64,000 bases of DNA from a candidate division TM6 bacterium UASB124. GTDB taxonomy: Bacteria > Babelota > Babeliae > Babelales > RVW-14. The notes beneath the pieces are model-generated. The model ran no database searches and was not told where the DNA came from. It was given only the letters and a program-made list of their open reading frames with translations. The translations under genes and the position numbers were made by a program. The stretch spans positions 23,992 through 87,991 of the forward strand of contig CAMDFF010000002.1 of the NCBI GenBank assembly GCA_945897315.1. The letters run 5' to 3'. Positions 1 through 64,000 of this stretch are shown piece after piece; within the stretch, counting starts at the first letter, position 1, and each line of letters starts with the position of its first letter.

Positions 1-96
1 TTGCAGCGCTGAGCAAACAGTAATGTCGCGGGGTTGTATTTGCCAACCATGAAAGGCTGTGCCGTCATAAGATATGGTAATTTTATAATAATTCAT
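1..96 (-). CDS. truA: tRNA pseudouridine synthase A, first 32 codons only (gene runs off the left edge)
   Basis: Not in the ORF track because there is no stop in the window. The reverse complement of 1..96 reads MNYYKITISYDGTAFHGWQIQPRDITVCSALQ. The YDGT.F.GWQ.QP block is the conserved TruA N-terminal motif. Confidence 0.55.
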   Translation of the reverse strand, partial: MNYYKITISYDGTAFHGWQIQPRDITVCSALQ

Positions 97-326
97 AAAA
101 AAGAAAAATTCATGAAAAAACCCCCATCCAGACTATGACGTCACGGACAGGGGAAATGGAGGTTATCAAAAGTAAATGAGCACTATAAACTAAAAATTTA
201 TAAAACAATGATACTTGCTCGATGGGTAAAAAGCAACAGATTTTTGAATGTTTTTTTACGCAATTCATCGTCTAGCTTTTGTTATGCAAAGAATCATAAA
301 AGTGAAATTAAGCTGTAGTTGAATTT

Positions 327-1424
327 TCAAGCAGAATTTTTCAGCTCATTATAAAGTGCGTTTACCATATTTATAGCATTGGTCACATCATGTTTCCTGC
401 AAGCAACCTCCTGCCCTGCTTTGCCAAGCCTACTACGGTACGTGGGTGATTGCATGAGTGATGTAAGTAATGCCGCATAGTCCTCGGGGGACCGGTTAGT
501 GATAATCAATCCAGTAAGGTCGTTTTCAATAACATCGTGTGTGGCTGTTTGATTCGTGGTGATAATCGGGCAGCCACTAGCCATAGCCTCGAGCAAGGCC
601 AGAGAAAGTCCTTCGCTGTGTGATGTAATGGCAAAGCAATCAAAGAGCTGATAGAAGCGATGTGCGTCGCTCCTGAGCCCCGTTATGACAACGCGGTCAG
701 CGATGCCCATGTCTTGTGCGAGCTGTTCAAGATTGTGGCGACAGCTACCATCGCCGACTAGTAGTAGGTACGTAGAAGGGGGCAACAGTGCGCAAGCTTT
801 GATCAAGAGGTCGTAGCCCTTGATTGGCTCAAGACGGCCGACAGCACCGACTACAAAAGCGTTTTCTGGGATGTTAAGCGCAATGCGAGACAGCGGAATT
901 TCTTGTGGGAGTAAAAAGCGTTTAGTATCAATGGCATTAGGGATAGTGACCAACTTTATAGGCCGGTCTTTGATAATATGGTACTGGTACGCTTGAGCAA
1001 CGGAATTGCTAACGGCAATTGTGACGCTAGTAAAGCCTGCAGTGAGACGGTCTCCCCAGTTACGAATACGACCTTCAGCTGTACAGTTACCGTGTAGATC
1101 ACTGATCACGGGGACGTGTATCCAGTAACCAATGAGGCGCCCAATGATATTTGCAGACCAGAGTGATGTGTGGACTATATCAACATTGTGTATTTGCAGC
1201 CAGCGGTATAAGCGCCACCAGCCGTAGGGGTCGTAATGTGTGATTAGCCCTTGAATCTGGGTGCAGCGTATGCCTGCGGCCTCAAGCCGTGCGCGTATCG
1301 GGCCGTCATGAAAAAAGGCCACGAATACATCGTGGCCTTTTTCTTTAATCTTAGGGGCAAGTTGAGCAAGCGCAACTTCAGCCCCTCCAATTTTTAGACT
1401 AGCAATAACGTAGGCAATACGCAT
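327..1424 (-). CDS. glycosyltransferase, GT4/GT-B type
   Basis: 365 aa. N-terminus is [17 protein letters not shown]; the C-terminal half has SHSEGLSLALLEAMASGCPIITT (the E-x7-E-type GT1/GT4 motif). Its start overlaps the rpoD stop (TAATG). Confidence 0.8.
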   Translation of the reverse strand: MRIAYVIASLKIGGAEVALAQLAPKIKEKGHDVFVAFFHDGPIRARLEAAGIRCTQIQGLITHYDPYGWWRLYRWLQIHNVDIVHTSLWSANIIGRLIGYWIHVPVISDLHGNCTAEGRIRNWGDRLTAGFTSVTIAVSNSVAQAYQYHIIKDRPIKLVTIPNAIDTKRFLLPQEIPLSRIALNIPENAFVVGAVGRLEPIKGYDLLIKACALLPPSTYLLLVGDGSCRHNLEQLAQDMGIADRVVITGLRSDAHRFYQLFDCFAITSHSEGLSLALLEAMASGCPIITTNQTATHDVIENDLTGLIITNRSPEDYAALLTSLMQSPTYRSRLGKAGQEVACRKHDVTNAINMVNALYNELKNSA

Positions 1425-3877
1425 TATTCAATCGGATCGCTAGATGAATTATTATCTATGTCTCTTTCAATAAAAGAGGTGAGCTTCTTGCTGCGAGATG
1501 GATGACGTAGCTTGCGGAGCGCCTTCACTTCAATTTGACGAATACGTTCACGGGTAACCGAGAAGTCTTTGCCAACTTCTTCAAGTGTGTGCTCTGATGC
1601 AACATCGATACCAAAGCGCATCTTGAGGACCTTTTCTTCCCGTGGGGTCAGCGTTTTTAGTACTTCACGCACTTTTTCTTTCAGGTCTTCATTGATAACG
1701 GCATCCACTGGTGAATACTCGTTTTCATCTTCAATAAAGTCTTTCAGGTACGTATCTTCGCTGTCACCAACGGGTGTTTCTAGTGAAACAGGCTCTTTTG
1801 AAATCTTAATGATATTTTTAATTTTCTTTTCATCAAGATTTAGCTCTTTGGCAAGCTCAGTGTATGTTGGGTCGCGTCCCTGCTCTTGTACGTAGGTACG
1901 AGTAATCTTGTTGATTTTGCTCAGTGTTTCCACCATGTGCACCGGTACGCGAATGGTACGCGATTGGTCGGCAATTGCACGGGTGATTGCTTGGCGAATC
2001 CACCAGGTAGCATATGTAGAAAACTTAAAGCCACGCTCAAATTCAAACTTTTCAACAGCTTTGAGTAGCCCAATATTTCCTTCCTGAATCAGATCAAGAA
2101 AGTGTAGCCCGCGGTTGATATATTTTTTAGCAATGTTAACTACTAAGCGTAAGTTAGCTCGTGCGAGGTCGTCTTTGGCAGATTTATCTTTTTTCTGCGC
2201 TACAACAAAGCGTTTGTAGTGTGCAAAAATCTTGTCGCGCGCGATACCCGCTTCTGACTCAACTTTTTTTGCTAACTTTTGTCCACTGCGACAGACGCTT
2301 TCGAGTATTGCTATCTGCTCAAGATCGTTTTCATTTGGCTTCTTAAGGCTGCGATAGAATGTAAGCTTTGCTTCAGCATTCCGAACTTCATCATCTTTTT
2401 CTTGGATTTTATAATAAAGCTTTTCAATCTTCTTGCCAAACTTCTTGATCTGCTTGTTAGAAACCTTAATAGCACGGATAGCAAGCACAATTTGGCGCTT
2501 GTTTTGATCTACCTTGCTTAACATTTCTTTCTTTTTTTCTTCGGAATCAAGTTGATTGCGATACGAACGATAAATCTTATCTTCGTTGCTTGCAAGCTCT
2601 TTAATGTTTTGAATAGCCCCAACAAGCCTAACTTTTTCTTCCTCAAATTTTGGCGAATTATCTTCGTCAAAATCAGAGAATTGGACTAGATCTTTTAAGA
2701 ATAGCGTGTCTTTGCTAAGCCGCTCTTCAAAGCCCATTAAATCTTTTGCGACAAACGGAAATTCTGAAATAGCTTCAATTGATTCACGCTTGCCGGTAGC
2801 AATTTTATCAGCAATGACTTTTTCGGTGTCTTTATTCAAGAGGGGGATCTTACCAATTTCTTTGAGGTACAGCTTCACTGGATCGTTCAGCTGGCTCGGC
2901 TCCATGATGCTCTTGAGTTTATCAAGGTCTTTATCGTAATAGTCATCATCATGTGCTGCATCATTAGCTTCTGATGCGTCAAGTGAGCCATCAATATCAT
3001 TGGGCAACTTTTCAAAAGCAGCCGTTTTTGATGTCGAAGTTTCAACGAGACCATCAAAATCTTGCGTGCCGGTTTCGAGCTCATCTTGTGAAATAAGGTC
3101 AATGTTTTCGCGTTCAAGAATACGTACAAGCTCGTTAGAATCTTCGTCTGAAAGGCGATGTCGTTGATTGAAAGACATAAGCTCTTCGTAGGTCAAAACA
3201 CCTTCATTACGTCCTCGCTCCAGAAGAGAGCCAACGTGCTTATCGATGCTTTTTAGTGACTGCGTTAAGAGTTGTTCTTCATCAGGAATGTTGATGAGTG
3301 CGTTTAAGTCTTCAAGATCTTCTTCTCGCTCTTGCCTTGGAGCGATCAGTTGGATCACAGGATCTTTAGCCGCGATGCTTTTTTTTGTCGCTTTTTCGGC
3401 AGACTTAGAAGCAGTAGCTTTTGCTGTTTTTTTCACTGGTGATTCCACCATGAACGATTCATGAAGTGTAGCTTTTGTGGCCGCAACAACACTTGATTTG
3501 CCTACTTTAACAAGTGTTGGGGTTGGCTGCTTTTCTACAGGGAGTGATGGTGAGTATCCCACGAGTCTTGGCCCTGGAACCTTTGGAGTAGCAATTTTCT
3601 TTATTGTTTTTTGGGGAGCGCGCAACAGGGGTTGTTTTGCAGCAGCCTTTTTTATGATCTTAGCGATAACAACTTGTTTTTTAGCGACAGTACGACCGGG
3701 AGCGCTTACTAATTTTTTAGCGACAGGGCGACCAGTTTTTTGTTTGGCTATTATTTTTTTACGGACAATAGTTTTTTTAGGCGCGGTAGCTTTAGCTACT
3801 GCTTTTTTCGTGTGCTTTTGCTTGCTAATAGCAGCTTTTTTTATTTTTTTCGTTGCGACTTTTTTGCCAGATTTCAT
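1424..3877 (-). CDS. rpoD: primary RNA polymerase sigma factor (sigma-70/RpoD) with a long Lys/Ala-rich N-terminal extension
   Basis: 817 aa. Region 2 reads [56 protein letters not shown]. Region 4 reads [30 protein letters not shown]. It lies directly downstream of dnaG with an ATGA overlap. Confidence 0.95.
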
Positions 3878-5676
3878 CGTACAAGCCCCCTTTGCATCAT
3901 GCCTTGTTTGAGGTGAGAAAAACGTTCAAGCACATCATTCATCGTCTGTGTGTCATTTTCTAATTTTGCTTTGACCAGTTGCTGTTTTATATCCTTGACT
4001 ATCCTTTGCCAGTGAACCTTGCAAAATCTATCTAAAAGCCGATCAAATAACTGATGGCATGTTTGCGTGTTGTGTTGCATAGCAACACGAACAACCCATT
4101 CCTTATGAAAAGCTTCAAAGGAGTCGAGGAGTTCACTAACAGATGATGATCCATCATGATGGCTGTGCCATTGCTCAACGAGCATTAACAAGCTCTGCAT
4201 ACGAGAACTAAAATAGGGCCGCACATCACCAGGAACGTGTAACAGCTTACCAGCTGCAATGCCGCCAAGTATACCAGAAAAAATTTTTTCTTCTAGCAAC
4301 TGATTATCAGGCTCTGTTGATTCTTGAGGTTCTGTAACAACATGACCTACTTCCACTGGGGTTTCAAACTGTATTTTTTGTGCCTGCTTGCGCATGGTAG
4401 TATTCAGGAGTGTTTTGAAAGAGTCAAATGGCATTTGCATCACAGCCGCTGCATGGTGGAGCAAGACATCCTGTTTAAAGCTGTTTTTAATTTTGGCAAT
4501 CGTTCCAACAATTTTTTCGGCAGAGCTCATTTTTTGGGCAAGAGGCTTAGCTAAAAAATTTGCACCAAGCGAATTGATGAAGTGGTGCATAATTTCAACA
4601 GCACTGGCTTTATAGCCTAGTAAGTCGCCCCCATCTATCAGAAATGAAGCAGGGTCGTGCTTTATTGGCAGCGTAATAATATACATTTCTAAATTTACCT
4701 CCCAACAGAGTTCCGCTAGTCGCAGCATTGCTTTTTGGCCAGCATGGTCGCCATCGTAAAGCACATATAGAGTGTGAGCATGTCTGCTGAGCTGTTTAAG
4801 ATGATCGATAGTGCAGGCAGTGCCAAGTGTTGCAATAGTGTTAATAAAACCATATTGCACCATCATGATGCAGTCAACATAGCCCTCAACAAGAAACACT
4901 GATTCTTCAGTTTGAATGGCTTTTTTAGCCATATCAAACCCAAATAAAATCTTGCCTTTTTCAAAGCCGTCTGCCTCTTTGCTATTGTAGTATTTTGCGC
5001 GGTCATCGCCGGTACGAAAAACTCTACCCCCAAAACCGCAGTGTCTGGCTTGCATATCTTTGATGGGAAAGATTATGCGCTCTTCAAAGGGTGAGTAGGG
5101 CATGCCTTTACCGTCGGCTAGTACGCCAGCATCGTGCAGATCTCTGAGTAGAAACCCTTCACCTTGTAAATCTTTTAAAAGCTTTTTGATGTTGTGTTGT
5201 CCGCCAGGAAAGTAGCCAATCTGAAAAGATTTAATCGTTTCCAAACTTACCGAGCGTTGCACAAGATAATCAACTGCATATTGATTACTAAAGAGTTGTT
5301 TGTGCGCCCAGGCAGAGAAGGCTTTGCAGGTTTGAAAATAACGGTCTTTGGCATCTTTTTCTTCTGTTGTTGAACTATGTATTTGCTTTGTAAGCTCAGC
5401 AGGAACGCTTAATTGGTAGCGCTCGATGAGTAGCTGCGCTGCTTCAAGCTGGTTGAGGTGTTCAAGTTTGGCAATAAATGAGATGACATCCCCTGATGCA
5501 TGGCATCCAAAACAGTAATAAATTTGCTTCTCTGGGCTAACGGTGAAAGAAGCATCTTTTTCTGCATGGAAAATACAAGACCCTTTCCAGTAGTGCCCTG
5601 CAGGTTTGAGTGATACGACTTCACCGATGACGTCTAAAATTGAAACCTGTTGTTTTATAAAATTAAAAAGGGACAT
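3874..5676 (-). CDS. dnaG: DNA primase
   Basis: 600 aa. CHC2 zinc finger ([13 protein letters not shown]...[15 protein letters not shown]). TOPRIM motifs [11 protein letters not shown] and DGDHAGQKA. Confidence 0.9.
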
Positions 5677-5694
5677 AGGTTGTTAATGTTTTCT

Positions 5695-6552
5695 TTATGG
5701 CTTTTTTGAGGAGAGGAGCCACAGTAGCCCAGCGATGGTGCATAAAAGTCCGACAACAGAATACATTTGTACTTGCGAAATAACTAATGATCCTATTGTT
5801 CCAATGATCGGGTCGCGATCACCGCGCCAAAAATCAAGAATAAACCGAGCAATGTTTTCAAGCATGAGAAATGAACACAGCATAATCCCAGGATTCTTTA
5901 GTAGGCGTTTCTGTAAGAAAAATAGTATGGAAAAAGTTATTGCTGATGCGGCACTTGCATAAAGCTGTGTTGGATGCAGAGGTATGAAGAGCGGGGCATG
6001 AGCATCAGGGTTGATAAACGTGACAGCCCACAAGAGGGCAGCAGCAGGAGCTCCATAGCAACAGCCAGCGGCAAAACAACCAAGGCGAGAAATAGCGTGC
6101 ATGAGCGGTGCGAATAGTGCGACAAGATCAAATAGTGGCAGCACCGGGATATGATGTCGCTTGAGGTACCAAAATCCGCCAATCAGAACCCCTATAATTG
6201 CCCCAATGACTGTCAGGCCACCTATCCATGGCAGAAATAATTCGTGCCATCGACCCGTAAATTCTGCAGGGTAGGATAGGGCGTAGAGCAACCGTCCTCC
6301 GGCGACGCCGCAGAGCAGTCCAAAAAAGACACCGTTTATGTAAAGATCTTTGCTGATGATTTTTTTGCGTTGTGGGTGATTGATTGAAAAATATAAAAAA
6401 ATGAGGAGGCCAACGGCAATCATAAAGCCATAGCTTTGAATCCAAATGGGGCCGTACAGATGAGCGATATGCGGAAACATGTGTCCTCCAATGATAAGTG
6501 TTTGAGCTGCAGGGGTACAGTTTACCAGAAGCTGCAGGAGAGACAAGGTCAC
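5695..6552 (-). CDS. lgt: prolipoprotein diacylglyceryl transferase
   Basis: 285 aa polytopic membrane protein with GGRLLYAL and the Lgt signature HPTQLY. GTG start at 6552. Confidence 0.8.
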   Translation of the reverse strand: MTLSLLQLLVNCTPAAQTLIIGGHMFPHIAHLYGPIWIQSYGFMIAVGLLIFLYFSINHPQRKKIISKDLYINGVFFGLLCGVAGGRLLYALSYPAEFTGRWHELFLPWIGGLTVIGAIIGVLIGGFWYLKRHHIPVLPLFDLVALFAPLMHAISRLGCFAAGCCYGAPAAALLWAVTFINPDAHAPLFIPLHPTQLYASAASAITFSILFFLQKRLLKNPGIMLCSFLMLENIARFILDFWRGDRDPIIGTIGSLVISQVQMYSVVGLLCTIAGLLWLLSSKKP

Positions 6553-6555
6553 ATG
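6521..6555. repeat. direct repeat copy 1 (covers the lgt start codon and first codons)
   Basis: tttaccagaagctgcaggagagacaaggtcacatg. It matches 7631..7665 at 32 of 35 positions. Confidence 0.85.
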
Positions 6556-6675
6556 GAAATATCAGATTTTATACATTACTTAGAGAGGTAGAATATTATT
6601 TGTTGCTATGCTCTTACCTGTAACGACATACTCATCAATAGAAATATATTTATTTTTATCACAAAGGGGGGATTC

Positions 6676-7593
6676 ATGAAAAAGATACAAAGACAGCTAT
6701 TACTTGTGGGCGCTTGCGGACTGCTTGTGGGGACTGTTCAGGCATCTTCAGATACCAGAGAAAAAGTTAGGTTGGACCACGACGCAAAAGAGGCAGCAGC
6801 AGAAAATGAGACTCGAGTGCGTGCGCGGGAAATGGCTATTGCCATGCAAAATGCTGCCTGGCAAAAAGCAGTCAGGGATGAGGCAAAAAATAGTCAAGAG
6901 ATTAGCGATAGCATAGCTAAAGCTCGGCAAGGTGGATCAAGCCTTCTGCTAGAAGCTGCGGTTGACGCTAAAGCTCAAGAATCTGCTGGCAGGGATGAGC
7001 TAGCAAAGAGAGCTGCAGAACGCGCAGCACGCGCAGCAGCTCGAGAAGGGCTTGCAAAAGAACAGCGATCAATGGAATGTAGCGAAGCACAATCTGCACC
7101 AGAAAAGGCATCTGAATTGGTTAGATTGCGGCCAGCAGCGACTCGTCCTGTTTGTGCTTCTGCTCCGGCTAAAGAGAGTGAACCTCCATTTGTTAAAATA
7201 GCTCGAGAAAAAAAAGAGCGGGCCGCGGCGGCGCAACTACAGCAAGATCTATCGCGCTTAGCTGATCGTCTAGCTACAATGCCCCAAGAAAAAGCCGAAG
7301 AAGTTGTGGAAAATGCACTGGTAGCAGCTAGTTGTAGCGGATCTGGAGTTGTTGAGGCTGTCGAAGCGCCTGGTAACGATGGCATGGGAGCCCCAGCTGA
7401 AGCACCAGTAAGTTCTTTGCCTGTGAGTGCAGATCCTATGCCAGTAGCTGCGTCTACTGATGCATCTGTGTCAGCTACCGCGCCTACGGCGGCGCCTACT
7501 GCACCAGCTGCTGCCGACGCAGGCTGGTTTGCTTGGGGTGTGCAAGGTGTTGCAAGCGTGCTGCCTTCTTCATTGAACCCATGGTCAAAATAA
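6676..7593 (+). CDS. hypothetical secreted Ala/Glu/Lys-rich protein
   Basis: 305 aa. Signal-peptide-like N-terminus MKKIQRQLLLVGACGLLVGTVQASS. Low-complexity helical A/E/R/K core and an A/P/T/S-rich tail. Visibly more GC-rich than the flanks. Confidence 0.6.
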   Translation: MKKIQRQLLLVGACGLLVGTVQASSDTREKVRLDHDAKEAAAENETRVRAREMAIAMQNAAWQKAVRDEAKNSQEISDSIAKARQGGSSLLLEAAVDAKAQESAGRDELAKRAAERAARAAAREGLAKEQRSMECSEAQSAPEKASELVRLRPAATRPVCASAPAKESEPPFVKIAREKKERAAAAQLQQDLSRLADRLATMPQEKAEEVVENALVAASCSGSGVVEAVEAPGNDGMGAPAEAPVSSLPVSADPMPVAASTDASVSATAPTAAPTAPAAADAGWFAWGVQGVASVLPSSLNPWSK

Positions 7594-7630
7594 GCATTCT
7601 CTAGCGACGTTGCATAGCCGTTGGTAATTA

Positions 7631-7665
7631 TTTACCAGAAGCTCCAGGAGAGACAAGGCCGCATG
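7631..7665. repeat. direct repeat copy 2 (orphan copy of the lgt 5' end)
   Basis: tttaccagaagctccaggagagacaaggccgcatg. On the minus strand it reads only ATG CGG CCT TGT CTC TCC TGG AGC TTC TGG TAA, a dead-end mini-ORF. Confidence 0.85.
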
Positions 7666-7680
7666 AGTTGGAGAGAAATA

Positions 7681-7713
7681 AAAAAGGGATGGCTATTTTG
7701 TAGCCAGCCCTTT
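7681..7713. terminator. hairpin between convergent genes
   Basis: aaaaa-GGGATGGCTA-ttttg-TAGCCAGCCC-ttt. 10-bp stem with one mismatch, with an A-run and a T-run on either side. Confidence 0.45.
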
Positions 7714-7731
7714 AAAACAGCAATATAAAGC

Positions 7732-8490
7732 TTAGAGAGCCATACCACTAAGCAGTGCAGCAAGGCTGTCAGTATTGCCCCGAGCACGTTGTTTTGCTTC
7801 TAGGTTATCGAGCCATTCACAGAATGTGAAGCCGTGTAATTTTTTAAGATTTGCTTCTAGCCGGATTTCTAGCTTAGGGCTGAGAGCAGCGTCTTCGCTA
7901 CTATGATTGCCATAGCTAGAACTACTAAGAAAAGTCGAACGCATGCTGACTAAGCGTTGCAGTTGTTTTATGAGTAAGTAGGTTTCGTCATCCAGTTTGC
8001 CGCTGCGTGTTAAATCCCCTACTATTTTTACAGCGCTTGTTCCACCATTTTTTTTCGTAGATAAAGCCGTTAATTGTGGGCCTGCAGAATCTAGCAGTTC
8101 AATAGTAATAGGATTTAAGAGTGTTTCTTCTGACAACGACATGAATGTTGATAGAAAATTAAACATGCGGTTGAACAAAAGTGTAGGGCGGGCATTTTTT
8201 AGGTTGATTTCTACTTGTTCTGCCGTGGCAATTATTGCCTTGTTTTTTGCTAAACAGAGGTTGCCTGTTTCATCTGTGATGCATTTTATACGCACGCATT
8301 CTGAGTGTGCTTGTGGTGTGAATGATACTTGTCCACGTCTACGCTTCGTGCGATCTTGTTTTTTTGCAGAGGATTTTACGAAGCCGGTGATTTTTCCAGC
8401 GTCTAGGTTGAAACTGAAAACACTACTGAGCACGCAGGCGAGTATGATACCTGATTGTGATCGCATATTCATAATAAACTCCATTTTCAA
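7732..8490 (-). CDS. hypothetical secreted protein
   Basis: 252-aa ORF with a hydrophobic N-terminal segment (GIILACVLSSVFSF). I recognise no motif. The exact start among several Met codons is uncertain. Confidence 0.5.
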   Translation of the reverse strand: MKMEFIMNMRSQSGIILACVLSSVFSFNLDAGKITGFVKSSAKKQDRTKRRRGQVSFTPQAHSECVRIKCITDETGNLCLAKNKAIIATAEQVEINLKNARPTLLFNRMFNFLSTFMSLSEETLLNPITIELLDSAGPQLTALSTKKNGGTSAVKIVGDLTRSGKLDDETYLLIKQLQRLVSMRSTFLSSSSYGNHSSEDAALSPKLEIRLEANLKKLHGFTFCEWLDNLEAKQRARGNTDSLAALLSGMAL

Positions 8491-8616
8491 TTATTCTTAT
8501 ATTGCTACGCAATTATATTATATCTGCATATATAAAAACATCAAATGGGTTGTTGAATGTGTTATTTGTATTAATAAAAGAGTATTGTAAAGGCTTGGTT
8601 TGGAAGAAAAACCAGA

Positions 8617-8905
8617 TAAGAAAAGCGCTATCTGTGGGCACTTGTTGCACGCCTGGGGCAGCACTTTTCTTCTGATTGGTGTAATTGTATAGAGAAATCA
8701 CGCGGCCTGAGAAGCTGTTTGACAGCTTAGACCCTACAGTTACGTTATAAAACGAAAGCTAGTATGATCCTATATCAGGGGAAAGCCGGGTTAAGAAAAC
8801 GTCATCTTAAGGCACTTGTTGCACGCCAGGCGATCGTATTTCTTCCGATTTGCGTAATTTTTTATAAAAATTACGTGGTCAGTGAGCTGTTTGAAAGCTC
8901 GGAAC
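8617..8905. repeat. two diverged tandem copies (~115-120 bp each, 174-bp period) of a non-coding unit
   Basis: ggcacttgttgcacgcc occurs at 8637..8653 and 8811..8827. The flanks are colinear (taagaaaa..., tttcttc.gatt.g.gtaatt, gctgtttga.agct). Each unit ends in a small hairpin (8712..8728 and 8884..8900). Confidence 0.7.
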
Positions 8906-9019
8906 CGTATAGAGTTGAGTACTTAAACTGCAACTATATGAACCTATCCTACCCCCTAAGAAGAATAATGTCAAGTAGGCAATTACAATTATTTTATAGG
9001 GTTGGAAACTTCTTTAGAG

Positions 9020-10075
9020 TCAAAACTGTAAGATCGATTTGATTTGCTCAAATAAAGCTTCGTGGTTGGTTGCAATTGCTTCTTGGCTGAGTACAGTAAA
9101 AATTTCAGGGTGGGCTTTGGCCATGGCTTGGGCATTGTACATCTGGTGATTGGTTGTTTGTGCCAGTAAGGGAATGACAATACAGGGTCGCCTCAGGTAT
9201 GCAATTTCAAATAATGTTCCCGCGCCGGCACGGCACATAATTAAATCAGCAAGTTGGTAGTAATGGGCGATGAGTGGATCGTATGAAAAAGCAATGGCAG
9301 GAATATCTAGATGTTTATAAAAATGTTGCCAATCAGTCTCTTCAAAAGATCCTGTTTGGTGGATAATTTGCACGCGCTGCTTCATCGTAGGGTTTTCAGT
9401 TAGGAATACTTTAATAAGCTTGTTGAGCAGCTGTGATCCTTGTGATCCACCCAAAATGAAAATAGTTTTGCGTTGAACTTCAAAAGGCACCCAGTATTGT
9501 TCGCTAGCATGTTGCCGATTAATTAGTGTAATCAATGTTGGGATGGGCATTTGTGCCTGTTTAATCTCGTGCCTGATCGGGTAAGCGACGAGCGTACTTT
9601 TTGGCAAGTGCTGCTGCGTTTCTTTAAAAACGCAAAAGAGGTTTGTCGCAAAATATTTCAAAACCATGACAGCTTTGCCTGGGAGCACATTCAGTTCATA
9701 CACGTCGATAGGAATGCGCATTGTCCATGCGGCTAAGCACACAGGAATCGCATGAATCCCTCCCGTGGTTATAACACGTTGAGGTTTATGCTCAAACAAC
9801 GTAAAAAAGCTTTTGATGAATAGGCGTGCTATTTGTACGCAGAGTATTGGAAATAAATACCACTTGCGTAGTGAAAATCTGGCAAGAGGCATGTGAATAG
9901 TTCTGTCTATATCGGTTTGTTGCTCTATGATACGGTGCTCTAGTGGTGTTGCACCGGTGATAAAAACAACGCGTCTGTCTGCTTGTTCCAGCTTCCAATC
10001 GTTGGCTAATGTGAGTGCTGGCAAAATATGGCCACCAGATCCAGCGGCAACAGCAAGTAAGACTACGATTTCCAT
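9020..10075 (-). CDS. murG: UDP-GlcNAc:lipid I N-acetylglucosaminyltransferase (MurG family)
   Basis: 351 aa. N-terminal AAGSGGHILPALTLA; C-terminal ADLIMCRAGAGTLFEIAYLRRPCIVIPL. The layout is typical of MurG. Confidence 0.75.
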   Translation of the reverse strand: MEIVVLLAVAAGSGGHILPALTLANDWKLEQADRRVVFITGATPLEHRIIEQQTDIDRTIHMPLARFSLRKWYLFPILCVQIARLFIKSFFTLFEHKPQRVITTGGIHAIPVCLAAWTMRIPIDVYELNVLPGKAVMVLKYFATNLFCVFKETQQHLPKSTLVAYPIRHEIKQAQMPIPTLITLINRQHASEQYWVPFEVQRKTIFILGGSQGSQLLNKLIKVFLTENPTMKQRVQIIHQTGSFEETDWQHFYKHLDIPAIAFSYDPLIAHYYQLADLIMCRAGAGTLFEIAYLRRPCIVIPLLAQTTNHQMYNAQAMAKAHPEIFTVLSQEAIATNHEALFEQIKSILQF

Positions 10076-11718
10076 AGGCCGCTTTCAAGAGCTAGTAGCC
10101 GCGCTGCAATAATTCTGTCTTGTGGTGCTTTTGCATGTGCCGCACGCAATATCTCAAGGCCTTGTGTAGTATTGCCAAGTTTTACTAAAACGTAGGCTTT
10201 CGTGTCGAGATATGGTGGATAATGTGGTCTTTCAGCAAGCGCTTTTTCTGCGTATGAAAGGGCCTGGGTCAGATTTTTGTTCTGTGTTGCGTAGTGGAAG
10301 GCAAGGAGATTGTACATTCCTGGGTCGACGAGAGCATCACTTAAAACGTCTTGGCATCGCTTTTCAAGTGCATCGTATTGTTCAGCTGTAAAAAGGGCAT
10401 AGCAGGTTTGGTAACGCGCGCGAGCACGCACCTGAGCATTCTTGCTATGCTTAATGATTACGCCATACATTTTATCTGCCAGCGCAACCTCTTTTGCATC
10501 AACGCATAGATCAGCTACGGTGGCGATTAGTCGTGGCGTTTTATGGACTTTAAGTGCTGCGCAGCCGATTTCGATAAGTTTTTTTGTTGGAATTCCCATA
10601 TTCTTGAGGAGCAAGTAGGTCTGTAGTATTTGAATATTATTCGGATGGTCGATAAGCAACTTTTGAGCGAAGGCTGAGAGATCATCTTTTTTGTTTAAAG
10701 CGCTGAGGAGTTTAATTTTGAGCAAAATAGCATTGATAAGAGAGGGCTGCATGGTAAGTGATTGATCTATAAGAATTAATGATCGAGAATAATTTTTATT
10801 ATGAAAATGCATTAACGCTAAGTCGTAAAAATAATCTGGCGTTGCCCCCTTAAGGTTTTCAAGTTTTTTGATTGCTTGGCTATATTCACCTTTATTAAAG
10901 AGCAGCTGAATAATGTGCTTTTCAATGGACTGATCTGATTTGGTTGCATGGACAAATCCCTCATATCCTTTTATTGCATTGCCTATGTCGTTGCGTTGTT
11001 CCATCACTATTGCTCGGAATAATAATGCTTGAGGAAACTTTGGTGAGAGCTTAAGGCTCTGCTGGACACTCGCAAGTGCTGCATCAAGATTACTATGCTG
11101 AAAGTAAATTTTTGACTGTAAGAAATGAAATAAAAAATGTTTCTGTTTGAGGGAAGGCTTAGAGAGGCAAGTTTTAATAAATGACCCTGCTTTTTCAAGC
11201 TGATTTGTTTTGAGCAGTGCCATTGTTGCAAAGTAGGCAATTTGCTCATTGTCTGGGTTTAGCTCTCCTAATTGAATGAACATTTTCTCTGCTTTATCAA
11301 TGGTTCCCAATGATATGTAGGCCTGTGCTATTGCTAGTTGTGTGGCAATATCGTGATTAAAGATATCGTGCAAGTTAGCGTGATCTTCGTAATGAGCAAT
11401 GAGCTCTTTCGGTTTATTAAGTGCTTGCAGTAAATGCAGATAACCACTATGTGCATAAGGTGAAGGGCTATATGCTAAGCAGTCTTTAAAGTGTTTGAGA
11501 GACGCTTCATGGTTTCCACGAAAATGATTATATGATCCAACCAAAAAACCTTGGTAGTCGTGGGCCACTTTAGGCGCACGAAACAACTGTAGACTGCTAC
11601 CAGGAGCATGTTCTGCTGCACATTCTTGCGTGGCAGGTGTTTCTATTTCAGCAAGCAGAGGGGTTTGTAACGGTGTGAGTACAGATAGACTAAAATAAAA
11701 CCATAATCGATTATTCAT
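10063..11718 (-). CDS. tetratricopeptide-repeat protein with signal peptide
   Basis: 551 aa. Repeated A/Y/L-spaced 34-aa helical units throughout. N-terminus is MNNRLWFYFSLSVLTPL. It overlaps murG by 13 nt. Confidence 0.7.
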   Translation of the reverse strand: MNNRLWFYFSLSVLTPLQTPLLAEIETPATQECAAEHAPGSSLQLFRAPKVAHDYQGFLVGSYNHFRGNHEASLKHFKDCLAYSPSPYAHSGYLHLLQALNKPKELIAHYEDHANLHDIFNHDIATQLAIAQAYISLGTIDKAEKMFIQLGELNPDNEQIAYFATMALLKTNQLEKAGSFIKTCLSKPSLKQKHFLFHFLQSKIYFQHSNLDAALASVQQSLKLSPKFPQALLFRAIVMEQRNDIGNAIKGYEGFVHATKSDQSIEKHIIQLLFNKGEYSQAIKKLENLKGATPDYFYDLALMHFHNKNYSRSLILIDQSLTMQPSLINAILLKIKLLSALNKKDDLSAFAQKLLIDHPNNIQILQTYLLLKNMGIPTKKLIEIGCAALKVHKTPRLIATVADLCVDAKEVALADKMYGVIIKHSKNAQVRARARYQTCYALFTAEQYDALEKRCQDVLSDALVDPGMYNLLAFHYATQNKNLTQALSYAEKALAERPHYPPYLDTKAYVLVKLGNTTQGLEILRAAHAKAPQDRIIAARLLALESGLWKS

Positions 11719-12164
11719 GACGAAGCTCTCCCTTTTAATGTTTTGCAGCGTACGAGATATGCTGCAAATGCAGATTGTAGCTTACTGTCGGTCATGGGTG
11801 CAAGCAGCAGTTTTTCTTGGGCTGATAATGGTTGAGGTGGCATGTATACGGGTCGAGTAACGACGTTACGGTATAATGGCTTGACTGCTCGTCGGCTGCG
11901 GTAGGCACATTTAATATACATGATTTTATGGCCATTGAGTTCAGCATTAATTTTTTCTAGGAGGGTTGGTACTAGGCTTTGCATCTCCTGTGCCCAGGTT
12001 GGGTGCGAGACGGCAAGAAACAATGTTGTATCATCTATTTTTTCTATGGTTACAACAGTGCGCAGTGGGCCAATGATTTCATCCCAGCGTTTGAGCAGCA
12101 TGATTTTCCAGGAGTGTTCTGCCTGGATGACGCTACTGAGAATGGTTTTGAGATCTCTTATCAT
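11715..12164 (-). CDS. DUF721 (DciA-like) protein
   Basis: WDEIIGPLRTVVTIEKIDDTTLFLAVSHPTWAQEMQSLVPTLLEKIN matches the DUF721 core as I remember it. I prefer the ATG at 12164 over the upstream start at 12200. Confidence 0.55.
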   Translation of the reverse strand: MIRDLKTILSSVIQAEHSWKIMLLKRWDEIIGPLRTVVTIEKIDDTTLFLAVSHPTWAQEMQSLVPTLLEKINAELNGHKIMYIKCAYRSRRAVKPLYRNVVTRPVYMPPQPLSAQEKLLLAPMTDSKLQSAFAAYLVRCKTLKGRASS

Positions 12165-12269
12165 TGTATCATTGCCTTGTAGTTGTGCACGTGTGACCAA
12201 ATTTATAAAAAAATAGCAACTGTGCTATACTTTGGGGGAATAATTTATTTTTCTGTGAAAGGTTTTTCC

Positions 12270-13913
12270 ATGGATATGAGTTGGATGGTTGTTGTTCCTC
12301 CCTTAATTGTAATTCTTTTAGCTGCTATTACCAAGCGTATTTTATTTGCGCTTTCAGTTGGGGTTGTTTCGGCATCACTTATTGTTGCTGATGGAAATAT
12401 TTTTAAAGCATGTATCTATGCAGTAAAACGAGTTTTACTGACAATACAAATTACACATGTGACATCGCTTGAAGGATTTTTAGCAAGTACTAATTTCCTC
12501 ATGGTTCTGTTTTTTTTGTTGCTTGGTGTCTTGATCACAATGATCAGATATTCTGGGGCTGCTTACGCCTATGGTGCTTATGTAATGCGCAAGATAAAAA
12601 CAGCCAGAGGTGTACAAGTCGCTTCACTGGTGCTCTCAAATTGCTTTTTCATTGATGACTATTTTGCAAGTATTACTGTTGGGTCAGTAATGCAGTCTAT
12701 TACCGACCATTTTCAGATACCGCGCGTAAAGCTAGCTCTTTTGATAAGCTCACTTGCTGCGCCATTAGCTATTTTGGTGCCTCTTTCAACATGGATAGCT
12801 GATCTGCTTGGGCTGCTGCGTAACACAGGAGTAGGGCTTGATGCTTCAGGTACTATTATTGCGAGTGCCCCCTACTCATTCTATTTATCTTCTGTGCCCT
12901 TTATGATGTATGCAATTATTATTGTTGTGTCGATATGGTACATGGTGCTGACAAAAGCATCATATGGTATTATCGCTCGGCATGAGCGCATAGCGGAGAA
13001 AACTGGCGATTTATTTGGTGGTAAAATACCAGTGGCGCAGCGCAATGCTGAAATTTCTGAAGAGCTCAAAAAAAGTAGTACTTTGTTTGATTTCTTGCTT
13101 CCTATATCATTGCTTTTTGGGCTGACAATTGTGCTGGTACTTTGGACGGGTAATTGGGTTTATTTTGGTGGCAGCAATAACTTAACGCTTACTTTGCAGC
13201 AAGGTCGGATGTTTGTATCATTGTTTTTTGGTGTTGTTGGTTCTGTTTTTATTACTATGGTCTACTATCTCTTTCGTCAGCGTATTCAGCTTAAAAAATT
13301 GCCATCTCTGATACATGAAGGCATGGCAATGATGACTGATTCTATTTGTATGCTACTGCTCATCTGGACTTTAAGTGGCATTATTCGTGATGATCTTAAC
13401 ACGGGTGCTTATTTAGCAAATTTGCTAATTGGGCAGGTGCGTGTTGCCTTTTTTCCATTAATGTTTTTTGCTCTAACCGCTTTCATTTCAACACTCATGG
13501 GTACTGCATGGGGAGCAATAGGCATTTTGGTCCCGTTAGCTTTCAGTATGGTTCCGACATTTTTAGCGTTGCCGTTACCTCTTGATCCAGCTCAAATACC
13601 CTTGTTGAGCGCGCTCCTTGGCGCTATTGTCTGTGGCGCCGTAGTAGGGAACCATATGTCGCCGATTGCTGATGTAATGCTTATGTCTGCGACAAGTGCT
13701 GGTGCATATCACCTGGATGTAGTGAAAAGTCAGATTCAATTGACAGTACCGACAGTTTTTGCAAGCTTATTGGCCTATTATGTTGTAGGGCTTACTTTAG
13801 ATCGATATGGTAGTTTTGTAAGCGCATTAGCTGGTATTTGCTGCGGGTTGGTGGCCAACCTGGTATGCTTGCATCTCTTCCAATGGATTGATATAAAACG
13901 CAAAGGGCGCTAG
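12270..13913 (+). CDS. NhaC-family Na+/H+ antiporter-like transporter, paralogue 1
   Basis: Polytopic. GNHMSPIADVMLMSATSAG resembles the NhaC C-terminal SP.SDTT motif. I moved the start to MDMSWMVVVPPLIV so it aligns with the paralogue's MEASWFVVLPPLIV. Confidence 0.6.
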   Translation: MDMSWMVVVPPLIVILLAAITKRILFALSVGVVSASLIVADGNIFKACIYAVKRVLLTIQITHVTSLEGFLASTNFLMVLFFLLLGVLITMIRYSGAAYAYGAYVMRKIKTARGVQVASLVLSNCFFIDDYFASITVGSVMQSITDHFQIPRVKLALLISSLAAPLAILVPLSTWIADLLGLLRNTGVGLDASGTIIASAPYSFYLSSVPFMMYAIIIVVSIWYMVLTKASYGIIARHERIAEKTGDLFGGKIPVAQRNAEISEELKKSSTLFDFLLPISLLFGLTIVLVLWTGNWVYFGGSNNLTLTLQQGRMFVSLFFGVVGSVFITMVYYLFRQRIQLKKLPSLIHEGMAMMTDSICMLLLIWTLSGIIRDDLNTGAYLANLLIGQVRVAFFPLMFFALTAFISTLMGTAWGAIGILVPLAFSMVPTFLALPLPLDPAQIPLLSALLGAIVCGAVVGNHMSPIADVMLMSATSAGAYHLDVVKSQIQLTVPTVFASLLAYYVVGLTLDRYGSFVSALAGICCGLVANLVCLHLFQWIDIKRKGR

Positions 13914-13975
13914 TAGTGTTATTGGCTTATGCTCAAAATATTGCAGCACATGCGCTTAAAGAAGGGTATTGAGGT

Positions 13976-15652
13976 ATGGAAGCGTCGTGGTTTGTTGTAT
14001 TGCCCCCGCTGATTGTTATAATTATTGCCGCCTGCACTAAGCGTATATTGTTTGCGTTATTTATGGGTATTGCTACGGGGTCTTTGGTTGTTTCAGGGGG
14101 TAGCATTACAGATGCTATTAGCTTTGCTGTAGGTAGACTTTGGCGTGTAACTCAAATTAGTCATTTGAGCTCGTGGGATGGTTTTTGGCGTTGTACATAT
14201 TTTTTTGGATTGATATTTTTTCTATTGCTTAGCATTCTAATTGTCATCATGCGTCGATCTGGTGCTGCATATGCCTATGGTGCGTTTGCATTAAAAAAAA
14301 TACAAACAATGAAAGGTGCTGAGACAGCATCCCTTATCATGTCATGTTTTTTTGCCGCCATTGATGACTACTTTACAAGTATGACCTTGGGATCGGTTAT
14401 GCAACCTATTACTGATCAGTTTAGCATTCCTCGTGTGAAGCTTGCTTTGCTGATTAGTGTTATTGCTGCACCAATATCGATGATATTGCCTTTCTCTAGT
14501 TGGGTTGCTGATTTAATTAGTCTCTTGCGCAGTGCAGGGGTGAGTGATGGCTATAGTGGGTCGATTGTAAAGACTGATCTTTTTGCATTTTATTTTTCAT
14601 CAGTACCTTTTATGTTGTATGCAATTATTATGATTATTATTGTGTGCTATATGACCTCAAAACGGATGTCATATGGGATTATTGCACGTCATGAGCTGTA
14701 TGCCGCCAAGACAGGTGAATTGTTTGATGGAAAGTTAGCGATCATGCCTCCTCAGGGTACAGAGGCTACGGAGGTAGTTAAAAAAAATAGTAAATTAATG
14801 GATTTTCTATTTTCGATTATTACGCTTTACGTATCAACAATTGCTTTGATTTTATGGTCAGGTGGCTGGGTTTTTTTCGGAGGAACAGCGAGTTTTTTTA
14901 GTGCACTACAACATGGAAACTTCTTTTTTTCTTTCGCTGGTGGTGCATTTTGTGCTGTTATCTTGTCCTTTATATATTTTTTAGTGCGCAAGCAGTTGCA
15001 CTATAATCAGGTAGTTGGTGTGGCTATAGATGGCTTTTTGTTAGCTGGTAGCGCGCTGGTTACATTATGGTTTAGTTGGGTCTTTGGTAGTATCATTGCT
15101 AGGGATCTTAAAACGGGGTCTTTCCTAGCAGAGCTGATGATTGGACACGTATCTGTTGCATCTTTCCCTTTAATGTTTTTTATATTATCTGCTGTAATTG
15201 CAACGATTCTTGGTCGAACCAGTGGAACAATTAGTATTTTAGTTCCAATAGCATTTGAGATGGTGCCAGCATTTTTAGGGTTACCATTACCTATTGATTT
15301 AACTCAAGTGCCAATATTGAGCGCACTCTTAGGCGCTATTATTAGTGGATCTGTTGTTGGAAAGCATTTCTCCCCTGTTGCAGACACAACGGTTATGACA
15401 TCAGCGGTTGCAGGGTGTTATCATTTAGATTTAGTTAAGAGCCAGATTCAGTTGGCATTGCCAAGCTTTTTTGCAAGTTTGCTTGGTTATTATGTGATCG
15501 GTATAACGATTGATACATATGGTTCTATGCCAAGCGCGGCAATAGGGTTGAGTGTGGCATTGATTACCAATTTAATTATTGTACATATCTTGCATTGGCT
15601 TAGCAGCTATCGCAGAGATCATTTTTATGATATAGCTAGGCATCGACGATAA
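13976..15652 (+). CDS. NhaC-family Na+/H+ antiporter-like transporter, paralogue 2
   Basis: 558 aa, colinear with the upstream gene over its full length (RSGAAYAYGA, IPRVKLALLIS, SYGIIARHE, GKHFSPVADTTVMTSAVAG). Confidence 0.6.
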   Translation: MEASWFVVLPPLIVIIIAACTKRILFALFMGIATGSLVVSGGSITDAISFAVGRLWRVTQISHLSSWDGFWRCTYFFGLIFFLLLSILIVIMRRSGAAYAYGAFALKKIQTMKGAETASLIMSCFFAAIDDYFTSMTLGSVMQPITDQFSIPRVKLALLISVIAAPISMILPFSSWVADLISLLRSAGVSDGYSGSIVKTDLFAFYFSSVPFMLYAIIMIIIVCYMTSKRMSYGIIARHELYAAKTGELFDGKLAIMPPQGTEATEVVKKNSKLMDFLFSIITLYVSTIALILWSGGWVFFGGTASFFSALQHGNFFFSFAGGAFCAVILSFIYFLVRKQLHYNQVVGVAIDGFLLAGSALVTLWFSWVFGSIIARDLKTGSFLAELMIGHVSVASFPLMFFILSAVIATILGRTSGTISILVPIAFEMVPAFLGLPLPIDLTQVPILSALLGAIISGSVVGKHFSPVADTTVMTSAVAGCYHLDLVKSQIQLALPSFFASLLGYYVIGITIDTYGSMPSAAIGLSVALITNLIIVHILHWLSSYRRDHFYDIARHRR

Positions 15653-15665
15653 GAGCTAGAAACGT

Positions 15666-15700
15666 AAAAAATTAAGGCCCCTCAAAATTTGAGGGGCCTT
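15666..15700. terminator. hairpin terminator between convergent nhaC-like and dab operons
   Basis: aaaaaatt-AAGGCCCCTC-aaaattt-GAGGGGCCTT. Perfect 10-bp GC-rich stem. The T-run follows it on the minus strand, so it best fits termination of dabBA. Confidence 0.6.
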
Positions 15701-15910
15701 CTTACTGTCTTATGCTTTATTGCTTGCAAGGTGCAAGCGCAGTATTAGCTACTCGTGTGCATAAAATTAGTTTTGTAGTGTGTGGCATAACCTTAAAAGC
15801 ACGCCAGGAGCATTTTCTCAAGGCTCCGATCTGGATATTTGGGTGTAATGGCTATAGCAGTTGTAAACCTTGAGCTATAGATGACCACATAGGATCTCTT
15901 GATGGTGATG

Positions 15911-18115
15911 TTAATCAATGCAGACCCAAGAAAGATCTGATGTAAGTCTATACGTTTTTTGATCTAATGGATTTTGTACAAACAAGAATATCCATTCATT
16001 GCTAAACAATTTTTGCAATAATGGATGACGCTTAATAATACTAGTAACGGTATCATGCCGTGCATAAATAAGCACATGCAATCTAATAGGCTGATAATAC
16101 AGTTTAGCTGATGATGAATATAAAGATTGCATAGGTAATCCATGCATAAGATCACTTGCATTGCCCTGCATAACACCAAATTTCCCAATAATATTTTGTG
16201 TTATTTTACTTCCGCTCCCATAAGCAACAATATCTATGCTTGAAAATAGATATTGGGCATTAATCCATTGAGCAACAATCATAGGAGCAAGTAATATTTT
16301 TTCTAATAATGTACCATTTTGATCAGTAGAATAATTGTACGAATGTAAAAATGAGCGTCCGTTTAAAGATATATGTTTGGTAAGATTGCGAGGCGCAACT
16401 ATAAAAGATGCATTGCCGCAAAGAGCTAACTCAGGGAATGTTTGGGCCCAATCAGCACTACGCGTCCGTATTTTTTCTACCGCATATTTTGACTGACTAC
16501 CTAGTCCCATTGCTTGAAATCTGCCTATATTATTTTTCTTTTTTGCGTGGGTCATGTTTTTTTTAATAGCATCTATTTTTGTAATAACAGCCTGATCGGT
16601 AATATGTGTATCATAAAAAGTAATATCATCTGTCGTCGTATTGTGTAGCGCTGCAAGAAAAAACGTATTGTCAGGAATAACAATGCCCTTGTATGAAAGG
16701 TTCACCCTTACTAATTTGTTATTTAATATAGCAGCCAAGACTTGAGCATTAAGTTCCCCGCTGTGTGCTCCACAAGCACCACAGTCTAAGCTTGATGCAT
16801 TAATATTATTTTCAGAAGAGCTACCATGACCAGAAAAAACGACTATTGGGGCAAAATTATTTGAGAGGCCTATTAATTGTAAAAATTCCTCTGCATAAGA
16901 ACATTGCTGATCTATAGCTATACCAGCTTGCTCTATTCCATCTAAGGTAGCATCTTGAGCAGGTATCTCACTACTAAATTGTTGTTTGATTGTTTTTGCA
17001 ACGTGCGGAAAGGTTGTTTTTAAAAATGTAGCAAGGCCAAAAATCGGACCCATAAATTCAATCAATGGAAAAGGGGTAGCAAAAGAATATTTTAATGACT
17101 GGTATGTTCTTTTTATTAATAATATTAATGCTTTTTTGTTTTGTTTCGCTGCAAAGCTACTACTCCAAGAAATATCTTGCTGTTTAATAATATGCAGCGG
17201 TTTGAGAAGAACAGGGCATAAAGCTATTGGAGATGATACTTCATCATTATAACACCCTAGGGGAATACCAAAAAATCCTGCAGCCCCAAATGTTTCATAC
17301 TGTCCAGAAGACTCTATCGCTCTTCTAAATTGCTCAGATCGTACATCAATACAAAAAACAAATTGGGCATCATAATTCTCAACGTCAGGAGATATGATAG
17401 GAGCAGGATCATTTTTACAGATAGACGATACAAGCCACTCTTGATAGGCATGCTCACATTTCTTGATACCAATAAGAGCTTTTTCATTAATCGGCATGCT
17501 GGTTGCAGTATCTGTATGAAGATATTGTTTTAGCCCCGGAAATAAAACAACTATTAATGCTAGGCGTACTACTAAATAATCAACCCCGCATTGCACGCCT
17601 GGTAGATTCCGCCAGTAATCATTATATTTAATATAACCAGCCCAACCAGGTAATGTGGTTAGCTGGAAAAGTAATGCTTCTTCGTAAAATTCTTCATTCA
17701 GTTCTAATAATTCTAAGCATTGATAAAGAGCCTCTAAAGGGTCGTCTGATAATGAGAGTACAATGTTTTTAGCATCTTTATTATTCATGAATAGTGCATC
17801 ATCAAATACAACTAGCTTTCTCCATGCGCCATATAACGAATAATCTTTGTATGGCATCTTAATAGTTGCTTGCCCTTCATCAAAAAAAGCTGCGCACCAT
17901 TTAATAGTTTCTCTATTAACAATATGCATTTCAGGGGGGATTGCAGCACGCCGAAAATAAGCATCTGCTTTAACTAATGCTTTATTAAAATTTATATTTT
18001 CAAAATAAGCTAAAGGGTTGCGAGCTATAATACTCTTTAGCGGCCATAAAGGTGGAATAACATCCCATGCTTTTTGTATCGCATTATTCAATATGGGAAG
18101 AGATGCGCTTTTCAT
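15911..18115 (-). CDS. dabA: DUF2309/DabA, beta-carbonic-anhydrase-like subunit of the DAB inorganic-carbon accumulation complex
   Basis: 734 aa. FVFCIDVRSEQFRR and SGHGSSSENN...SLDCGACGAHSG are the Cys/Asp...His...Cys blocks of this family. It lies 18 nt downstream of the PF00361-type membrane subunit. Confidence 0.8.
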   Translation of the reverse strand: MKSASLPILNNAIQKAWDVIPPLWPLKSIIARNPLAYFENINFNKALVKADAYFRRAAIPPEMHIVNRETIKWCAAFFDEGQATIKMPYKDYSLYGAWRKLVVFDDALFMNNKDAKNIVLSLSDDPLEALYQCLELLELNEEFYEEALLFQLTTLPGWAGYIKYNDYWRNLPGVQCGVDYLVVRLALIVVLFPGLKQYLHTDTATSMPINEKALIGIKKCEHAYQEWLVSSICKNDPAPIISPDVENYDAQFVFCIDVRSEQFRRAIESSGQYETFGAAGFFGIPLGCYNDEVSSPIALCPVLLKPLHIIKQQDISWSSSFAAKQNKKALILLIKRTYQSLKYSFATPFPLIEFMGPIFGLATFLKTTFPHVAKTIKQQFSSEIPAQDATLDGIEQAGIAIDQQCSYAEEFLQLIGLSNNFAPIVVFSGHGSSSENNINASSLDCGACGAHSGELNAQVLAAILNNKLVRVNLSYKGIVIPDNTFFLAALHNTTTDDITFYDTHITDQAVITKIDAIKKNMTHAKKKNNIGRFQAMGLGSQSKYAVEKIRTRSADWAQTFPELALCGNASFIVAPRNLTKHISLNGRSFLHSYNYSTDQNGTLLEKILLAPMIVAQWINAQYLFSSIDIVAYGSGSKITQNIIGKFGVMQGNASDLMHGLPMQSLYSSSAKLYYQPIRLHVLIYARHDTVTSIIKRHPLLQKLFSNEWIFLFVQNPLDQKTYRLTSDLSWVCID

Positions 18116-18133
18116 AATAAAAACCTTTTATTG

Positions 18134-19474
18134 TTAAAGAGAATAATCATTATGATGCGATGTAACTGTTGCAGGATCTGGCTGACTAGCATTCAATGCC
18201 CAAACATAGAATTTATCTCTCGTCTTTTTTGTAAATAATCTATCAGGATAAAAAATTATGACCTTAAAGATAATCCAAGAAAAAAACATAACAGCAAAAG
18301 CAACAACATGAATTATAGAAAGAAATTGCAGGTCATCTAAAGCTGCCCAGTTGCATAGCTCATGCATTATTTTTACATTGTAGCCATACAATAGCCCGAT
18401 CAGACCAACTAGGGCTAATGCATAGAACACATTGCCAAAATACTTGTCAGACAATATTGTTATTCCAATATCCATGGCAGCAATAAAAACTATGCCGTAT
18501 AAGAAAAGCGTTGCATCTAAAGTGTTTATGTCTTGCATGCTCGCAAACAAATAACAATACAGGCCAATGACCCCACTGGCGATTACTGGAAATAGCAGAT
18601 ATATAGATATTGGAGATAATTCGAGCCTTTTTTCTCGAGCAGCGCTGCCTGCTTGTAAAAATAAATACGCTTTAAAAAAACCATGACATACAATATGAGC
18701 CATTGCTGCAGAAAAAGCACCCAGTCCACATTGCAAAATCATAAAGCCCATTTGAGCAATTGTAGAGCAGGCTAGCATTCGCTTGTTATCGTGTTGGATA
18801 AGTTTCCATGTAGTCCCTAACGTAGCAGATACAACCCCAATGACAACCATACATGAGAGTAACCATGGAAACTGTACATAAAGACGAGAAAACCGAATCA
18901 ACAAAAAGCCGCCTGCGCTAAGAACTCCTGCATGCATTAAGGCTGAAACTTGTGTTGGTGAATTGAGAGAGCTAAGAAGCCATTTATGAAAAGGCCAAAC
19001 GGCTGATTGTACGCAGATGCCAAGCAACAACATAACAAGCCCAATGGGCACATAGCAGTTGCCAGCAGAATCAAAGAGTATTATTTGATTAATAAATCCA
19101 GTCCCTGTTGCGCAATAAAAACAGATAAAACTTAAGGCTATAAAAAATGTGGCCAGAAAAAATGCCCGAGCAGCTAATAATCTTGAGGCTCGCGCAGCAA
19201 GCCAATGTGAGCGATAGGCCATTAAAGAAATAAGTATGAAATTAGTTAAACAAAGACTAAGCCAAAGCAAAAGCAAATGATTTGCAAATACCATAATCAA
19301 AACAAAAAGTAATAACAATGGCATTGCTATCATAAAATAGCTACGTTCACGCTGCGCTTCCATATATCGGAGCGTAAAATAAAACAAATTCAATGCAATA
19401 AAACTAACCAAAAAAGCCATGATTAAGGCTATGCTGTCAACACGTAACAGCTGATACAAAAATGTTTCAGACAT
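18134..19474 (-). CDS. dabB: proton-conducting membrane subunit (NuoL/MrpA-like), DabB
   Basis: Polytopic. TIAQMGFMILQCGLGAFSAAMAHIVCHGFFKAYLFLQAGS matches the NuoL/ND5 core. The start could be ATG 19474 or TTG 19510. Confidence 0.75.
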   Translation of the reverse strand: MSETFLYQLLRVDSIALIMAFLVSFIALNLFYFTLRYMEAQRERSYFMIAMPLLLLFVLIMVFANHLLLLWLSLCLTNFILISLMAYRSHWLAARASRLLAARAFFLATFFIALSFICFYCATGTGFINQIILFDSAGNCYVPIGLVMLLLGICVQSAVWPFHKWLLSSLNSPTQVSALMHAGVLSAGGFLLIRFSRLYVQFPWLLSCMVVIGVVSATLGTTWKLIQHDNKRMLACSTIAQMGFMILQCGLGAFSAAMAHIVCHGFFKAYLFLQAGSAAREKRLELSPISIYLLFPVIASGVIGLYCYLFASMQDINTLDATLFLYGIVFIAAMDIGITILSDKYFGNVFYALALVGLIGLLYGYNVKIMHELCNWAALDDLQFLSIIHVVAFAVMFFSWIIFKVIIFYPDRLFTKKTRDKFYVWALNASQPDPATVTSHHNDYSL

Positions 19475-19683
19475 ATACAACCTAATAATACTACTAATCT
19501 TAAAATACAACCCAACCCAAAGAGTTATTATAGCAAAAAATGAGGGTTTAATTTAGATTTTACTTCTAGCAGTACTGTGTAGCAGGGCAATCTTTTTTGA
19601 ATAAAGCTGATTGTAATACGCTTAATCAAAGACTGGCGTTTATTCAGCGCATTGTAATTATAAATTTTTCAATCCAGATCGTG

Positions 19684-20823
19684 CTATCTGAACATTACTG
19701 GTGCGCTGATAATGCCTTGCTTTTCATAAGCAATAGCTCGTGCTTTAGCTTGCATAAGCGCATCCATGAGTGTTTCTTTTTTGCTTGTGACGCCTTCATC
19801 TTGTTCGCGAAACTCTAAAAAATAGACTGATTTTTCAGCAAGGTCGCGCTCTACGCGTTCGTAAAAAGTAAGTGGTAATGATGCGCCGGTTAGATCAAGA
19901 AAATAGTTGAAACGTTGCGTGAGAGTCCAGAGTAAATCATCTAGGTCGTCCATATGTTTAATAATATTGTATTCACCTAGCCGCTGTAGCCCTTGTGCCA
20001 TGGTTGTGAACGATGACCAAACACGGTCTGGCTGCTGTGGGTTCCACATCGTCTTGCCCAAGGCTGTGTCATAAAAACGAATAATAATAGTACGCAGACG
20101 CTCAATTACCTCTTGCTTGGCAGAGGCTTTCTTAACAGCTTCTATTTCATGGCTATAATGCTGTGCAAGATCATGTGCCAAATGTGTAACAAACGTGTCT
20201 GGCTCACGCTTAAAGAGGTCAATGTTCTTGGTGAATTTAGAAAAAATCATGCTCTCTATTTGTTTTTTAATGCGATTGAGATCATTTTTTTCTTGTCCAT
20301 GATTGTACTCCACAAAATAGCGTTCAAGGTGTTGTGGGCTTGCATCGAGTAGCTGCAAAATCACGCTGTCATCGACAATCTCTGCAGATTTCATCTTGTT
20401 GTAAAATAAACGCATAGAGACATACATCGCGTCAGGGCCGAGCTGCAGTTCATTACTGTAGTCCATAAATTGAATCATATGGGTGCCGCTTTGTGACAGT
20501 TCAGTTGCGTATGATTTGTGATTGTAGATATTCGTGACAAAATTAAGTAGCGAAGTGTTGTATGCAGCAGTTTTTGATAATGGTTGCGCTGGTAGCTCTT
20601 GTGGCATTCCCCTTGTAGAATCATAGCTTTCGAGTAGATTCTTCAATGAGGTTGCGGCAAATGTTGCAGGGCTTGTATCTTCTAATACGTCATTATGATC
20701 AACGATACTTGGTAGTTGTTGATCTGTTTGGTGCTCTGTTGGTAATGGATTGCCACAGGCTATTTCAGACGATACAATAGCAAGAAATAAAAGAACAAGA
20801 GAGACAGGCTGAATGATTCTCAT
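19684..20823 (-). CDS. hypothetical secreted protein
   Basis: 379 aa. N-terminal MRIIQPVSLVLLFLAIVSSEIACG, and the rest looks helical. No motif recognised. Divergent from gspF. Confidence 0.5.
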   Translation of the reverse strand: MRIIQPVSLVLLFLAIVSSEIACGNPLPTEHQTDQQLPSIVDHNDVLEDTSPATFAATSLKNLLESYDSTRGMPQELPAQPLSKTAAYNTSLLNFVTNIYNHKSYATELSQSGTHMIQFMDYSNELQLGPDAMYVSMRLFYNKMKSAEIVDDSVILQLLDASPQHLERYFVEYNHGQEKNDLNRIKKQIESMIFSKFTKNIDLFKREPDTFVTHLAHDLAQHYSHEIEAVKKASAKQEVIERLRTIIIRFYDTALGKTMWNPQQPDRVWSSFTTMAQGLQRLGEYNIIKHMDDLDDLLWTLTQRFNYFLDLTGASLPLTFYERVERDLAEKSVYFLEFREQDEGVTSKKETLMDALMQAKARAIAYEKQGIISAPVMFR

Positions 20824-20974
20824 GGCAATGCCTTTCGCATAGAAAGTTTTTTAAATAAATGATGATTGTAAAATAGCTGCTGAATGTGTCACAGTTCATA
20901 GCAAAGGTAAAAAGATTTTGGCAAGAGCTTGGGAAGATTAGCGTCCTGAGAGCCATTAGGGGAGTTGCAACGTT

Positions 20975-22192
20975 ATGCCGTTATATCACTACGAATCATT
21001 AAATCGCCGAGGCGTTCGCGTTAAGGGTACGATAGACGCATCAACTTTGCAAGTCGCAAAAGAGACATTGCAAGGACAGGGCCTTATGCCTATCAGCTTA
21101 GCGGAAGTAGGTGCTGATGGTGGTGCTGGTTTTTCACTAGCGCGCTTGTTTGAGCGCCCAGTAGAGTTGAAAACAGTAATTTTATTTACAAAGCAGCTTG
21201 CTGTACTTTTGAAATCAGGCGTTCCACTGTTGCAGGGCATAGAGCTTCTAACGGAACAGTTTGAAGGTCGATTCAAGCGCATTCTTATTGCCACTAAAGA
21301 TGGTTTAAAATCTGGCGAATCGCTTGCTAAAGAGTTAGCACGCTATCCACGTATTTTCCCAAATGTATATGTTCAGCTAGTAAAAGCTGGGGAAGCAAGC
21401 GGAAAATTAGACACTATTTTGTTACGCTTAACTGAGTATATGCTGCGCACAGAAGAGACTCGCGGCAAGATTAAAAAAGCAATGTCATACCCTCTTATTA
21501 TGTTAGGAGTCGCATGTGCCGTGATTGTTGGCTTGTTAACCAAAATGGTACCAAGTATGAAAGGAATCTTTCAGCAGGGCGGTAAAGAGCTTCCTGGAAC
21601 AACGCAGTTTTTAGTTGATGCATCTGATTTTTTGCTGGGTAATTATATTATGCTTTCGGGACTACTTTTATTGATTCTTCTTCTGGGGTGCTACTGGCGA
21701 TCAACACCGCAGGGTAAGTATCAGATTGATAATTTGTTTTTATCTTTTCCTGTGACGGCCTATTTTTCACGGACTAAAGCAGTTGTTCAATTTACTAAAA
21801 CATTAGGAATGCTGCTTGAAAGTGGCGTAAACTTGCCAGAAGCGCTTGATATTGTGTGTAATATTGTAGACAACAAAGTACTGACGCAAAAACTTAAGCT
21901 CGCGCAAGACAAAATTATTAAAGAAGGTAAAATAGCTCGCTACTTAAAAGAGACGGGTATTTTCCCCAGTATTGCTAGTTACATGATTAGTACTGGTGAG
22001 CAATCGGGGCAATTGTCTCAGATGTTGCTCACTGTTGGGAATGACTATGATGTTGAATTGAATGAACTTACTGAGAGCTTAACAGCAAAGATTGCGCCCA
22101 TTATGACAGTTCTTTTAGTTGGGCTTGTTGGTTTTATTATGATATCGGTTTTATTGCCAATCATGAGCATGGGTGATCTGGCAGGGATTTAA
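20975..22192 (+). CDS. gspF: type II secretion system inner-membrane platform protein F (GspF/PilC family)
   Basis: 405 aa with two repeated T2SSF-type domains (FTKQLAVLLKSGVPLLQGIELL and FTKTLGMLLESGVNLPEALDIV) and three TM segments. Confidence 0.85.
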   Translation: MPLYHYESLNRRGVRVKGTIDASTLQVAKETLQGQGLMPISLAEVGADGGAGFSLARLFERPVELKTVILFTKQLAVLLKSGVPLLQGIELLTEQFEGRFKRILIATKDGLKSGESLAKELARYPRIFPNVYVQLVKAGEASGKLDTILLRLTEYMLRTEETRGKIKKAMSYPLIMLGVACAVIVGLLTKMVPSMKGIFQQGGKELPGTTQFLVDASDFLLGNYIMLSGLLLLILLLGCYWRSTPQGKYQIDNLFLSFPVTAYFSRTKAVVQFTKTLGMLLESGVNLPEALDIVCNIVDNKVLTQKLKLAQDKIIKEGKIARYLKETGIFPSIASYMISTGEQSGQLSQMLLTVGNDYDVELNELTESLTAKIAPIMTVLLVGLVGFIMISVLLPIMSMGDLAGI

Positions 22193-22211
22193 TTACTAGT
22201 GAAAGGACGTT

Positions 22212-22652
22212 ATGAATACGCAACATAAGCAGGCGTTTACGCTTATTGAAATGTTAATGGTTGTTGGTTTAATAGTCTTAGTTTTTGGCTTATTGGGACC
22301 AAAAATTGCTGGCTTACTTGGTAAAAAAGATAAAGCTGCCATGCAATTTAAAATGGTTGCCATTCAAGAGGCGCTCAATGAGTACCGCATGGAGTTTGGT
22401 GCTTATCCAAGCACGCGAGAGGGGCTGCACGCCCTGGTAGAAAACCCACGGCCTAATGATCCTCGGTACCAAGCTGCGGCAGGCAGATGGCCCTTTGCAA
22501 AAGAAGATGGGATTACCGACCAAGCAGGCAATGAAATAATTTATCACTGTCCGCCGGAAGAGTTTAAGAATAAGTACAAGACCTATGAGCTTATTTATCT
22601 TGGTACGACCCAGGCTGAAGATGCGCCTGACCGTTTAGACGCTGGTGCGTAA
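22212..22652 (+). CDS. gspG: major pseudopilin GspG
   Basis: MNTQHKQA/FTLIEMLMVVGLIVL prepilin motif. AMQFKMVAIQEALNEYRMEFGAYPSTREGLHALV matches the GspG core. Confidence 0.85.
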   Translation: MNTQHKQAFTLIEMLMVVGLIVLVFGLLGPKIAGLLGKKDKAAMQFKMVAIQEALNEYRMEFGAYPSTREGLHALVENPRPNDPRYQAAAGRWPFAKEDGITDQAGNEIIYHCPPEEFKNKYKTYELIYLGTTQAEDAPDRLDAGA

Positions 22653-22662
22653 ATAATTTAAA

Positions 22663-22753
22663 TTCCCGCTCTTTCTCGCCTGAAGGCTTCGTCCTTCGAC
22701 AGGCTCCATACTGCGCTCAGGTAGCTTCGAATGGCAGGCAGGAGGAGCGGGTT
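22663..22753. repeat. palindromic repeat element, compact copy (family member I1)
   Basis: The termini ttcccgctctttctcg ... ggaggagcgggtt are inverted. The left half is colinear with 58907..58950 (ttcccccgctttttctcgtcct...cttcgac). Confidence 0.7.
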
Positions 22754-22788
22754 TTGCTACGTTGGGTGGTCTTTTTGATTGGGGCTTG

Positions 22789-23445
22789 ATGGGCTTTTTT
22801 AAGCAAAATATACCGGTAAATTTTCTTTGCTCCGCTCACCCTGAGCTTGTCGAATGGGCGACGTCCGCTAGGACGAGAACGAGCGGGAACACACAACAAG
22901 AATCTCCCTCTGCATTTACGGTCATAGAGCTTTTGCTGGTTATTTTCTTGGGAGGCTTGCTGACGTCGATGGTGTTGCCATTATTGAACCGACAACGGCC
23001 GCAAGAGACGTGGGAGACGCTGCAGGAAGATTTAAATCAGCTTGCATCTTTTGCGCGTGAAGAAGCACTTACTAGGCGCAAAATCTATCGCATAGTGTTT
23101 CAACAAAAGCCTCAGGCTGAAGGCAAAATATTTGTAGAAGAAGAACATACTGATCCTGAACAGCCCGAAAAAAAAACATACAATGCTGTACCCGCTGGTT
23201 ATCAAAAAACATCATTAACGTTAGAGAATGGTAGAACGTTACGTGCTGTATACATCGGAAAACGCAATGTTCTAACTGATCAAGATCCACAGGCATTTTG
23301 CTATGTTATTCCTGATGGGATGATGCAACCAGTTACGATACAGATAGTGCGGGCCCATAAAAATTATGAAGAAATTGTGTCTTTCCAGTTAAATCCCTTT
23401 ATGGGAAGTTTTGATCGTCATGATGGCAAGCTTAAACCAGAATAA
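22789..23445 (+). CDS. minor pseudopilin (GspH-like by position) with an abnormally long leader
   Basis: The prepilin motif SA/FTVIELLLVIFLGGLL begins at nt 22915. The nearest in-frame starts are ATG 22789, TTG 22786 and TTG 22762, so the leader would be 42-51 aa and is encoded partly by repeat I2. Confidence 0.6.
   Translation: MGFFKQNIPVNFLCSAHPELVEWATSARTRTSGNTQQESPSAFTVIELLLVIFLGGLLTSMVLPLLNRQRPQETWETLQEDLNQLASFAREEALTRRKIYRIVFQQKPQAEGKIFVEEEHTDPEQPEKKTYNAVPAGYQKTSLTLENGRTLRAVYIGKRNVLTDQDPQAFCYVIPDGMMQPVTIQIVRAHKNYEEIVSFQLNPFMGSFDRHDGKLKPE
22832..22889. repeat. single ~58-bp module of the same repeat family (I2)
   Basis: ccgctcaccctgagcttgtcgaatgggcgacgtccgctaggacgagaacgagcgggaa. It is near-identical in layout to 30029..30084 and to the reverse complement of 58907..58967. 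Confidence 0.8.
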
Positions 23446-23842
23446 ATCTGCATTCACACTCATCGAAGTACTGATGGTGCTGGGGCTTTTAACACTTAGC
23501 CTAGGTATTATCGTACAAATGCAGATGCGCTCGCTTAATCGGTTGGAGCAAGATCGCGATATGCTGCAAAAAGTTTATATTCTCAGACGCTCCATGTTGG
23601 ATGCGCTTAAAATACCAAAAGCAGACAGATTGCAATTGATAAAAAAAGATTATGAAGACGGCGAGATTAAGACCAAGACTACGTTGCATGATATTGGCAA
23701 AAAATCGAAGCTAAAAAGTTTTGGGAAAAGCATGAAAATGCTTGCGACGGATGCAACCTGGCAGTTGCGTCCTGGCTACAAGCAGCATGCACAACTGATT
23801 TATTTTATGTATCTACCTGATGAAGAAAAGAAACGGACCTAA
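23420..23842 (+). CDS. minor pseudopilin (GspI-like by position and size)
   Basis: MMASLNQNKSA/FTLIEVLMVLGLLTL. About 140 aa. Confidence 0.65.
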   Translation: MMASLNQNKSAFTLIEVLMVLGLLTLSLGIIVQMQMRSLNRLEQDRDMLQKVYILRRSMLDALKIPKADRLQLIKKDYEDGEIKTKTTLHDIGKKSKLKSFGKSMKMLATDATWQLRPGYKQHAQLIYFMYLPDEEKKRT

Positions 23843-23845
23843 CCT

Positions 23846-24844
23846 ATGAAGCGGTATGGTTTTACTATTCTAGAAATGCTTTTAGCTGTAGGCCTTTCGT
23901 GTGTACTGCTGTATGGTCTGATGTATGCGTTTTTGTCAGTGACACGCTATGTTACGGTCATGCGTGAAATGACGACTATGCAGCGTGCTGTGGGGCTGAC
24001 ATTTTATCAGCTGCGTACTGATGTGAGCGCGGCGTTTGTACCAGAAGTGCTATACAAAGATGAAACAGCGGAAGAAAAGCAAAAGCAAAAAGCAGCGGAC
24101 GCGCAGCTAAGTAAAGAGAAAAAAGAGGCGCAAGACAAAGCTGCCTTTAAATCGTATTTTTTGCTTTCGTTTGACGATCATCTTGATGCAAGCAAAATTG
24201 AAGGAACGCGTCGATATCCCTTTAAAATACTGAGTTTTGTGACGACTAATCCATTACACGTTTTTGGGCAAAAACAGCCTCGCTTAGTGCGCGTTGTGTA
24301 TGAAATAATTCGTAATAAAAAGAGATCAACACGAGATCGAGATGTGTTCTCATTGAGACGCAAAGAAGTAACCGATATTGCCAATGCTGAGGCTAAAGCA
24401 GGTTTTAAAGACAAAGAGCGTGAAAAAGACACTGAAGATGCTATTGTGCAGAGCTACGTGGTTGCTGATAATTTGCGTGGGGCTTACCTTGAATGTGAGC
24501 TGCTGAAAAAAGATGTGCCTCGTAAAAAAGATGAGACTGAAAAAGAGATCCCTGAAGGGGAGATGGTGCAAAGTACGACCTGGGGAGATAAAGATCCACT
24601 GCAGGGGTTTGTGCCTCGTAGCGTGAGCTGCTGGTTGTGGTTTTGGCAGGGTGATTCGCAAAAATCGATTTTGTTTGGTGAGGTGATTGAAATTAAGAGC
24701 TACCCGTCAATCCATGTAACTATTGAAGAAAAAAAATCTGAAAAGCCAACAGAGCAACCAGTTCAGCAATTAGCACCGCAGTCTCCACCTGCAGCAGAGG
24801 CTACACAACTAGGTATTGCGCTTGTACCAGGGGTGCCATCATGA
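23846..24844 (+). CDS. minor pseudopilin (GspJ-like by position), enlarged
   Basis: MKRYG/FTILEMLLAVGL. 332 aa with charged K/E-rich insertions and a P/Q-rich tail. Confidence 0.6.
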   Translation: MKRYGFTILEMLLAVGLSCVLLYGLMYAFLSVTRYVTVMREMTTMQRAVGLTFYQLRTDVSAAFVPEVLYKDETAEEKQKQKAADAQLSKEKKEAQDKAAFKSYFLLSFDDHLDASKIEGTRRYPFKILSFVTTNPLHVFGQKQPRLVRVVYEIIRNKKRSTRDRDVFSLRRKEVTDIANAEAKAGFKDKEREKDTEDAIVQSYVVADNLRGAYLECELLKKDVPRKKDETEKEIPEGEMVQSTTWGDKDPLQGFVPRSVSCWLWFWQGDSQKSILFGEVIEIKSYPSIHVTIEEKKSEKPTEQPVQQLAPQSPPAAEATQLGIALVPGVPS

Positions 24845-25956
24845 TGCATCAACGTCGCGGGTCAGTCGTTCTTTATGCGCTGATGATGATCGCTGCAATG
24901 ATTTTTTTGGTGCAGGGCCTGATCAAAGGGGTGTTTTTAAATAATCGATTTACCAGCTCTATGCTTGCGCGTGAGCAAGCAGAATTGCTTGCCTATAGTG
25001 GCATTCAGCTAGCCATTGCCCAGCTCAGCCTAACTGACGACACCGAGGCAGATGCTAAAGAGTCTTCAGGTGCAGATAAAAATGCAAAACCTGACGAAGG
25101 CAAAAAAATGAAGGCGATGCTCAAGCGAGTATTGCCCCATCTGAATCGCTGGCAGACGTGTAAGCTTAACAAGAAAACAGATCAGGTAGACGGGACTATC
25201 AAATTTTGTATCTCTTCTGAACAGGGAAAATTGAATATTAACGAGGTATTTGATTTTTCGAATATGAGTTTTAAAAAGCCATTTGCGGAGTTTATTCGAG
25301 GTCTAGATATTAAGCCGACACTCAAAAAAGGCGAGGTACATGATCGCTTAGTTGAGTTTTTTAAGAAGCGTAAAAAACGATTATATGATGTATCAGAACT
25401 GCTTATGGTTCCTGGTTTGCAAACGCTTGATATTTTTTATAATCCGCCATCTATCCCAGGAAAAGGCAAATCAAGTATGCCAAATGTGAATGTAACATTA
25501 CTTGACGTGTTTACGGTTTGGACTGACAATGATAAAATAAACCCGTTTTGGTTTTCTGATAGTTGGTGTGGCATGCTTAATTTACGGCGGGCGCATGCTG
25601 ATGATGCTGAAAAACAAAAAGAGGCATTTAAAAAAGTTATCGAACAAATTAAGCCAGAAACTAAGCCAGACTGGGATCAGCAGTGGCAAATCGTTGAGCC
25701 GTTATATGGTCAAAAACCTAAAATAATAAGTAGCTTGAAAGATAATTTTACTAAAGAATTTGGGAGCACCGTTTATTCTGTGCTATCTTGTGGAAAAGTT
25801 GAAGAGGTGGAGTGTCAGCTCCTTGCTATTTTGAAAGAGCAAGCTGTTACTGAAAAAACAGCAAAGCCGAAAGATAACACACAGAATGAAACCAAAACAG
25901 AGCCAGGCGGTCAAGCCAAGAAAATGCTCAAAATACTCAGAATATATTGGCTGTGA
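24841..25956 (+). CDS. gspK: minor pseudopilin GspK-like
   Basis: MMHQRRGSVVLYALMMIAAMIFLV is the GspK-type N-terminus, which lacks the processed F/E motif. 371 aa. ATGA overlap with the upstream gene. Confidence 0.6.
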   Translation: MMHQRRGSVVLYALMMIAAMIFLVQGLIKGVFLNNRFTSSMLAREQAELLAYSGIQLAIAQLSLTDDTEADAKESSGADKNAKPDEGKKMKAMLKRVLPHLNRWQTCKLNKKTDQVDGTIKFCISSEQGKLNINEVFDFSNMSFKKPFAEFIRGLDIKPTLKKGEVHDRLVEFFKKRKKRLYDVSELLMVPGLQTLDIFYNPPSIPGKGKSSMPNVNVTLLDVFTVWTDNDKINPFWFSDSWCGMLNLRRAHADDAEKQKEAFKKVIEQIKPETKPDWDQQWQIVEPLYGQKPKIISSLKDNFTKEFGSTVYSVLSCGKVEEVECQLLAILKEQAVTEKTAKPKDNTQNETKTEPGGQAKKMLKILRIYWL

Positions 25957-25977
25957 TAAACAGCACGAGGTGCTATT

Positions 25978-27507
25978 GTGAAGCTTGAGACTAAAGTTGG
26001 TTTTTTTATCCTCGCTGCTGTCGGGGTGTTTTTGTATTTAAGTATTAATATTCGTGCGTTGCGGCTGGATAAAAATCGCTACAATGAATATAAAGCCTAT
26101 TTTGATGATACCTCTGGGTTGAATAAAAAAGCGCCGGTTAAAATTGCGGGTGTTGATGTGGGCTGGGTTGAGCACATTAGCTTGCTGAGTGACGGGAAAG
26201 CTGAAGTAGTCATGCTGATTGATAAGCACATTCGACTAGCAAAAAATGCCCATGCCATGATTCATCAAGATGGTTTGATTGGCGTTAAGACGTTGGAAAT
26301 TGACCCAGGAGATCCATCAACAGGCGTTATGCTTGCCGGTAGTACATTAGCATTGCCAGGGAAAAGTCCTGCAACTGTTGGGGAGCTGCTTGATCAGTTC
26401 AGAGACATTGCAAGCACGATTCAGGATGTTACTTCATCCTTTAAAAATGTTTTTGCATCGCGCCGTGGTGAAGAGCAGATGCGTGCAACGCTTGATGCTG
26501 TTTCTAAGGCGTCTTCGCGTATGGCTGATTTCTCTGAGGTACTTGAGCGGACCATCAAAGGTAATGAGCATAATATCAATACAATTGTTGCTGATTTACA
26601 TACGACAATAGCCGATTTTAAAGATCAACATCTTGCAGACAAAGCGTCTGTAACCCTTACTAAAGCATCAGATGCTTGTGAAAATGTTTCAGATGCGGCG
26701 ATTCAGGGCCGTGAAACGTTACGAGAAGCCGGCGAGGTCGTTGGCAAAATTAATAGTGGCAAAGGTCTGATTGGTAAGCTGATTAATGAAGATGAAACGT
26801 ACACCGATATTAAAAAGACGGTACGTGGGGTTAAAGATTACATTAGTAAGACGCAGTCGCTGATGTTGAGCATCGATATGCACAGTGAGTCGATGTTGCG
26901 GCATACCAATTCGAAGGGATACTTTGAGTTGCGGTTACGTCCAAGTGCTGATTATTTCTATCAAATCCAAATGGTTGCTGATGAGCAAGGCAGTGTGAGC
27001 CGTGAGCGTGTTCGTAGATCATACTTCGACAGCAGCGGCGTGCAGCTTGAAACAAACAATGTGCCTAAGCTTGAGCCATGGGCAAAATTTGAATACTCTC
27101 AAGAGAAAGAACGTGTTGTCCAGCGCAAAAATGATATTATGTTTGGCTTGCAGTTTGGTAAGCGCTTCAATCGGCTTGCCTTCCGCGTGGGTTTATTTGA
27201 AAATTCCTTTGGTGGGGCTGTTGATTGGTATGTTCCTCTCGAGACAGATTCGTTTCACTGGATTACATCGCTTGAGGCTTTCGATTTTGGTGGCTACAAG
27301 CGGTTTGATACAACTGATCATCGTCCTCACGTTAAATGGTTAAACAAAGCGTTCTTTATGAAAAATCTCTATACCTGTTTTGGGCTTGATGATATTTACG
27401 GTAAAAAAGGTGCTAACCCATTCTGGGGTGGGGGATTGCGGTTTAATGATGATGATCTTAAATATTTCTTGTCATCATTTGGCGCTGCGGCAAAGCCAAG
27501 CAAATAG
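25978..27507 (+). CDS. MCE/MlaD-domain protein with a long C-terminal extension
   Basis: GTG start after GAGGTG. N-terminal TM (VGFFILAAVGVFLYL), then an MCE domain (YKAYFDDTSGLNKKAPVKIAGVDVGWVEHISL...IHQDGLIGVKTLEIDPG). About 350 further residues follow. Confidence 0.75.
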   Translation: MKLETKVGFFILAAVGVFLYLSINIRALRLDKNRYNEYKAYFDDTSGLNKKAPVKIAGVDVGWVEHISLLSDGKAEVVMLIDKHIRLAKNAHAMIHQDGLIGVKTLEIDPGDPSTGVMLAGSTLALPGKSPATVGELLDQFRDIASTIQDVTSSFKNVFASRRGEEQMRATLDAVSKASSRMADFSEVLERTIKGNEHNINTIVADLHTTIADFKDQHLADKASVTLTKASDACENVSDAAIQGRETLREAGEVVGKINSGKGLIGKLINEDETYTDIKKTVRGVKDYISKTQSLMLSIDMHSESMLRHTNSKGYFELRLRPSADYFYQIQMVADEQGSVSRERVRRSYFDSSGVQLETNNVPKLEPWAKFEYSQEKERVVQRKNDIMFGLQFGKRFNRLAFRVGLFENSFGGAVDWYVPLETDSFHWITSLEAFDFGGYKRFDTTDHRPHVKWLNKAFFMKNLYTCFGLDDIYGKKGANPFWGGGLRFNDDDLKYFLSSFGAAAKPSK

Positions 27508-27535
27508 GTAGTTGATAAATTTTGATCGGTAAATT

Positions 27536-27578
27536 AACCCCTCGCACAGTGCGTACAGCATTCTGCGAGGGGTTTTTG
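27536..27578 (+). terminator. rho-independent terminator of the MCE gene
   Basis: AACCCCTCGCA-(18 nt)-TGCGAGGGGTT followed by a T-run. Confidence 0.7.
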
Positions 27579-27581
27579 CAT

Positions 27582-27612
27582 GAAAAAGCCCCCGGTTGCA
27601 AACCGAGGGCTT
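27582..27612 (-). terminator. rho-independent terminator of the 65-aa gene
   Basis: On the minus strand: AAGCCCTCGG-tttgcaa-CCGGGGGCTT followed by TTTTT (one mismatch in the stem). Confidence 0.55.
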
Positions 27613-27642
27613 AGGTAATTTTAAAAAGACCTGGGTTGGCGA

Positions 27643-27840
27643 TTAGGCGCGGCCGATACCTGAAGGGTTGGGAAGCGGGCAGACATCGTCCCAGTCTTCA
27701 TCAGAGAAGCTTTCGTACTCATCTTCATCAACAAAAACAAACGCGATATTGTAGCTTGGCTCGTAAATAGCCTGGTACTCGCTGCTGTAGGTGCAAGATA
27801 GGGGAATGATGGAGTTGTGCAGGTCAGATGGTGTGTTCAT
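27643..27840 (-). CDS. small acidic hypothetical protein
   Basis: 65-aa ORF with a D/E-rich stretch (VDEDEYESFSDEDWDD) and its own terminator. No motif recognised. Confidence 0.35.
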   Translation of the reverse strand: MNTPSDLHNSIIPLSCTYSSEYQAIYEPSYNIAFVFVDEDEYESFSDEDWDDVCPLPNPSGIGRA

Positions 27841-27951
27841 GAAATGGGCCTAAATCGAGCATGGTAATGGTTTCGTGTAAGAGAAATATACCGCCCAATT
27901 TTGTTTTTTCAATCAAAAAATATAAAAAACTATAAATATTTCTAGTGAGAT

Positions 27952-28041
27952 TTATTTGATCTGCTCGATGCGGTTTAAAAATACACTTAGGAGGCGATAG
28001 TCTTTGCCAGAGAGCAAAGGCAAAGGGGATGAAATATTTTC
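27952..28041 (-). pseudogene. orphan 3' fragment paralogous to the C-terminus of the 29615..30379 gene
   Basis: The minus strand reads ENISSPLPLLSGKDYRLLSVFLNRIEQIK*. The real gene ends EEISHGFALLSGNDYRRLKVFLHRIEQIK*, so 20 of 29 residues are identical. The fragment has no start codon, and an in-frame stop lies just upstream. Confidence 0.65.
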
Positions 28042-28043
28042 AC

Positions 28044-28081
28044 AAAAAATGAGCAGGGGTTAGTAAAAACTAACCCCTGCT
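28044..28081 (-). terminator. rho-independent terminator of the 28171..29484 gene
   Basis: 12-bp perfect stem AGCAGGGGTTAG / CTAACCCCTGCT, followed on the minus strand by TTTTTT. Confidence 0.75.
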
Positions 28082-28170
28082 GCCCAATCCTAGGCGATCA
28101 ACAGTTGTGAATGGCGATTTTTAATATTTACTTTTTTGTGCTCGGCGAAGCGAGGTCTTCTCGCGTAGGC

Positions 28171-29484
28171 TTATTTTTTACTAGGAGAGAGCCTTCCTAT
28201 AAGCGTTTTAAGATCTCTGGTCAGATTCATTATTCTGTCGTCAGCTACGATAAGGGAAAGACCATCCACTAAAGCGTTAAGAAGATGAAGGTTTTCTTTT
28301 TGTTTTTCTATAACGGTGTGCAATGATTGCTTACATCCTTGCAATGGAGTGCATAGCGCGCTGCTGCAAGGATATTCTAACAATTGTGTTATCTGATCAG
28401 CTGTAGCTTTCTTTAGGGCAAGCGTCAATATATCTAGCTGGCTCCCCTGAGCAGCAATATGTATCACAATAAAAAATAGACTATCATTGTGTTTTGTTAT
28501 CTCAGATATTACCTCAGCAGTTAATAATGCAATAGCTTTCTTCTTCATTATTGCTTGAAAAATGCGAATATAGTCTGACGGTTCGATAGCCTCTAAATCT
28601 CTAAGTGCACTTAATACTTGTTCTGCGGTGGTGCCACGTTGTATTAGCGTCAGAATATTAGTAACTTCTTTTATGCCTGGCATTGTGCTCGTACTACTAC
28701 TGCCTGCACCACTAGCTGCAGCACTGGCGGCAGCAGGCACGGAGCCTCCTCCAGAGCCACCGCAAAGAGGAATAGGACTTGGTGTTATTGCGGCAGTAGT
28801 TGCTGATCCGGCTCCAGAGCCGCCAGACAGAGGTGGTACTAATTTTAGTGGGGCAGATGGCTCGCGAAAAGTTAATCTTGTTTGTAGTTTGCGGGTGGTC
28901 TCTGTAAGTGGTGCGCTTGGGGCATCGGCTGCTACGGTTTTTGGAGGGGTAGCATTTGGGACCTTAAATGGTGATGTGTTTGCAGCGTGAGAGAGAGTGG
29001 CTACTGGTCTTTCAGGGCTTGCTGTAGCACCACCAGCTGCTACAGGTGCTGCTACAGGTATCGGCCTAAGCTGCACAGTAGGAGGAAGGGGCTGGTGTAA
29101 TAAGTTTCTTGGTGCTGGGCTTACTTGAGGGGTAGGTTGGCTAGCTGATATTGATGATGCTGCTGTGTGAGATGCGCTGCTAGAGCTTGATGCTCTAGCC
29201 GGATCTTGCTGTGGTAGTGGTGCTAGTGGTTGAGCTGGTTTGCGGCCTAAAGGTCGAGGTGTTTTTAGAGGTGATGGTGAGGTTGCGATGGATGATGGTG
29301 AAAGCACAGAAGACGATGGTGATCTTGTGATGGATGATGGTGAAGTCACAGAAGGCAATGGAGCCCCTGCTGCTGATCGTATTGCTGGAAAAGCACCAGC
29401 TCCGCCGTTTGCAGAACTAGAAAAAAGTGACGATGACCCAATGGTATATGCAATACCAAGAGTGATAATAATGCGATTAACCAT
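28171..29484 (-). CDS. hypothetical protein: signal peptide, ~270-aa Pro/Ser/Ala-rich low-complexity region, ~160-aa helical C-terminal domain
   Basis: 437 aa. MVNRIIITLGIAYTIGSSSLFSS, then SPSS/AAPV/GGSG-type low complexity. The C-terminal domain has one ankyrin-like stretch (FFIVIHIAAQGSQLDILTLALKK). GC-rich relative to the flanks. Confidence 0.6.
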   Translation of the reverse strand: MVNRIIITLGIAYTIGSSSLFSSSANGGAGAFPAIRSAAGAPLPSVTSPSSITRSPSSSVLSPSSIATSPSPLKTPRPLGRKPAQPLAPLPQQDPARASSSSSASHTAASSISASQPTPQVSPAPRNLLHQPLPPTVQLRPIPVAAPVAAGGATASPERPVATLSHAANTSPFKVPNATPPKTVAADAPSAPLTETTRKLQTRLTFREPSAPLKLVPPLSGGSGAGSATTAAITPSPIPLCGGSGGGSVPAAASAAASGAGSSSTSTMPGIKEVTNILTLIQRGTTAEQVLSALRDLEAIEPSDYIRIFQAIMKKKAIALLTAEVISEITKHNDSLFFIVIHIAAQGSQLDILTLALKKATADQITQLLEYPCSSALCTPLQGCKQSLHTVIEKQKENLHLLNALVDGLSLIVADDRIMNLTRDLKTLIGRLSPSKK

Positions 29485-29614
29485 AATTTGCCTTCTTGGT
29501 AAATACTAATATTTCAACTATGAAATAATTTACCATTCGCATAACGATAGGTCAAGCCGGGTTAAAAATTGTGCGTTTTTGCATAAAAAAGATAAAATTT
29601 GTATGATTTCGATA

Positions 29615-30379
29615 TTATTTGATCTGCTCAATACGATGTAAAAAAACCTTTAGCCGTCGATAATCGTTGCCTGAAAGCAAAGCAAATCCGTGGCTAATTT
29701 CTTCTAAGAGGTTAGCCGAGAGTAGGTTTTTAGCTTTAACCGTACGAATAATAGCTAGCAAAAGCTCATCTAAATTCTGAATAGCGTTAGAAAAACCATA
29801 CAGAACCTCTAAAAATTGGGCGTCGGCGAAGAATTGTGTAGTCAGTGTGTCAGGAGCTTCGCTGACAAAAGCATGGATCTTAGGAGGTGTAGGCGGTATA
29901 GCAAAGATGATCGGAGAATCCGCTCTTTCTTGGCCCGTTGGGCCGGCGGCCTGCGACAAGCTCAGGGTGAGCGGTTTTGCTAAGCCATGCGTATCATCTA
30001 CATTAATTAAAGAATCGATTATTTCTCTCCGCTCACCCTGAGCTTGTCGAGCGGGCGAGCTCGTAGAGTGAGAAAGAGTGGGTTTAATGTACCCACAGGC
30101 CTGCACAGAAAATGTTGTCTTCAGAAAAGCAAAAATTTGTGGCTGTTCCCGTTCTAGCTCTTCTTCAGTTTTTTGATACGCAAATGGTGTGCGTGATGGA
30201 TCCATTGATCCTGTTTGGATATTGGTGACGATTCCTAAAATGTGGAGCTCTTTGTCTTGAATACTGACAAGCGAACCAAAGGTAGGGAACTGTTTCCAGT
30301 TCCAGCATTGTGCTGTGTAATGGTCAAGGGACGATTCTATGACCTCAGCAAAAAAGGGATGTTTGTTTTGGTTCTTCAT
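29615..30379 (-). CDS. hypothetical protein carrying a repeat-element-encoded internal segment
   Basis: 254-aa ORF that overlaps the rnhB stop by 35 nt. Roughly residues 99-154 (KPTLSHSTSSPARQAQGE...KPLTLSLSQAAGPTGQERAD) are encoded by repeat I3. Confidence 0.55.
   Translation of the reverse strand: MKNQNKHPFFAEVIESSLDHYTAQCWNWKQFPTFGSLVSIQDKELHILGIVTNIQTGSMDPSRTPFAYQKTEEELEREQPQIFAFLKTTFSVQACGYIKPTLSHSTSSPARQAQGERREIIDSLINVDDTHGLAKPLTLSLSQAAGPTGQERADSPIIFAIPPTPPKIHAFVSEAPDTLTTQFFADAQFLEVLYGFSNAIQNLDELLLAIIRTVKAKNLLSANLLEEISHGFALLSGNDYRRLKVFLHRIEQIK
29918..30084. repeat. full palindromic repeat element (I3) inside an ORF
   Basis: Perfect 21-bp inverted arms cgacaagctcagggtgagcgg (29954..29974) and ccgctcaccctgagcttgtcg (30029..30049). 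The outer inverted ends are tccgctctttct / agaaagagtggg. Confidence 0.85.
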
Positions 30380-31052
30380 GATGCTCTACAAAATTTTTAA
30401 TAAAGGTTGTCCGATGAATGGAGCAGGGGCCATGGGTTTTTAGAGCTGCAATGTGCTCTGGGGTGCCATATCCTTTGTGTTGTGCAAAATTATAAGCTGG
30501 AAATTGCTCTGAGAGCGATTCCATGAGTCGGTCACGCGTTACCTTGGCAACAATTGATGCGGCGGCAATGGAGGGCGATAGTGACTCACCATAGTTAAAA
30601 TAGTGGCATTCTAGTGAGCTATGTTTTTCTTCTGGAGCAATTTTTAAGGGCATTGCATCCACCAAAACATATTTTAATTCGTGCGCATTGCACGGTAATT
30701 TTTTTATGATGCCCAGATACGCTTGTTTCATAGCTACAAGCGTAGCCTGATAAATATTAATTGTATCTATCGTTACGTGGTCAGCCATAGCAATCGTCCA
30801 GGTGCAGTGCTCATCAATCCATGCAAAGGCTTTTTCACGAGCAGCTTTGGACATTAGTTTTGAATCTTTGAGCATTGGCTGATGAGTATTAACTGGCAGT
30901 ATGACGGCACCAACAACTACCGGTCCAGCAAGGCAGCCACGGCCTGCTTCATCAATGCCAATTGCATAATGTTGCTGAGCCCATGCGTCAGTTTCAAAGT
31001 AAGATTTTTGAATGTTTTGTGTGCTGTTTTTCATAATATTGCATGTTACCAT
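30345..31052 (-). CDS. rnhB: ribonuclease HII
   Basis: IGIDEAGRGCLAGPVVVGAV (the DEAGRG catalytic motif), plus SIAAASIVAKVTRD and KGYGT. Confidence 0.9.
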   Translation of the reverse strand: MVTCNIMKNSTQNIQKSYFETDAWAQQHYAIGIDEAGRGCLAGPVVVGAVILPVNTHQPMLKDSKLMSKAAREKAFAWIDEHCTWTIAMADHVTIDTINIYQATLVAMKQAYLGIIKKLPCNAHELKYVLVDAMPLKIAPEEKHSSLECHYFNYGESLSPSIAAASIVAKVTRDRLMESLSEQFPAYNFAQHKGYGTPEHIAALKTHGPCSIHRTTFIKNFVEHHEEPKQTSLFC

Positions 31053-31224
31053 GACATGAGTTTTTTCTCATCTAAAAGCTTTCTTTTAGTTTTTTGTCTC
31101 CATGTCACAAAATTTTTAATTATACATCTAGTAATTTTTTTCTGGCTTTTGAAAAGAGGTTTGATTATATTATTGAAAAGTTATGGCAATGTTTGAATTT
31201 TTGGCAAAGTAAGAAGGGGTTTAC

Positions 31225-31896
31225 ATGTCCTCAACAGAACTTCGCGTAAAAGAGTTGCTTCGTGAACGAGGCTGGACAACAAAGGTCTTAGCTGAAAAGA
31301 CGGGCCTTTCTGAGAGTTACTTGACGCATATTAAGAATGGCACACGCCGATGGAACGAAGATGCACTGAAAAAGTTGGCAACAGCTTTTGGTTCGCATCC
31401 TGTCGATCTATTTGCACAGCGCAAAACACGTACTGATAATGTTGAGGCAAGCGTTAAGATGCCAGACAATATTAATGTTGATTTGCAGTTGAAAATTGTG
31501 CCAGTAATGGGCGATATCACAACAAACCCATCTCCGTATAATAACCAGCTCATGCAGGTTACAACAGGTCATAAAGATGTGTTTGTGCCGGTCGCAAACA
31601 GTACAGATGAATCGATGTTTTGCTTGCACATAGAAAACAATTTGATGGCGCCTACCTTTGTTAAGGGCGACTATTTGATTATTTCTCCCGCTACCTGGGC
31701 ACGCTCTGGTGACATTGCTGCAGTAGAATATGGCAATGAGAATCCGGTTAAAGCGATTATGCAAGTAACCTATATGGAAGAATTTGTGGTGCTTGAATCA
31801 CCAAACCACAAAACACCACCTGTTGCATTGGTACGTGGTAAAGACCACTTCCGTGTGATCGGCAAAGTGATTTATCGCTATCAGCGCATGCTGTAA
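31225..31896 (+). CDS. XRE-type HTH + S24 (LexA/CI)-like C-terminal domain transcriptional regulator
   Basis: N-terminal LRERGWTTKVLAEKTGLSESYLTHIKNG. The C-terminal beta-rich domain (FCLHIENNLMAPTFVKGDYLIISP...GDIAAVEY...VIGKVIYRY) is colinear with LexA/CI S24 domains. Confidence 0.7.
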   Translation: MSSTELRVKELLRERGWTTKVLAEKTGLSESYLTHIKNGTRRWNEDALKKLATAFGSHPVDLFAQRKTRTDNVEASVKMPDNINVDLQLKIVPVMGDITTNPSPYNNQLMQVTTGHKDVFVPVANSTDESMFCLHIENNLMAPTFVKGDYLIISPATWARSGDIAAVEYGNENPVKAIMQVTYMEEFVVLESPNHKTPPVALVRGKDHFRVIGKVIYRYQRML

Positions 31897-31916
31897 GCAT
31901 CTGCTCATAGTGAATT

Positions 31917-31968
31917 AAAAATTCCCGCTCGTCTTGGTCGGTTTCGATTGAGACAAGCGGGAATTTTT
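31917..31968. terminator. bidirectional terminator between convergent genes
   Basis: aaaaATTCCCGCTCGTCT-(16 nt)-AGACAAGCGGGAATtttt, with one mismatch. Its ends (ttcccgct/agcgggaa) resemble the repeat-family termini. Confidence 0.7.
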
Positions 31969-32005
31969 ATGTGATTTAGGAACATCGGCATCAATGTCTT
32001 CAGTG

Positions 32006-33211
32006 TTAATTTTCGTTAATGCTGCCGCTACGGCGCCAGCTGATTAATTTTGTATTGTCCATGGTTGTATCTTCATCGCCACCGTGGACGACAAACGTAC
32101 GAATTTTATTGGGCGAATAAGCTTCTGGATTGTGATAATTTTCAACGATTTTGCGTAGCTCAGATAGTCCAGTTAAGAATGATCGCTTAATGATTGGGTT
32201 TGATTTAATTTCAATAGCCCGTATGTGGTTGGCATAGTTGAGGAGAACATCAACTTCATGGCCTTGCTCATCACGCCAAAAATAGACATTGGAGCGATCG
32301 CCCAGATTAATACAACTTTTGATTTGTTCCATAATAATTAAATTCTCAAAAAGAGCGCCATACATGCTGTGGTCAGGGATATCTGAGGGTGATTTTATTT
32401 TTAGCAGTGAACACACTAATGCAGTATCGGTAAAATAGATCTTGGGCGATTTAATTAGGCTTTTACTGAAATTGTGGTAGTACGGCTGTACTCGATAAAT
32501 GATAAAGCAGGTTTCTAAAATATTAAGCCATTTTTGCGCTGTTTCTGTAGTGATTTTGCAATCGCTTGCTAGCGTAACAAGATTAACGACACTGCCAATG
32601 CGTGTGGCCAGGATTTGAAGAAACGTTTGAAAGGTTGGTAGGCTGTCAATCCTAATTAATGTACGAGCATCACGTTCCAGGTACGTCGAAATGTAGTTTA
32701 TAGCCCAGCGCATTGCTTGCTTTATGTTCATTTCTTGTTCCCAAGGCTCAGGAAACAAACCACGAAAAAGCACTTCTGGTAAGCCATTGGTTGGTTTAAT
32801 TTCGGCAAGCGATGGGGGTAGTAAATTAATGATTGCAGCTCGTCCTGCTAACGTTTGTGTAATTTGCTCCATCATCAAAAAGTTTTGTGACCCTGTTAAA
32901 ATCACGCGACCATTCCGGCGGCGCTCAGCATCAACGATGCCTTGAAGGTATGAAGTAATGGAAGGAATTTTTTGAAATTCATCGATAATAACGCCCGGAT
33001 GTTCTGCTAATGCCTTGAGCAAAAAACCCTCCACATCGGCCGCAAATTCTGCTCTTACGGTTTCATTTTCAAGCAAAACGTATTTATAAGTTGGAAAAAG
33101 TGCTTGTGCGAGTGTTGTTTTTCCTGATTGCCGTGGGCCGGTTATGTACACCACAGGAAATTGTTGTGCGCAGGCAAGTATTTCTTCTTCTAGCTGTCGC
33201 TTGATCATCAC
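32006..33211 (-). CDS. AAA_14/DUF4143-type ATPase
   Basis: 401 aa. Walker A is ITGPRQSGKTTL and Walker B is VIIDEFQ. The C-terminal half is typical of DUF4143 proteins. Confidence 0.75.
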   Translation of the reverse strand: MMIKRQLEEEILACAQQFPVVYITGPRQSGKTTLAQALFPTYKYVLLENETVRAEFAADVEGFLLKALAEHPGVIIDEFQKIPSITSYLQGIVDAERRRNGRVILTGSQNFLMMEQITQTLAGRAAIINLLPPSLAEIKPTNGLPEVLFRGLFPEPWEQEMNIKQAMRWAINYISTYLERDARTLIRIDSLPTFQTFLQILATRIGSVVNLVTLASDCKITTETAQKWLNILETCFIIYRVQPYYHNFSKSLIKSPKIYFTDTALVCSLLKIKSPSDIPDHSMYGALFENLIIMEQIKSCINLGDRSNVYFWRDEQGHEVDVLLNYANHIRAIEIKSNPIIKRSFLTGLSELRKIVENYHNPEAYSPNKIRTFVVHGGDEDTTMDNTKLISWRRSGSINEN

Positions 33212-33861
33212 TATTCCCTGATTACTTGTACGATAACTTTGAGGGCATCAAAAAAGAAAAAACTTCCAACAGTGAGCATAATGCACGCGGTAATGGTGCC
33301 AACTAACTTTAATTTGTCAGGCTTCATTACTTTGCCTATAGAGCTGGCAATGTATGCGACAACCGTTAAAATTACTAATGAACCGAGAATCGTAAGTAAG
33401 CTGCCGAAGATTAAGTCACTTGTGGCCAATGCTTGCTTGCCGGCTGGCAGGACTTGTGCGCCAGCAAACATAAAAAATAGAATGGTCAGAGGGTTAATAA
33501 CGGTTGCCATAAACGATTTTGAGGCGCTCAGCAGTAAAGAGTTTGCCGTTAGTGGCATTGCATTCGGCTGTCCTGGTTTTTGATGAAACAGTAACTTGAG
33601 GCCATAGAGGAGCAGGAGGCTGCCCCCAACAAGATCAATTATTACTTGATACGTAGCTGATTTTTGCAGCATTGCAAGTGTTCCAGCTAGCCCCAAAAAT
33701 ATTAGGAGGCCGTCACCAAGTGCTGCTCCCAGTGCAGTAAAAAAGCCTTTTAAGAATCCTTTTACCGCGCTGTTGTTGAATGTCATTATGAAAATGGGCC
33801 CCATTGTTGATGAGGCAGAAACACCAACAAAAAAGCATGCAGTTAAAAACCAATAGTTCAT
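33211..33861 (-). CDS. LysE/RhtB-family amino-acid exporter
   Basis: About 216 aa, six hydrophobic segments, N-terminal MGPIFIMTFNNSAVKGFLKGFFTALGAALGDGLL. I moved the start to ATG 33861; the track's N-terminal extension would overlap glmM. Confidence 0.65.
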   Translation of the reverse strand: MNYWFLTACFFVGVSASSTMGPIFIMTFNNSAVKGFLKGFFTALGAALGDGLLIFLGLAGTLAMLQKSATYQVIIDLVGGSLLLLYGLKLLFHQKPGQPNAMPLTANSLLLSASKSFMATVINPLTILFFMFAGAQVLPAGKQALATSDLIFGSLLTILGSLVILTVVAYIASSIGKVMKPDKLKLVGTITACIMLTVGSFFFFDALKVIVQVIRE

Positions 33862-33946
33862 AGAAAAAACCCCTTGTCTGGAAAACTTTTGAGTTATTTT
33901 ACCATAAGTAGTAACATTAGGGAAAATTATTAGTAGCAAGGAACTC

Positions 33947-35314
33947 ATGATGCAGATAACAAGAGCTGATCGTACTATTTTGTTTGGCACTGATGGTATA
34001 CGTGGTCATGCGGACCATTTCCCTTTTGATGACTATACGGTAATACGTATAGGATATGCTATAGCTTTATGGGCTCGCGAAAAATACGCCGTTGAGCAAC
34101 CAAAATTCTTGATAGGTATGGACACCAGAATTTCTGGCCAGCGGATTAAACAGGCTTTACAGCTTGGCCTTGTACGTGCAGGTGCTTTAGTTGTTGATGC
34201 AGGGGTGCTACCAACACCAGCAGTGTGCAATTTAGCAAATAATGATCGGTCTTTTCATGCGGGAGTAGTCATTTCTGCGTCTCATAATCCGTATTTTGAT
34301 AATGGGATTAAGATTATTGACGCTAAACGTTGTAAGTTAACTAAAGATGATGAAATGCATTTGGTTTCGCTGGTTAATACTTATAATCAACAAAAAGATC
34401 TTGGCGCGAGCGATGAGCAAGTCGCAGTTGTGGAATGGGCTGATGCTATTGACGAGTATAATAAAAATGTTATTGCGTGCTTCCCTACACATTTTTTACA
34501 GGGCAAAAAAATTGTTATTGATGCAGCCCATGGAGCTACCAGTCTGTGCGCAAAAGCAATATTTAAAGCTCTAGGTGCGACAGTAATTATGCTGAATAAT
34601 GCGCCAGATGGCATAAATATTAATGATAACTGTGGGGCATTGCACCCAGAAGCGCTACAGACTGTCGTCTTAGCAGAATGTGCCGACGCAGGCTTTGCCT
34701 TTGATGGTGATGGCGATCGAATTGTCGCTATAAGTCGAGATGGTAGCTGCAAAGATGGCGATGATATTGTATTTTTGCTGCTGGGTCTACCTGCGTATCA
34801 AAATATGAAGACTGTTGTTGGAACTGTAGTGTCTAATCAAGGGCTTGAAGCTGCAGTGCAGGAGCAGGGTAAGCGTTTTGTTCGGACCGCTGTTGGTGAC
34901 AAATATATTGCGGCAGCGTTAGAGGAGGCGGATGTGCTTCTTGGCGGTGAAAATTCTGGGCATGTTATTTTGCGTGATTATCTGTTAACAGGTGATGGTA
35001 TTTTTGTAGCACTTAAAGTGTTGGAGGCAATCATTCCATCAGATAATTGGACCATGCAAACGTTTACTAAATTTCCACAAAAGCTCATTAATATTCCGGT
35101 TGCCGAAAAAAAAGATTTAGCCCAAGAGCCATTTGCGGGCATTATTGCTGTATATCAAGAACGGCTGGGGAGTGGTCGATTGCTTGTGCGTTATTCTGGT
35201 ACTGAATCGTTATTACGGGTTATGACAGAAGCTGAAACAGTTGCCTGTGCAGAGTCTGTTGCTCACGAGCTTGCGCAAGCATTACAAAAAGCACTTGGTG
35301 AAATTACTAGCTAA
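33947..35314 (+). CDS. glmM: phosphoglucosamine mutase
   Basis: FGTDGIRG, the active-site loop SASHNPYFDNGIK, DGDGDR, and GGENSGH. Confidence 0.9.
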   Translation: MMQITRADRTILFGTDGIRGHADHFPFDDYTVIRIGYAIALWAREKYAVEQPKFLIGMDTRISGQRIKQALQLGLVRAGALVVDAGVLPTPAVCNLANNDRSFHAGVVISASHNPYFDNGIKIIDAKRCKLTKDDEMHLVSLVNTYNQQKDLGASDEQVAVVEWADAIDEYNKNVIACFPTHFLQGKKIVIDAAHGATSLCAKAIFKALGATVIMLNNAPDGININDNCGALHPEALQTVVLAECADAGFAFDGDGDRIVAISRDGSCKDGDDIVFLLLGLPAYQNMKTVVGTVVSNQGLEAAVQEQGKRFVRTAVGDKYIAAALEEADVLLGGENSGHVILRDYLLTGDGIFVALKVLEAIIPSDNWTMQTFTKFPQKLINIPVAEKKDLAQEPFAGIIAVYQERLGSGRLLVRYSGTESLLRVMTEAETVACAESVAHELAQALQKALGEITS

Positions 35315-35331
35315 CTGGAAAGTTGATTCTT

Positions 35332-35991
35332 ATGATCAAACGTTCAAAGTCCTTGATACTAATGCTTAGAATTGTTTTTTTAAGCGGCCTGTTTACGATT
35401 ATTCCTATCGCTGCAACACTGTTTTTTATTAATTTTTTATATACATTGGTGAGCAAGATGCTCGTTCCTCTTGAGCGCATTGAACCCACCTGGCTGCGTG
35501 AAATTCCTGGTTCAGAATTTGTTTTGGTCGTATTAGTGATTTTGATAATGGGATTTATTTTAAAAACATTATTGATGAATAGATTAGTGCATTATTTTGA
35601 GGAGCTTGTAAATCGGATTCCTCTTGTTCGCATTGTGTATTCGGCTGCTAAGATCGTGGTGGATTTTTTTAAAGTTTCGGATTCGGCATTGGTTGCTCAT
35701 CGCCGCGTGGTTTTGATTCCGTATCCAAAAAAAGGGCAGTACCATCTAGCATTTCTCTTAGAATCAGCTAAAGAGACATATGAGCCCATTATTCCAGAAA
35801 AATTTAAGCATTATGCAGGCGAGCATTATGTCAAAGTGTTTATGCCAAACTCTCCAAATCCAACCTCGGGTTATTTTTTTATTATGCCTGAGGACGAAAT
35901 TATTTTGACAGATATTAGCTTTGAAGAGGCTGTTAAAAGTCTCATCTCGTGCGGGCTTATTACGCCTGAATCACTGATAAAGAAATCGTAA
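35332..35991 (+). CDS. DUF502-family membrane protein
   Basis: Two N-terminal TM segments, then RIPLVRIVYSAAK and VVLIPYPKKGQYHLAFL, as in DUF502. The start could be ATG 35332 or TTG 35323. Confidence 0.6.
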   Translation: MIKRSKSLILMLRIVFLSGLFTIIPIAATLFFINFLYTLVSKMLVPLERIEPTWLREIPGSEFVLVVLVILIMGFILKTLLMNRLVHYFEELVNRIPLVRIVYSAAKIVVDFFKVSDSALVAHRRVVLIPYPKKGQYHLAFLLESAKETYEPIIPEKFKHYAGEHYVKVFMPNSPNPTSGYFFIMPEDEIILTDISFEEAVKSLISCGLITPESLIKKS

Positions 35992-35998
35992 AGACACG

Positions 35999-37066
35999 AT
36001 GACGCTTCCTGGGTATGTTGCACGACTGTTTTTTGGGGCATGGGCATCGATTACGTTATTGTTGGCAGTCTTATTTAATTTCATTGAATTTTTTGAAAAA
36101 TTGGCACGCGTCAAAAACATCTCTGTCGGGCATATATTTCAGTTTTTAGGGCTTAATTTTCTGCCTTCTGCTTTCGATGTTATGCCCGTTAGCGTGTGGC
36201 TTGCAACTCTTTTTGTACTGCGTGAGTTGACCATGCAGCAGTCGTGGGATTTTCTCCAGCTTATAGGGTTTATTCCATATCGATTAAGTTTACTACTCTT
36301 TCTGCTTACGGTTGGTATGGCTATTGGTGTTGGTCTGCTACGTGAAGGATTTGTACTGGAAGTTGCTCAAATGGCAGAGCAGTATAAATATGTTCATTTT
36401 AAAAAACAGCGGCAAGAGCTTATGTTTGGTACGTGGTTTGAGCTTGAAGGCAACCGTTTTTGTTATATCGAAGAGCTTGACTGTGCAAAGTCGAAAGGAA
36501 AAGGGGTACTGTTGGTAACGTTAAATACGGAACATACAGTAACCACTGTAACGCATGCCTTACAATGTACGCTTGATAGCGTTAAACATGCTGTGCAGCT
36601 TGAGCATGCCGTGACGGTCTATGTACCTGAGCAGCGGCTGGTGCGTGAGGTGTCACATTCTGTTTTATCGCATTATTTTTTTAATGTGATGAATATGAAA
36701 CAACGGGTCTATAATCTTGCTTATCTGTATAAAACACTTATGTTTAGCGCTTATATGCCTCAACCAATGGTGCGCGCTCTACGGCGGCGGCTGATTGATA
36801 GTCTTTGGTACTATATTAGTTTTCTTGGGTACCCTCTTATGACAATCTATATGTTTAGCTTGCCTCTTGGTCTATGTGGTCGTTGGGTTATGGCTCTATT
36901 GCCGTATCCAGTGATGATTACAGCGGGCATTTTTTTGGGGGGCATCGTTGCAGCCGGAATAAGCTGGTTGTATACCGCTCTTCTTGTAATTTTTCTGTTA
37001 GTCTTTATTTTGAGGAGAAAGCAGCTAGTAGTGGCTTCTTGGCGCAGTCAACTATTCAAACCTTGA
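35999..37066 (+). CDS. LptF/LptG-family (YjgP/YjgQ) permease
   Basis: 355 aa. N-terminal LPGYVARLFFGAWASITLLLAVLFNFIEFF. Three N-terminal TMs, a central soluble domain and three C-terminal TMs. Confidence 0.65.
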   Translation: MTLPGYVARLFFGAWASITLLLAVLFNFIEFFEKLARVKNISVGHIFQFLGLNFLPSAFDVMPVSVWLATLFVLRELTMQQSWDFLQLIGFIPYRLSLLLFLLTVGMAIGVGLLREGFVLEVAQMAEQYKYVHFKKQRQELMFGTWFELEGNRFCYIEELDCAKSKGKGVLLVTLNTEHTVTTVTHALQCTLDSVKHAVQLEHAVTVYVPEQRLVREVSHSVLSHYFFNVMNMKQRVYNLAYLYKTLMFSAYMPQPMVRALRRRLIDSLWYYISFLGYPLMTIYMFSLPLGLCGRWVMALLPYPVMITAGIFLGGIVAAGISWLYTALLVIFLLVFILRRKQLVVASWRSQLFKP

Positions 37067-37183
37067 AAAAACTGTGCATTCCCCTAGAATGGTTTATCCC
37101 CTGGATGATGAGGTTTATGGCTCTCCTAGGGTAAAAGAATAAAATAGAATATTTATTTTCAACACATTTTATAAGGGTTTTGT

Positions 37184-46034: not shown

Positions 46035-47241
46035 GGTGGTCTCCTTTAAGTATATTTTCGTATAACTGTGCTATTTGGTTACGTTGGTGAAGTAGCGAAA
46101 ATTTTGTTGTGCAATATTCGTAGCCAGCCTGTCCCATTGAGATACGCTTTTGCTGATCGGTTAATAATAAGATAAGTGCGTCAGCCCATGCATCACTATT
46201 ATTATGAGGTATTAATAGTCCGGTGGTCTTGTCAATTACTAGCTCATCTAGTGGTGCCAAGCAAGAAGCAATGACAGGTTTTTTCATGAATCCTGCTTCG
46301 ATGATTGGACGTGCGAAGTGACCAACAGTTGCAGGGAATACAATAATATCAGAAGCGGCCATTGCAGCAGGAATGTCGTTAATGGCACCAAGTAATACTA
46401 CATTTTTTGGGTGCTTGGCTACAACACTGAGTACGTTTGCTATGTAGCGCGATGATGGCGTAAGGTTTATATAGTTATTATCTTTTTGCTCAGGGAAATA
46501 GCCAGCAATAAGAAGTTGTGTGGTCGGCAGCTTTTTAAGCACCTGTTCAAATGCATATAGCAGCGGGAGGGTCCCTTTTTCCCGTGAACAGCCGCCAACA
46601 AAGAGTATTCGTAGGCTATTCTGTAAGTCATATTTCTCGCAAAATTGTTTTTTGTCGCGAGCGCTATCAAATTGCTCTGGGGGAACAGCATTATAAATAA
46701 TCAATAATTTTTTACTGTTGGTCCATGGTAACCCATCATTTTTTGATATGGCGACAATAGTTGTTGCAAAAGTTGCGACGCACCATCGAATAAAATTTTT
46801 ACGTAGTCCATAGTAGCCATCAGCAAGAGGCTCGCGAATATGCCATACGATGGGAATGTGCATGAACCAAGCTGCTGCGCCCCAAGCAATGAGGGAGCTG
46901 GTATTGAGGTGAACCAACGCAGGACGTTCTTTGCGGTATATTTTAGGGGCTATAATAAAAAAAGTAATAATAGTGTGAATAATAGCCCTACACACATGGT
47001 GTGGATGATACCACCTAAACCACCAAATTTTAGTGTGTGCAAAATCATACCAGCCTATAGGGCCTACGGTGGGAATATTATTTTTCTTAAAAAGATCACA
47101 TGCTGCAGAATTATGCAAAAAAACTACAACAGGCCTGTAAAGCTGCCAAGATAGTTGCTGCACGAGATACAATAAACTAAGTGGAGCACCGCCAAGCCCT
47201 TTACCATGATGAATGAAAAGAATCTTCTTCTGGTGCTCCAT
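46015..47241 (-). CDS. glycosyltransferase, GT4-like
   Basis: MEHQKKILFIHHGKGLGGAPLSL, and a C-terminal GT-B half (FPATVGHFARPIIEAGFMKKPVIAS). I moved the start from 47325 to avoid overlapping ugd. Confidence 0.7.
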   Translation of the reverse strand: MEHQKKILFIHHGKGLGGAPLSLLYLVQQLSWQLYRPVVVFLHNSAACDLFKKNNIPTVGPIGWYDFAHTKIWWFRWYHPHHVCRAIIHTIITFFIIAPKIYRKERPALVHLNTSSLIAWGAAAWFMHIPIVWHIREPLADGYYGLRKNFIRWCVATFATTIVAISKNDGLPWTNSKKLLIIYNAVPPEQFDSARDKKQFCEKYDLQNSLRILFVGGCSREKGTLPLLYAFEQVLKKLPTTQLLIAGYFPEQKDNNYINLTPSSRYIANVLSVVAKHPKNVVLLGAINDIPAAMAASDIIVFPATVGHFARPIIEAGFMKKPVIASCLAPLDELVIDKTTGLLIPHNNSDAWADALILLLTDQQKRISMGQAGYEYCTTKFSLLHQRNQIAQLYENILKGDHHEPLGS

Positions 47242-47251
47242 AAAAATTGCC

Positions 47252-48643
47252 TTATTGCCAAGCGCTTGAGTCATGTTGGGTAGCAGCAACATGATAATGA
47301 TTGAGTGGAACATCATCTGTAACACTATTGCGACCTATACAATAATATGAAACACCAAGGGCTTTCATATCTTCTGGCGCAAAGCAATTGCGTCCATCAA
47401 AAACAACTCTATCTTTCAGCTGTAAAAAGTGTGACGGAATTGTTGTAGTGAACTCTGCCCATTCAGTAAGCAAGACTAAAAAGTCTGCATTTTGCAATAC
47501 CTGTTGGCCCTGATCTGCATAGGTAATGAGATCACCAAATATTTTTTTAATATTTTCTGTTGCAACAGGGTCGTATACAATGACGTTTGCGCCTTGTTCA
47601 AGTAGCTTCTTAATGACGTCAATAGCAGGCGCGCTACGAATATCATCGGTTTCTGGTTTGAAAGCCAGGCCCCAAATGCCGGCGGTTTTTGTTGCAAGTG
47701 CTGGTCCATAGTGGTTGGTAATTTGATGGCTAAACCAAACACGTTGTACGTGATTAATATTTTCTACTTCTTTAACCAAGGTCATTGGGTAATGCTGCTC
47801 CATACCCATGTGAACGAGAGCTGCAACATCTTTTGGAAAACAGCTACCACCATAGCCAATGCCAGCATTCAAAAAGTGTGCTCCAATGCGACGATCTTGC
47901 GCCATACCATGCTTGACTTGATGAATATCTGCACCAAGTTTGTCAGCAAGATGTGCAAGTTGGTTCATAAAACTGATGCGTGTTGCAAGCATTGCATTAG
48001 AAGCATATTTAGTGAGCTCTGCCGATGGTTGAGTCATGACCAAAAATTGCTTATCACTTGTTAGAAATGGCTTATAAAGCTCATAGAGTGCTTCTGCTGA
48101 TTCTTCTGAGCGTACACCAATGACAACACGATCAGGCATTAAAAAGTCATTAACAGCATCGCCTTCTTTTAAAAACTCAGGGTTTGATGCAACGTCAAAT
48201 GCAATTTTAACATTACGCTCGGTAAGTTTAGCCGCAATAATGGTTTCAACTTTTGCAGCAGTGCCGACCGGTACCGTTGATTTGTTTACGATGATTGTAT
48301 ATTGCTCCATATGCATGCCAATTTCAGCTGCAACTATTTCTACAAATGATAAGTCTGCGGCGCCGTTTGGCAGCGATGGGGTACCAACACAAGAGAATAC
48401 AAATTCCGGTTGTTGGCTGAGCGCTTCTTGAATGGTGCTGACAAAAGTGATGGTTTTTTTTGCTAAGGCATCTTGCACAATGATATCAAGATGTGGCTCA
48501 TAGAAAGGAATAGCTCCCTTGAGGAGCTGGTCAATTTTATCTTGGTTATTATCAACGATGGTAACACGGTTACCTTTTTGTGCAAAACATGCACCAGTGA
48601 CCAGGCCGACATAACCAGCACCGATGATGGCAATTTTCTTCAT
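47252..48643 (-). CDS. ugd: UDP-glucose 6-dehydrogenase
   Basis: MKKIAIIGAGYVGLVTGACFA, the catalytic-Cys loop GYGGSCFPKD, and GLAFKPETDDIR. Confidence 0.9.
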   Translation of the reverse strand: MKKIAIIGAGYVGLVTGACFAQKGNRVTIVDNNQDKIDQLLKGAIPFYEPHLDIIVQDALAKKTITFVSTIQEALSQQPEFVFSCVGTPSLPNGAADLSFVEIVAAEIGMHMEQYTIIVNKSTVPVGTAAKVETIIAAKLTERNVKIAFDVASNPEFLKEGDAVNDFLMPDRVVIGVRSEESAEALYELYKPFLTSDKQFLVMTQPSAELTKYASNAMLATRISFMNQLAHLADKLGADIHQVKHGMAQDRRIGAHFLNAGIGYGGSCFPKDVAALVHMGMEQHYPMTLVKEVENINHVQRVWFSHQITNHYGPALATKTAGIWGLAFKPETDDIRSAPAIDVIKKLLEQGANVIVYDPVATENIKKIFGDLITYADQGQQVLQNADFLVLLTEWAEFTTTIPSHFLQLKDRVVFDGRNCFAPEDMKALGVSYYCIGRNSVTDDVPLNHYHVAATQHDSSAWQ

Positions 48644-48655
48644 CCAGACTCCTTT

Positions 48656-49822
48656 TTAAGCTTTTGTGTGGCTTTTTCTCTTATTTAAAATGTCCATCCA
48701 ACAGGCATATGTTTGTTCTGCAATTGCTTGGTGTGAATATTTTGTGCGTGCGTGGTTGAGTCCTTGTTGTCCGAGAGCCTGTCTTAGTCCATCATCTTGC
48801 ATTAAAGTCTTTAATTGGGCAAGTAGTGATTGGGTATTCTTTTGTTCAAAAATGAGGCCGAAAATATCAATGACATAAGGGATTTCTCCAGCATTGCTTC
48901 CAATGACTGCGACTCCGCACGCCATAGCTTCAACAATGACATGGCCAAATTGTTCACGCCAATGCGGGGTGTCATATGATGGAAGAACCAAGATATCTAT
49001 GTTGTTTATGAGTCCTGCAACTTGCTCATGAGGGACTGGATCAATAATAAAACTACGTTCATGCAAATTATGATGTAGAATGGCTTGCTCTAACTGCTCT
49101 TTGTGAGAGCCTTTCCCGATAAAAACTAAGTCCCAGTCAGGAAAGAGGTATGCTAGATCAGCAAATGCTGCCAAGAGCGTTAGAATACCCTTTTCTGGCG
49201 TAAATCTGCCAACAAAGCCAACTCGTTTTTTGCCACTACGTGGTTGAGGGTCTGGCTTAAATATATCAGTATCAACGCCTAGTTGAGGAATAATATAAAT
49301 AGGTTTTGAAAAATTTTTCTTTTGCAATATGATTCCTGCATCGTGATTGCCAACAATCGCTCCGTGGGCACTTGCAAGGTTGAGTTGTTCAATAGGATGC
49401 AAGAGAAGTCTATGTTTAAAACTTTCTTTTTGTTCCCAGTTGATCCATGTAAAAAAGAGTGACGTTACCTGACTGTTGAGCATTTTGCCAATAATGTTTG
49501 CTTGTGCATAGCTAATAGCAGAGCACCCTTGTTCAACGTGAATTATCGTTGGTTTGGCTTCACGCATAATACGATACAACTGGTATGTTTTGTACGAGTA
49601 GAGTAACTCGTTGCCTGCTTTCCGTGCATCGAGTGCAACAAAACGACAATTTGGTAAATAGTACTCATCAGAAATATCAGCAACATGATCAAAAAGCGTT
49701 GTAGTCCATTTATTTGGGAATATTACAGTGATATTTATTGTTGGATAAAGTTGAGCAATAGTAACCCATTTTTTACGGTTAATGGGGGCTATATACGTGT
49801 GCCCGATGATGATAATATTCAT
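48656..49822 (-). CDS. glycosyltransferase, GT4
   Basis: GRFTPEKGILTLLAAF and EQFGHVIVEAMACGVAVIGSNAGEIPYVI. Confidence 0.8.
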   Translation of the reverse strand: MNIIIIGHTYIAPINRKKWVTIAQLYPTINITVIFPNKWTTTLFDHVADISDEYYLPNCRFVALDARKAGNELLYSYKTYQLYRIMREAKPTIIHVEQGCSAISYAQANIIGKMLNSQVTSLFFTWINWEQKESFKHRLLLHPIEQLNLASAHGAIVGNHDAGIILQKKNFSKPIYIIPQLGVDTDIFKPDPQPRSGKKRVGFVGRFTPEKGILTLLAAFADLAYLFPDWDLVFIGKGSHKEQLEQAILHHNLHERSFIIDPVPHEQVAGLINNIDILVLPSYDTPHWREQFGHVIVEAMACGVAVIGSNAGEIPYVIDIFGLIFEQKNTQSLLAQLKTLMQDDGLRQALGQQGLNHARTKYSHQAIAEQTYACWMDILNKRKSHTKA

Positions 49823-51102
49823 AGCCTAGTCTCTCTAAGGGCGTTGAATGGACGAGATTCTTGTGGAAGCGAAAGATCTTGCTTGGCTTTATCTACTATT
49901 TCAAAATGTTGTGCTAGCTCAGGGTACGCAACTGTTAACCCTTCTTTAAAGCGAGCATATATCGTTGGTTTTGAAAATTGTTTTTCAATGAGTTGCTTTG
50001 CGTTGAATGAGAGCGCTTGTGCGTGATAGTGGTTTAACAGAATAGCGTGTGCATGATGTGCCATTTCCATATCATTATTGATGGGAACAAGGTACCCCGT
50101 AGTACCGTTGATGACATAGTCGGCTGTACCACCGCAATCAGTTGAGACAACTGGTAGGCCATAATGCATTGCTTCTAGTCCAACAATACCAAGTCCCTCT
50201 TGATAAGAGGTAATGAGCATGAGTTGCGAGCGCTGATAAAAAAGGTGTAAATCATCACTGCTGACTTGGCCTGTAAAAATAATATTTTTATATGAACTGT
50301 AGTTAATAAAAGGAAAGAGGGTTTCAGCATCTGGCTTCATGCCAACGATGTAGAGCACAAGCTTATGATTGCGTTCATATAATAGCTGGAATACGCGCAG
50401 AAGCATGCCAATGTTTTTTCTTGGATCGCTGAAGCGGCCAACAGCAATAATAGCTTCTTCTTTTTTGCTATCAAATTGTTGATATATACTTGTGTCGATT
50501 GGAAATCCGCAGCGAACTATTGCTTCTGTTTTATCTCCTAGTTTTGCTAGGAAATCTTTTTCTGCATATGCGCTGTATGCCCAAATGTATGATGCTTGTC
50601 TTAAAATAGTGGCTTCAAGCGTGTTCATAATACCCTTGGCGCAAACATTAATAAAAGCACGCAGCCCTCGCAGTTTTTTTTCACGCTCTGCGCGATCTTC
50701 ATTGTATGAGGTTGCTATCCACATCACATATTTTTTGTTTAGTATTTGTGCTGGATGTGCTGCAATACAGGTGCCGCTAACAACAAAAATATAATCGAAA
50801 TCTTTTAAATAGGCTTTCCAAGTGTCTCTGGTGAACCAGTAGTGTCCTGGTTCCCAAAAGCCCCATCGTGCGCCAACTTCTATGCAGTTCATGCCAAAAT
50901 AGGTAAGCGATTTTGCAGTCGATGTAAACTTGCCTTTTTTAAGATGCATGCCGACATCAGAACCAAATCCAAGAAAGAAAACAGTTGGTTCAAAATAGAT
51001 GCTCGTAAACTCATATACAACTTTTAAGCTCGATAGCACACCGCCATAATTATATGTATTACGCAGTGTTAGAATCGCTATCCGTGGTTTTTTTATAAGC
51101 AT
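49819..51102 (-). CDS. glycosyltransferase, GT4
   Basis: GRFSDPRKNIGMLLRVF and YQEGLGIVGLEAMHYGLPVVSTDCGGTADYV. Confidence 0.75.
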   Translation of the reverse strand: MLIKKPRIAILTLRNTYNYGGVLSSLKVVYEFTSIYFEPTVFFLGFGSDVGMHLKKGKFTSTAKSLTYFGMNCIEVGARWGFWEPGHYWFTRDTWKAYLKDFDYIFVVSGTCIAAHPAQILNKKYVMWIATSYNEDRAEREKKLRGLRAFINVCAKGIMNTLEATILRQASYIWAYSAYAEKDFLAKLGDKTEAIVRCGFPIDTSIYQQFDSKKEEAIIAVGRFSDPRKNIGMLLRVFQLLYERNHKLVLYIVGMKPDAETLFPFINYSSYKNIIFTGQVSSDDLHLFYQRSQLMLITSYQEGLGIVGLEAMHYGLPVVSTDCGGTADYVINGTTGYLVPINNDMEMAHHAHAILLNHYHAQALSFNAKQLIEKQFSKPTIYARFKEGLTVAYPELAQHFEIVDKAKQDLSLPQESRPFNALRETRL

Positions 51103-51115
51103 AATACGAAGATCC

Positions 51116-52186
51116 TTAGCGTAGGGCAGGGCACTCTTCTAAGTAATGATGCAGCTGTTTTTGCAAGGTGTAATGCTGGGCAGCAACAAAGCTGCGCTCG
51201 CTCATTGTTTCTCGTGCCTGCGTGTCATGAAGATAAGTGTTGATCTTTTCTACTAACTCGTCAATGCCTTCAAAGCAGGCAATGGAATAATCTTCTTGAA
51301 AGAAGAGCTTGGATTGTTGATCGGTGCGCTCAGTTAGCAGGAATGATTTTGTTGCAGGAACCTCGAAGGTGCGCATGTTGTGGGCATGTGCATTTTGTGC
51401 TCTCAGCAGATTGAGGATGATTTTTGATTTTTTATAAATATCGATCATTGCATCAGCATAAATAGCCTTTCCCATCAGATGTTTTTTGATATGCGAAGAA
51501 GTTGCATGCTCATGCCAGCCGTTTCCCCAGATGCCAAATGTAACGTTTGGTAGTCGCATTATTGCTTGCTCCAAAAATGCTTCTCGTTCTGGCTCCCATG
51601 TGCCAATAAAACAGATATCGATCTGTTCGTTCTCTCTTGCTCTCTGAGCGTTGTCTTTCGACGAGCTCAGGATGTGCGGTTTTTGTTTATCATTATAAAT
51701 AGTGTCGTCATAAGCAAACGGGAAAGAGCACACGTGAGGGGACCCTGAAGCCAGGAGTGCTGGGGTAAGTATGGGTGACCACGATAAAAAACAGTCAAAT
51801 AGTGGCAGCGATTTTAAAATAGACTCTGTTGAGTTACCGTTCCAGAGGGCGTATGGATTATCCGGGTAAAAATTGACGACACGCGCACCAGCTGATTTGA
51901 TGGCCGCGATAGTGCGTGGGGTGATGTGTTGTCCCTTGAGAATAAAGACCAGTGACGGGCTATGTTGTTTTACTGCTGCCAGAATAGTTTTATTTATGCC
52001 TGCTATTGCAAGTGGCAGAGCAATTTTATTAATTACTGGAGTGTTCTGAAATGGTCCAACTGGGCTGCAATCTACCTGTGCTGTTTCGTAACCTAGTAGT
52101 TGAAACGTTTTATAAAATGATGATGCATAGGTATAAATATTCGGGTCGGTACTAAATTTACCAACAATAAGTACTTTCTTATTCAT
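51116..52186 (-). CDS. CgeB-like glycosyltransferase-family protein (Glyco_trans_1_2 type)
   Basis: CFIGTWEPEREAFLEQ...NLLRAQNAHAHNMRTFEVPATKSFLLTE resembles CgeB/DUF3880-type proteins. I chose the start at MNKKVLIVGKF. Confidence 0.5.
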   Translation of the reverse strand: MNKKVLIVGKFSTDPNIYTYASSFYKTFQLLGYETAQVDCSPVGPFQNTPVINKIALPLAIAGINKTILAAVKQHSPSLVFILKGQHITPRTIAAIKSAGARVVNFYPDNPYALWNGNSTESILKSLPLFDCFLSWSPILTPALLASGSPHVCSFPFAYDDTIYNDKQKPHILSSSKDNAQRARENEQIDICFIGTWEPEREAFLEQAIMRLPNVTFGIWGNGWHEHATSSHIKKHLMGKAIYADAMIDIYKKSKIILNLLRAQNAHAHNMRTFEVPATKSFLLTERTDQQSKLFFQEDYSIACFEGIDELVEKINTYLHDTQARETMSERSFVAAQHYTLQKQLHHYLEECPALR

Positions 52187-53351
52187 GGCCAACCAATTTT
52201 TTATAGACCTGAAAGACTTTTTCGCCATATGCATCCCATGAAAAGGCCTGAATGTGATTATGTGCTTGTTGCCCAATCTGTGCAGCAGCGGTACGATTTT
52301 GGTAGCACCAGGTTATCTGTTGTGCGAGTGCGCTAATATCGTAGGGACTGTATAAAAAACCCGTGGTGCCATGTGTGACCAAGTCTTGTCCGCCTGTGTG
52401 GGTGCTGACAATGACTGGCAGCCCCGTGGCCATTGCTTCGCCGATTACCATTGCAAGGCCCTCTTGCACTGATGGCAGCACGAAAGCACTTGCTTGATGG
52501 TATTGCTCTCTGAGAGCTTCGCGCGTTATGCCACCCAGAAAAGATACGTTGATGCTATGGGGTAATTTATTCTTAATGAGTAAGAAATCTTTTTGAATTG
52601 AGCCAACAATTATTAACTCTGTATCGTTAATGGGTAATTGTGCCTGTTGCCATGCATGTAATAAATAATCAATACCCTTTTGCAAGCTGACCATACCAAC
52701 AAAAAGCAGTCTAAATTTTTTTCTCAGACGGGGCAGTTGAGGAGGTTTGAAAAAGCTAAGATCGACACCATATGGCACAACAGCTATTTTCGCAGCATTA
52801 AAACCTTTATCAAGAAAGCTCTGTTGCACAAAGCTTGATGGTGTCATGATGAGGTCTGCTTCTTCGTATTCCAATCGTGCCTGATCTTGTCTTTTTTTAT
52901 TGTGACTGGTGAAAGTAAGACCATAACGGGCGTATTCTTGCTGGATTAATAACTCTTGTGTGTCTGTGTGGCATGAGCCGGTTTCAAGAATAATTTTTGA
53001 TGCTTGAATGCGTTTTGTTGGCAAGGAGTGGTGCAAAAAACCAGACCAGCCGACAAGAAGATCGAATTGAGTTTCGTGCGGCAAGGCTTTGCTGACTCCG
53101 CGCTCAAAAATCCTGTCTTTAAAGCTATTAAATGTTGTGCGATTAATAACACGTGCAAGCCGTGCTTTTTCAAAAATGGTATTGAGAAGACCACAGGTTT
53201 TGTTGTGAGCAACGTAGGAGGGAGGTACCTTCTGTGCGTCACGTGTGGTGTAATCAAATGTGTACAGCCGTTGCAGAGCGTTACGCTTAAGAAGTTGCTG
53301 CGCAAGGGCATATGCGTGAAAACGGCCACCAGAGCATACAATTACCTTCAT
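52179..53351 (-). CDS. glycosyltransferase, GT4
   Basis: The start is MKVIVCSGGRFHAY. It also has VGMVSLQKGIDYLLHAW and VQEGLAMVIGEAMATGLPVIVSTHTGGQDLV. Confidence 0.75.
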   Translation of the reverse strand: MKVIVCSGGRFHAYALAQQLLKRNALQRLYTFDYTTRDAQKVPPSYVAHNKTCGLLNTIFEKARLARVINRTTFNSFKDRIFERGVSKALPHETQFDLLVGWSGFLHHSLPTKRIQASKIILETGSCHTDTQELLIQQEYARYGLTFTSHNKKRQDQARLEYEEADLIMTPSSFVQQSFLDKGFNAAKIAVVPYGVDLSFFKPPQLPRLRKKFRLLFVGMVSLQKGIDYLLHAWQQAQLPINDTELIIVGSIQKDFLLIKNKLPHSINVSFLGGITREALREQYHQASAFVLPSVQEGLAMVIGEAMATGLPVIVSTHTGGQDLVTHGTTGFLYSPYDISALAQQITWCYQNRTAAAQIGQQAHNHIQAFSWDAYGEKVFQVYKKLVGHE

Positions 53352-54289
53352 GATACAAATTGCCTGAAGTAATCGATTGTTTTTTTGAGTCCGGTGGGTA
53401 AGTTCACCGTTGGCTGCCAATTGAGCAGTTGTTTTGCTAGGGTAATATCTGGTTGTCTGCGTGTTGGATCATCTTCTGGAAGGGGCATCATGACAATGTT
53501 GAGCTTACGGCCAAGTACGCTCTCAAGAGTTTCTACCAGCTCTTTGAGTGTAAACTCGATGGGGTTGCCCAGATTAATTGGTCCAGCGACTGAAACATCA
53601 CTCTGCATCATAGCCATAATTCCATTAATTAAATCATCAACATAACAAAATGAGCGCGTTTGGTTGCCTGTGCCGTACAGTGTAATGGGCTCGCCACGCA
53701 GTGCTTGCATAATAAAGTTGCTTACCACGCGACCATCAAGCGGGTCCATGCCAGGGCCGTACGTATTAAAAATACGAATAACTTTAATATCGAGGTTGTG
53801 CATGCGTTTATAATCGAAAAAAAGTGATTCGGCTACGCGTTTGCCTTCGTCATAGCATGCACGAGGACCCGTGGTGTGCACATTGCCCCAGTACTGTTCC
53901 GTTTGCGGGTGCTGCAGAGGGTTGCCGTATACTTCGCTGGTAGACGCTTGCATGATGCGAGCGCTATTTTGATGGGCAAGCTCGAGCATGTTGAGACTAC
54001 CCATAAAATTTGTTTTTGCTGTAAAAATAGGATCTTTTTGATAGTGCGGAGGCGATGCAGGGCACGCAAAATTAAAAATCCAGTCGCAGGATATGTCTAG
54101 CGGCTGAATGATGTCATGCTCGATAAAAGTGAATTGAGGATGGTTAACGAGTTCCTGTATATTGTGCATGCGGCCTGTGTAGAAATTATCAATTCCGATG
54201 ACATTGAAGCCATCAAGAATTAATCGCTTGGATAAATTACTGCCTAAAAAACCGGCAGCACCTGTGACGAGAACTTTTTTACTTTCCAT
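53348..54289 (-). CDS. uxs: UDP-glucuronate decarboxylase (UDP-xylose synthase), SDR family
   Basis: KKVLVTGAAGFLGSNL...IGIDNFYTGRMHNI...FIEHDIIQPL and YDEGKRVAESL are near-colinear with UXS enzymes as I remember them. Confidence 0.8.
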   Translation of the reverse strand: MESKKVLVTGAAGFLGSNLSKRLILDGFNVIGIDNFYTGRMHNIQELVNHPQFTFIEHDIIQPLDISCDWIFNFACPASPPHYQKDPIFTAKTNFMGSLNMLELAHQNSARIMQASTSEVYGNPLQHPQTEQYWGNVHTTGPRACYDEGKRVAESLFFDYKRMHNLDIKVIRIFNTYGPGMDPLDGRVVSNFIMQALRGEPITLYGTGNQTRSFCYVDDLINGIMAMMQSDVSVAGPINLGNPIEFTLKELVETLESVLGRKLNIVMMPLPEDDPTRRQPDITLAKQLLNWQPTVNLPTGLKKTIDYFRQFVS

Positions 54290-55535
54290 CGTGTTCCATA
54301 CTTTGTTTTAAGATTGTTTTGTATGCTTGCGCGAGGACGGGAGCAACGACATCTTTCATAGTTGTCAGCTCTTCTTCTTCAATGATGACACGTATCTCGG
54401 TGCCGTGAATGTCTGGATTTGTTGCATACTGTTCAGTGAGATTGGCAGAGTCATCTGTGATGCCATACGGGGGAACCTTCCAACAGCCACCTAGAATATG
54501 TACCGTTACTTTTCCGCATTCATGAGTCATTAAAAAGATAATGCGCATTGTTGGTTCATAGACTATATTTTCATACGTGACTTTTTGCGATGGGACAAAT
54601 TCACTGATGATACAATGTGTATCTTTGCTTGTTCGCCAATAGCCTATGCTTTTTGTCTCTTTGGGAGCGAATGGGGTAGTGCCAAATAGGTGCTGTAGGT
54701 GGGTATTAAGGTTCTCAGCGGCTACAACACTTACTCCGCGAGCGCGTGACTGATTGAGTGGTTTAATAATAAACATCGCGGTGGAGGGGAAGCGTGCGAT
54801 TATTTCCTGTGCGAGTTTCTGATTGTAGCGCGCAGGGTAAATGGCGTAATCAGGAATGTAGTTATGCAGTCCAGCATCTTCAAATAATCTATAGGTAGCG
54901 TCTTTGCTATGAAAGTATCTGCTGCTGAGGCTATTAATCAGAACAAAGTGTAGAAAATTATTACTGAAGGCAGAAAATACTGGGGACTGTTGACTGTTGC
55001 GACTTGGTGCTCGGTAGAGGACAATGCCCGTGTGCTCGCGAATAGTTTTTGGTTTTGGAAGAGGGATGTTTTTATGAATGTCGGGGCCAAGTGCTGCGAT
55101 TAAATTGTCAAAGGTGCTTGGGCGGTGCTTGTCGTGTGGGGGCCGCAAAAATGGTTGAAATGATTGGAATGGTAGTTGGCCTACAAACCAGACTGGCAGT
55201 TTGTAGGTGTTGAGCAGATGTTCAATAATGCTCCAATACGGAGTTTCTTGAGTACATTCTTTATTGTTGATGTAGATAGAGTGTCGGCGTATGCCTGAAT
55301 GCTGGCCATTGCCACATTCAATAATTTTAAAGGTGCCGTGGTTGTACTTGATATCGGCAAGCCCAAGTGTAATATCTGCAGGAGCGTTTTCTAGCTCTTT
55401 ATTAAAACTAACATAGGCGCTATTGGCTATTGCCTCAAAATCATGAGGCGAGAGTATTGTTTCTGTTGTGCTGCCTAACAAGTTGCTAAACGATAGGAGC
55501 GTCAAAAATACAGGTGAGATGATGATAGTTTTCAC
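54279..55535 (-). CDS. ATP-grasp-like (TTL-like) protein, paralogue A, hydrophobic N-terminus
   Basis: 418 aa. ADIKYNHGTFKIIECGNG; FIIKPLNQSRARGVSVV; SEFVPSQ...YEPTMRIIFLM...VHILGGCWKVP. The fold call is from motif layout only. Confidence 0.5.
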   Translation of the reverse strand: MKTIIISPVFLTLLSFSNLLGSTTETILSPHDFEAIANSAYVSFNKELENAPADITLGLADIKYNHGTFKIIECGNGQHSGIRRHSIYINNKECTQETPYWSIIEHLLNTYKLPVWFVGQLPFQSFQPFLRPPHDKHRPSTFDNLIAALGPDIHKNIPLPKPKTIREHTGIVLYRAPSRNSQQSPVFSAFSNNFLHFVLINSLSSRYFHSKDATYRLFEDAGLHNYIPDYAIYPARYNQKLAQEIIARFPSTAMFIIKPLNQSRARGVSVVAAENLNTHLQHLFGTTPFAPKETKSIGYWRTSKDTHCIISEFVPSQKVTYENIVYEPTMRIIFLMTHECGKVTVHILGGCWKVPPYGITDDSANLTEQYATNPDIHGTEIRVIIEEEELTTMKDVVAPVLAQAYKTILKQSMEHDGK

Positions 55536-55566
55536 AGCAATTAACTTTCATATAAAAACAGAATTT

Positions 55567-56817
55567 CTATCGTTCTATCAGCATCTGCTCATAAGCTTTT
55601 GCAAGTACGGGCGCCATAAGCTGTTTCATACGAAGACTTTCTGCTTGTTCAAGCAAAATACCGCTGAAATAATCACCTGCGTGGGCAATAGTGACGTGCG
55701 TTTCTGTAGGGTTTGCTAATGATTCATTCAGAGGCTTAACGGGAATTTTCCAAAAACCGCCCAGCACATTAACGTGAATAACGCCTTGATTGTGGTACAT
55801 AATATACATGACGCGCATGGTTGGGTCGTAGGGGTTGCCATCTTTGTAAATTATTTGTGAGGGTACATATTCTGAAGCAACAAAATGAGCTTGTTTGCTA
55901 TACTTCCAGTATGAAAGGCTGCGATGTGCCAATCGAGGGATTTTAGCAGAATCTTGCAGTATAAGTTTTAAAAATGGCTCCAAGCGCGCTTGGTTAATAA
56001 TATTAACGCCATAGCTCAATGAAGAAAATGTTGGTTTTATAACCATGAGATCAGCATTTGGTATCAGTGATCGAATTGTGAATGCTGTTGCGGGATTGTA
56101 CATTGTAGGTAAGACCCCAAACGTTGGAATAAATCTGCTCAGTCCTGCACGGGTAAAGAGATTGTACGTCATATCTTTTTGTTTAAGGTATGCGCGAGCG
56201 GTACTATTTACATACAAAAATTGTGGGTATTTTGTCCGAAATTCTTTGTATTCTTTTCCGTCCCGTTGTTTTTCTCGGTTCATGGGGGCTACGTAAACTA
56301 TAATGCCTGCGGATTGGTTTATGGACACAGGAAGCTGAGAGCTCTTGCTGATTGCTGCTTGGAAATATTCGTCATCTGCTAAAACTTTTAAGCTAGGGGC
56401 GTAGTTAACGTTAAGCTTTTTGCTTTCGCTGATAGCTAAGGCATTTTTATCAGTGATCCCTCCAACGTGCCAGGTTGGGAGATTCAATTGGTGCAACGTA
56501 TGCCATAAAAGCCCCCAAAAGGGAGCAACTAAATTGTATTTTTTTTTATTCATGATGACATCGGTAGCGCGTAAGGACATATAGATCCCATCGCCACATT
56601 CAACAATTTTGAAGGTGCCATGGTCATATTTTACATCTGCGCAGCCAAAGCAAATATCGGGCATCGTATCTGCCAACTGAGGAGCACTGTGTTCAAGAAC
56701 ACTATTCAAGACCGCAGTAATGTCCTCTGGTTTCATATGAAAAGATTGGTACTTATCTCTACAGAATGCTGTGTCTGTACTGACGATCAGGCTGATAATA
56801 GCTATGAAAAATATCAT
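55567..56817 (-). CDS. ATP-grasp-like (TTL-like) protein, paralogue B, hydrophobic N-terminus
   Basis: 416 aa. ADVKYDHGTFKIVECGDG; MVIKPTFSSLSYGVNII; SEYVPSQ...YDPTMRVMYIM...VNVLGGFWKIP. Confidence 0.5.
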   Translation of the reverse strand: MIFFIAIISLIVSTDTAFCRDKYQSFHMKPEDITAVLNSVLEHSAPQLADTMPDICFGCADVKYDHGTFKIVECGDGIYMSLRATDVIMNKKKYNLVAPFWGLLWHTLHQLNLPTWHVGGITDKNALAISESKKLNVNYAPSLKVLADDEYFQAAISKSSQLPVSINQSAGIIVYVAPMNREKQRDGKEYKEFRTKYPQFLYVNSTARAYLKQKDMTYNLFTRAGLSRFIPTFGVLPTMYNPATAFTIRSLIPNADLMVIKPTFSSLSYGVNIINQARLEPFLKLILQDSAKIPRLAHRSLSYWKYSKQAHFVASEYVPSQIIYKDGNPYDPTMRVMYIMYHNQGVIHVNVLGGFWKIPVKPLNESLANPTETHVTIAHAGDYFSGILLEQAESLRMKQLMAPVLAKAYEQMLIER

Positions 56818-56838
56818 GAAAAATATCCAGTCTTTTTA

Positions 56839-64000: not shown

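Follow-up and report, generated by a model that had tools for sequence, protein, structure and literature searches.

Probable insertion of a single-gene segment with a 35 bp duplication of the lgt promoter in an uncultured Dependentiae bacterium

How lineage-specific secreted proteins are gained by reduced intracellular bacteria with few mobile elements is poorly understood, and the locus described here raises the question for one gene: how did the gene for a putatively secreted orphan protein come to lie between two direct copies of a 35 bp sequence upstream of lgt? The locus was analysed in a window of 64 000 nucleotides from an uncultured Dependentiae (TM6) bacterium with a genome of 1.26 Mb (coded G000 in the comparisons); all coordinates are positions in this window. 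Two other public assemblies carry DNA identical to that of G000 at the locus. An earlier note on the same DNA had described a GC-rich single-gene islet between direct repeats of the 5′ end of lgt, had likened the repeats to attL and attR and had seen no integrase or transposase. This description was confirmed in part: the repeat, the gene and the lack of an integrase stand, and the equation of the repeat with the lgt start does not. The interpretation was likewise supported in part. Its core, the insertion of one gene with the target duplicated at both ends and left intact and with no recombinase, was upheld, and three of its details were not.

Copy 1 of the direct repeat (6521..6555) adjoins lgt and copy 2 (7631..7665) lies 1110 bp away with 32/35 identities, exactly as first described; neither copy was assigned to a strand. 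Two matches to the 35-mer were obtained in none of 100 shuffled sequences. Its 24 nt core was found at only these two places in the whole G000 genome, and the 35-mer occurs twice in G000, once in G002, once in G003 and not at all in 22 further relatives; the search for additional copies that the earlier note had proposed thus showed that this is not a dispersed repeat. The exact matching runs inside the two copies are 13–14 nt long (at most 14), too short for the repeat to be an assembly error. The three mismatches in 35 positions exceed the 0–2 differences seen at the other repeat-flanked cassettes of this genome; either this event is the older one, or its copies were never identical.

The lgt gene (prolipoprotein diacylglyceryl transferase, 261 amino acids) occupies 5695..6480 on the minus strand and was matched by the Pfam LGT family with an E value of 1e-46. 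The claim that the repeat holds the lgt start and the first ten codons needs the GTG of the longest open reading frame at 6552, and it was not borne out. The Pfam match begins only at residue 28 of the GTG-extended frame, and the orthologues in the relatives all start at an ATG equivalent to that at 6480 (MFPHIAHL/MIPHLAH) preceded by a conserved GGAGG. In G000 this Shine–Dalgarno sequence is at 6485..6489 (minus strand) and it is conserved in all six lineages compared, in which the ATG is preceded by TTGGAGGA and a further 2–3 nt with an invariant TTGGAGG core. From the ATG of the relatives and the start of the Pfam match it follows that the repeat lies 41–75 nt upstream of lgt and is not coding. 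The annotation is corrected accordingly, with the lgt start at 6480 and not at the GTG at 6552 as in one public gene call.

The 35 bp instead appear to be most of a promoter. In the otherwise diverged intergenic alignment of the six lineages the invariant columns are CTTGTC and T..TG.TA.A, which correspond exactly to a −35 hexamer and an extended −10; in L018 the spacer has been replaced and both hexamers have been kept. The putative lgt promoter (6519..6546, minus strand) would consist of TTGTCT (6546–6541), a 16 nt spacer and the extended −10 TGG TAAACT (6527–6519), placed 38 nt before the ATG. This arrangement is of the sigma-70 type, and its hexamers are conserved across orthologous regions with diverged surroundings. 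Judged by this conservation, the duplicated target would be the lgt promoter (TTGTCT, 16 nt, TGnTAnACT), with copy 1 starting 9 nt ahead of the −35 and reaching the fourth base of the −10. The lgt leader folded no better than shuffled sequences (z = −0.9), and no RNA families were found in 6300–9100 at E values of up to 1.

The segment between the copies is 1075 bp long (6556..7630, plus strand), is absent from the five related lineages and has no inverted repeats at its ends (6556/7630). When it was compared with its own genome by blastn and tblastn only the insert itself was matched, with no paralogue or extra copy. A tandem duplication of a 1110 bp unit, with the interior as a diverged copy of the lgt region or of the region of the neighbouring 252-amino-acid gene, would account for a period of exactly repeat plus interior. 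It is effectively refuted, however, by the interior itself, which did not match either neighbouring 1.1 kb segment (best E = 0.07 using blastn with word size 7 and tblastx) while the repeat is 91% identical.

A single open reading frame lies between the repeat copies. As had been noted before, it is a gene for a protein of 305 amino acids with a putative signal peptide (6676..7593, plus strand); 22% of the residues are Ala. It is preceded by a G-rich ribosome-binding site (6666–6671) and by promoter-like sites (6570..6650, plus strand) which were obtained from a consensus scan and are pattern matches only, namely TATACA-18-TATTAT (6570–6599) and ACGACA-16-TATATT (6623–6650). By eye the N-terminus, MKKIQRQLLLVGACGLLVGTVQA, resembles a Sec signal peptide and can be divided into MKKIQRQ, LLLVGACGLLVGTV and QA-SS, so that the protein would be exported by way of a Sec-type signal. 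The AlphaFold2 model (mean pLDDT 66, pTM 0.28) has one long helix over residues 3–140, a second long helix over residues 171–220 and a disordered Pro/Ala/Ser tail (residues 220–301). No Pfam or NCBIfam family matched the protein, which also shows no similarity to the secreted protein encoded on the plus strand at the equivalent slot in G002. A homologue search, which had been suggested earlier, returned none in 40 relatives, 5.8 billion clusters and 1.84 billion representatives.

The GC-richness that had drawn attention to this gene is real (51.6% against a genome ORF mean of 43.3%, the 99.5th percentile). Its reading as a foreign sign did not survive the codon-usage analysis. The excess is confined to the first and second codon positions (0.68 and 0.55), while GC3 is 0.32 against a genome mean of 0.377 and the synonymous codon choice is native-like; the high GC is therefore a consequence of the amino-acid content, with its 22% Ala, and not a mark of foreign DNA. 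As its codon usage is native and it has no relatives, the gene cannot be traced to any donor.

The earlier note had called an empty site in related genomes decisive. The comparison set consisted of the congeners G002 and G003 and the metagenomic lineages L016, L018 and L020, and empty sites were found in all five. In G002 and G003 a single copy of the motif lies immediately before lgt, and nothing is encoded between the motif and the upstream co-directional gene; L016, L018 and L020 likewise have one motif copy and no intervening gene. These are comparisons between species, with ∼70–75% identity in lgt, and not between strains. Since the proteins beside the motif are not the same from one species to another, what is compared is the conserved promoter and the spacing rather than a base-for-base empty site. 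The spacing agrees closely: the interval between the 252-amino-acid gene and lgt in G000 is 1251 nt, which after subtraction of 1110 nt becomes 141 nt, and the corresponding intervals in the relatives are 134 nt (G003), 149 nt (G002) and 151 nt (L016). An allele of the same species without the insert was sought among public contigs with an identical Lgt, 246-amino-acid neighbour or cargo, and all of these were filled and had identical DNA.

The direction of change was read from the Lgt tree, ((G002,L018),(G000,(L020,(L016,G003,P0008)))), in which G000 sits between clades that all lack the insert; the node placing G000 has moderate support (82/82). On this topology one gain is cheaper than two or more losses, which points to a gain of the insert in the G000 lineage. 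A deletion between direct repeats happens readily and leaves just one of them, and the divergence of 3/35 suggests that the repeats are not young; an ancestral cassette with two repeats could thus have been lost by repeat recombination in the relatives, each keeping one copy. This explanation is nevertheless very hard to credit, as it calls for at least two independent losses on the Lgt tree, leaves the gene without trace in 40 relatives or any database and still needs an earlier insertion to make the repeats.

The old flank can be recognized beyond copy 2. A hairpin (GGGATGGCTA...TAGCCAGCCC, 7681..7713, assigned to neither strand) terminates the minus-strand 252-amino-acid gene and follows the plus-strand cargo gene; it is part of the old flank, and the congeners G003 and L016 likewise have a hairpin at this position relative to the motif. 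The upstream neighbour itself (7732..8490, minus strand) encodes an orphan of 252 (or 246) amino acids with a signal peptide in a variable slot between murG and lgt. Neither Pfam nor NCBIfam assigns it to a family, it shows no similarity to the proteins that fill this slot in G002 and G003, and no direct repeats of note were found around the orphan genes in this slot of the congeners.

The locus is probably best explained by the insertion of a 1075 bp segment into the lgt promoter with a 35 bp target duplication, an event of the class 'insertion with long target duplication'. One event in the G000 lineage would have placed the segment in the promoter, and with the segment would have come the one gene for a secreted orphan, supplied with promoter-like sites and a ribosome-binding site of its own. 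The event would also have doubled a 35 bp stretch of the target that begins a little before the −35 and ends halfway through the −10. Transcription of lgt would still be driven by copy 1, to which the CT of the −10 (left untouched), the leader and the Shine–Dalgarno sequence remain attached, and copy 2 would be a relic beside the old upstream flank with the terminator of the 252-amino-acid gene. As lgt is probably essential and heads the string lgt–dnaG–rpoD, an insertion could have been retained only if it restored the promoter; the function of the target, the promoter of an essential gene, explains why the duplication was kept. As to the chemistry, we infer either that a break was repaired whose nicks lay tens of bases from each other, or that a circular DNA with a short copy of the target entered by a single crossover.

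Copy 2 retains TTGTCT but lacks the start-site region and the final two bases of the −10, and in the intergenic alignment its similarity stops inside the −10. By chance AATAAT follows this TTGTCT at 18 nt, and the minus strand of copy 2 (7656–7627) scored 9/12 in the promoter consensus scan. Copy 2 might have been selected as an antisense promoter reading across the cargo towards lgt, silencing the cargo or adding to lgt transcription, a proposal which is compatible with the insertion model and which would fit the new hexamer pair and the fact that all three mismatches between the copies fall outside the hexamers. This selection is distinctly doubtful: copy 2 no longer has the conserved TAnACT −10 or the region of the start site, and by our own estimate three random changes would miss the critical positions with a chance of ∼0.2, so that the sparing of the hexamers is uninformative.

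Insertion with long target duplication would not be confined to this locus. At least five further cassettes of G000 share this geometry, with duplications of 27–78 bp, each of a different sequence and with no integrase beside it: a YafQ/ParD-like cassette (78 bp), an AAA_14–DUF4143 cassette (28 bp), an AbiE cassette (34 bp) and DUF1703 cassettes (27 and 50 bp). Both G000 flanks map onto one shared stretch in G002 and G003 for the YafQ cassette (77–79 nt) and for the AAA_14 cassette (32–34 nt). Neither G002 nor G003 has the DUF1703 cassette in the interval beside tmk, and both are without the AbiE cassette and an adjacent 264-amino-acid gene. No common terminal motif was seen among eight repeat-flanked cassettes. 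Two of the eight (C39 and C8) were left out of the count, a dispersed hairpin repeat or paralogous 3′ ends being the better explanation for them. A DDE transposon, IS or MITE was rejected for the locus upstream of lgt, as terminal inverted repeats are lacking and the duplications (35 bp here and 27–78 bp at the sister cassettes) are not of a short fixed length.

These cassettes also bear on the attL/attR origin that had been proposed for the repeats, in which a tyrosine or serine recombinase acting in trans or later deleted would have integrated the segment at a specific site. Direct repeats do stand on both sides of the insert and restore the target, as in integrative elements at tRNA genes, and the genome holds two tyrosine recombinase genes. 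Both lie on other contigs, however, and encode proteins of ∼316–324 amino acids, as would be expected of XerC and XerD. The absence of an integrase or transposase nearby had been stated correctly, the Phage_integrase and rve hits of the genome being on other contigs only. The 1075 bp hold no recombinase remnant, and neither the sense nor the antisense reading frames of the insert have a Pfam match (antisense at E values of up to 5). No recombinase gene lies in or beside the segment, no att core is reused by related elements and the 35-mer shows no dyad-symmetric core; sister duplications of 27–78 bp with differing sequences are not what a single recombinase would produce. Site-specific integration is accordingly not favoured and is very improbable, and the sister cassettes agree better with insertion with long target duplication than with the chemistry of an integrase.

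A variant of the insertion explanation was also weighed, in which a small circle carrying the cargo and a short copy of the lgt promoter was integrated by a single crossover through host homologous recombination (Campbell-type insertion). The three mismatches would be expected if donor and recipient differed from the start, a ComEC-like uptake gene is present in the genome and a closely related donor would be in keeping with the native codon usage. Insertion–duplication of this kind likewise leaves two direct copies around the insert and uses no dedicated recombinase, but normally needs hundreds of bases of homology, whereas only 35 bp with three mismatches are available here and exact runs of 13–14 nt are very short for RecA-dependent exchange. 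Neither a circular form nor a second locus with the cargo beside a promoter copy was found, and the origin of the target piece in the first circle is merely pushed back. This variant is considered unlikely, although a minor share of belief is given to it.

As a probable insertion with long target duplication, the locus offers a clean case, that of a datable single-gene gain with a cargo unable to move itself. Together with the toxin–antitoxin, DUF4143 and DUF1703 cassettes of the genus it suggests that the long-target-duplication route is host-driven or acts in trans, in which case it would be open to any DNA and not only to cargo that cuts DNA. A broader and rather speculative reading, held with little confidence, is that integrase-free long target duplication is a general route of gene gain in Dependentiae and not only one for selfish nuclease or toxin modules. 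It would deliver host-interaction genes with their own promoters (here the secreted orphan) into the promoters of essential genes, the relic promoter copy would give antisense transcription, and the multi-copy DUF1703 ATPase-nucleases with the same footprint in the genus would supply the breaks in trans.

Among known systems, phage 'morons' resemble the insert in that they are single genes with promoter-like sites of their own between genes that are neighbours in relatives. They lie in prophages and are not defined by target duplications, and there is no phage context here. Phages and islands integrated at the 3′ ends of tRNA genes, and integrase-less CIMEs, are alike in the rebuilt target end and the flanking direct repeats; they differ in that the present locus has no integrase and no tRNA or recurrent att site, and that its sister repeats are unrelated. 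The closest fit is the published class 'insertion with long target duplication', which requires neither an integrase nor a transposase within the insert (Furuta, Abe and Kobayashi, 2010, PMC2853133; an earlier source for the class, Nobusato et al., 2000, Gene 259:99, is given here as cited in PMC2853133). As in that class, the locus has a direct target duplication of more than 30 bp (35 bp, 32/35), a single-copy uninterrupted site in related genomes (G002, G003, L016, L018 and L020, compared between species), an insert of less than 20 kb with no mobility gene (1075 bp with one open reading frame) and a repeat that is not dispersed in the genome. The published cases further agree in that the repeat is unique in the genome and spans a control region of a gene, the target gene remains intact, no integrase or transposase is present and the lengths vary within one genome. 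In those cases the cargo is a restriction–modification system and DNA breakage by the cargo is the suggested driver (PMC2853133), whereas the cargo here is a putatively secreted orphan that has neither a nuclease nor an addiction function; restriction–modification cargo is a search criterion of Furuta et al. (2010) and does not belong to the mechanism, and the footprint still fits. The empty sites of the published cases come from other strains, and those of this uncultured Dependentiae bacterium from other species. A literature search for direct repeats and mobile elements in Dependentiae turned up no paper. The duplicated target was a start or stop codon in the published cases and would be a promoter here, and it is this promoter target, together with the non-selfish cargo, that is unusual at the locus.

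The 35-mer TTTACCAGAAGCTGCAGGAGAGACAAGGTCACATG at 6521–6555 (copy 1, on the lgt side) recurs 1110 bp away at 7631–7665 (copy 2) with three mismatches, as described in the earlier note, and 0 shuffles of the window gave the two-match outcome. The genome-wide search proposed there for further copies located a 24-nt core (one free position) at these two sites and nowhere else in the 1.26 Mb, 49-contig genome carrying the window (G000). The longest exact runs common to both copies measure 13 and 14 nt, a length that would not mislead an assembler, and the DNA of the locus is identical in two further public assemblies (Logan ERR3719148 and ENA ERZ27280257). The 35-bp repeat is real and a dispersed motif is excluded. 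The insert between the copies (6556–7630, 1075 bp) has no terminal inverted repeats at its ends and no further copy in the G000 genome. Tandem duplication was rejected, as neither neighbouring segment resembles the insert. Across the junction, the end of the insert and the start of copy 2 pair as a small perfect hairpin (7621–7634, GGTAA-TTAT-TTACC).

The lgt gene lies on the minus strand and its longest ORF begins at GTG 6552. The rival gene calls differ over window 6481–6552 (locus L015): 285 aa from GTG 6552 in ENA and 261 aa from ATG 6480 in Logan. The Pfam LGT match starts at residue 28 of the longer ORF, and the N-termini of Lgt from relatives (MFPHIAHL or MIPHLAH) correspond to ATG 6480 in G000. 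The shorter predicted lgt is favoured by this homology and by a conserved Shine–Dalgarno sequence; the description of the repeat as the lgt start and first ten codons, which needs GTG 6552, was not upheld. Copy 1 is located 41–75 nt upstream of lgt. The 100 nt upstream of lgt were aligned for six lineages: G000, the congener genomes G002 and G003, and the metagenomic contigs L016, L018 and L020 of related lineages. The sole invariant columns before the leader are CTTGTC and T..TG.TA.A, with 16 nt between them; after about 35 variable bases come TTGGAGGA, 2–3 nt and the ATG, TTGGAGG itself being invariant. In L018 the spacer between the blocks is replaced and both blocks are kept. Judged from conservation, the two blocks make up a putative sigma-70-type promoter whose −10 is of the extended kind (TTGTCT, 16 nt, TGnTAnACT), and the leader and Shine–Dalgarno sequence come after it. 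The predicted −35 falls at 6541–6546, the predicted −10 at 6519–6524 and the Shine–Dalgarno sequence at 6485–6489 (plus-strand coordinates). The positions of the invariant blocks thus imply that the repeat takes in the putative lgt promoter, with 9 nt ahead of the −35 at one end and the first four bases of the −10 at the other.

By the source names attached to Lgt homologues, the organism belongs to Dependentiae/Babeliales. In G003 (95% complete) the gene order is murG, a 232-aa ORF, lgt and dnaG, with the ORF 134 nt from lgt; in G002 it is a 238-aa ORF, lgt and dnaG, with 149 nt before lgt. A 228-aa ORF precedes lgt by 151 nt in L016 and an upstream gene by 214 nt in L020, while murG and lgt are separated by 255 nt with no gene between them in L018. 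A degenerate motif pattern was found twice in G000, once each in G002 and G003, and in none of 22 further relatives. The gap between lgt and its upstream neighbour in G000, a 252-aa gene (7732–8490, minus strand), is 1251 nt; without the insert and one of the repeats it would be 141 nt, which matches the 134–151 nt of three of the five relatives (G003, G002 and L016). The Lgt tree was ((G002,L018),(G000,(L020,(L016,G003,P0008)))), with moderate support for the placement of G000 (82/82), and its topology makes one gain on the G000 branch cheaper than at least two losses. No same-species genome lacking the insert was found among the public contigs searched; the empty-site relatives are other species with 68–75% Lgt identity. 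These comparisons show a 1075-bp insertion specific to the G000 lineage, with duplication of 35 bp of the lgt promoter, and the empty sites of relatives with one motif copy each, the check called for in the earlier note, support its reading of a one-gene insertion with a duplicated target.

The murG–lgt interval is hypervariable (window 6480–9020; loci L005, L006, L016, L018 and L020), ranging from empty (L018) to two genes, and the slot holds different signal-peptide orphans in each species, mutually unrelated and with no detectable similarity to one another. Between the 252-aa gene and murG, two colinear non-coding units (repeat families D1 and D4; period about 173 nt) occupy 8608–8906.

The insert holds promoter-like sites (6570–6599 and 6623–6650), a G-rich ribosome-binding site and one 305-codon ORF, the cargo gene (6676–7593, plus strand). 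Its product contains 22% Ala and has an N-terminus resembling, by eye, a Sec signal peptide; AlphaFold2 without an alignment gave long helices (3–140 and 171–220) and a disordered Pro/Ala/Ser tail (220–301) at a mean pLDDT of 66. The protein matches no Pfam or NCBIfam family, and the suggested homologue search, now run, found none in 40 relatives, 5.8 billion protein clusters or 1.84 billion representatives (HMMER, whole set). The gene is GC-rich, as first noted (51.6%, the 99.5th percentile of G000 ORFs), but the inference of foreign GC did not stand: the excess lies in codon positions 1 and 2 (0.68 and 0.55), GC3 (0.32) is below the genome mean (0.377), synonymous codon choice is ordinary for G000 given the amino-acid composition (z = −0.43, 35th percentile) and the Ala codon shares nearly equal those of the genome. 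Native GC3 and codon choice thus make the 'GC islet' an effect of amino-acid composition and not a mark of foreign DNA; either the donor would have been compositionally alike or the gene has been long resident. No shuffle folds as well as the whole 3' region of the cargo mRNA (7594–7675; z = −3.6), in part owing to the shared terminator. Elsewhere in G000 (C5:281–2260), two adjacent genes for secreted Ala/Pro/Gly-rich proteins (508 and 762 aa) have in common a 179-nt module (95% identical) comprising promoter, leader and signal peptide, and the direct-repeat scan gave no other repeat in the gene bodies; the 762-aa protein has GGNNCFI, by eye like the Cys box of ubiquitin-specific proteases.

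Together with the leader, the Shine–Dalgarno sequence and the CT of the −10, which is intact, copy 1 would drive lgt and probably also the dnaG–rpoD string downstream. The cargo gene would have a promoter of its own about 25 nt away and be transcribed divergently. Copy 2 would be a relic next to the old upstream flank (terminator hairpin 7681–7713). One mismatch, in the spacer, is polarisable: the state of copy 1 is shared with G002 and L016 and that of copy 2 is derived, which fits decay of copy 2. Copy 2 retains TTGTCT-18-AATAAT and could act as a putative antisense promoter into the cargo gene. Insertion may have proceeded by repair of a break with two nicks tens of bases apart and fill-in, or by a single crossover of a circle carrying a short target copy.

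The G000 genome was scanned for isolated direct repeats of 24–180 nt lying 0.3–8 kb apart, and the cargo was named by Pfam. Five further cassettes were noted: a YafQ toxin with a ParD-like antitoxin (C15:10521–11326; repeat of 78 nt, two mismatches, duplicating the 3' end of the neighbouring gene), an AAA_14-DUF4143 ATPase (C6:15296–16711; 28 nt, perfect), an AbiEii/AbiEi pair (C1:160978–162446; 34 nt, perfect) and two DUF1703 genes (AAA-ATPase_like PF09820 plus PDDEXK_9 PF08011), one at C22:2182–3816 (27 nt, one mismatch, duplicating the tmk ribosome-binding site and ATG) and one at C26:1888–3702 (50 nt, two mismatches, duplicating the maf 3' end). In G002 and G003, the left and right flanks of the YafQ cassette match stretches that overlap by 77–79 nt, and those of the AAA_14 cassette stretches that overlap by 32–34 nt, so that each site holds a single repeat copy without an insert. 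The corresponding interval of G002 and G003 also lacks the tmk cassette (a gap of about 351 nt versus 1814 nt in G000). The AbiE cassette is missing from both together with an adjacent 264-aa gene, and in G003 the left-flank match stops precisely where the first repeat ends. DUF1703 genes are multi-copy in the genus, often tightly flanked by unique direct repeats of 27–119 nt; in G003 several of at least ten copies are bracketed by unique repeats of 47–119 nt (loci L049, L050, L051, L054 and L056). A junction-spanning inverted repeat comparable to that at the lgt insert is visible at the AAA_14 cassette (TGATGA...TCATCA), and C41:1–5780 has identical 149-nt ends, indicating a 5631-bp circle or an assembler-collapsed tandem repeat.

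Each site has a repeat of its own sequence and length, and no end motif common to the cassettes was seen. A dedicated site-specific recombinase is a poor fit, since the repeat changes from cassette to cassette, and the attL/attR picture first proposed is not supported. Two tyrosine recombinase genes, both the size of XerC/XerD, are present in G000, as are three rve-type matches and ComEC-like matches; none of these lies near the cassettes or on the contig of the window, in agreement with the earlier remark that no integrase or transposase is present.

The footprint is the 'insertion with long target duplication' named by Kobayashi's group (PMC2853133), first described in Helicobacter pylori (Nobusato 2000, as cited in PMC2853133) and later found in many bacteria and for all types of restriction-modification system (PMC2853133). 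The class is defined by a duplication of more than 30 bp, no other mobile element and a one-copy empty site in a related genome (PMC2853133), and all three features are found at the lgt promoter. A start or stop codon frequently lies within the published repeats, which lets the target gene survive, and DNA double-strand breakage is suspected as a common driver, without experimental proof (PMC2853133). The excerpted text of Siozios et al. (PMC6387759) reports that DUF1703 has expanded in Cardinium, Simkania and Rickettsia and names no mobility mechanism; one is offered by the repeats that flank DUF1703 genes in this genus, which suggest that the family spreads via insertion with long target duplication. 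The lgt locus differs from the published class in that its cargo lacks any nuclease, methylase or addiction function, its duplicated target is a promoter and its host is an uncultured intracellular-type bacterium. It joins an already known class, and is of some interest for combining a non-selfish orphan cargo with the promoter of an essential gene as target.

Follow-up and report, generated by a model that had tools for sequence, protein, structure and literature searches.

Hairpin-forming REP/RPE-like repeats at the gspG–gspH junction of a Dependentiae bacterium and a probable repeat-derived prepilin leader

The DNA analysed here (hereafter the window) is a 64-kb stretch of chromosome from an uncultured Dependentiae/Babeliales bacterium and carries a gspF-G-H-I-J-K operon. 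One gene in this operon encodes a GspH-like minor pseudopilin. The usual leader of a type II secretion system (T2SS) pseudopilin has 5–10 aa, whereas the nearest usable start of this gene would give a leader of 42 aa. Features of the junction are listed below.

22212..22652, + strand: gspG, major pseudopilin, leader MNTQHKQA/FTLIE (Pfam T2SSG, E 1.2e-10)
22663..22753, − strand: reverse repeat unit with a 33-nt internal insert (from its fold and orthology with locus L001)
22754..22831, + strand: 78-nt inter-unit spacer with in-frame starts TTG 22762, TTG 22786 and ATG 22789
22789..22914, + strand: coding sequence of a putative 42-aa prepilin leader, MGFFKQNIPVNFLCSAHPELVEWATSARTRTSGNTQQESPSA (translation suggested by the open frame)
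22832..22889, + strand: intact forward unit within the leader coding sequence (nhmmer E 1.5e-14, exact core match)
22915..23445, + strand: mature GspH-like minor pseudopilin, FTVIELLLVIFLGG... (GspH model, orthologues)

The region at 22663–22889 probably contains two ~55-nt hairpin-forming, REP/RPE-like selfish repeats from a family that colonised Dependentiae genomes, with gspH translated through the forward copy.

The gspG–gspH junction and the GspH-like leader

Both pseudopilins match NCBIfam profiles at scores below the curated cut-offs (GspG, E 3e-17; GspH TIGR01708, E 2.5e-7). The TIGR01708 match begins at residue 52, which is the F at +1, and the mature GspH-like part is 61–68% identical to its orthologues over its whole length, within a family of 439 representatives. 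A class III prepilin signal, defined by G/A at −1, F/M at +1, E at +5 and then a hydrophobic stretch of ~20 aa, is readable at SA/FTVIELLLVIFLGGLLTSMVLPLL; the Pfam N_methyl model gives no match to the ORF at E 0.01. The F of FTVIE lies at 22915 and no in-frame start follows ATG 22789. With no start between the forward unit and the A/FTVIE site, the leader would therefore have 42 aa (51 aa from TTG 22762). A sequence-only reading of this DNA had given the same range, and the codon positions confirm its arithmetic, as they do the short leaders that it saw in neighbouring pseudopilins (8 aa in GspG, 10–11 aa in the GspI-like and 5 aa in the GspJ-like protein).

Two repeat copies lie between gspG and the next pseudopilin, as that reading had proposed: one in reverse orientation after gspG and one forward inside the GspH-like ORF. 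The reverse copy begins 10 nt past the stop codon of gspG, and GTTTTGC comes directly after it. It had been described as a compact palindromic version of the repeat; the palindrome exists, but it is a reverse unit with a 33-nt insert that resembles a fragment of a forward core. Once this insert is left out, it shares ~91% identity with the orthologous unit of a relative (L001:960-1014); it folds alone at −40.5 kcal/mol (z −3.15). In two other relatives, L004 and L007, a simple GC-rich hairpin takes its place. The spacer aligns codon for codon with that of L001, and in each of the two, 14 codons precede the 5′ junction of the forward unit. The forward unit shares 89% identity with a paralogue from its own genome but only 72% with its L001 positional orthologue, so gene conversion or re-insertion must be invoked.

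Among orthologues, leaders of 31–47 aa occur only where the repeat is present. Repeat-free orthologues (L004, L007, L009) have leaders of 6–9 aa; L001 and L006 have both units and leaders of 31 and 47 aa, respectively, with open frames. The frame is thus open across the unit in three species (the window, L001 and L006), although L006 uses a different core frame. Annotated leaders among the best 150 of the 439 representatives have a mode of 6–9 aa and a maximum of ~25 aa. Units also occur in other pseudopilin leaders: the gspI leader of L001 carries one (MKVNLNQNS[PLPLLLSLSKDAPLGVEERS]SQA/F), and the gspJ leader of L004, in which a unit is present, has 58 aa compared to 5 aa in the window. Leader-proximal units face forward in 5/5 cases, which may represent only about three independent events.

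Type IVb prepilins have leaders of ~15–30 residues that are processed by prepilin peptidases; a long leader is, therefore, not in itself incompatible with processing. The 42-aa GspH-like leader is above the usual range of type IVb/Tad-type prepilins and differs from theirs because its length is secondary, from repeat insertion into a family with a norm of 6–9 aa. The reverse copy occupies the short gspG–gspH spacer, where relatives have an ordinary terminator-like hairpin, and the forward copy lies within the first gspH-like codons in one of its stop-free frames. As the forward copy left ATG 22789 on its 5′ side, translation would run through the repeat and give a leader of 42 rather than 6–9 aa. 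Conservation of the open frame argues for such translation. The leader would be cytoplasmic and would be removed by prepilin peptidase at A/F, so that the mature pseudopilin would be unchanged and the insertion tolerated. A cleaved prepilin leader could be a safe harbour for inserted DNA and a natural test of the leader length that prepilin peptidase tolerates.

A dispersed repeat family with a three-helix fold

The ~55-nt module and its partner modules exist at every position in the window at which the sequence-only reading had placed them, as seen from core matches and nhmmer (E 1e-14 to 4e-10 for window units). Forward units are found at 22832–22889, 30028–30084 and 58838–58893, and reverse units at 29918–29975 and 58907–58967. 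The 20-nt core CGCTCACCCTGAGCYTGTCG has five matches in the window with ≤3 mismatches and none in 100 dinucleotide-preserving shuffles of it. Copies away from the gspG–gspH junction are as follows.

29918..30084, − strand: unit, 52-nt spacer and unit (159 nt in all), in frame in a HAS-barrel gene at 29615-30379(−)
51647..51679, − strand: probable remnant of a unit within ORF 51116-52276(−), where it reads ...KPHILSSSKDNAQRARENE... (nhmmer E 3e-4; core match with 3 mismatches)
58838..58967, no strand assigned: forward unit 58838–58893 and reverse unit 58907–58967, which fold together as a single long hairpin at the 5′ end of a GT4 gene at 58767-60182

A terminator at 31917–31968 had also been linked to the family. 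It has the same 8–9-nt stem ends (TTCCCGCT/AGCGGGAA), but nothing else in common and no match to the unit HMM, and the likeness is weak.

The family is dispersed rather than locally duplicated: 52 units occur in low-GC Dependentiae-type loci on >15 contigs, and the core is found in at least 120 genome stretches from many phyla and groups (Chloroflexota, Sphingomonadales, Myxococcota and others) and in 21 viral-contig stretches. Single units, head-to-head pairs and tail-to-tail pairs all occur, in agreement with the arrangements first described from the window. Within the census of 52 units, 21 are intergenic, 20 are near ORF starts and 11 are internal. Orientation is unbiased with respect to genes (~15 forward and 14 reverse in a tally from the census), and in the window three units face each way relative to the leading strand. 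A single "unit-spacer-unit" MITE with a conserved interior was considered and rejected; spacers differ among loci except at short AT-rich ends.

Units start with CCGCTC, finish with GAGCGG and form three helices. P1 is a closing stem of 6–9 bp, P2 is a 4-bp stem that displays an invariant 11-nt loop (GAGCYTGTCGA), and P3 is a hypervariable mini-hairpin with a GNA/GNNA loop. This fold is supported by covariation. In a subtype-restricted alignment with an explicit structure, paired cells amount to 88.3% compared to 79.4% in shuffles (0/500 shuffles reach the observed value) and fall to 42–50% with slid partners. P2 is paired in 100% of cells, and three of its four pairs show double changes; the minimum free energy of P3 is −8.0 kcal/mol in native and −3.9 kcal/mol in chimeric form. 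RNAalifold missed P3 on a MAFFT alignment because it was misaligned, and a simple terminator scan, which does not allow for loops of this length, misses the units. The fold is strand-specific owing to a conserved G·T pair; units are found in both orientations relative to genes, which suggests an ssDNA substrate over an mRNA element.

These results define a structured, cross-phylum repeat with no matching Rfam model. At gathering threshold, Rfam has nothing for the repeat in the whole window or in seven related loci, and in E-value mode it gives only noise (HIV_FE, ARRPOF) at two repeat loci. No description of the DNA core, its peptides or Dependentiae palindromic repeats was found in the literature searched; the peptides PELVEG, VLSLSKG and FDKLRVSG are absent from the supplements of PMC3733652, and PMC11602168, on conserved MITEs, has nothing relevant to the repeat.

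In-frame copies survive in leaders and surface loops. The HAS-barrel protein of the window has 254 aa, whereas its homologues have ~200 aa, and an insert of 50–53 aa is limited to this protein and P0009, at the same codon. The insert occupies residues 103–153 with pLDDT <50 between confidently modelled flanks and is predicted to sit in a disordered loop. The empty/filled junction, seen in one clean pair, has no target-site duplication. Despite the rejection of a "unit-spacer-unit" element, the spacer at this gene belongs to the insert. In related contigs, units are also in frame in DapF, iPGM and a histidine kinase. The hairpin at the GT4 locus has a minimum free energy of −67.6 kcal/mol (z −7.2). 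GT4 orthologues begin at the signal/TM helix, and the units here may be 5′-UTR rather than coding sequence; translation may in fact begin at an in-frame GTG in the reverse unit, which would give an N-terminus resembling those of the orthologues.

Regulation, gene silencing and other readings of the junction

It is possible, although we consider it doubtful, that the junction repeats were co-opted as a regulator that sets a high ratio of GspG to minor pseudopilins, which would be compatible with a selfish-element origin. Hairpin formation by the reverse unit after gspG would partly terminate transcription or stabilise the mRNA, and folding of the region into a long 227-nt hairpin, with the start codon enclosed in the loop, would limit how much of the minor pseudopilins is translated. 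The whole 22663–22889 region folds at −98.5 kcal/mol (z −4.6), and units recur at the gspF/G, G/H, I and J junctions. A GC-rich hairpin follows gspG in 5/6 lineages, with or without the repeat, and is followed by a U run in L004 and by GUUUUGC in the window. The latter has only 4 U, however, and a simple terminator pattern scan makes no call; in L009, gspG and gspH overlap without a hairpin. Compensatory changes between the window units and their L001 positional orthologues affect all three helices, but substitution of one subfamily copy for another would explain them just as well. Identical-type units are found inside unrelated enzymes in both orientations, and no local function is therefore needed to explain their presence.

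We think it unlikely that the insertion silenced or crippled the GspH-like gene and that the frame is open fortuitously with no long-leader prepilin made. The called start lies downstream and gives a protein of 158 aa without the N-terminal helix (P0001), the Shine-Dalgarno-like sequence ahead of ATG 22789 is weak (GGGG), and, as noted, N_methyl gives no score on the ORF. Against this, the mature part is intact with many invariant residues at the identity given above, the downstream gspI-K genes are intact and the spacer has kept its codon-for-codon alignment with L001. About 42 codons are open in three diverged species, once in another core frame, when ~42 random codons would be open by chance with a probability of ~0.13 per species by our own estimate. 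For annotation, this case indicates that gene callers mis-start repeat-bearing genes and that "PELVEG/LSLSK/RQAQGER" peptides from gene callers are spurious.

There is little reason to expect that the peptide encoded by the repeat has a role of its own, for example in targeting, chaperone binding or regulation through the leader, for which it was selected in pseudopilins. Leader insertions do occur in three different pseudopilin genes, and the uniformly forward leader-proximal units place basic residues just ahead of the cleavage site. The independent events are few, however, different frames are in use (HPELVEG and SLSKDE), the peptide is poorly conserved, and the same DNA gives unrelated peptides, predicted to be disordered, in enzyme loops. 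It is scarcely credible that translation begins at a non-canonical codon past the unit, or by recoding, with a short real leader and the unit as 5′-UTR: the GT4 unit supplies an in-frame GTG and may be untranslated, but the in-frame codons of 22890–22914 (AAC ACA CAA CAA GAA TCT CCC TCT GCA) include no near-cognate start, and the one such codon that follows ATG 22789, ATA 22810, still precedes the forward unit.

Known repeat systems and a candidate nuclease partner

Insertion of selfish repeats, the explanation preferred here, has a counterpart in the Rickettsia palindromic elements (RPEs) reportedly described by Ogata et al. in 2000. In both cases palindromic repeats of obligate intracellular bacteria have entered unrelated housekeeping genes without breaking the frame, and many of these copies add extra peptides to N-termini or surface loops; copies also decay; the empty and filled HAS-barrel alleles and the DapF, iPGM and histidine kinase copies are of this type. 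RPEs differ in being ~100–150 bp long and in occurring only in Rickettsia, whereas the Dependentiae unit has ~55 nt, another sequence, a three-helix fold and a core common to several phyla. RPEs have been reviewed (PMC10969869, PMC3733652), and RPE-4 and RPE-6 are CGTC-type REPs (PMC3733652), a pattern absent from the Dependentiae units. Selfish DNA inside protein-coding genes, best known in Rickettsia, is extended by these observations to the candidate phylum Dependentiae, and no report of prepilin leaders as a repeat insertion site was found in the literature searched.

REP/BIME elements, associated with RAYT proteins of IS200/IS605 type, are also short hairpins found alone or paired head to head or tail to tail, mostly after genes and sometimes in genes or ORF N-termini, without target-site duplication, and roles in termination and mRNA stability have been proposed for them (PMC3733652). 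The Dependentiae units are dispersed in the same way, as singles and inverted dimers near gene ends, with 21/52 intergenic and 20/52 near ORF starts. They differ in length (~55 nt compared to the usual 20–40 bp) and have no unpaired GTAG/CGTC tag at their ends; CGTC-type REPs have a CCA-like tail (Di Nocera 2013, PMC3733652). The 48 ORFs of the window include no transposase, RAYT or IS, and the candidate partner is a GIY-YIG nuclease instead of a Y1 enzyme. MITEs such as Coxiella QMITE1/2 (PMC5896051) and Neisseria Correia, ERIC and SPRITE elements (PMC10969869) are likewise small and non-autonomous, with some copies in frame in ORFs and some terminator-like (PMC5896051, PMC10969869). MITEs are defined by terminal inverted repeats, target-site duplications and IS descent; the units have a 6–9-bp closing stem, but no target-site duplication or IS was found. 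The "REP/MITE-like" label of the sequence-only reading holds for REP-like behaviour as dispersed singles and pairs, but "REP/RPE-like" fits better than "MITE" for units that show neither a target-site duplication nor a parent IS.

The Ssn/NTS system (Chenal et al. 2025, PMC11893778) provides a further parallel: a small stand-alone GIY-YIG gene bracketed by inverted hairpin repeats in an IS-like layout, and a repeat that is dispersed in many copies, cross-phylum and symbiont-enriched. Its NTS/SRM repeats correspond to dRS3 and the CGTC-1 REP, and its nucleases, of GIY-YIG subfamily cd10448, cleave ssDNA site-specifically beside the hairpin (PMC11893778). In 6/8 homologues examined, a UPF0213-type GIY-YIG gene lies between inverted arms of the present family or sister families. 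The layout in L118/L130 is unit, 16 nt, ATG...GIY-YIG gene, unit; neither the window nor L131 has this cassette at the orthologous site. A Sphingomonadaceae MAG (L113) has the same layout, with 33-nt inverted arms around the GIY-YIG gene. A sister arm type flanks the gene in L193, more distant arms with a common CCTGAG...TCGAAGG are found in L192 and L194, and L151/L158 have a unit on one side only; L191 and L195 have no arms at the gene, and the 64-kb window has no GIY-YIG gene. In a REPtron, the repeats flank a Y1 (HUH) transposase gene; the units here flank a GIY-YIG gene rather than a RAYT.

The present system differs from Ssn/NTS in its UPF0213-type nuclease and in repeat architecture, and its nuclease-repeat pairing is a putative one. 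The published SRM pattern, HGTCWYN(0-2)YYVSBRHN(0-5)WNVSBRGN(0-2)RNCYNB (PMC11893778), matches 0/28 units and gives no match in the window, L118, L168, L113, L192 or L193; the positive controls L117, L019 and L086 match. A UPF0213-type GIY-YIG nuclease would be the most likely repeat partner and, by analogy with Ssn/NTS, might recognise or cleave the hairpins and be tied to the spread of the repeat. We tentatively propose, as a reading with a real but incomplete prospect of holding, that CCTGAGC...TCGAAGG hairpins are the cognate DNA of UPF0213/YhbQ-type nucleases. An IS-like arm-nuclease-arm cassette would then move between phyla as a second system parallel to Ssn/NTS, and its non-autonomous units would remodel proteins in frame, including T2SS pseudopilin leaders. 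If the nuclease link is true, it provides a testable substrate and a first functional clue for the uncharacterised, widespread UPF0213 family. The Ssn paradigm of a site-specific ssDNA nuclease with genomic hairpins would then be general, and new ssDNA tools could follow. The best PDB matches of the nuclease are UPF0213 proteins (1zg2, 1ywl), and it is 33% identical to the SRM-flanked GIY-YIG nuclease of L117, which is taken as Ssn-type; the unit-flanked nucleases of Dependentiae and the sphingomonad are 46% identical to each other.

Repeat units and the leader of the GspH-like pseudopilin

Hairpin-forming units of ~55 nt occur in both orientations in the window, which has a GC content of ~42% and, going by the names of homologues, is chromosomal DNA from a Dependentiae/Babeliales bacterium. 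The unit core, CGCTCACCCTGAGCYTGTCG, has five matches in the window at ≤3 mismatches and none in any of 100 shuffles, and the module copies located by a sequence-only reading were found at their positions. The features concerned are as follows.

Features of the T2SS block and repeat units in the window
20975-22192: gspF
22212-22652: gspG
22762-23445: GspH-like ORF
3' of the GspH-like ORF: GspI-like, GspJ-like and GspK-like genes, then the gene for an MlaD protein
22663-22753 (-): reverse unit, interrupted by a 33-nt insert
22832-22889 (+): forward unit, ~55-nt module
29918-29975 (-): reverse unit, ~55-nt module
30028-30084 (+): forward unit, ~55-nt module
51647-51679: decayed unit, read in frame as KPHILSSSKDNAQRARENE, inside a 386-aa ORF (51116-52276, -) of a glycosyltransferase cluster
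58838-58893 (+): forward unit, ~55-nt module
58907-58967 (-): reverse unit, ~55-nt module

The FTVIE motif of the GspH-like ORF has its F at 22915, and the in-frame starts are TTG 22762, TTG 22786 and ATG 22789. A check of in-frame codons revealed no usable start from the forward unit to the cleavage site, so any GspH-like product must be read through that unit. Its predicted leader is 42 aa long (51 aa counted from the first TTG), compared with 5-11 aa in neighbouring pseudopilins; the re-derived start positions reproduce the 42-51-aa range proposed from sequence. The accompanying proposal, that a REP-like repeat lengthens a prepilin leader, is upheld, with the element best described as a REP/RPE-like hairpin repeat.

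The GspH-like protein was aligned with six relatives, and the DNA of their loci was compared. Of the loci without the repeat, L004 separates gspG from gspH by 51 nt that include a plain GC hairpin and a U-run, followed by the leader MQNNKRA/F; L007 has a different plain hairpin with TTG/GTG starts that give a 6-8-aa leader; and in L009 the genes overlap and the leader is 9 aa. Loci L001 and L006 have a window-like layout of reverse unit, ATG-bearing spacer and forward unit, with leaders of 31 and 47 aa, respectively, and L006 reads the core in the other open frame (RSLSKDE). The comparison with relatives that lack the insertion, which the sequence-only reading had proposed, thus separates leaders of 6-9 aa from those of 31 and 47 aa. 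Among the 150 best of 439 GspH-like family representatives, annotated leaders have a mode of 6-9 aa and a maximum of ~25 aa; against this set, leaders longer than ~25 aa occur only in repeat-bearing proteins. Because the reverse units of the window and L001 are ~91% identical, their spacers match codon by codon and 14 codons precede the forward unit's 5' junction in each, the arrangement is an old one whose reading frame has been kept. The forward unit of the window (22832-22889) has 89% identity to a paralogue in its own genome versus 72% to its positional orthologue in L001.

An HMM search of the relatives with the unit also located it in the GspI-like leader of L001 (MKVNLNQNS[PLPLLLSLSKDAPLGVEERS]SQA/F), as a pair in the 58-aa GspJ-like leader of L004 (MKRYG/F in the window) and in the gspF-gspG spacers of L001 and L007. 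We regard the unit in the GspH-like leader as tolerated, not required; an attenuator function at the gspG-gspH junction is possible as a secondary role.

Cleavage of the four pseudopilins at 22212-23900 follows Ala instead of the usual Gly in three cases (QA/F, SA/F, SA/F), and only the GspJ-like protein has G/F. The T2SS operon adjoins a DabA/DabB-type inorganic-carbon transporter pair (15911-19510, -; DabA E 8e-202, with a Proton_antipo_M subunit), which one would not expect of a reduced intracellular genome.

In-frame insertions in other genes

Proteins of the HAS-barrel family (977 hits) are ~200 aa long. A 50-53-aa insert occurs at the same codon only in the window protein (254 aa; gene at 29615-30379, -) and in its homologue P0009 (251 aa); these two lineages are not each other's closest relatives, and the closest relatives (88-89% identity) lack the insert. 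Its DNA consists of unit, spacer and unit and spans 159 nt in the window versus 150 nt in the Dependentiae locus L130, and DNA-level comparison showed no evident target duplication. AlphaFold models the insert (residues 103-153) as a low-confidence loop flanked by well-modelled parts.

A metagenome scan returned 38 stretches with the short unit type. In low-GC loci, 52 units were classified: 21 fall between genes, 20 lie no more than 60 codons from an ORF start and 11 are internal; genes with internal units include DapF, iPGM (a unit pair) and a histidine kinase. In the GT4 locus of the window, whose orthologues begin with the signal helix, the reverse unit contains an in-frame GTG; this GTG could be the true GT4 start, and the coding status of the locus is ambiguous.

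A 68-nt direct repeat (27952-28019 and 29615-29682, 79% identity) also duplicates the HAS-barrel gene at its 3' end (..LLSGKDYRLLSVFLNRIEQIK*). The copies bound a 1.66-kb segment that looks like an insertion with target duplication and carries a Pro/Ser/Ala-rich 437-aa ORF (28171-29484) with internal 42- and 63-nt repeats. Elsewhere in the window, a 247-aa protein (38427-39170, -) with a RING-finger domain (zf-RING_2, E 5e-13) and ankyrin repeats resembles a eukaryote-like E3-ligase effector, as expected of an intracellular symbiont or parasite. Paralogous genes comprise tandem Na+/H+ antiporter-family members (12183-15652), AAA_14/DUF4143 ATPases (32006-33211 and 39376-40761) and two adjacent ORFs of ~417 aa each with no Pfam match (54279-56817).

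Fold of the unit

Two alignments, of 20 and 28 units, support a model with three helices. P1 is a closing stem (CGCTC/GAGCG) lengthened by covarying bases, P2 (YCCT/AGGR, also TGGT/ACCA) carries the invariant loop GAGCYTGTCGA, and P3 is a hypervariable stem of 4-7 bp with GNA or GNNA loops. Paired cells make up 88.3% of the alignment, compared with 79.4% when shuffled (0/500 shuffles as high as observed) and 42-50% after sliding the partners. Two-sided changes occur at 10 pairs, P2 is paired in 100% of cases, and native P3 stems average -8.0 kcal/mol versus -3.9 kcal/mol for chimeric stems. A G·T pair conserved across 26 of 28 units ties the fold to a single strand. Relative to genes, the units occur in both orientations, which, together with a one-strand fold, argues that the unit may act as single-stranded DNA rather than as an mRNA element. 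The whole of 22663-22889 folds as a single long hairpin (-98.5 kcal/mol, z -4.6), and the region at 58832-58972 reaches -67.6 kcal/mol (z -7.2).

A candidate nuclease partner and spread across phyla

Searching for genes placed between inverted arms identified a GIY-YIG ORF of ~100 aa. In one Dependentiae lineage (L118:5085-5490, equivalent to L130:299-710), a ~560-nt cassette of unit, GIY-YIG gene and unit lies upstream of RNase HII, with the forward unit 16 nt 5' of the ATG and the reverse unit overlapping the 3' end of the gene; the orthologous site is empty in the window (31053-31100) and in locus L131 (775-964). A nuclease in a Sphingomonadaceae MAG (L113, 1880-2245; 46% identical to the Dependentiae protein, E 2e-31) has the same arm-gene-arm layout with 33-nt inverted arms, GCGCTCACCCTGAGCATGTCGAAGGGCGAGCGC and GCGCTCGCCCTTCGACAAGCTCAGGGTGAGCGC. 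In the second copy from Dependentiae (L151/L158), a unit lies 22 nt past the stop codon. Querying plasmids and chromids by tblastn with the L113 protein yielded further homologues, flanked by a sister arm type in Sphingomonas parapaucimobilis and by more distant arms that share CCTGAG...TCGAAGG in two Methylobacterium records; the gene has no arms in S. paeninsulae or Legionella lytica. Six of the eight homologues examined are counted as bracketed, including those with sister or distant arms and the single unit of L151/L158. The protein is of UPF0213 type (PDB 1zg2, E 7e-13; Pfam GIY-YIG), and this gene arrangement suggests that the repeat family is probably paired with this nuclease as its candidate partner.

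NTS/SRM hairpin repeats, which correspond to dRS3 and the CGTC-1 REPs, flank the Ssn GIY-YIG nucleases (subfamily cd10448), and these enzymes cleave ssDNA beside the repeats (Chenal et al. 2025, PMC11893778). The proposed pairing would be a variation on this theme. The nuclease shares just 33% identity with that of L117, a locus taken as Ssn-type, in which SRMs flank the GIY-YIG gene. SRMs are also abundant in Dehalococcoidia loci. Identity of the unit with the SRM was rejected: the SRM pattern has no matches in the window, in the unit-bearing loci examined (L118, L168, L113, L192 and L193) or in any of 28 units. The perfect bidirectional terminator between convergent genes at 31917-31968, which the sequence-only reading had likened to the units, does share 8-9-nt stem ends with them (ATTCCCGC...GCGGGAAT, similar to the dRS3/NTS (CGTC-1 REP) stem) but matches neither the unit HMM nor the SRM pattern. 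Earlier work (PMC3733652, PMC10969869) has described in-frame insertion of REP/RPE elements, "decorations" at N-termini, and dimers of head-to-head or tail-to-tail form; unlike those families, the units here lack GTAG or CGTC tags. No RAYT or IS was found in the 64-kb window, no Rfam family matches the unit in the window or related loci, and a literature search with its DNA and peptide strings returned no description.

What is new here is, on the one hand, a repeat of three-helix architecture that extends across phyla and, on the other, its probable pairing with a UPF0213-type GIY-YIG nuclease. At least 120 genome stretches carry the 19-nt core; hosts among the matches listed include Dehalococcoidia and other Chloroflexota, Sphingomonadales, Anaeromyxobacter, Binatia, Thermodesulfobacteriota and Methylomirabilota, where the core typically supplies the arms of a long hairpin. 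It is also present in 21 viral or proviral stretches (L170-L190, IMG/VR), and viruses are a possible vehicle for carrying the repeat between phyla. In Dehalococcoidia, hairpins with CCTGAGCYTGTCGAAGG arms and the NTS/SRM family share dense clusters, with these arms interleaved with NTS/SRM-type repeat arrays (CGTCATTCCCGCGAAAGCGGGAATCCAG) in loci L019, L039, L056, L076 and L086.

Follow-up and report, generated by a model that had tools for sequence, protein, structure and literature searches.

Insertion of a single orphan gene at the duplicated 3' end of a HAS-barrel domain gene in a Dependentiae genome

INTRODUCTION

An arrangement called "insertion with long target duplication" was reportedly described by Nobusato et al. 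in 2000 (Gene 259:99). Inserts of this class are short and carry no integrase or transposase, and they are bracketed by direct repeats longer than 30 bp, which occur nowhere else in the genome (PMC2853133). Relatives with an empty site have one copy of the repeat, and such insertions are frequent in competent bacteria (PMC2853133). The duplications often span start or stop sites, and the gene that is hit survives; cases at gene ends include restriction-modification inserts in H. pylori and H. influenzae (Furuta, Abe and Kobayashi 2010, PMC2853133). The criteria of the 2010 study were direct repeats of >30 bp around an insert of <20 kb, with no mobile element and no dispersed or tRNA repeat.

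Two further systems duplicate a segment of the recipient chromosome around an insert. In Escherichia coli K-12, e14 (and phage 21) occupies the 3' end of icd and supplies a replacement end whose differences from the original are largely silent (Hill et al. 1989, via PMC13626634). The element lies between icd and the original end, which persists as the C-terminal pseudogene icdC (PMC13626634). Single-crossover integration of circles bearing a portion of lacZ in E. coli gave duplications of 109-950 bp (PMC3240628).

Here, we describe a locus at which a single gene was inserted at the 3' end of a conserved gene encoding a HAS-barrel domain protein. The host organism is an uncultured bacterium that parasitizes protists (Dependentiae), and its genome is labeled G000 below.

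RESULTS

The locus lies in a stretch of 64,000 nt (the window), in which no tRNA genes were found; its features are collected in Table 1. Of 41 Babeliales genomes searched, 40 have a match to the HAS-barrel domain gene, which lies downstream of rnhB in every case. The end of this gene and its second copy are spaced 1663 bp apart, and the insert of that length consists of one ORF (the cargo), its promoter-like region, and a terminator, with no Pfam domain and no recombinase. The working copy of the gene end adjoins the cargo promoter region. An earlier note on this DNA had given the terminator a 12-bp stem; the hairpin and its T-run are indeed present at 28081-28052, but the stem is 13 bp long. 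On the far side of the slot, the convergent MlaD-domain gene occupies the equivalent position in genomes G002, G015, G007, and G008 and in the metagenome contig L070.

Table 1. Features of the HAS-barrel locus, in coordinates of the window
Feature	Position	Strand	Remarks
HAS-barrel domain gene	29615..30379	minus	254 aa; Pfam PF09378, E 1.6e-8; host gene, intact
Working copy of the duplicated segment	29583..29704	minus	last ~73-90 coding nt, stop codon, and ~30 nt after it
Cargo upstream region	29485..29582	minus	promoter-like site and AAGAAGG ribosome-binding-like motif
Promoter-like site TTGACC-17-TAAATT	29555-29527	minus	consensus match only
Cargo ORF, orphan 437-aa protein	28171..29484	minus	signal-peptide-like N terminus, linker, helical C-terminal domain
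Intrinsic-terminator-like hairpin of cargo	28052..28081	minus	13-bp stem, 4-nt loop, then CATTTTTTGT
Remnant, original 3' end of the HAS-barrel gene	27922..28041	minus	start-less; on the original downstream flank
Original downstream neighborhood, spacer and acidic ORF	27643..27921	minus	conserved beside the HAS-barrel gene in G001, G002, G003, and G015
Acidic 65-aa ORF	27643..27840	minus	conserved together with the spacer in the same four genomes
Convergent MlaD-domain gene	25978..27507	plus	Pfam PF02470; delimits the variable slot on its far side

Positions 27952-28019 and 29615-29682 form an ungapped direct repeat of 68 nt at 79% identity, and both copies begin TTATTTGATCTGCTC. BLAST lengthens the match to 108 columns at 77% identity (27922-28024 versus 29583-29686), with an E-value of 8e-9 against the whole genome and 3e-12 locally. 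The genome holds these two copies and no others; this is not a dispersed repeat. On the minus strand, 27952-28041 translates as ENISSPLPLLSGKDYRLLSVFLNRIEQIK, followed by a stop, in a frame without a start codon, and 20 of 29 residues are identical to the end of the HAS-barrel protein. The start-less orphan copy reported in the earlier note is thus one member of a real and unique pair. The 90-nt extent given there needs adjustment at both ends: the innermost ~17 nt show weak similarity, and similarity probably runs ~30 nt beyond the stop codon, into a stretch that is AT-rich and uncertain. A chance origin of the repeats is ruled out by the E-values together with the genome-wide excess of direct over inverted bracketing repeats (21:1-2). 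Because the two copies are only 77% alike, the event is old and its details are blurred.

The site is empty in G001, G002, and G015, which are congeners or near relatives of G000; in these genomes, the gene end runs straight into the conserved spacer and acidic ORF. Contig L070 is also empty, with ~270 nt from the gene end to the convergent MlaD gene. A six-protein tree joins G000 with G003 against G002 with G001 (98% support), indicating that the empty site is the ancestral state. In alignments, the flank after the G000 remnant is orthologous both to the flank directly after the intact gene in G002 and to the flank after the G003 remnant, whereas the sequence downstream of the working copy is cargo specific and unlike the flank of either genome. 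The distal copy is therefore the original gene end, and the working end completes an intact gene. This agrees with the proposal that what lies between the copies was inserted in this lineage, leaving the original end behind as a remnant and keeping the HAS-barrel gene whole by means of a replacement end.

Among the 41 genomes, only G000 and G003 give a second partial match to the end of the HAS-barrel gene, in each case the remnant; across about 80 loci, a remnant was found only in G000 and the G003 lineage. No further homology is present upstream of the remnant in either genome. The HAS-barrel genes of G000 and G003 also carry an extra insert of ~50 codons in mid-gene, which is absent from G002 and G001.

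The cargo protein begins with a signal-peptide-like segment recognized by eye (MVNR-IIITLGIAYTIG-SSSLFSSSA). This is followed by a Ser/Ala/Pro-rich linker of ~235 aa with internal repeats (residues 31 to 267 are 18% Ser, 17% Ala, and 17% Pro) and by a 170-aa C-terminal domain predicted to be all helical. The Pro/Ser/Ala-rich composition noted earlier is therefore borne out, with the signal peptide resting on inspection by eye. An AlphaFold2 model of the cargo contains 10 helices at a mediocre pLDDT of 66, and a Foldseek search with this model against the PDB returned nothing under E 0.07, with weak TPR-like or helical-repeat matches only. The most probable view of the cargo is that it is exported and combines a helical-repeat-like domain with a disordered linker rich in S/A/P. 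These protist parasites have many effector-like genes, and by analogy the cargo may, at a guess, be host directed.

The cargo has no match in Pfam, no homologues in 5.8e9 clusters or in the 34 genomes of the family, and nothing beyond three weak repeat-protein matches among 1.84e9 representatives. Because no homologue is present in the family or in two large protein libraries, the cargo was not vertically inherited. Its high GC content (50-54%) is as first noted, but the excess is confined to codon positions 1 and 2, and GC3 (0.27-0.31) is under the genome's 0.377. Since silent sites are AT-richer than the genome, the GC-rich composition is no sign of foreign origin, and we discarded it as such.

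The sister species G003 has a different cargo at the equivalent spot, a Fic gene (PF13784 and PF02661) bracketed by the gene end and by a remnant of 61 nt, its own duplication. The 1.29-kb insert of G003 is Fic alone, and the Fic stop codon abuts the remnant. An independent metagenome contig, L069, has the same arrangement, with a Fic gene followed by a 61-nt remnant. The repeat copies cluster by genome, not by position: both G000 copies have one derived base in common, and both G003 copies have several. Over the same 61 nt, the copies differ at 3-4 sites in G003 and at 14 in G000. Yet other genes fill the slot in G007 and G008; across genomes, it is either empty or contains the S/A/P-rich gene, Fic, three ankyrin genes, or a 285-aa ORF. 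Members of the Fic family are patchily distributed (53 of 151 genomes, best non-self identity 52%), and in seven other Babeliales genomes no Fic homologue had clean flanking duplications.

The differences between the working end and the remnant at the HAS-barrel locus are concentrated at third codon positions (12 of 16), as are those in four younger pairs (9 of 10). Pooled over the five pairs, 21 of 26 differences are at third positions, giving a P value of 1.4e-4, under an assumed null, even with an expectation of 0.44. Candidate gene-end duplications from a search of about 100 loci in other genomes, most of which are tandem-paralogue ends or doubtful ORFs, were used solely as controls; these pairs are flat over codon positions. 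The working end thus looks like a diverged replacement, or allele, rather than a fresh copy, in keeping with the diverged replacement end suggested in the earlier note. The predominance of third-position differences suggests that the new end came from a related genome. We also looked for a donor-derived tract farther upstream in the HAS-barrel gene. Informative sites in the 3' part of the gene group G000 with G002 at 14 positions and with G003 at 9, and those in the 5' part do so at 5 and 9, respectively; neither contrast is significant, and silent sites are saturated. No donor genome with the cargo behind the HAS-barrel gene was found among about 80 loci.

The assembly is 1.26 Mb long and 95% complete, and genomes of the group are reduced. 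Its tyrosine recombinases are two Xer-like PF00589 matches of 316-324 aa on other contigs. With no recombinase in the insert and only these two in the genome, the unit is not an integrative element in the usual sense, as it had first been taken to be. RecA, a ComEC domain, and a DprA-like gene next to maf are all present in the genome.

A genome-wide search identified about 20 other loci at which locus-specific direct repeats of 25-169 nt bracket one or two genes. Locus-specific repeats that bracket one or two whole genes are direct at 21 places and inverted at 1-2. Empty sites were confirmed for the Maf/ATPase, OPT/YafQ-antitoxin, and lgt-upstream loci. The repeats at the roughly 20 loci differ in sequence and length and have no common core, and inspection by eye revealed no junction motif or microhomology common to different loci. 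In four pairs, the repeat ends on the cargo side precisely at the stop codon. The younger repeat pairs include C15 10521/11249 (97%), C26 1888/3653 (94%), and C1 160978/162413 (100%). Most cargoes at these loci are AAA-ATPase/PD-(D/E)XK genes, DUF4143 ATPases, or toxin-antitoxin pairs, i.e., selfish ATPase-nucleases or toxin-antitoxin pairs and not secreted proteins. These loci, together with the second cargo at the same site in G003, substantiate a recurrent mode of insertion. They do not tie it to low-complexity secreted proteins, as had been supposed, and the lgt locus (6521..7665), cited as a second instance of the same gene-end architecture, has a repeat that is upstream leader sequence and not a gene end.

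DISCUSSION

[quoted passage not shown] Restriction-modification cargo, which was a criterion of the 2010 screen and not of the mechanism, is absent here, the cargo being an orphan S/A/P-rich protein. The locus differs from the published cases in this secreted-type orphan cargo, with ATPase-nucleases, toxin-antitoxin pairs, and Fic elsewhere in the genome. Further, the host is a reduced intracellular member of Dependentiae, the repeats are old (77% identity), and the differences between them bear a signature of coding constraint, a feature unexamined in the published work.

The locus resembles e14 in icd (PMC13626634) in that the insert's copy completes the gene, the original end is left as a remnant, and the differences are largely silent. 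However, e14 is a prophage of 15 kb that encodes an integrase and has a defined attachment core, whereas the HAS-barrel insert is a single gene without a recombinase, and its repeats have no core in common with those at other loci. Campbell-type integration is similar in that one homologous segment gives rise to a direct duplication of variable length around the insert and host functions suffice. The copies here have diverged like working genes (in a small sample), and the presence of RecA, ComEC, and DprA is in line with such a route; the Campbell-type cases, however, are laboratory plasmid events, whereas here the homology is shorter (35-170 nt) and a natural donor is postulated. Homology-facilitated illegitimate recombination, reportedly described by de Vries and Wackernagel in 2002, usually leads in its classical form to deletions and not to duplications. 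The minimal mobile elements of Neisseria, said to have been described by Saunders and Snyder in 2002, share with our locus a slot between two conserved genes that holds varied whole-gene cargoes in relatives. Unlike the HAS-barrel locus, they involve a double crossover in the flanking genes and no duplicated gene end.

On balance, with a confidence slightly better than even, we favor the import of a "gene end plus cargo" from a related Dependentiae genome by homology-anchored recombination. In the G000 lineage, the 1663-bp insert entered the HAS-barrel gene within its final ~75-90 bases. The incoming piece would have consisted of a copy of the last ~75-120 bases of this gene and, behind it, a promoter, the orphan gene, and a terminator. 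Its gene end would now complete the HAS-barrel gene, and the resident end, pushed 1.66 kb downstream, is a start-less remnant in decay. In the putative donor, a related Dependentiae genome, the cargo would already have stood behind the orthologous gene, and the DNA would have entered by homology-anchored recombination; no recombinase accompanied it. This may have been a RecA-dependent single crossover of a circle carrying the gene end and cargo (Campbell type), or one end may have been joined through homology and the other illegitimately. The sequences establish the insertion, the duplication, the identity of the original copy, and the recurrence, and from them we infer the donor, its circular form, and the enzymes involved.

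A true target duplication seems to us rather unlikely. Both copies would then be the recipient's own, produced by an unknown break-and-fill-in or replication-based process, and the remnant would have decayed afterward; the mechanism is similarly left open for restriction-modification genes. The long, variable, locus-specific repeats, the lack of a mobility gene, and the empty site in relatives fit the published class, many cargoes in the genome have PD-(D/E)XK nuclease domains that could make breaks, and the derived bases common to both copies within G000 and within G003 also speak for it. A freely decaying remnant, however, should differ at all codon positions, and the third-position excess (21 of 26) shows otherwise. 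Further, the 437-aa cargo, the Fic gene, and the toxin-antitoxin pairs come without a nuclease, and a random staggered cut does not predict a boundary at the stop codon in four pairs.

We consider it unlikely that the insert is the stump of a classical integrative element of the e14-in-icd type, i.e., an island with a tyrosine or serine integrase that entered a 3'-end attachment site, brought a replacement end, and was cut down to one gene by genome reduction. The anatomy does match that of e14, icd, and icdC, the differences are mostly silent as with icd, one site was used twice in sister species, and the genomes are reduced (1.26 Mb). Nevertheless, one ORF, its promoter region, and its terminator fill the 1663-bp insert, where no integrase remnant fits, and the G003 insert is likewise Fic alone, up to a stop codon that abuts the remnant. 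In addition, the repeats at about 20 loci are unlike one another and have no common core, and an assembly that is 95% complete contains only two Xer-like recombinases.

It is still less probable that one insertion in the ancestor of G000 and G003 was followed by a swap of cargo via the flanking repeats, acting as a landing pad, and by gene conversion in G003. The two genomes are sisters with a remnant on the same flank, and they share an extra mid-gene insert of ~50 codons, absent from G002 and G001. Their remnants differ in length, however (about 90 nt versus 61 nt), as do both junctions; moreover, the copies cluster by genome, and the G003 pair differs at 3-4 sites where the G000 pair differs at 14. 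Finally, a HAS-barrel paralogue that once lay in tandem and then decayed, beside a cargo native to its position, would account for the existence of a second partial copy and nothing else, and we regard it as hardly credible given that the only second partial matches in 41 genomes are the G000 and G003 remnants, that these are confined to G000 and the G003 lineage among about 80 loci and lack further upstream homology, that no other second copy was found in the relatives searched, that G001, G002, G015, and L070 are empty, and that the cargo is absent from all relatives searched.

The import of a gene end with its cargo might be part of a more general process, which we put forward tentatively as possible rather than probable. 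Dependentiae may move accessory genes as recombinase-free "gene-end cassettes," each a cargo with the last 35-170 bases of a conserved gene, which would loop out between its two repeats through RecA, transfer to a related genome in the same protist host, and re-enter through one crossover at the end of the orthologous gene. If this is true, the silent-site signature would explain the origin of the 25-year-old "insertion with long target duplication" in general; one of the two repeats would then represent the allele of the donor instead of duplicated target sequence. Looking for a third-codon-position excess is an inexpensive test for the published cases, where it would help to decide whether one repeat comes in with the cargo.

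Dependentiae have small genomes and few classical mobile elements, yet their effector-like gene sets vary widely. Within one genus, the site at the end of the HAS-barrel gene exists in three states: empty, occupied by the S/A/P-rich gene, and occupied by Fic. Together with about 20 others, this locus represents a way for single genes to enter these genomes without killing the gene that is hit.

Duplication at the end of the HAS-barrel gene

The HAS-barrel gene lies in an assembly of 1.26 Mb (49 contigs, 95% complete) and was matched in 40 of 41 searched genomes of Babeliales, in every case directly behind rnhB. The earlier note proposed that its 3' end has a diverged copy nearby, and this is borne out by repeat search, self-BLAST and translation. 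The repeat search returns a direct repeat in which TTATTTGATCTGCTC opens both copies, and whole-genome self-BLAST lengthens it to 108 columns (77%, E 8e-9), with two copies in the genome and no others. The distal copy, or remnant, translates as ENISSPLPLLSGKDYRLLSVFLNRIEQIK* and has no start codon; the working copy completes the HAS-barrel gene. The best estimate for the duplicated segment is ~73-90 nt of coding sequence, perhaps extended by 30 AT-rich nt past the stop.

The gene also holds a mid-gene insert. HAS-barrel proteins of G002, G001 and other genera are ~200 aa and have no such insert; that of the sister species G003 has one at the same place, unlike in sequence. A small acidic ORF beside the gene is kept in the relatives G001, G002, G003 and G015.

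Features of the HAS-barrel locus and of similar loci (window positions unless a contig or fetched locus is named)
Feature	Position	Strand	Description
HAS-barrel domain gene	29615..30379	minus	254 aa, PF09378
Remnant	27922..28041	minus	start-less distal copy
Direct repeat	27952-28019 and 29615-29682		68 nt, 79% identity
Cargo ORF	28171..29484	minus	437 aa
Mid-gene insert, HAS-barrel gene	29918-30084		~50 codons, reading frame kept open
Inverted arms in mid-gene insert	29954-29974 and 30029-30049		21 nt, perfect
Acidic ORF	27643-27840		65 aa, very acidic, ending ..SGIGRA
lgt ORF	5695-6555		probable start at internal Met (MFPHIAHL)
Repeat near lgt	7631-7665		35 nt
Insert at Maf gene end	C26:1888-3705		ATPase cargo; repeat 53 nt, 94%
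OPT transporter 3' end	C15:10521-11326		YafQ/ParD-like antitoxin cargo; duplication 78 nt, 97%
AbiEii and partner	C1:160978-162446		bracketed by 34-nt repeat, 100% identity
C6 repeat	C6:57797-57908 and 59951-60062		112 nt, 100%; second copy reaches contig end
G003 gene-end pair	L024 5351-5412 and 6645-6706		boundary at stop
Two other G003 genes	L024 (G003:C2:53000-62500) 84-4954		where G000 has MlaD

Insertion next to the original gene end

Unoccupied sites were found in G002, G001, G015 and the metagenome contig L070. In the congener G002, an intact 203-aa HAS-barrel gene is followed by 132 nt, the small acidic ORF and a convergent MlaD gene, and the slot contains neither cargo nor a second copy of the gene end. 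The same empty arrangement is seen in G001 and in G015, from another genus; in L070 the convergent MlaD gene lies ~270 nt past the HAS-barrel gene, and cargo is absent. Alignment shows that the G002 spacer directly after the gene is orthologous to the spacers that follow the remnants in the source genome (G000) and G003, whereas the working copies are followed by cargo-specific DNA unlike that spacer. Six flanking proteins, over 1788 columns (informative sites 37, 22 and 13), give a tree that separates G000 and G003 from G002 and G001 (98% support); therefore, empty is the ancestral state. That the 437-aa gene and its flanking duplicate are an insertion, with the distal copy as the original gene end, is thus well supported. 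A decayed tandem paralogue is rejected, as none of the relatives compared has a second gene, homology does not extend past the fragment, and remnants are so restricted among the genomes and loci scanned (below).

Among the 41 Babeliales genomes, second partial matches to the gene end are limited to the remnants of G000 and G003, and a scan of ~80 HAS-barrel loci detected remnants only in G000 and the G003 lineage. The slot of G003 (CAIKAH01) contains a gene for a 378-aa Fic protein (Fic_N+Fic) followed immediately by a 61-nt remnant, 95% identical to G003's own gene end; an independent metagenome contig (L069) has the same arrangement. Over the 61 nt common to all copies, sequences group by genome and not by position, with differences at 4 sites in the G003 pair, 14 in the G000 pair and 12 between the two working ends. 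Both junctions and the cargoes differ between the genomes. Two separate insertion events are the simpler reading; a single old insertion, followed by cargo replacement and conversion, is a less likely alternative. Elsewhere the slot contains three ankyrin genes (G008) or a 285-aa ORF (G007). Of the two genes that G003 carries where G000 has MlaD, one encodes a 1020-aa protein, a candidate effector-like deubiquitinase in which DnaJ and ubiquitin C-terminal hydrolase are combined as domains, and the other a PDDEXK_9 ATPase.

The inserted gene

The DNA between the two copies comprises the 437-aa ORF, a site resembling a promoter and a terminator-like hairpin whose stem is 13 bp. The protein has no Pfam domain and no homologue in 34 genomes of the family or a 5.8-billion-cluster library; a 1.84-billion-representative library gave only three weak repeat-protein matches. 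By eye, residues 1 to 30 look like a Sec signal. Residues 31 to 267 are 52% Ser+Ala+Pro with internal repeats, and residues 268 to 437 are modelled, with modest confidence (pLDDT 66), as ~10 helices that have no significant match in a structural search. The earlier note called the gene GC-rich. Its GC excess is confined to codon positions 1 and 2, and GC3 (0.27-0.31) is below that of the genome (0.377); composition therefore reflects amino-acid content and not a GC-rich source.

Similar repeats across the genome

Comparing each 9-kb stretch of G000 locally with itself revealed locus-specific repeats of 25-169 nt around one or two whole genes, direct in 21 places versus inverted in 1-2. Repeats of different loci are mutually unrelated in sequence. 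Bracketed cargoes include AAA-ATPase_like+PDDEXK_9 genes, AAA_14+DUF4143 and AAA_35-like ATPases, a YafQ/antitoxin pair, an AbiEii pair, a PDDEXK_2 gene, small Cys-rich pairs and two low-complexity secreted-type proteins (the 437-aa cargo and a 305-aa gene near lgt). The genome's 1.26 Mb contain fourteen AAA-ATPase_like+PDDEXK_9 genes (on C1, C2, C4, C22, C26 and C48), six of them flanked by direct repeats of 35-198 nt, each repeat specific to its locus. At the Maf gene end, where the empty site was verified in congeners, the insert is nearly the ORF alone, which starts 20 nt past the Maf stop and runs, stop codon included, right up to the remnant. The OPT locus is empty in three congeners. 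The C6 repeat, whose second copy reaches the contig end, may have arisen in the assembly and not by duplication.

The direct-repeat excess and three further verified empty sites uphold the suggestion of a recurrent insertion mechanism. Given the varied cargo, it is not specific to low-complexity secreted proteins, as had been supposed. Nor does lgt share the gene-end architecture ascribed to it. G002 and G003 have an empty site there, where lgt comes immediately after the terminator of the upstream gene; lgt probably starts at the internal Met, as in those genomes, and the 35-nt repeat would therefore be a conserved leader upstream of the start, not coding sequence.

Clues to the mechanism

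In four gene-end pairs (C26, C6, C15 and the G003 pair), the duplication ends, on its cargo side, within the stop codon or one base past it; at this boundary, three of the four pairs have TA|G in the working copy where the remnant has TA|A. Working copies and remnants differ mostly at third codon positions: these account for 9 of 10 differences in the four young pairs, 9 being synonymous, and for 12 of 16 in the pair of the window. The combined 21/26 has a binomial tail of 9e-7 against one third and 1.4e-4 against 0.44, the latter an estimate for a free remnant and a constrained working copy, with an assumed null and a small sample. Control pairs taken at other loci, where the frames are doubtful, are flat across codon positions. 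A longer donor tract within the gene showed no significant sign: informative sites shared by G000 and G002 against those shared by G000 and G003 number 14 to 9 in the 3' part and 5 to 9 in the 5' part, with silent sites saturated. Free decay of an initially identical remnant should not produce the third-position excess, which is expected if both alleles diverged while working genes; the boundary would lie at the stop codon because homology between diverged alleles would end with the coding sequence. We therefore favor, from these sequence patterns, a route in which a related genome would supply cargo and working gene end together and homologous recombination would join them to the resident gene. 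The excess thus agrees with the earlier proposal of a diverged replacement end, while its arrival with the cargo is what we infer from a small sample.

The label "integrative element" fits only loosely: insertion is well supported, but the 1663-bp insert leaves no room for a recombinase. The two PF00589 proteins of G000 are of Xer size and on other contigs. The genome also encodes RecA, a ComEC-domain protein and a DprA-like gene.

Relation to known insertion modes

The footprint matches "insertion with long target duplication" in all but one respect, that the cargo here is not a restriction-modification system. In that mode a start or stop site often lies within the repeats, and most cases are in competent species, with the mechanism left open (PMC2853133). 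The insertion of e14 in icd has a like anatomy, with an icdC remnant and mostly silent differences; e14 has its own integrase, whereas the HAS-barrel insert has none (PMC13626634). In E. coli, circles with part of lacZ that integrated by a single crossover gave 109- to 950-bp duplications (PMC3240628), an experimental precedent for the favored route. The literature searched contains no earlier description of this insertion mode in Dependentiae. The HAS-barrel locus is a fresh example of a known, poorly understood insertion mode; its slot is a useful three-state site, and the locus gives a testable hint on the insertion mechanism.

Follow-up and report, generated by a model that had tools for sequence, protein, structure and literature searches.

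A palindromic repeat element in frame within the linker of a HAS-barrel protein gene in Dependentiae

A non-autonomous, two-module palindromic element lies in frame inside the gene of a conserved 254-residue HAS-barrel protein in the genome of an uncultured bacterium of the Dependentiae (TM6). It shows the same behaviour as the known Rickettsia palindromic elements (RPEs), in a new phylum and as a member of a new repeat family. This extends in-frame selfish palindromic DNA from Rickettsia to Dependentiae, unrelated intracellular parasites of protists, with clean filled-site/empty-site evidence in five genes. In the best explanation, a non-autonomous hairpin repeat of two modules entered the 5-codon linker of the HAS-barrel gene, where its survival is explained by a length that is a multiple of three, a sole open frame in register with the host gene, and a short linker that spares the fold. 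By analogy, the element resembles BIMEs, MITEs or RPEs in kind. The joint account, comprising insertion into the linker, read-through as a loop, a repeat family probably spread by a nuclease and a separate second insertion in a same-genus genome, is considered very likely.

Host gene and inserted element

The host gene occupies positions 29615..30379 on the minus strand of the window, the whole stretch of 64,000 nucleotides that was analysed. It is an open reading frame with a match to Pfam PF09378 on residues 11-97 (E = 1.6e-8), and its product combines an N-terminal HerA-type barrel with a C-terminal helical domain. The Foldseek match of the protein is the N-terminal region of HerA, and NCBIfam gave no match for it. 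Most of its 977 homologues are 196-220 residues long. Upstream in the same operon lies rnhB, encoding RNase HII (30345..31052, minus strand; Pfam PF01351, E = 3e-33), the end of which overlaps the start of the host gene by 35 nt, and both the gene order and the overlap are kept in L031 and L032. The host gene is conserved across the order and was found in 39 of 40 relatives. Comparison of its flanks with those of relatives gives dN values of 0.06-0.12 and saturated dS, and the sequences on either side of the insert are under strong purifying selection. Dating of the insertion by dS was ruled out because dS is saturated. A pseudogene, which the sequence-only reading had named as a finding that would overturn its proposal, was not encountered, as the frame is intact and the invariant residues are kept.

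The insertion site is a linker of five residues between the last strand of the HAS barrel (…GYI) and the C-terminal domain (IIFAIPP…). Residues ~100-154 are missing from orthologues whose identity over the aligned, non-insert columns is 88-89%, and the DNA alignment of filled and empty sites agrees with the protein alignment on the missing segment. Exactly this segment is absent from 38 of the 39 gene-bearing relatives, which span 17 families of the order, and the two halves of the protein abut at that point; the exception is G003. The reading frame stays open across the element, as the sequence-only reading had reported, and among the six frames of the element the one in register with the host gene is the only open frame. 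In an AlphaFold2 model, residues 5-100 and 156-254 have pLDDT values >90, and residues 101-155 have values of 44-66 with no secondary structure. The insert is therefore modelled as a low-confidence coil between two confident parts and would form a surface loop, unstructured and placed between two folded domains, a favourable outcome of a check proposed by the sequence-only reading. It is presumably read through and would add ~53 hydrophilic, disordered residues to the protein; the extra residues would leave the fold undisturbed because the insert landed in a short linker between folded parts.

The element extends over positions 29920..30081, delimited by the module consensus and by a terminal inverted repeat. 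A palindromic element in this reading frame had been recognised correctly from the sequence, with an extent of 29918-30084 (167 bp) that is now corrected to 162 nt, or 54 codons. It consists of two hairpin modules of ~55 nt that stand face to face across a 54-nt spacer. Module A, of subtype 1 (29920..29974, plus strand), is made up of CCGCTCTTTCT, a small hairpin GGCCC-GTT-GGGCC and then the arm CGACAAGCTCAGGGTGAGCGG at 29954-29974. The AT-rich spacer (29975..30028) lies between the two arms as the loop of a long hairpin and resembles none of the spacers in the other copies that have two modules. Module B, of subtype 2 and inverted (30029..30081, minus strand), contains the second arm at 30029-30049, a small hairpin CTC-TAC-GAG and the terminus AGAAAGAGTGG. 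The inverted arms, 54 nt apart, are perfect over the 21 bp originally described, and in addition to them the ends of the element pair, CCGCTCTTTCT with its inverted copy AGAAAGAGTGG. Both arms match the family consensus without mismatch (42 of 42 positions), and module A aligns in register with 25 further modules of this genome. The element starts at the second position of codon 100 and ends at the first position of codon 154, with residues 101-153 fully element-encoded, which agrees with the earlier estimate of residues ~99-154 and with the peptide quoted then. Translated in the host frame it reads ...TLSHSTSSPARQAQGERREIIDSLINVDDTHGLAKPLTLSLSQAAGPTGQERA..., and EIIDSLINVDDTHGLAKPLTLSLSQAAGPTGQER is a predicted tryptic peptide of the insert.

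Folding of the whole element yields -73 kcal/mol for the RNA form (z = -6.4) and -43 kcal/mol for the DNA form (z = -6.8), and none of 200 shuffles folds as well. For single modules the advantage over shuffles is no more than modest (mean z = -1.0). Folding was scored per module, and column-wise covariation was dropped since the three subtypes align in different registers. Compensatory changes among independent module variants preserve the small hairpin and likewise the complementary triplet pairs CCC/GGG, TCC/GGA, TGG/CCA and GCC/GGC. The sole Rfam match of the element, to MIR390, was rejected as a chance match to the long hairpin, with a score of 25.6 bits against a threshold of 77. Four comparisons of filled and empty sites, in which the junctions can be placed only within 1-3 nt, revealed no target-site duplication, and no conserved insertion target was seen in the filled/empty comparisons.

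Second insertion and origin of the segment

In a same-genus genome, L031/G003, this linker also contains an element of two modules, but a different one. Subtypes 2 + 1 make up the source element, which reads RQAQGER; in L031 the element is built of subtypes 3 + 3 and reads STSSGRA. The junctions of the two elements are 2-3 nt apart, and their left parts differ in length by 1 nt, so that the arms are read in different frames. In the tree, P0002 is sister to the insert-free P0003/P0004 with support 95/96, and P0001 falls outside. Other, unrelated inserts occupy the same linker in the lineages P0023, P0067, P0030 and P0048, and because of these the linker is regarded as simply a permissive site. 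These findings indicate that the L031/G003 insert is very probably a separate event and not one inherited insertion; for protein evolution, this means that one 5-residue linker has been struck repeatedly and independently.

Four other origins of the segment were weighed against this account. A single ancestral insertion before the split of the source genome and G003, followed by precise excision or recombination loss in P0003/P0004 and P0005/P0006, would explain why both inserts share an architecture of two modules with arms inward and why no more than one codon separates their positions in a linker of five residues, and the base of the clade is a three-way split without resolution in the tree. 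It is nevertheless improbable, since the module subtypes are unlike and the arms are in different frames, the strongly supported grouping of P0002 with the insert-free P0003/P0004 needs at least one or two precise losses, the source element has kept consensus arms although dS between the genomes is saturated, and the linker contains unrelated inserts in the four lineages named above. An artefact, either a repeat misassembled into the gene or a chimeric metagenome bin, has to be kept in mind for a metagenome assembly in 49 contigs, as repeats are classic sites of misassembly. A random mis-join, however, would not give the host frame and register on both sides together with exactly 54 codons in the sole open frame; moreover, L031, an independent assembly with the same sequence as in G003, has a related element at the same place, and four other genes of the source genome contain clean in-frame inserts likewise, which makes this explanation very unlikely.

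That the segment is an ancestral linker lost by the relatives, rather than an insertion, is a formal possibility that can be regarded as effectively refuted, with a probability close to nil, because the segment is DNA of a dispersed repeat family with perfect consensus arms and is confined to the source genome and G003 among the 39 gene-bearing genomes of 17 families. The insert might also have been co-opted and kept by selection, whether in the protein, as a flexible tether or a loop for interactions, or in the mRNA, as a structure between the two domains that slows ribosomes or governs the stability of the transcript. The perfect state of both arms, the very stable mRNA hairpin (-73 kcal/mol) and the repeated hits on the same linker in different lineages would suit such a role, but 38 of 39 gene-bearing relatives manage without the insert, the inserts of the source genome and L031/G003 have no common peptide sequence, the repeat family resides in many unrelated proteins as well as in intergenic DNA, and the predicted structure assigns no structure to the segment. 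Co-option is thus rated unlikely, and insertion followed by tolerance is preferred. The sequence-only reading had suggested that the family is tolerated or selected in coding DNA; tolerance holds, and selection is not supported, as the data describe tolerance after a selective sieve.

Repeat family and a small GIY-YIG nuclease

The source genome gives 33 BLAST matches to the element and contains ~27 arm loci in 1.26 Mb. About ten arm loci are internal to conserved genes and in frame, and five genes, the host gene included, have been verified against relatives. In keeping with the proposal that the family is also carried in frame elsewhere, inserts that relatives lack are present in MnmA (~27 aa), a YfiH-like protein (~42 aa), UppP (~52 aa) and NagZ-NamZ (~62 aa). 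In the Pfam layout the inserts fall between domains or at a domain edge, and from this layout alone about five further in-frame copies are counted as inferred. PepA and the C28 GT4 protein were rejected as verified inserts, since one alignment piece spans the site, and are retained as inferred cases. An arm match in the C46 transketolase, with 5 mismatches, is probably due to chance, and one in TrmD (C2:17083), also with 5 mismatches, is a diverged candidate only. For annotation, the peptides RQAQGER, AHPELVE, STSSGRA and FDKLRVSG in conserved proteins are repeat-derived loops, not domains.

Within the window, the arm motif occurs five times at <=3 mismatches, against an expectation of 0 from 100 shuffles. 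One family arm without mismatch (22832..22852, minus strand) is located in the 5' part of the ORF 22684-23445 (plus strand) and reads SAHPELVE. A diverged arm with 3 mismatches (51659..51679, plus strand) is in frame in a glycosyltransferase-like ORF, 51116-52312 (minus strand), just upstream of its Glyco_trans_1_2 domain. A two-module copy with arms outward (58840..58966; arms 58840-58860, minus, and 58946-58966, plus) lies in a putative N-terminal extension of a GT4 glycosyltransferase, ORF 58737-60182 (plus strand). This extension is lineage-specific, as orthologues match only from residue 96-107 on. Beyond this genome, the 23-nt arm is unchanged in at least eight phylum-level groups. Our literature search brought up no publication on palindromic repeats in Dependentiae.

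Relatives of the same genus and the same family have a gene for a 109-aa GIY-YIG nuclease with these modules on either side, one inverted relative to the other. In L031 this gene (374-703) sits between inverted modules, and the arm encodes the last 14 residues of its product. Flanking inverted repeats are present at 9 of 12 nuclease loci of relatives, four of them with this arm (L031/G003, G002, G012 and G020). G003 has 80 arm matches and 4 nuclease copies, and G002 has 44 and 3. An identical arm abuts a nuclease of 52% identity in a Sphingomonas metagenome-assembled genome. Among 80 arm loci of other phyla, a nuclease is encoded within a few kb at only 2. The nearest solved structures of the nuclease are the UPF0213 proteins BH0048 and EF2693; Pfam recognises GIY-YIG only, and NCBIfam returned no match for it. 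Arms and nuclease track imperfectly, as G040 has 21 arms and no nuclease, and the reverse is seen in G019 and G037, where the nuclease occurs but arms of this sequence do not. No small GIY-YIG gene was found in the source assembly, which is 95% complete. The arms of the source element point inward and those of the nuclease cassette outward, so the element does not look like a simple product of deletion from the cassette; gene-less pairs with arms outward occur elsewhere in the source genome, at C9, C34 and C2:82831.

These associations point to a UPF0213-type GIY-YIG nuclease of ~109 aa as the probable agent that spreads the family in trans; this enzyme presumably recognises the folded single-stranded module. 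The copies in the source genome are probably stranded now, because the assembly has no nuclease gene. Arms in this pristine state speak for recent mobility more than for a relic stranded long ago, barring two exceptions, namely that the nuclease gene lies in the missing 5% or that the arms are kept by selection or gene conversion. We know of no GIY-YIG enzyme shown to transpose such repeats.

A different mover is possible, if somewhat unlikely, whether a REP-type Y1 transposase (RAYT), another trans-acting transposase, or slippage or recombination at hairpins, in which case the nuclease would be a mere neighbour or a host-side hairpin cutter, as proposed for SsnA in the control of transformation. 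In its favour, the source genome holds 23 arm matches (<=3 mismatches) and G040 holds 21, both without a nuclease; the element does not look derived from the nuclease cassette by deletion; and Y1 transposases exist in G007 and, in broken form, in G003. Ssn, the sole characterised repeat-associated GIY-YIG family, is described as a site-specific ssDNA nuclease that modulates transformation, with an IS-like architecture put forward as a hypothesis. The other side of the balance is that the source genome, G002, G012 and G022, with 23-44 arm matches, have no match to PF01797 (Y1), that the ~500 nt around the Y1 genes of G007 and G003 contain no arms, and that in several genera inverted modules flank the GIY-YIG gene on both sides, with the same arm abutting its homologue in the Sphingomonas genome. 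RAYT/Y1 is not supported as the partner, being absent from the source genome and not flanked by arms in G007 and G003.

Returning to the nuclease as the preferred mover, a broader proposal can be offered tentatively, and we regard it as doubtful at present. The ~55-nt module and the ~100-aa UPF0213-type GIY-YIG nuclease may together form a distinct class of mobile DNA, very small and driven by a nuclease, that has passed between many phyla. The enzyme of such a class would recognise the folded single-stranded module, and the covarying triplets (the 3 nt that precede TTCGAC, and the loop in GCTCA-NNN-TGAGC) might act like the pairing of guide and cleavage site in IS200/IS605. In the reduced genomes of intracellular bacteria such as Dependentiae, modules without the gene would then survive chiefly as loops encoded in frame within essential proteins.

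Comparison with known repeat systems

The RPEs were reportedly the subject of work by Ogata et al. in 2000. They have been summarised in PMC10969869 and PMC3733652. Like the present family, they are palindromic repeats of ~100-150 bp in the small genome of an obligate intracellular bacterium, they occur in frame in unrelated housekeeping genes, with the segment missing from orthologues, and they give rise, in our case presumably, to extra peptide segments at positions compatible with the fold. The behavioural part of the likeness proposed by the sequence-only reading is borne out: a family member lies in an intact ORF, orthologues have a gap there, the site is predicted to be fold-compatible, and several unrelated genes are involved. 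Literal membership is not, under the definitions of the CGTC-tagged REPs (among them RPE-4 and RPE-6) and of the SRM repeats considered below. A CGTC-tagged REP has a terminal CGTC, a stem of 8-9 bp that starts with A-T, a loop of 4-5 nt and a short CCA-like tail (Di Nocera 2013, PMC3733652); the modules described here have internal stems of 4-5 bp and CCGCTC/GAGCGG termini, with no tag-stem-tail arrangement, and do not fit. Further differences are that the hosts of RPEs are Alphaproteobacteria and not Dependentiae, that the present element is modular, with two ~55-nt units of different subtypes, and that its family has a candidate partner gene in relatives, whereas the CGTC repeats, RPE-4 and RPE-6 among them, are reported without a dedicated transposase. 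Protein-level expression has been shown for some RPEs, whereas for the present inserts it is a prediction. Copies of REPs that lie inside genes and keep the frame are on record from several phyla (Di Nocera, De Gregorio and Rocco 2013, PMC3733652).

REP/BIME systems share with this family short hairpin units of distinct subtypes, alternating orientation, mosaic dimers and an enzyme gene flanked by inverted repeats. They differ in that the units here have no GTAG or CGTC tag, are ~55 nt long and are built in three parts, and in that the bracketed enzyme is a GIY-YIG nuclease here and a Y1 (HUH) transposase in REP/BIME with RAYT.

A closer parallel in the enzyme is the Ssn nuclease gene, which is flanked by NTS/SRM hairpin repeats and for which an IS-like architecture is noted by the authors (Chenal et al. 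2025, PMC11893778). The two systems have in common a small single-domain GIY-YIG gene flanked on both sides by a genome-dispersed hairpin repeat (in our case in relatives only), a wide occurrence across phyla and an enrichment in symbionts. The source genome differs in having the repeats without the nuclease. The published SRM pattern, HGTCWYN(0-2)YYVSBRHN(0-5)WNVSBRGN(0-2)RNCYNB, matched none of 32 modules and, genome-wide, gave 2 matches against 2.4 in shuffles, which is chance level. A search of that paper by terms brought up no mention of in-frame residence in genes, and our literature search found no other paper on bacterial GIY-YIG MITEs. The present family is a well-documented further case of the association, published recently, of small GIY-YIG nucleases with hairpin repeats that are dispersed, and it lies outside the published motif, with an arm identical across the phylum-level groups counted above and with one genome that is nuclease-free.

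The classical bacterial MITEs, among them Correia/NEMIS, Nezha and ERIC, have been reviewed (PMC10969869). They are alike in being short, non-coding and present in many copies with terminal inverted repeats, in their occasional in-frame fusions with host ORFs, and in an enzyme that is supplied, in our case probably, in trans. In contrast to them, neither a target-site duplication nor a parent IS with a DDE transposase was seen here, and the orientation of the modules is reversed relative to the gene-bearing form.

An in-frame palindromic element in the HAS-barrel gene

The 254-aa open reading frame at 29615..30379 (minus strand) is open throughout and crosses a perfect 21-bp inverted repeat with arms at 29954-29974 and 30029-30049, 54 nt apart, as an ORF check and an inverted-repeat search both confirmed. 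Allowing up to three mismatches, the arm occurs five times in the window and in none of 100 shuffles. The sequence-only reading had placed the palindromic element at 29918-30084; the element is present, but comparison and alignment of all copies of the repeat family set the ends of this two-module unit slightly inside, at 29920 and 30081 (162 nt). Folded over its full length, the element gives a single extended hairpin, with energies of -73 kcal/mol for RNA (z = -6.4) and -43 kcal/mol for DNA (z = -6.8), and an Rfam search with it returned nothing except one sub-threshold chance match. The genome under study (1.26 Mb in 49 contigs, 95% complete, 42.8% G+C), whose contig C2 contains the window, is placed in Dependentiae/Babeliales, a placement supported by the names of the host-protein homologues.

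The host protein matches the Pfam HAS-barrel at residues 11-97, and nearly all of its 977 homologues are 196-220 aa long. Orthologues with 88-89% identity in the columns aligned outside the insert read GYI-PASSQ-IIF where the host protein reads GYI-K-[about 53 aa]-SP-IIF, and filled sites were compared with the empty sites of locus L032 and of the relative G002 (locus L036) by direct DNA alignment. The host gene was found in 39 of the 40 relatives searched, from 17 families of the order; in 38 of these, residues 1 to ~99 and ~155-254 adjoin without an insert, so that exactly the repeat-encoded segment is lacking, and the same-genus genome G003 is the only relative with an insert. Judged by these alignments, the residues between GYI and IIF are the product of a DNA insertion. 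The gene order of a LexA-like gene, rnhB and the host gene is conserved, as is the 35-nt overlap with rnhB. Window positions 27955-28044 (G000:C2:51946-52035) hold a fragment without a start codon that repeats the final ~30 HAS-barrel codons at 67% identity; because this fragment lies beyond the P/S/A-rich gene at 28171-29484, that gene looks inserted together with a duplicated host-gene 3' end. A similar HAS-barrel 3' fragment is found in G003, where the next gene after the HAS-barrel one encodes a Fic domain instead.

In an AlphaFold2 model of the host protein, based on an alignment of 117 sequences, residues 5-100 and 156-254 score a pLDDT above 90. Where a surface loop had been envisaged, structure prediction places the insert as an unstructured segment between these confidently modelled parts (residues 101-155, pLDDT 44-66, no secondary structure); the modelled strand 86-98 stops at GYI and the chain picks up again at IIFAIPP. 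Foldseek matches the model to the barrel region at the N-terminus of HerA proteins. The element comprises exactly 54 codons, and the one stop-free frame of its six is that in register with the host gene. A pseudogene is ruled out by dN of 0.06-0.12 against same-genus orthologues with saturated dS (198 ungapped codons), which places the flanks under strong purifying selection. We infer that the insert-bearing gene is translated.

For the palindromic repeats of Rickettsia (RPEs), in-frame residence is established (review PMC10969869), and in-frame REPs are known from several phyla (PMC3733652). The RPE-like label describes the behaviour correctly, namely an in-frame insert absent from relatives; the modules of this family fit neither the CGTC-REP definition (PMC3733652) nor the SRM pattern of Chenal et al. 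2025 (PMC11893778). The in-frame hairpin repeat is real and represents a known principle, not a new one; the literature library searched yielded no publication that describes repeats of this sort in Dependentiae.

Module anatomy and placement across the genome

The family unit is a ~55-nt module composed, in order, of CCGCTCTTTCT, a small hairpin, CCC(A)TT and the arm CGACAAGCTCA-GGG-TGAGCGG. Three subtypes are distinguished by the small hairpin, whose stem varies by compensatory substitution (GGCCC/GGGCC, GGCTC/GAGCC, GTCC/GGAC, GTTC/GAAC, GCTC/GAGC, GCCC/GGGC and CCCC/GGGG). A second covariation relates the three nucleotides that precede (A)TTCGAC to the triplet looped out in GCTCA-NNN-TGAGC (for instance, 29948-29950 and 29965-29967 in the window), the complementary pairs seen being CCC/GGG, TCC/GGA, TGG/CCA and GCC/GGC. 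Complementarity is kept in 24 of 26 modules of the genome under study and in 9 of 12 independently chosen G003 variants (GCC/GGC and TGG/CCA four times each, TCC/GGA once), and is mixed in the more distant relatives G008 and G040. Because the module copies are related, this represents perhaps three or four independent events, of which the triple change TGG/CCA is the strongest; the complementarity suggests pseudoknot or guide-like pairing. Single modules fold only modestly better than shuffles (mean z = -1.0). Modules are found singly or as pairs of different subtypes with arms inward (the element, contigs C4 and C8, C1:174300) or outward (C9, C34, C2:82831), a pairing in either orientation that resembles the joining of REP subtypes into BIMEs.

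About 27 family loci are present in this genome (arm matches with up to five mismatches). By hand tally, copies lie in frame within an ORF, flanked on both sides by host domains, at 10 loci, at or near an ORF start at 5, at an ORF end at 2 and in no long ORF at 10. Inserts in MnmA (~27 aa), a YfiH-like (Cu-oxidase_4) protein (~42 aa), UppP/BacA (~52 aa) and a NagZ-NamZ fusion (~62 aa) were verified as absent from relatives; only the Pfam layout supports further inserts, in PepA, a histidine kinase, two glycosyltransferases and TrmD. In most cases the inserts are located between domains. Depending on orientation and frame, the repeat peptides read RQAQGER, DKLRVSG, AHPELVE or PLTLSLS, with STSSGRA only in variants losing TGA. 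Copies at ORF starts include C24:2277, C15:2600 and C4:40602. Two ORFs, G000:C1:173301-174323 and G000:C4:40664-41722, terminate inside modules (…RQAHHER-stop and …FDKLRVSENNNAESST-stop), so the repeats also supply C-terminal tails and stop codons. In the same-family genome G008 (L072, G008:C1:56700-58500), UppP/BacA carries a ~280-residue in-frame insert in the same loop as the ~52-aa insert here, in an open frame of 573 aa versus the usual ~290; this insert consists of at least four family modules, with the peptides FDPSTSSGRTELRANG, RQAQGER and VCPELVEG.

Inserts in the same linker of relatives

G003 (contig sequence L031) has a 150-nt two-module element in the same linker. Both of its modules are of subtype 3, as against subtypes 2 and 1 in the element, and its left part exceeds that of the element by 1 nt, which makes the arm read STSSGRA instead of RQAQGER. 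The insertion junctions of the two inserts are 2-3 nt apart, and the protein tree, where P0001 and P0002 are the insert-bearing sequences, joins P0002 to the insert-free P0003/P0004 as sister (95/96) and leaves P0001 outside. By subtypes, frame, junctions and tree, the G003 insert is very probably an event separate from the element. Both arms of the element agree with the family consensus throughout (42 of 42 positions), though dS between this genome and G003 is saturated, and the element is therefore not expected to be an old unconstrained relic.

Homologues from other Dependentiae lineages (P0023, P0067, P0030 and P0048) carry unrelated inserts of 21-39 residues in this linker (alignment A3), two of which contain REP-like peptides (…VRPE…RRLEG…) typical of other hairpin repeats, SVRPEEPNRRLEG and SPVRPACPSKSRFEAGRRLEEPKGHLEG. 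Most simply, these inserts reflect a permissive linker at which selection lets insertions through. The linker may also be a preferred target: the insert-free G002 linker (L036, G002:C76) reads ACAGCAGAAGAGCCAAACC and contains AGAAGAGCC, a stretch that resembles the element terminus AGAAGAGCG(A/G); this likeness may reflect chance, a footprint or a preferred target.

A candidate partner nuclease and the distribution of the arm

G003 (L031) carries a 109-aa GIY-YIG gene, upstream of the host gene by two genes, that is bracketed by an inverted pair of modules with arms outward, and the last 14 residues of its product (…RSSTPTGRPSTSSG) are module-encoded. This arm brackets 4 of the 12 nuclease loci fetched from relatives (G003, G002, G012 and G020), and a further 5 are bracketed by other 18-60-nt inverted repeats with a common CCG(C/T)TC… outer end. 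The small nuclease is a candidate partner enzyme of the modules. It matches Pfam GIY-YIG and none of the NCBIfam models, and its closest solved structures are the UPF0213 proteins BH0048 and EF2693. A Y1 (RAYT-type) transposase is not supported as the partner: none was found in four arm-bearing genomes (that under study, G002, G012 and G022), and the Y1 genes of G007 and G003 have no flanking arms. Arm matches and nuclease copies number 80 and 4 in G003 and 44 and 3 in G002. The genome under study has 23 arm matches (up to three mismatches), and searches with the Pfam model, tblastn and protein queries found no small GIY-YIG gene in this 95%-complete assembly, its sole GIY-YIG match lying within a 529-aa open frame that we take to be UvrC. 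Several small GIY-YIG copies of relatives contain an internal stop codon (G003:C42:24436-24762, G003:C8:8140-8448, G012:C5:17388-17702 and others), so the nuclease genes themselves decay, which fits a genome ending with repeats but without the enzyme.

Chenal et al. 2025 (PMC11893778) showed Ssn GIY-YIG nucleases to cut single-stranded DNA at hairpin repeats flanking their own genes and remarked on the IS-like layout of these genes. The Ssn/SRM system is a parallel to the nuclease and repeats here, although the repeat motif differs. The more interesting possibility is that the small GIY-YIG nuclease moves the modules.

The exact 23-nt pattern TTCGACAAGCTCAGGNTGAGCGG was found in at least 120 stretches and, among the matches listed, in Chloroflexota (Dehalococcoidia, SAR202), Alphaproteobacteria (many Sphingomonadales), Gammaproteobacteria, Acidobacteriota, Thermodesulfobacteriota, Elusimicrobia, Binatia, Myxococcota and Dependentiae. 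That the arm is unchanged across at least eight groups of phylum level implies that it has either spread horizontally or been under very strong constraint. The first 80 loci listed (L095-L174) come predominantly from Sphingomonadales and Dehalococcoidia. A GIY-YIG homologue lies within a few kb at only 2 of the 80 arm loci examined; at one of these, L102 (from a Sphingomonas MAG), the arm directly adjoins a nuclease gene whose product is 52% identical.
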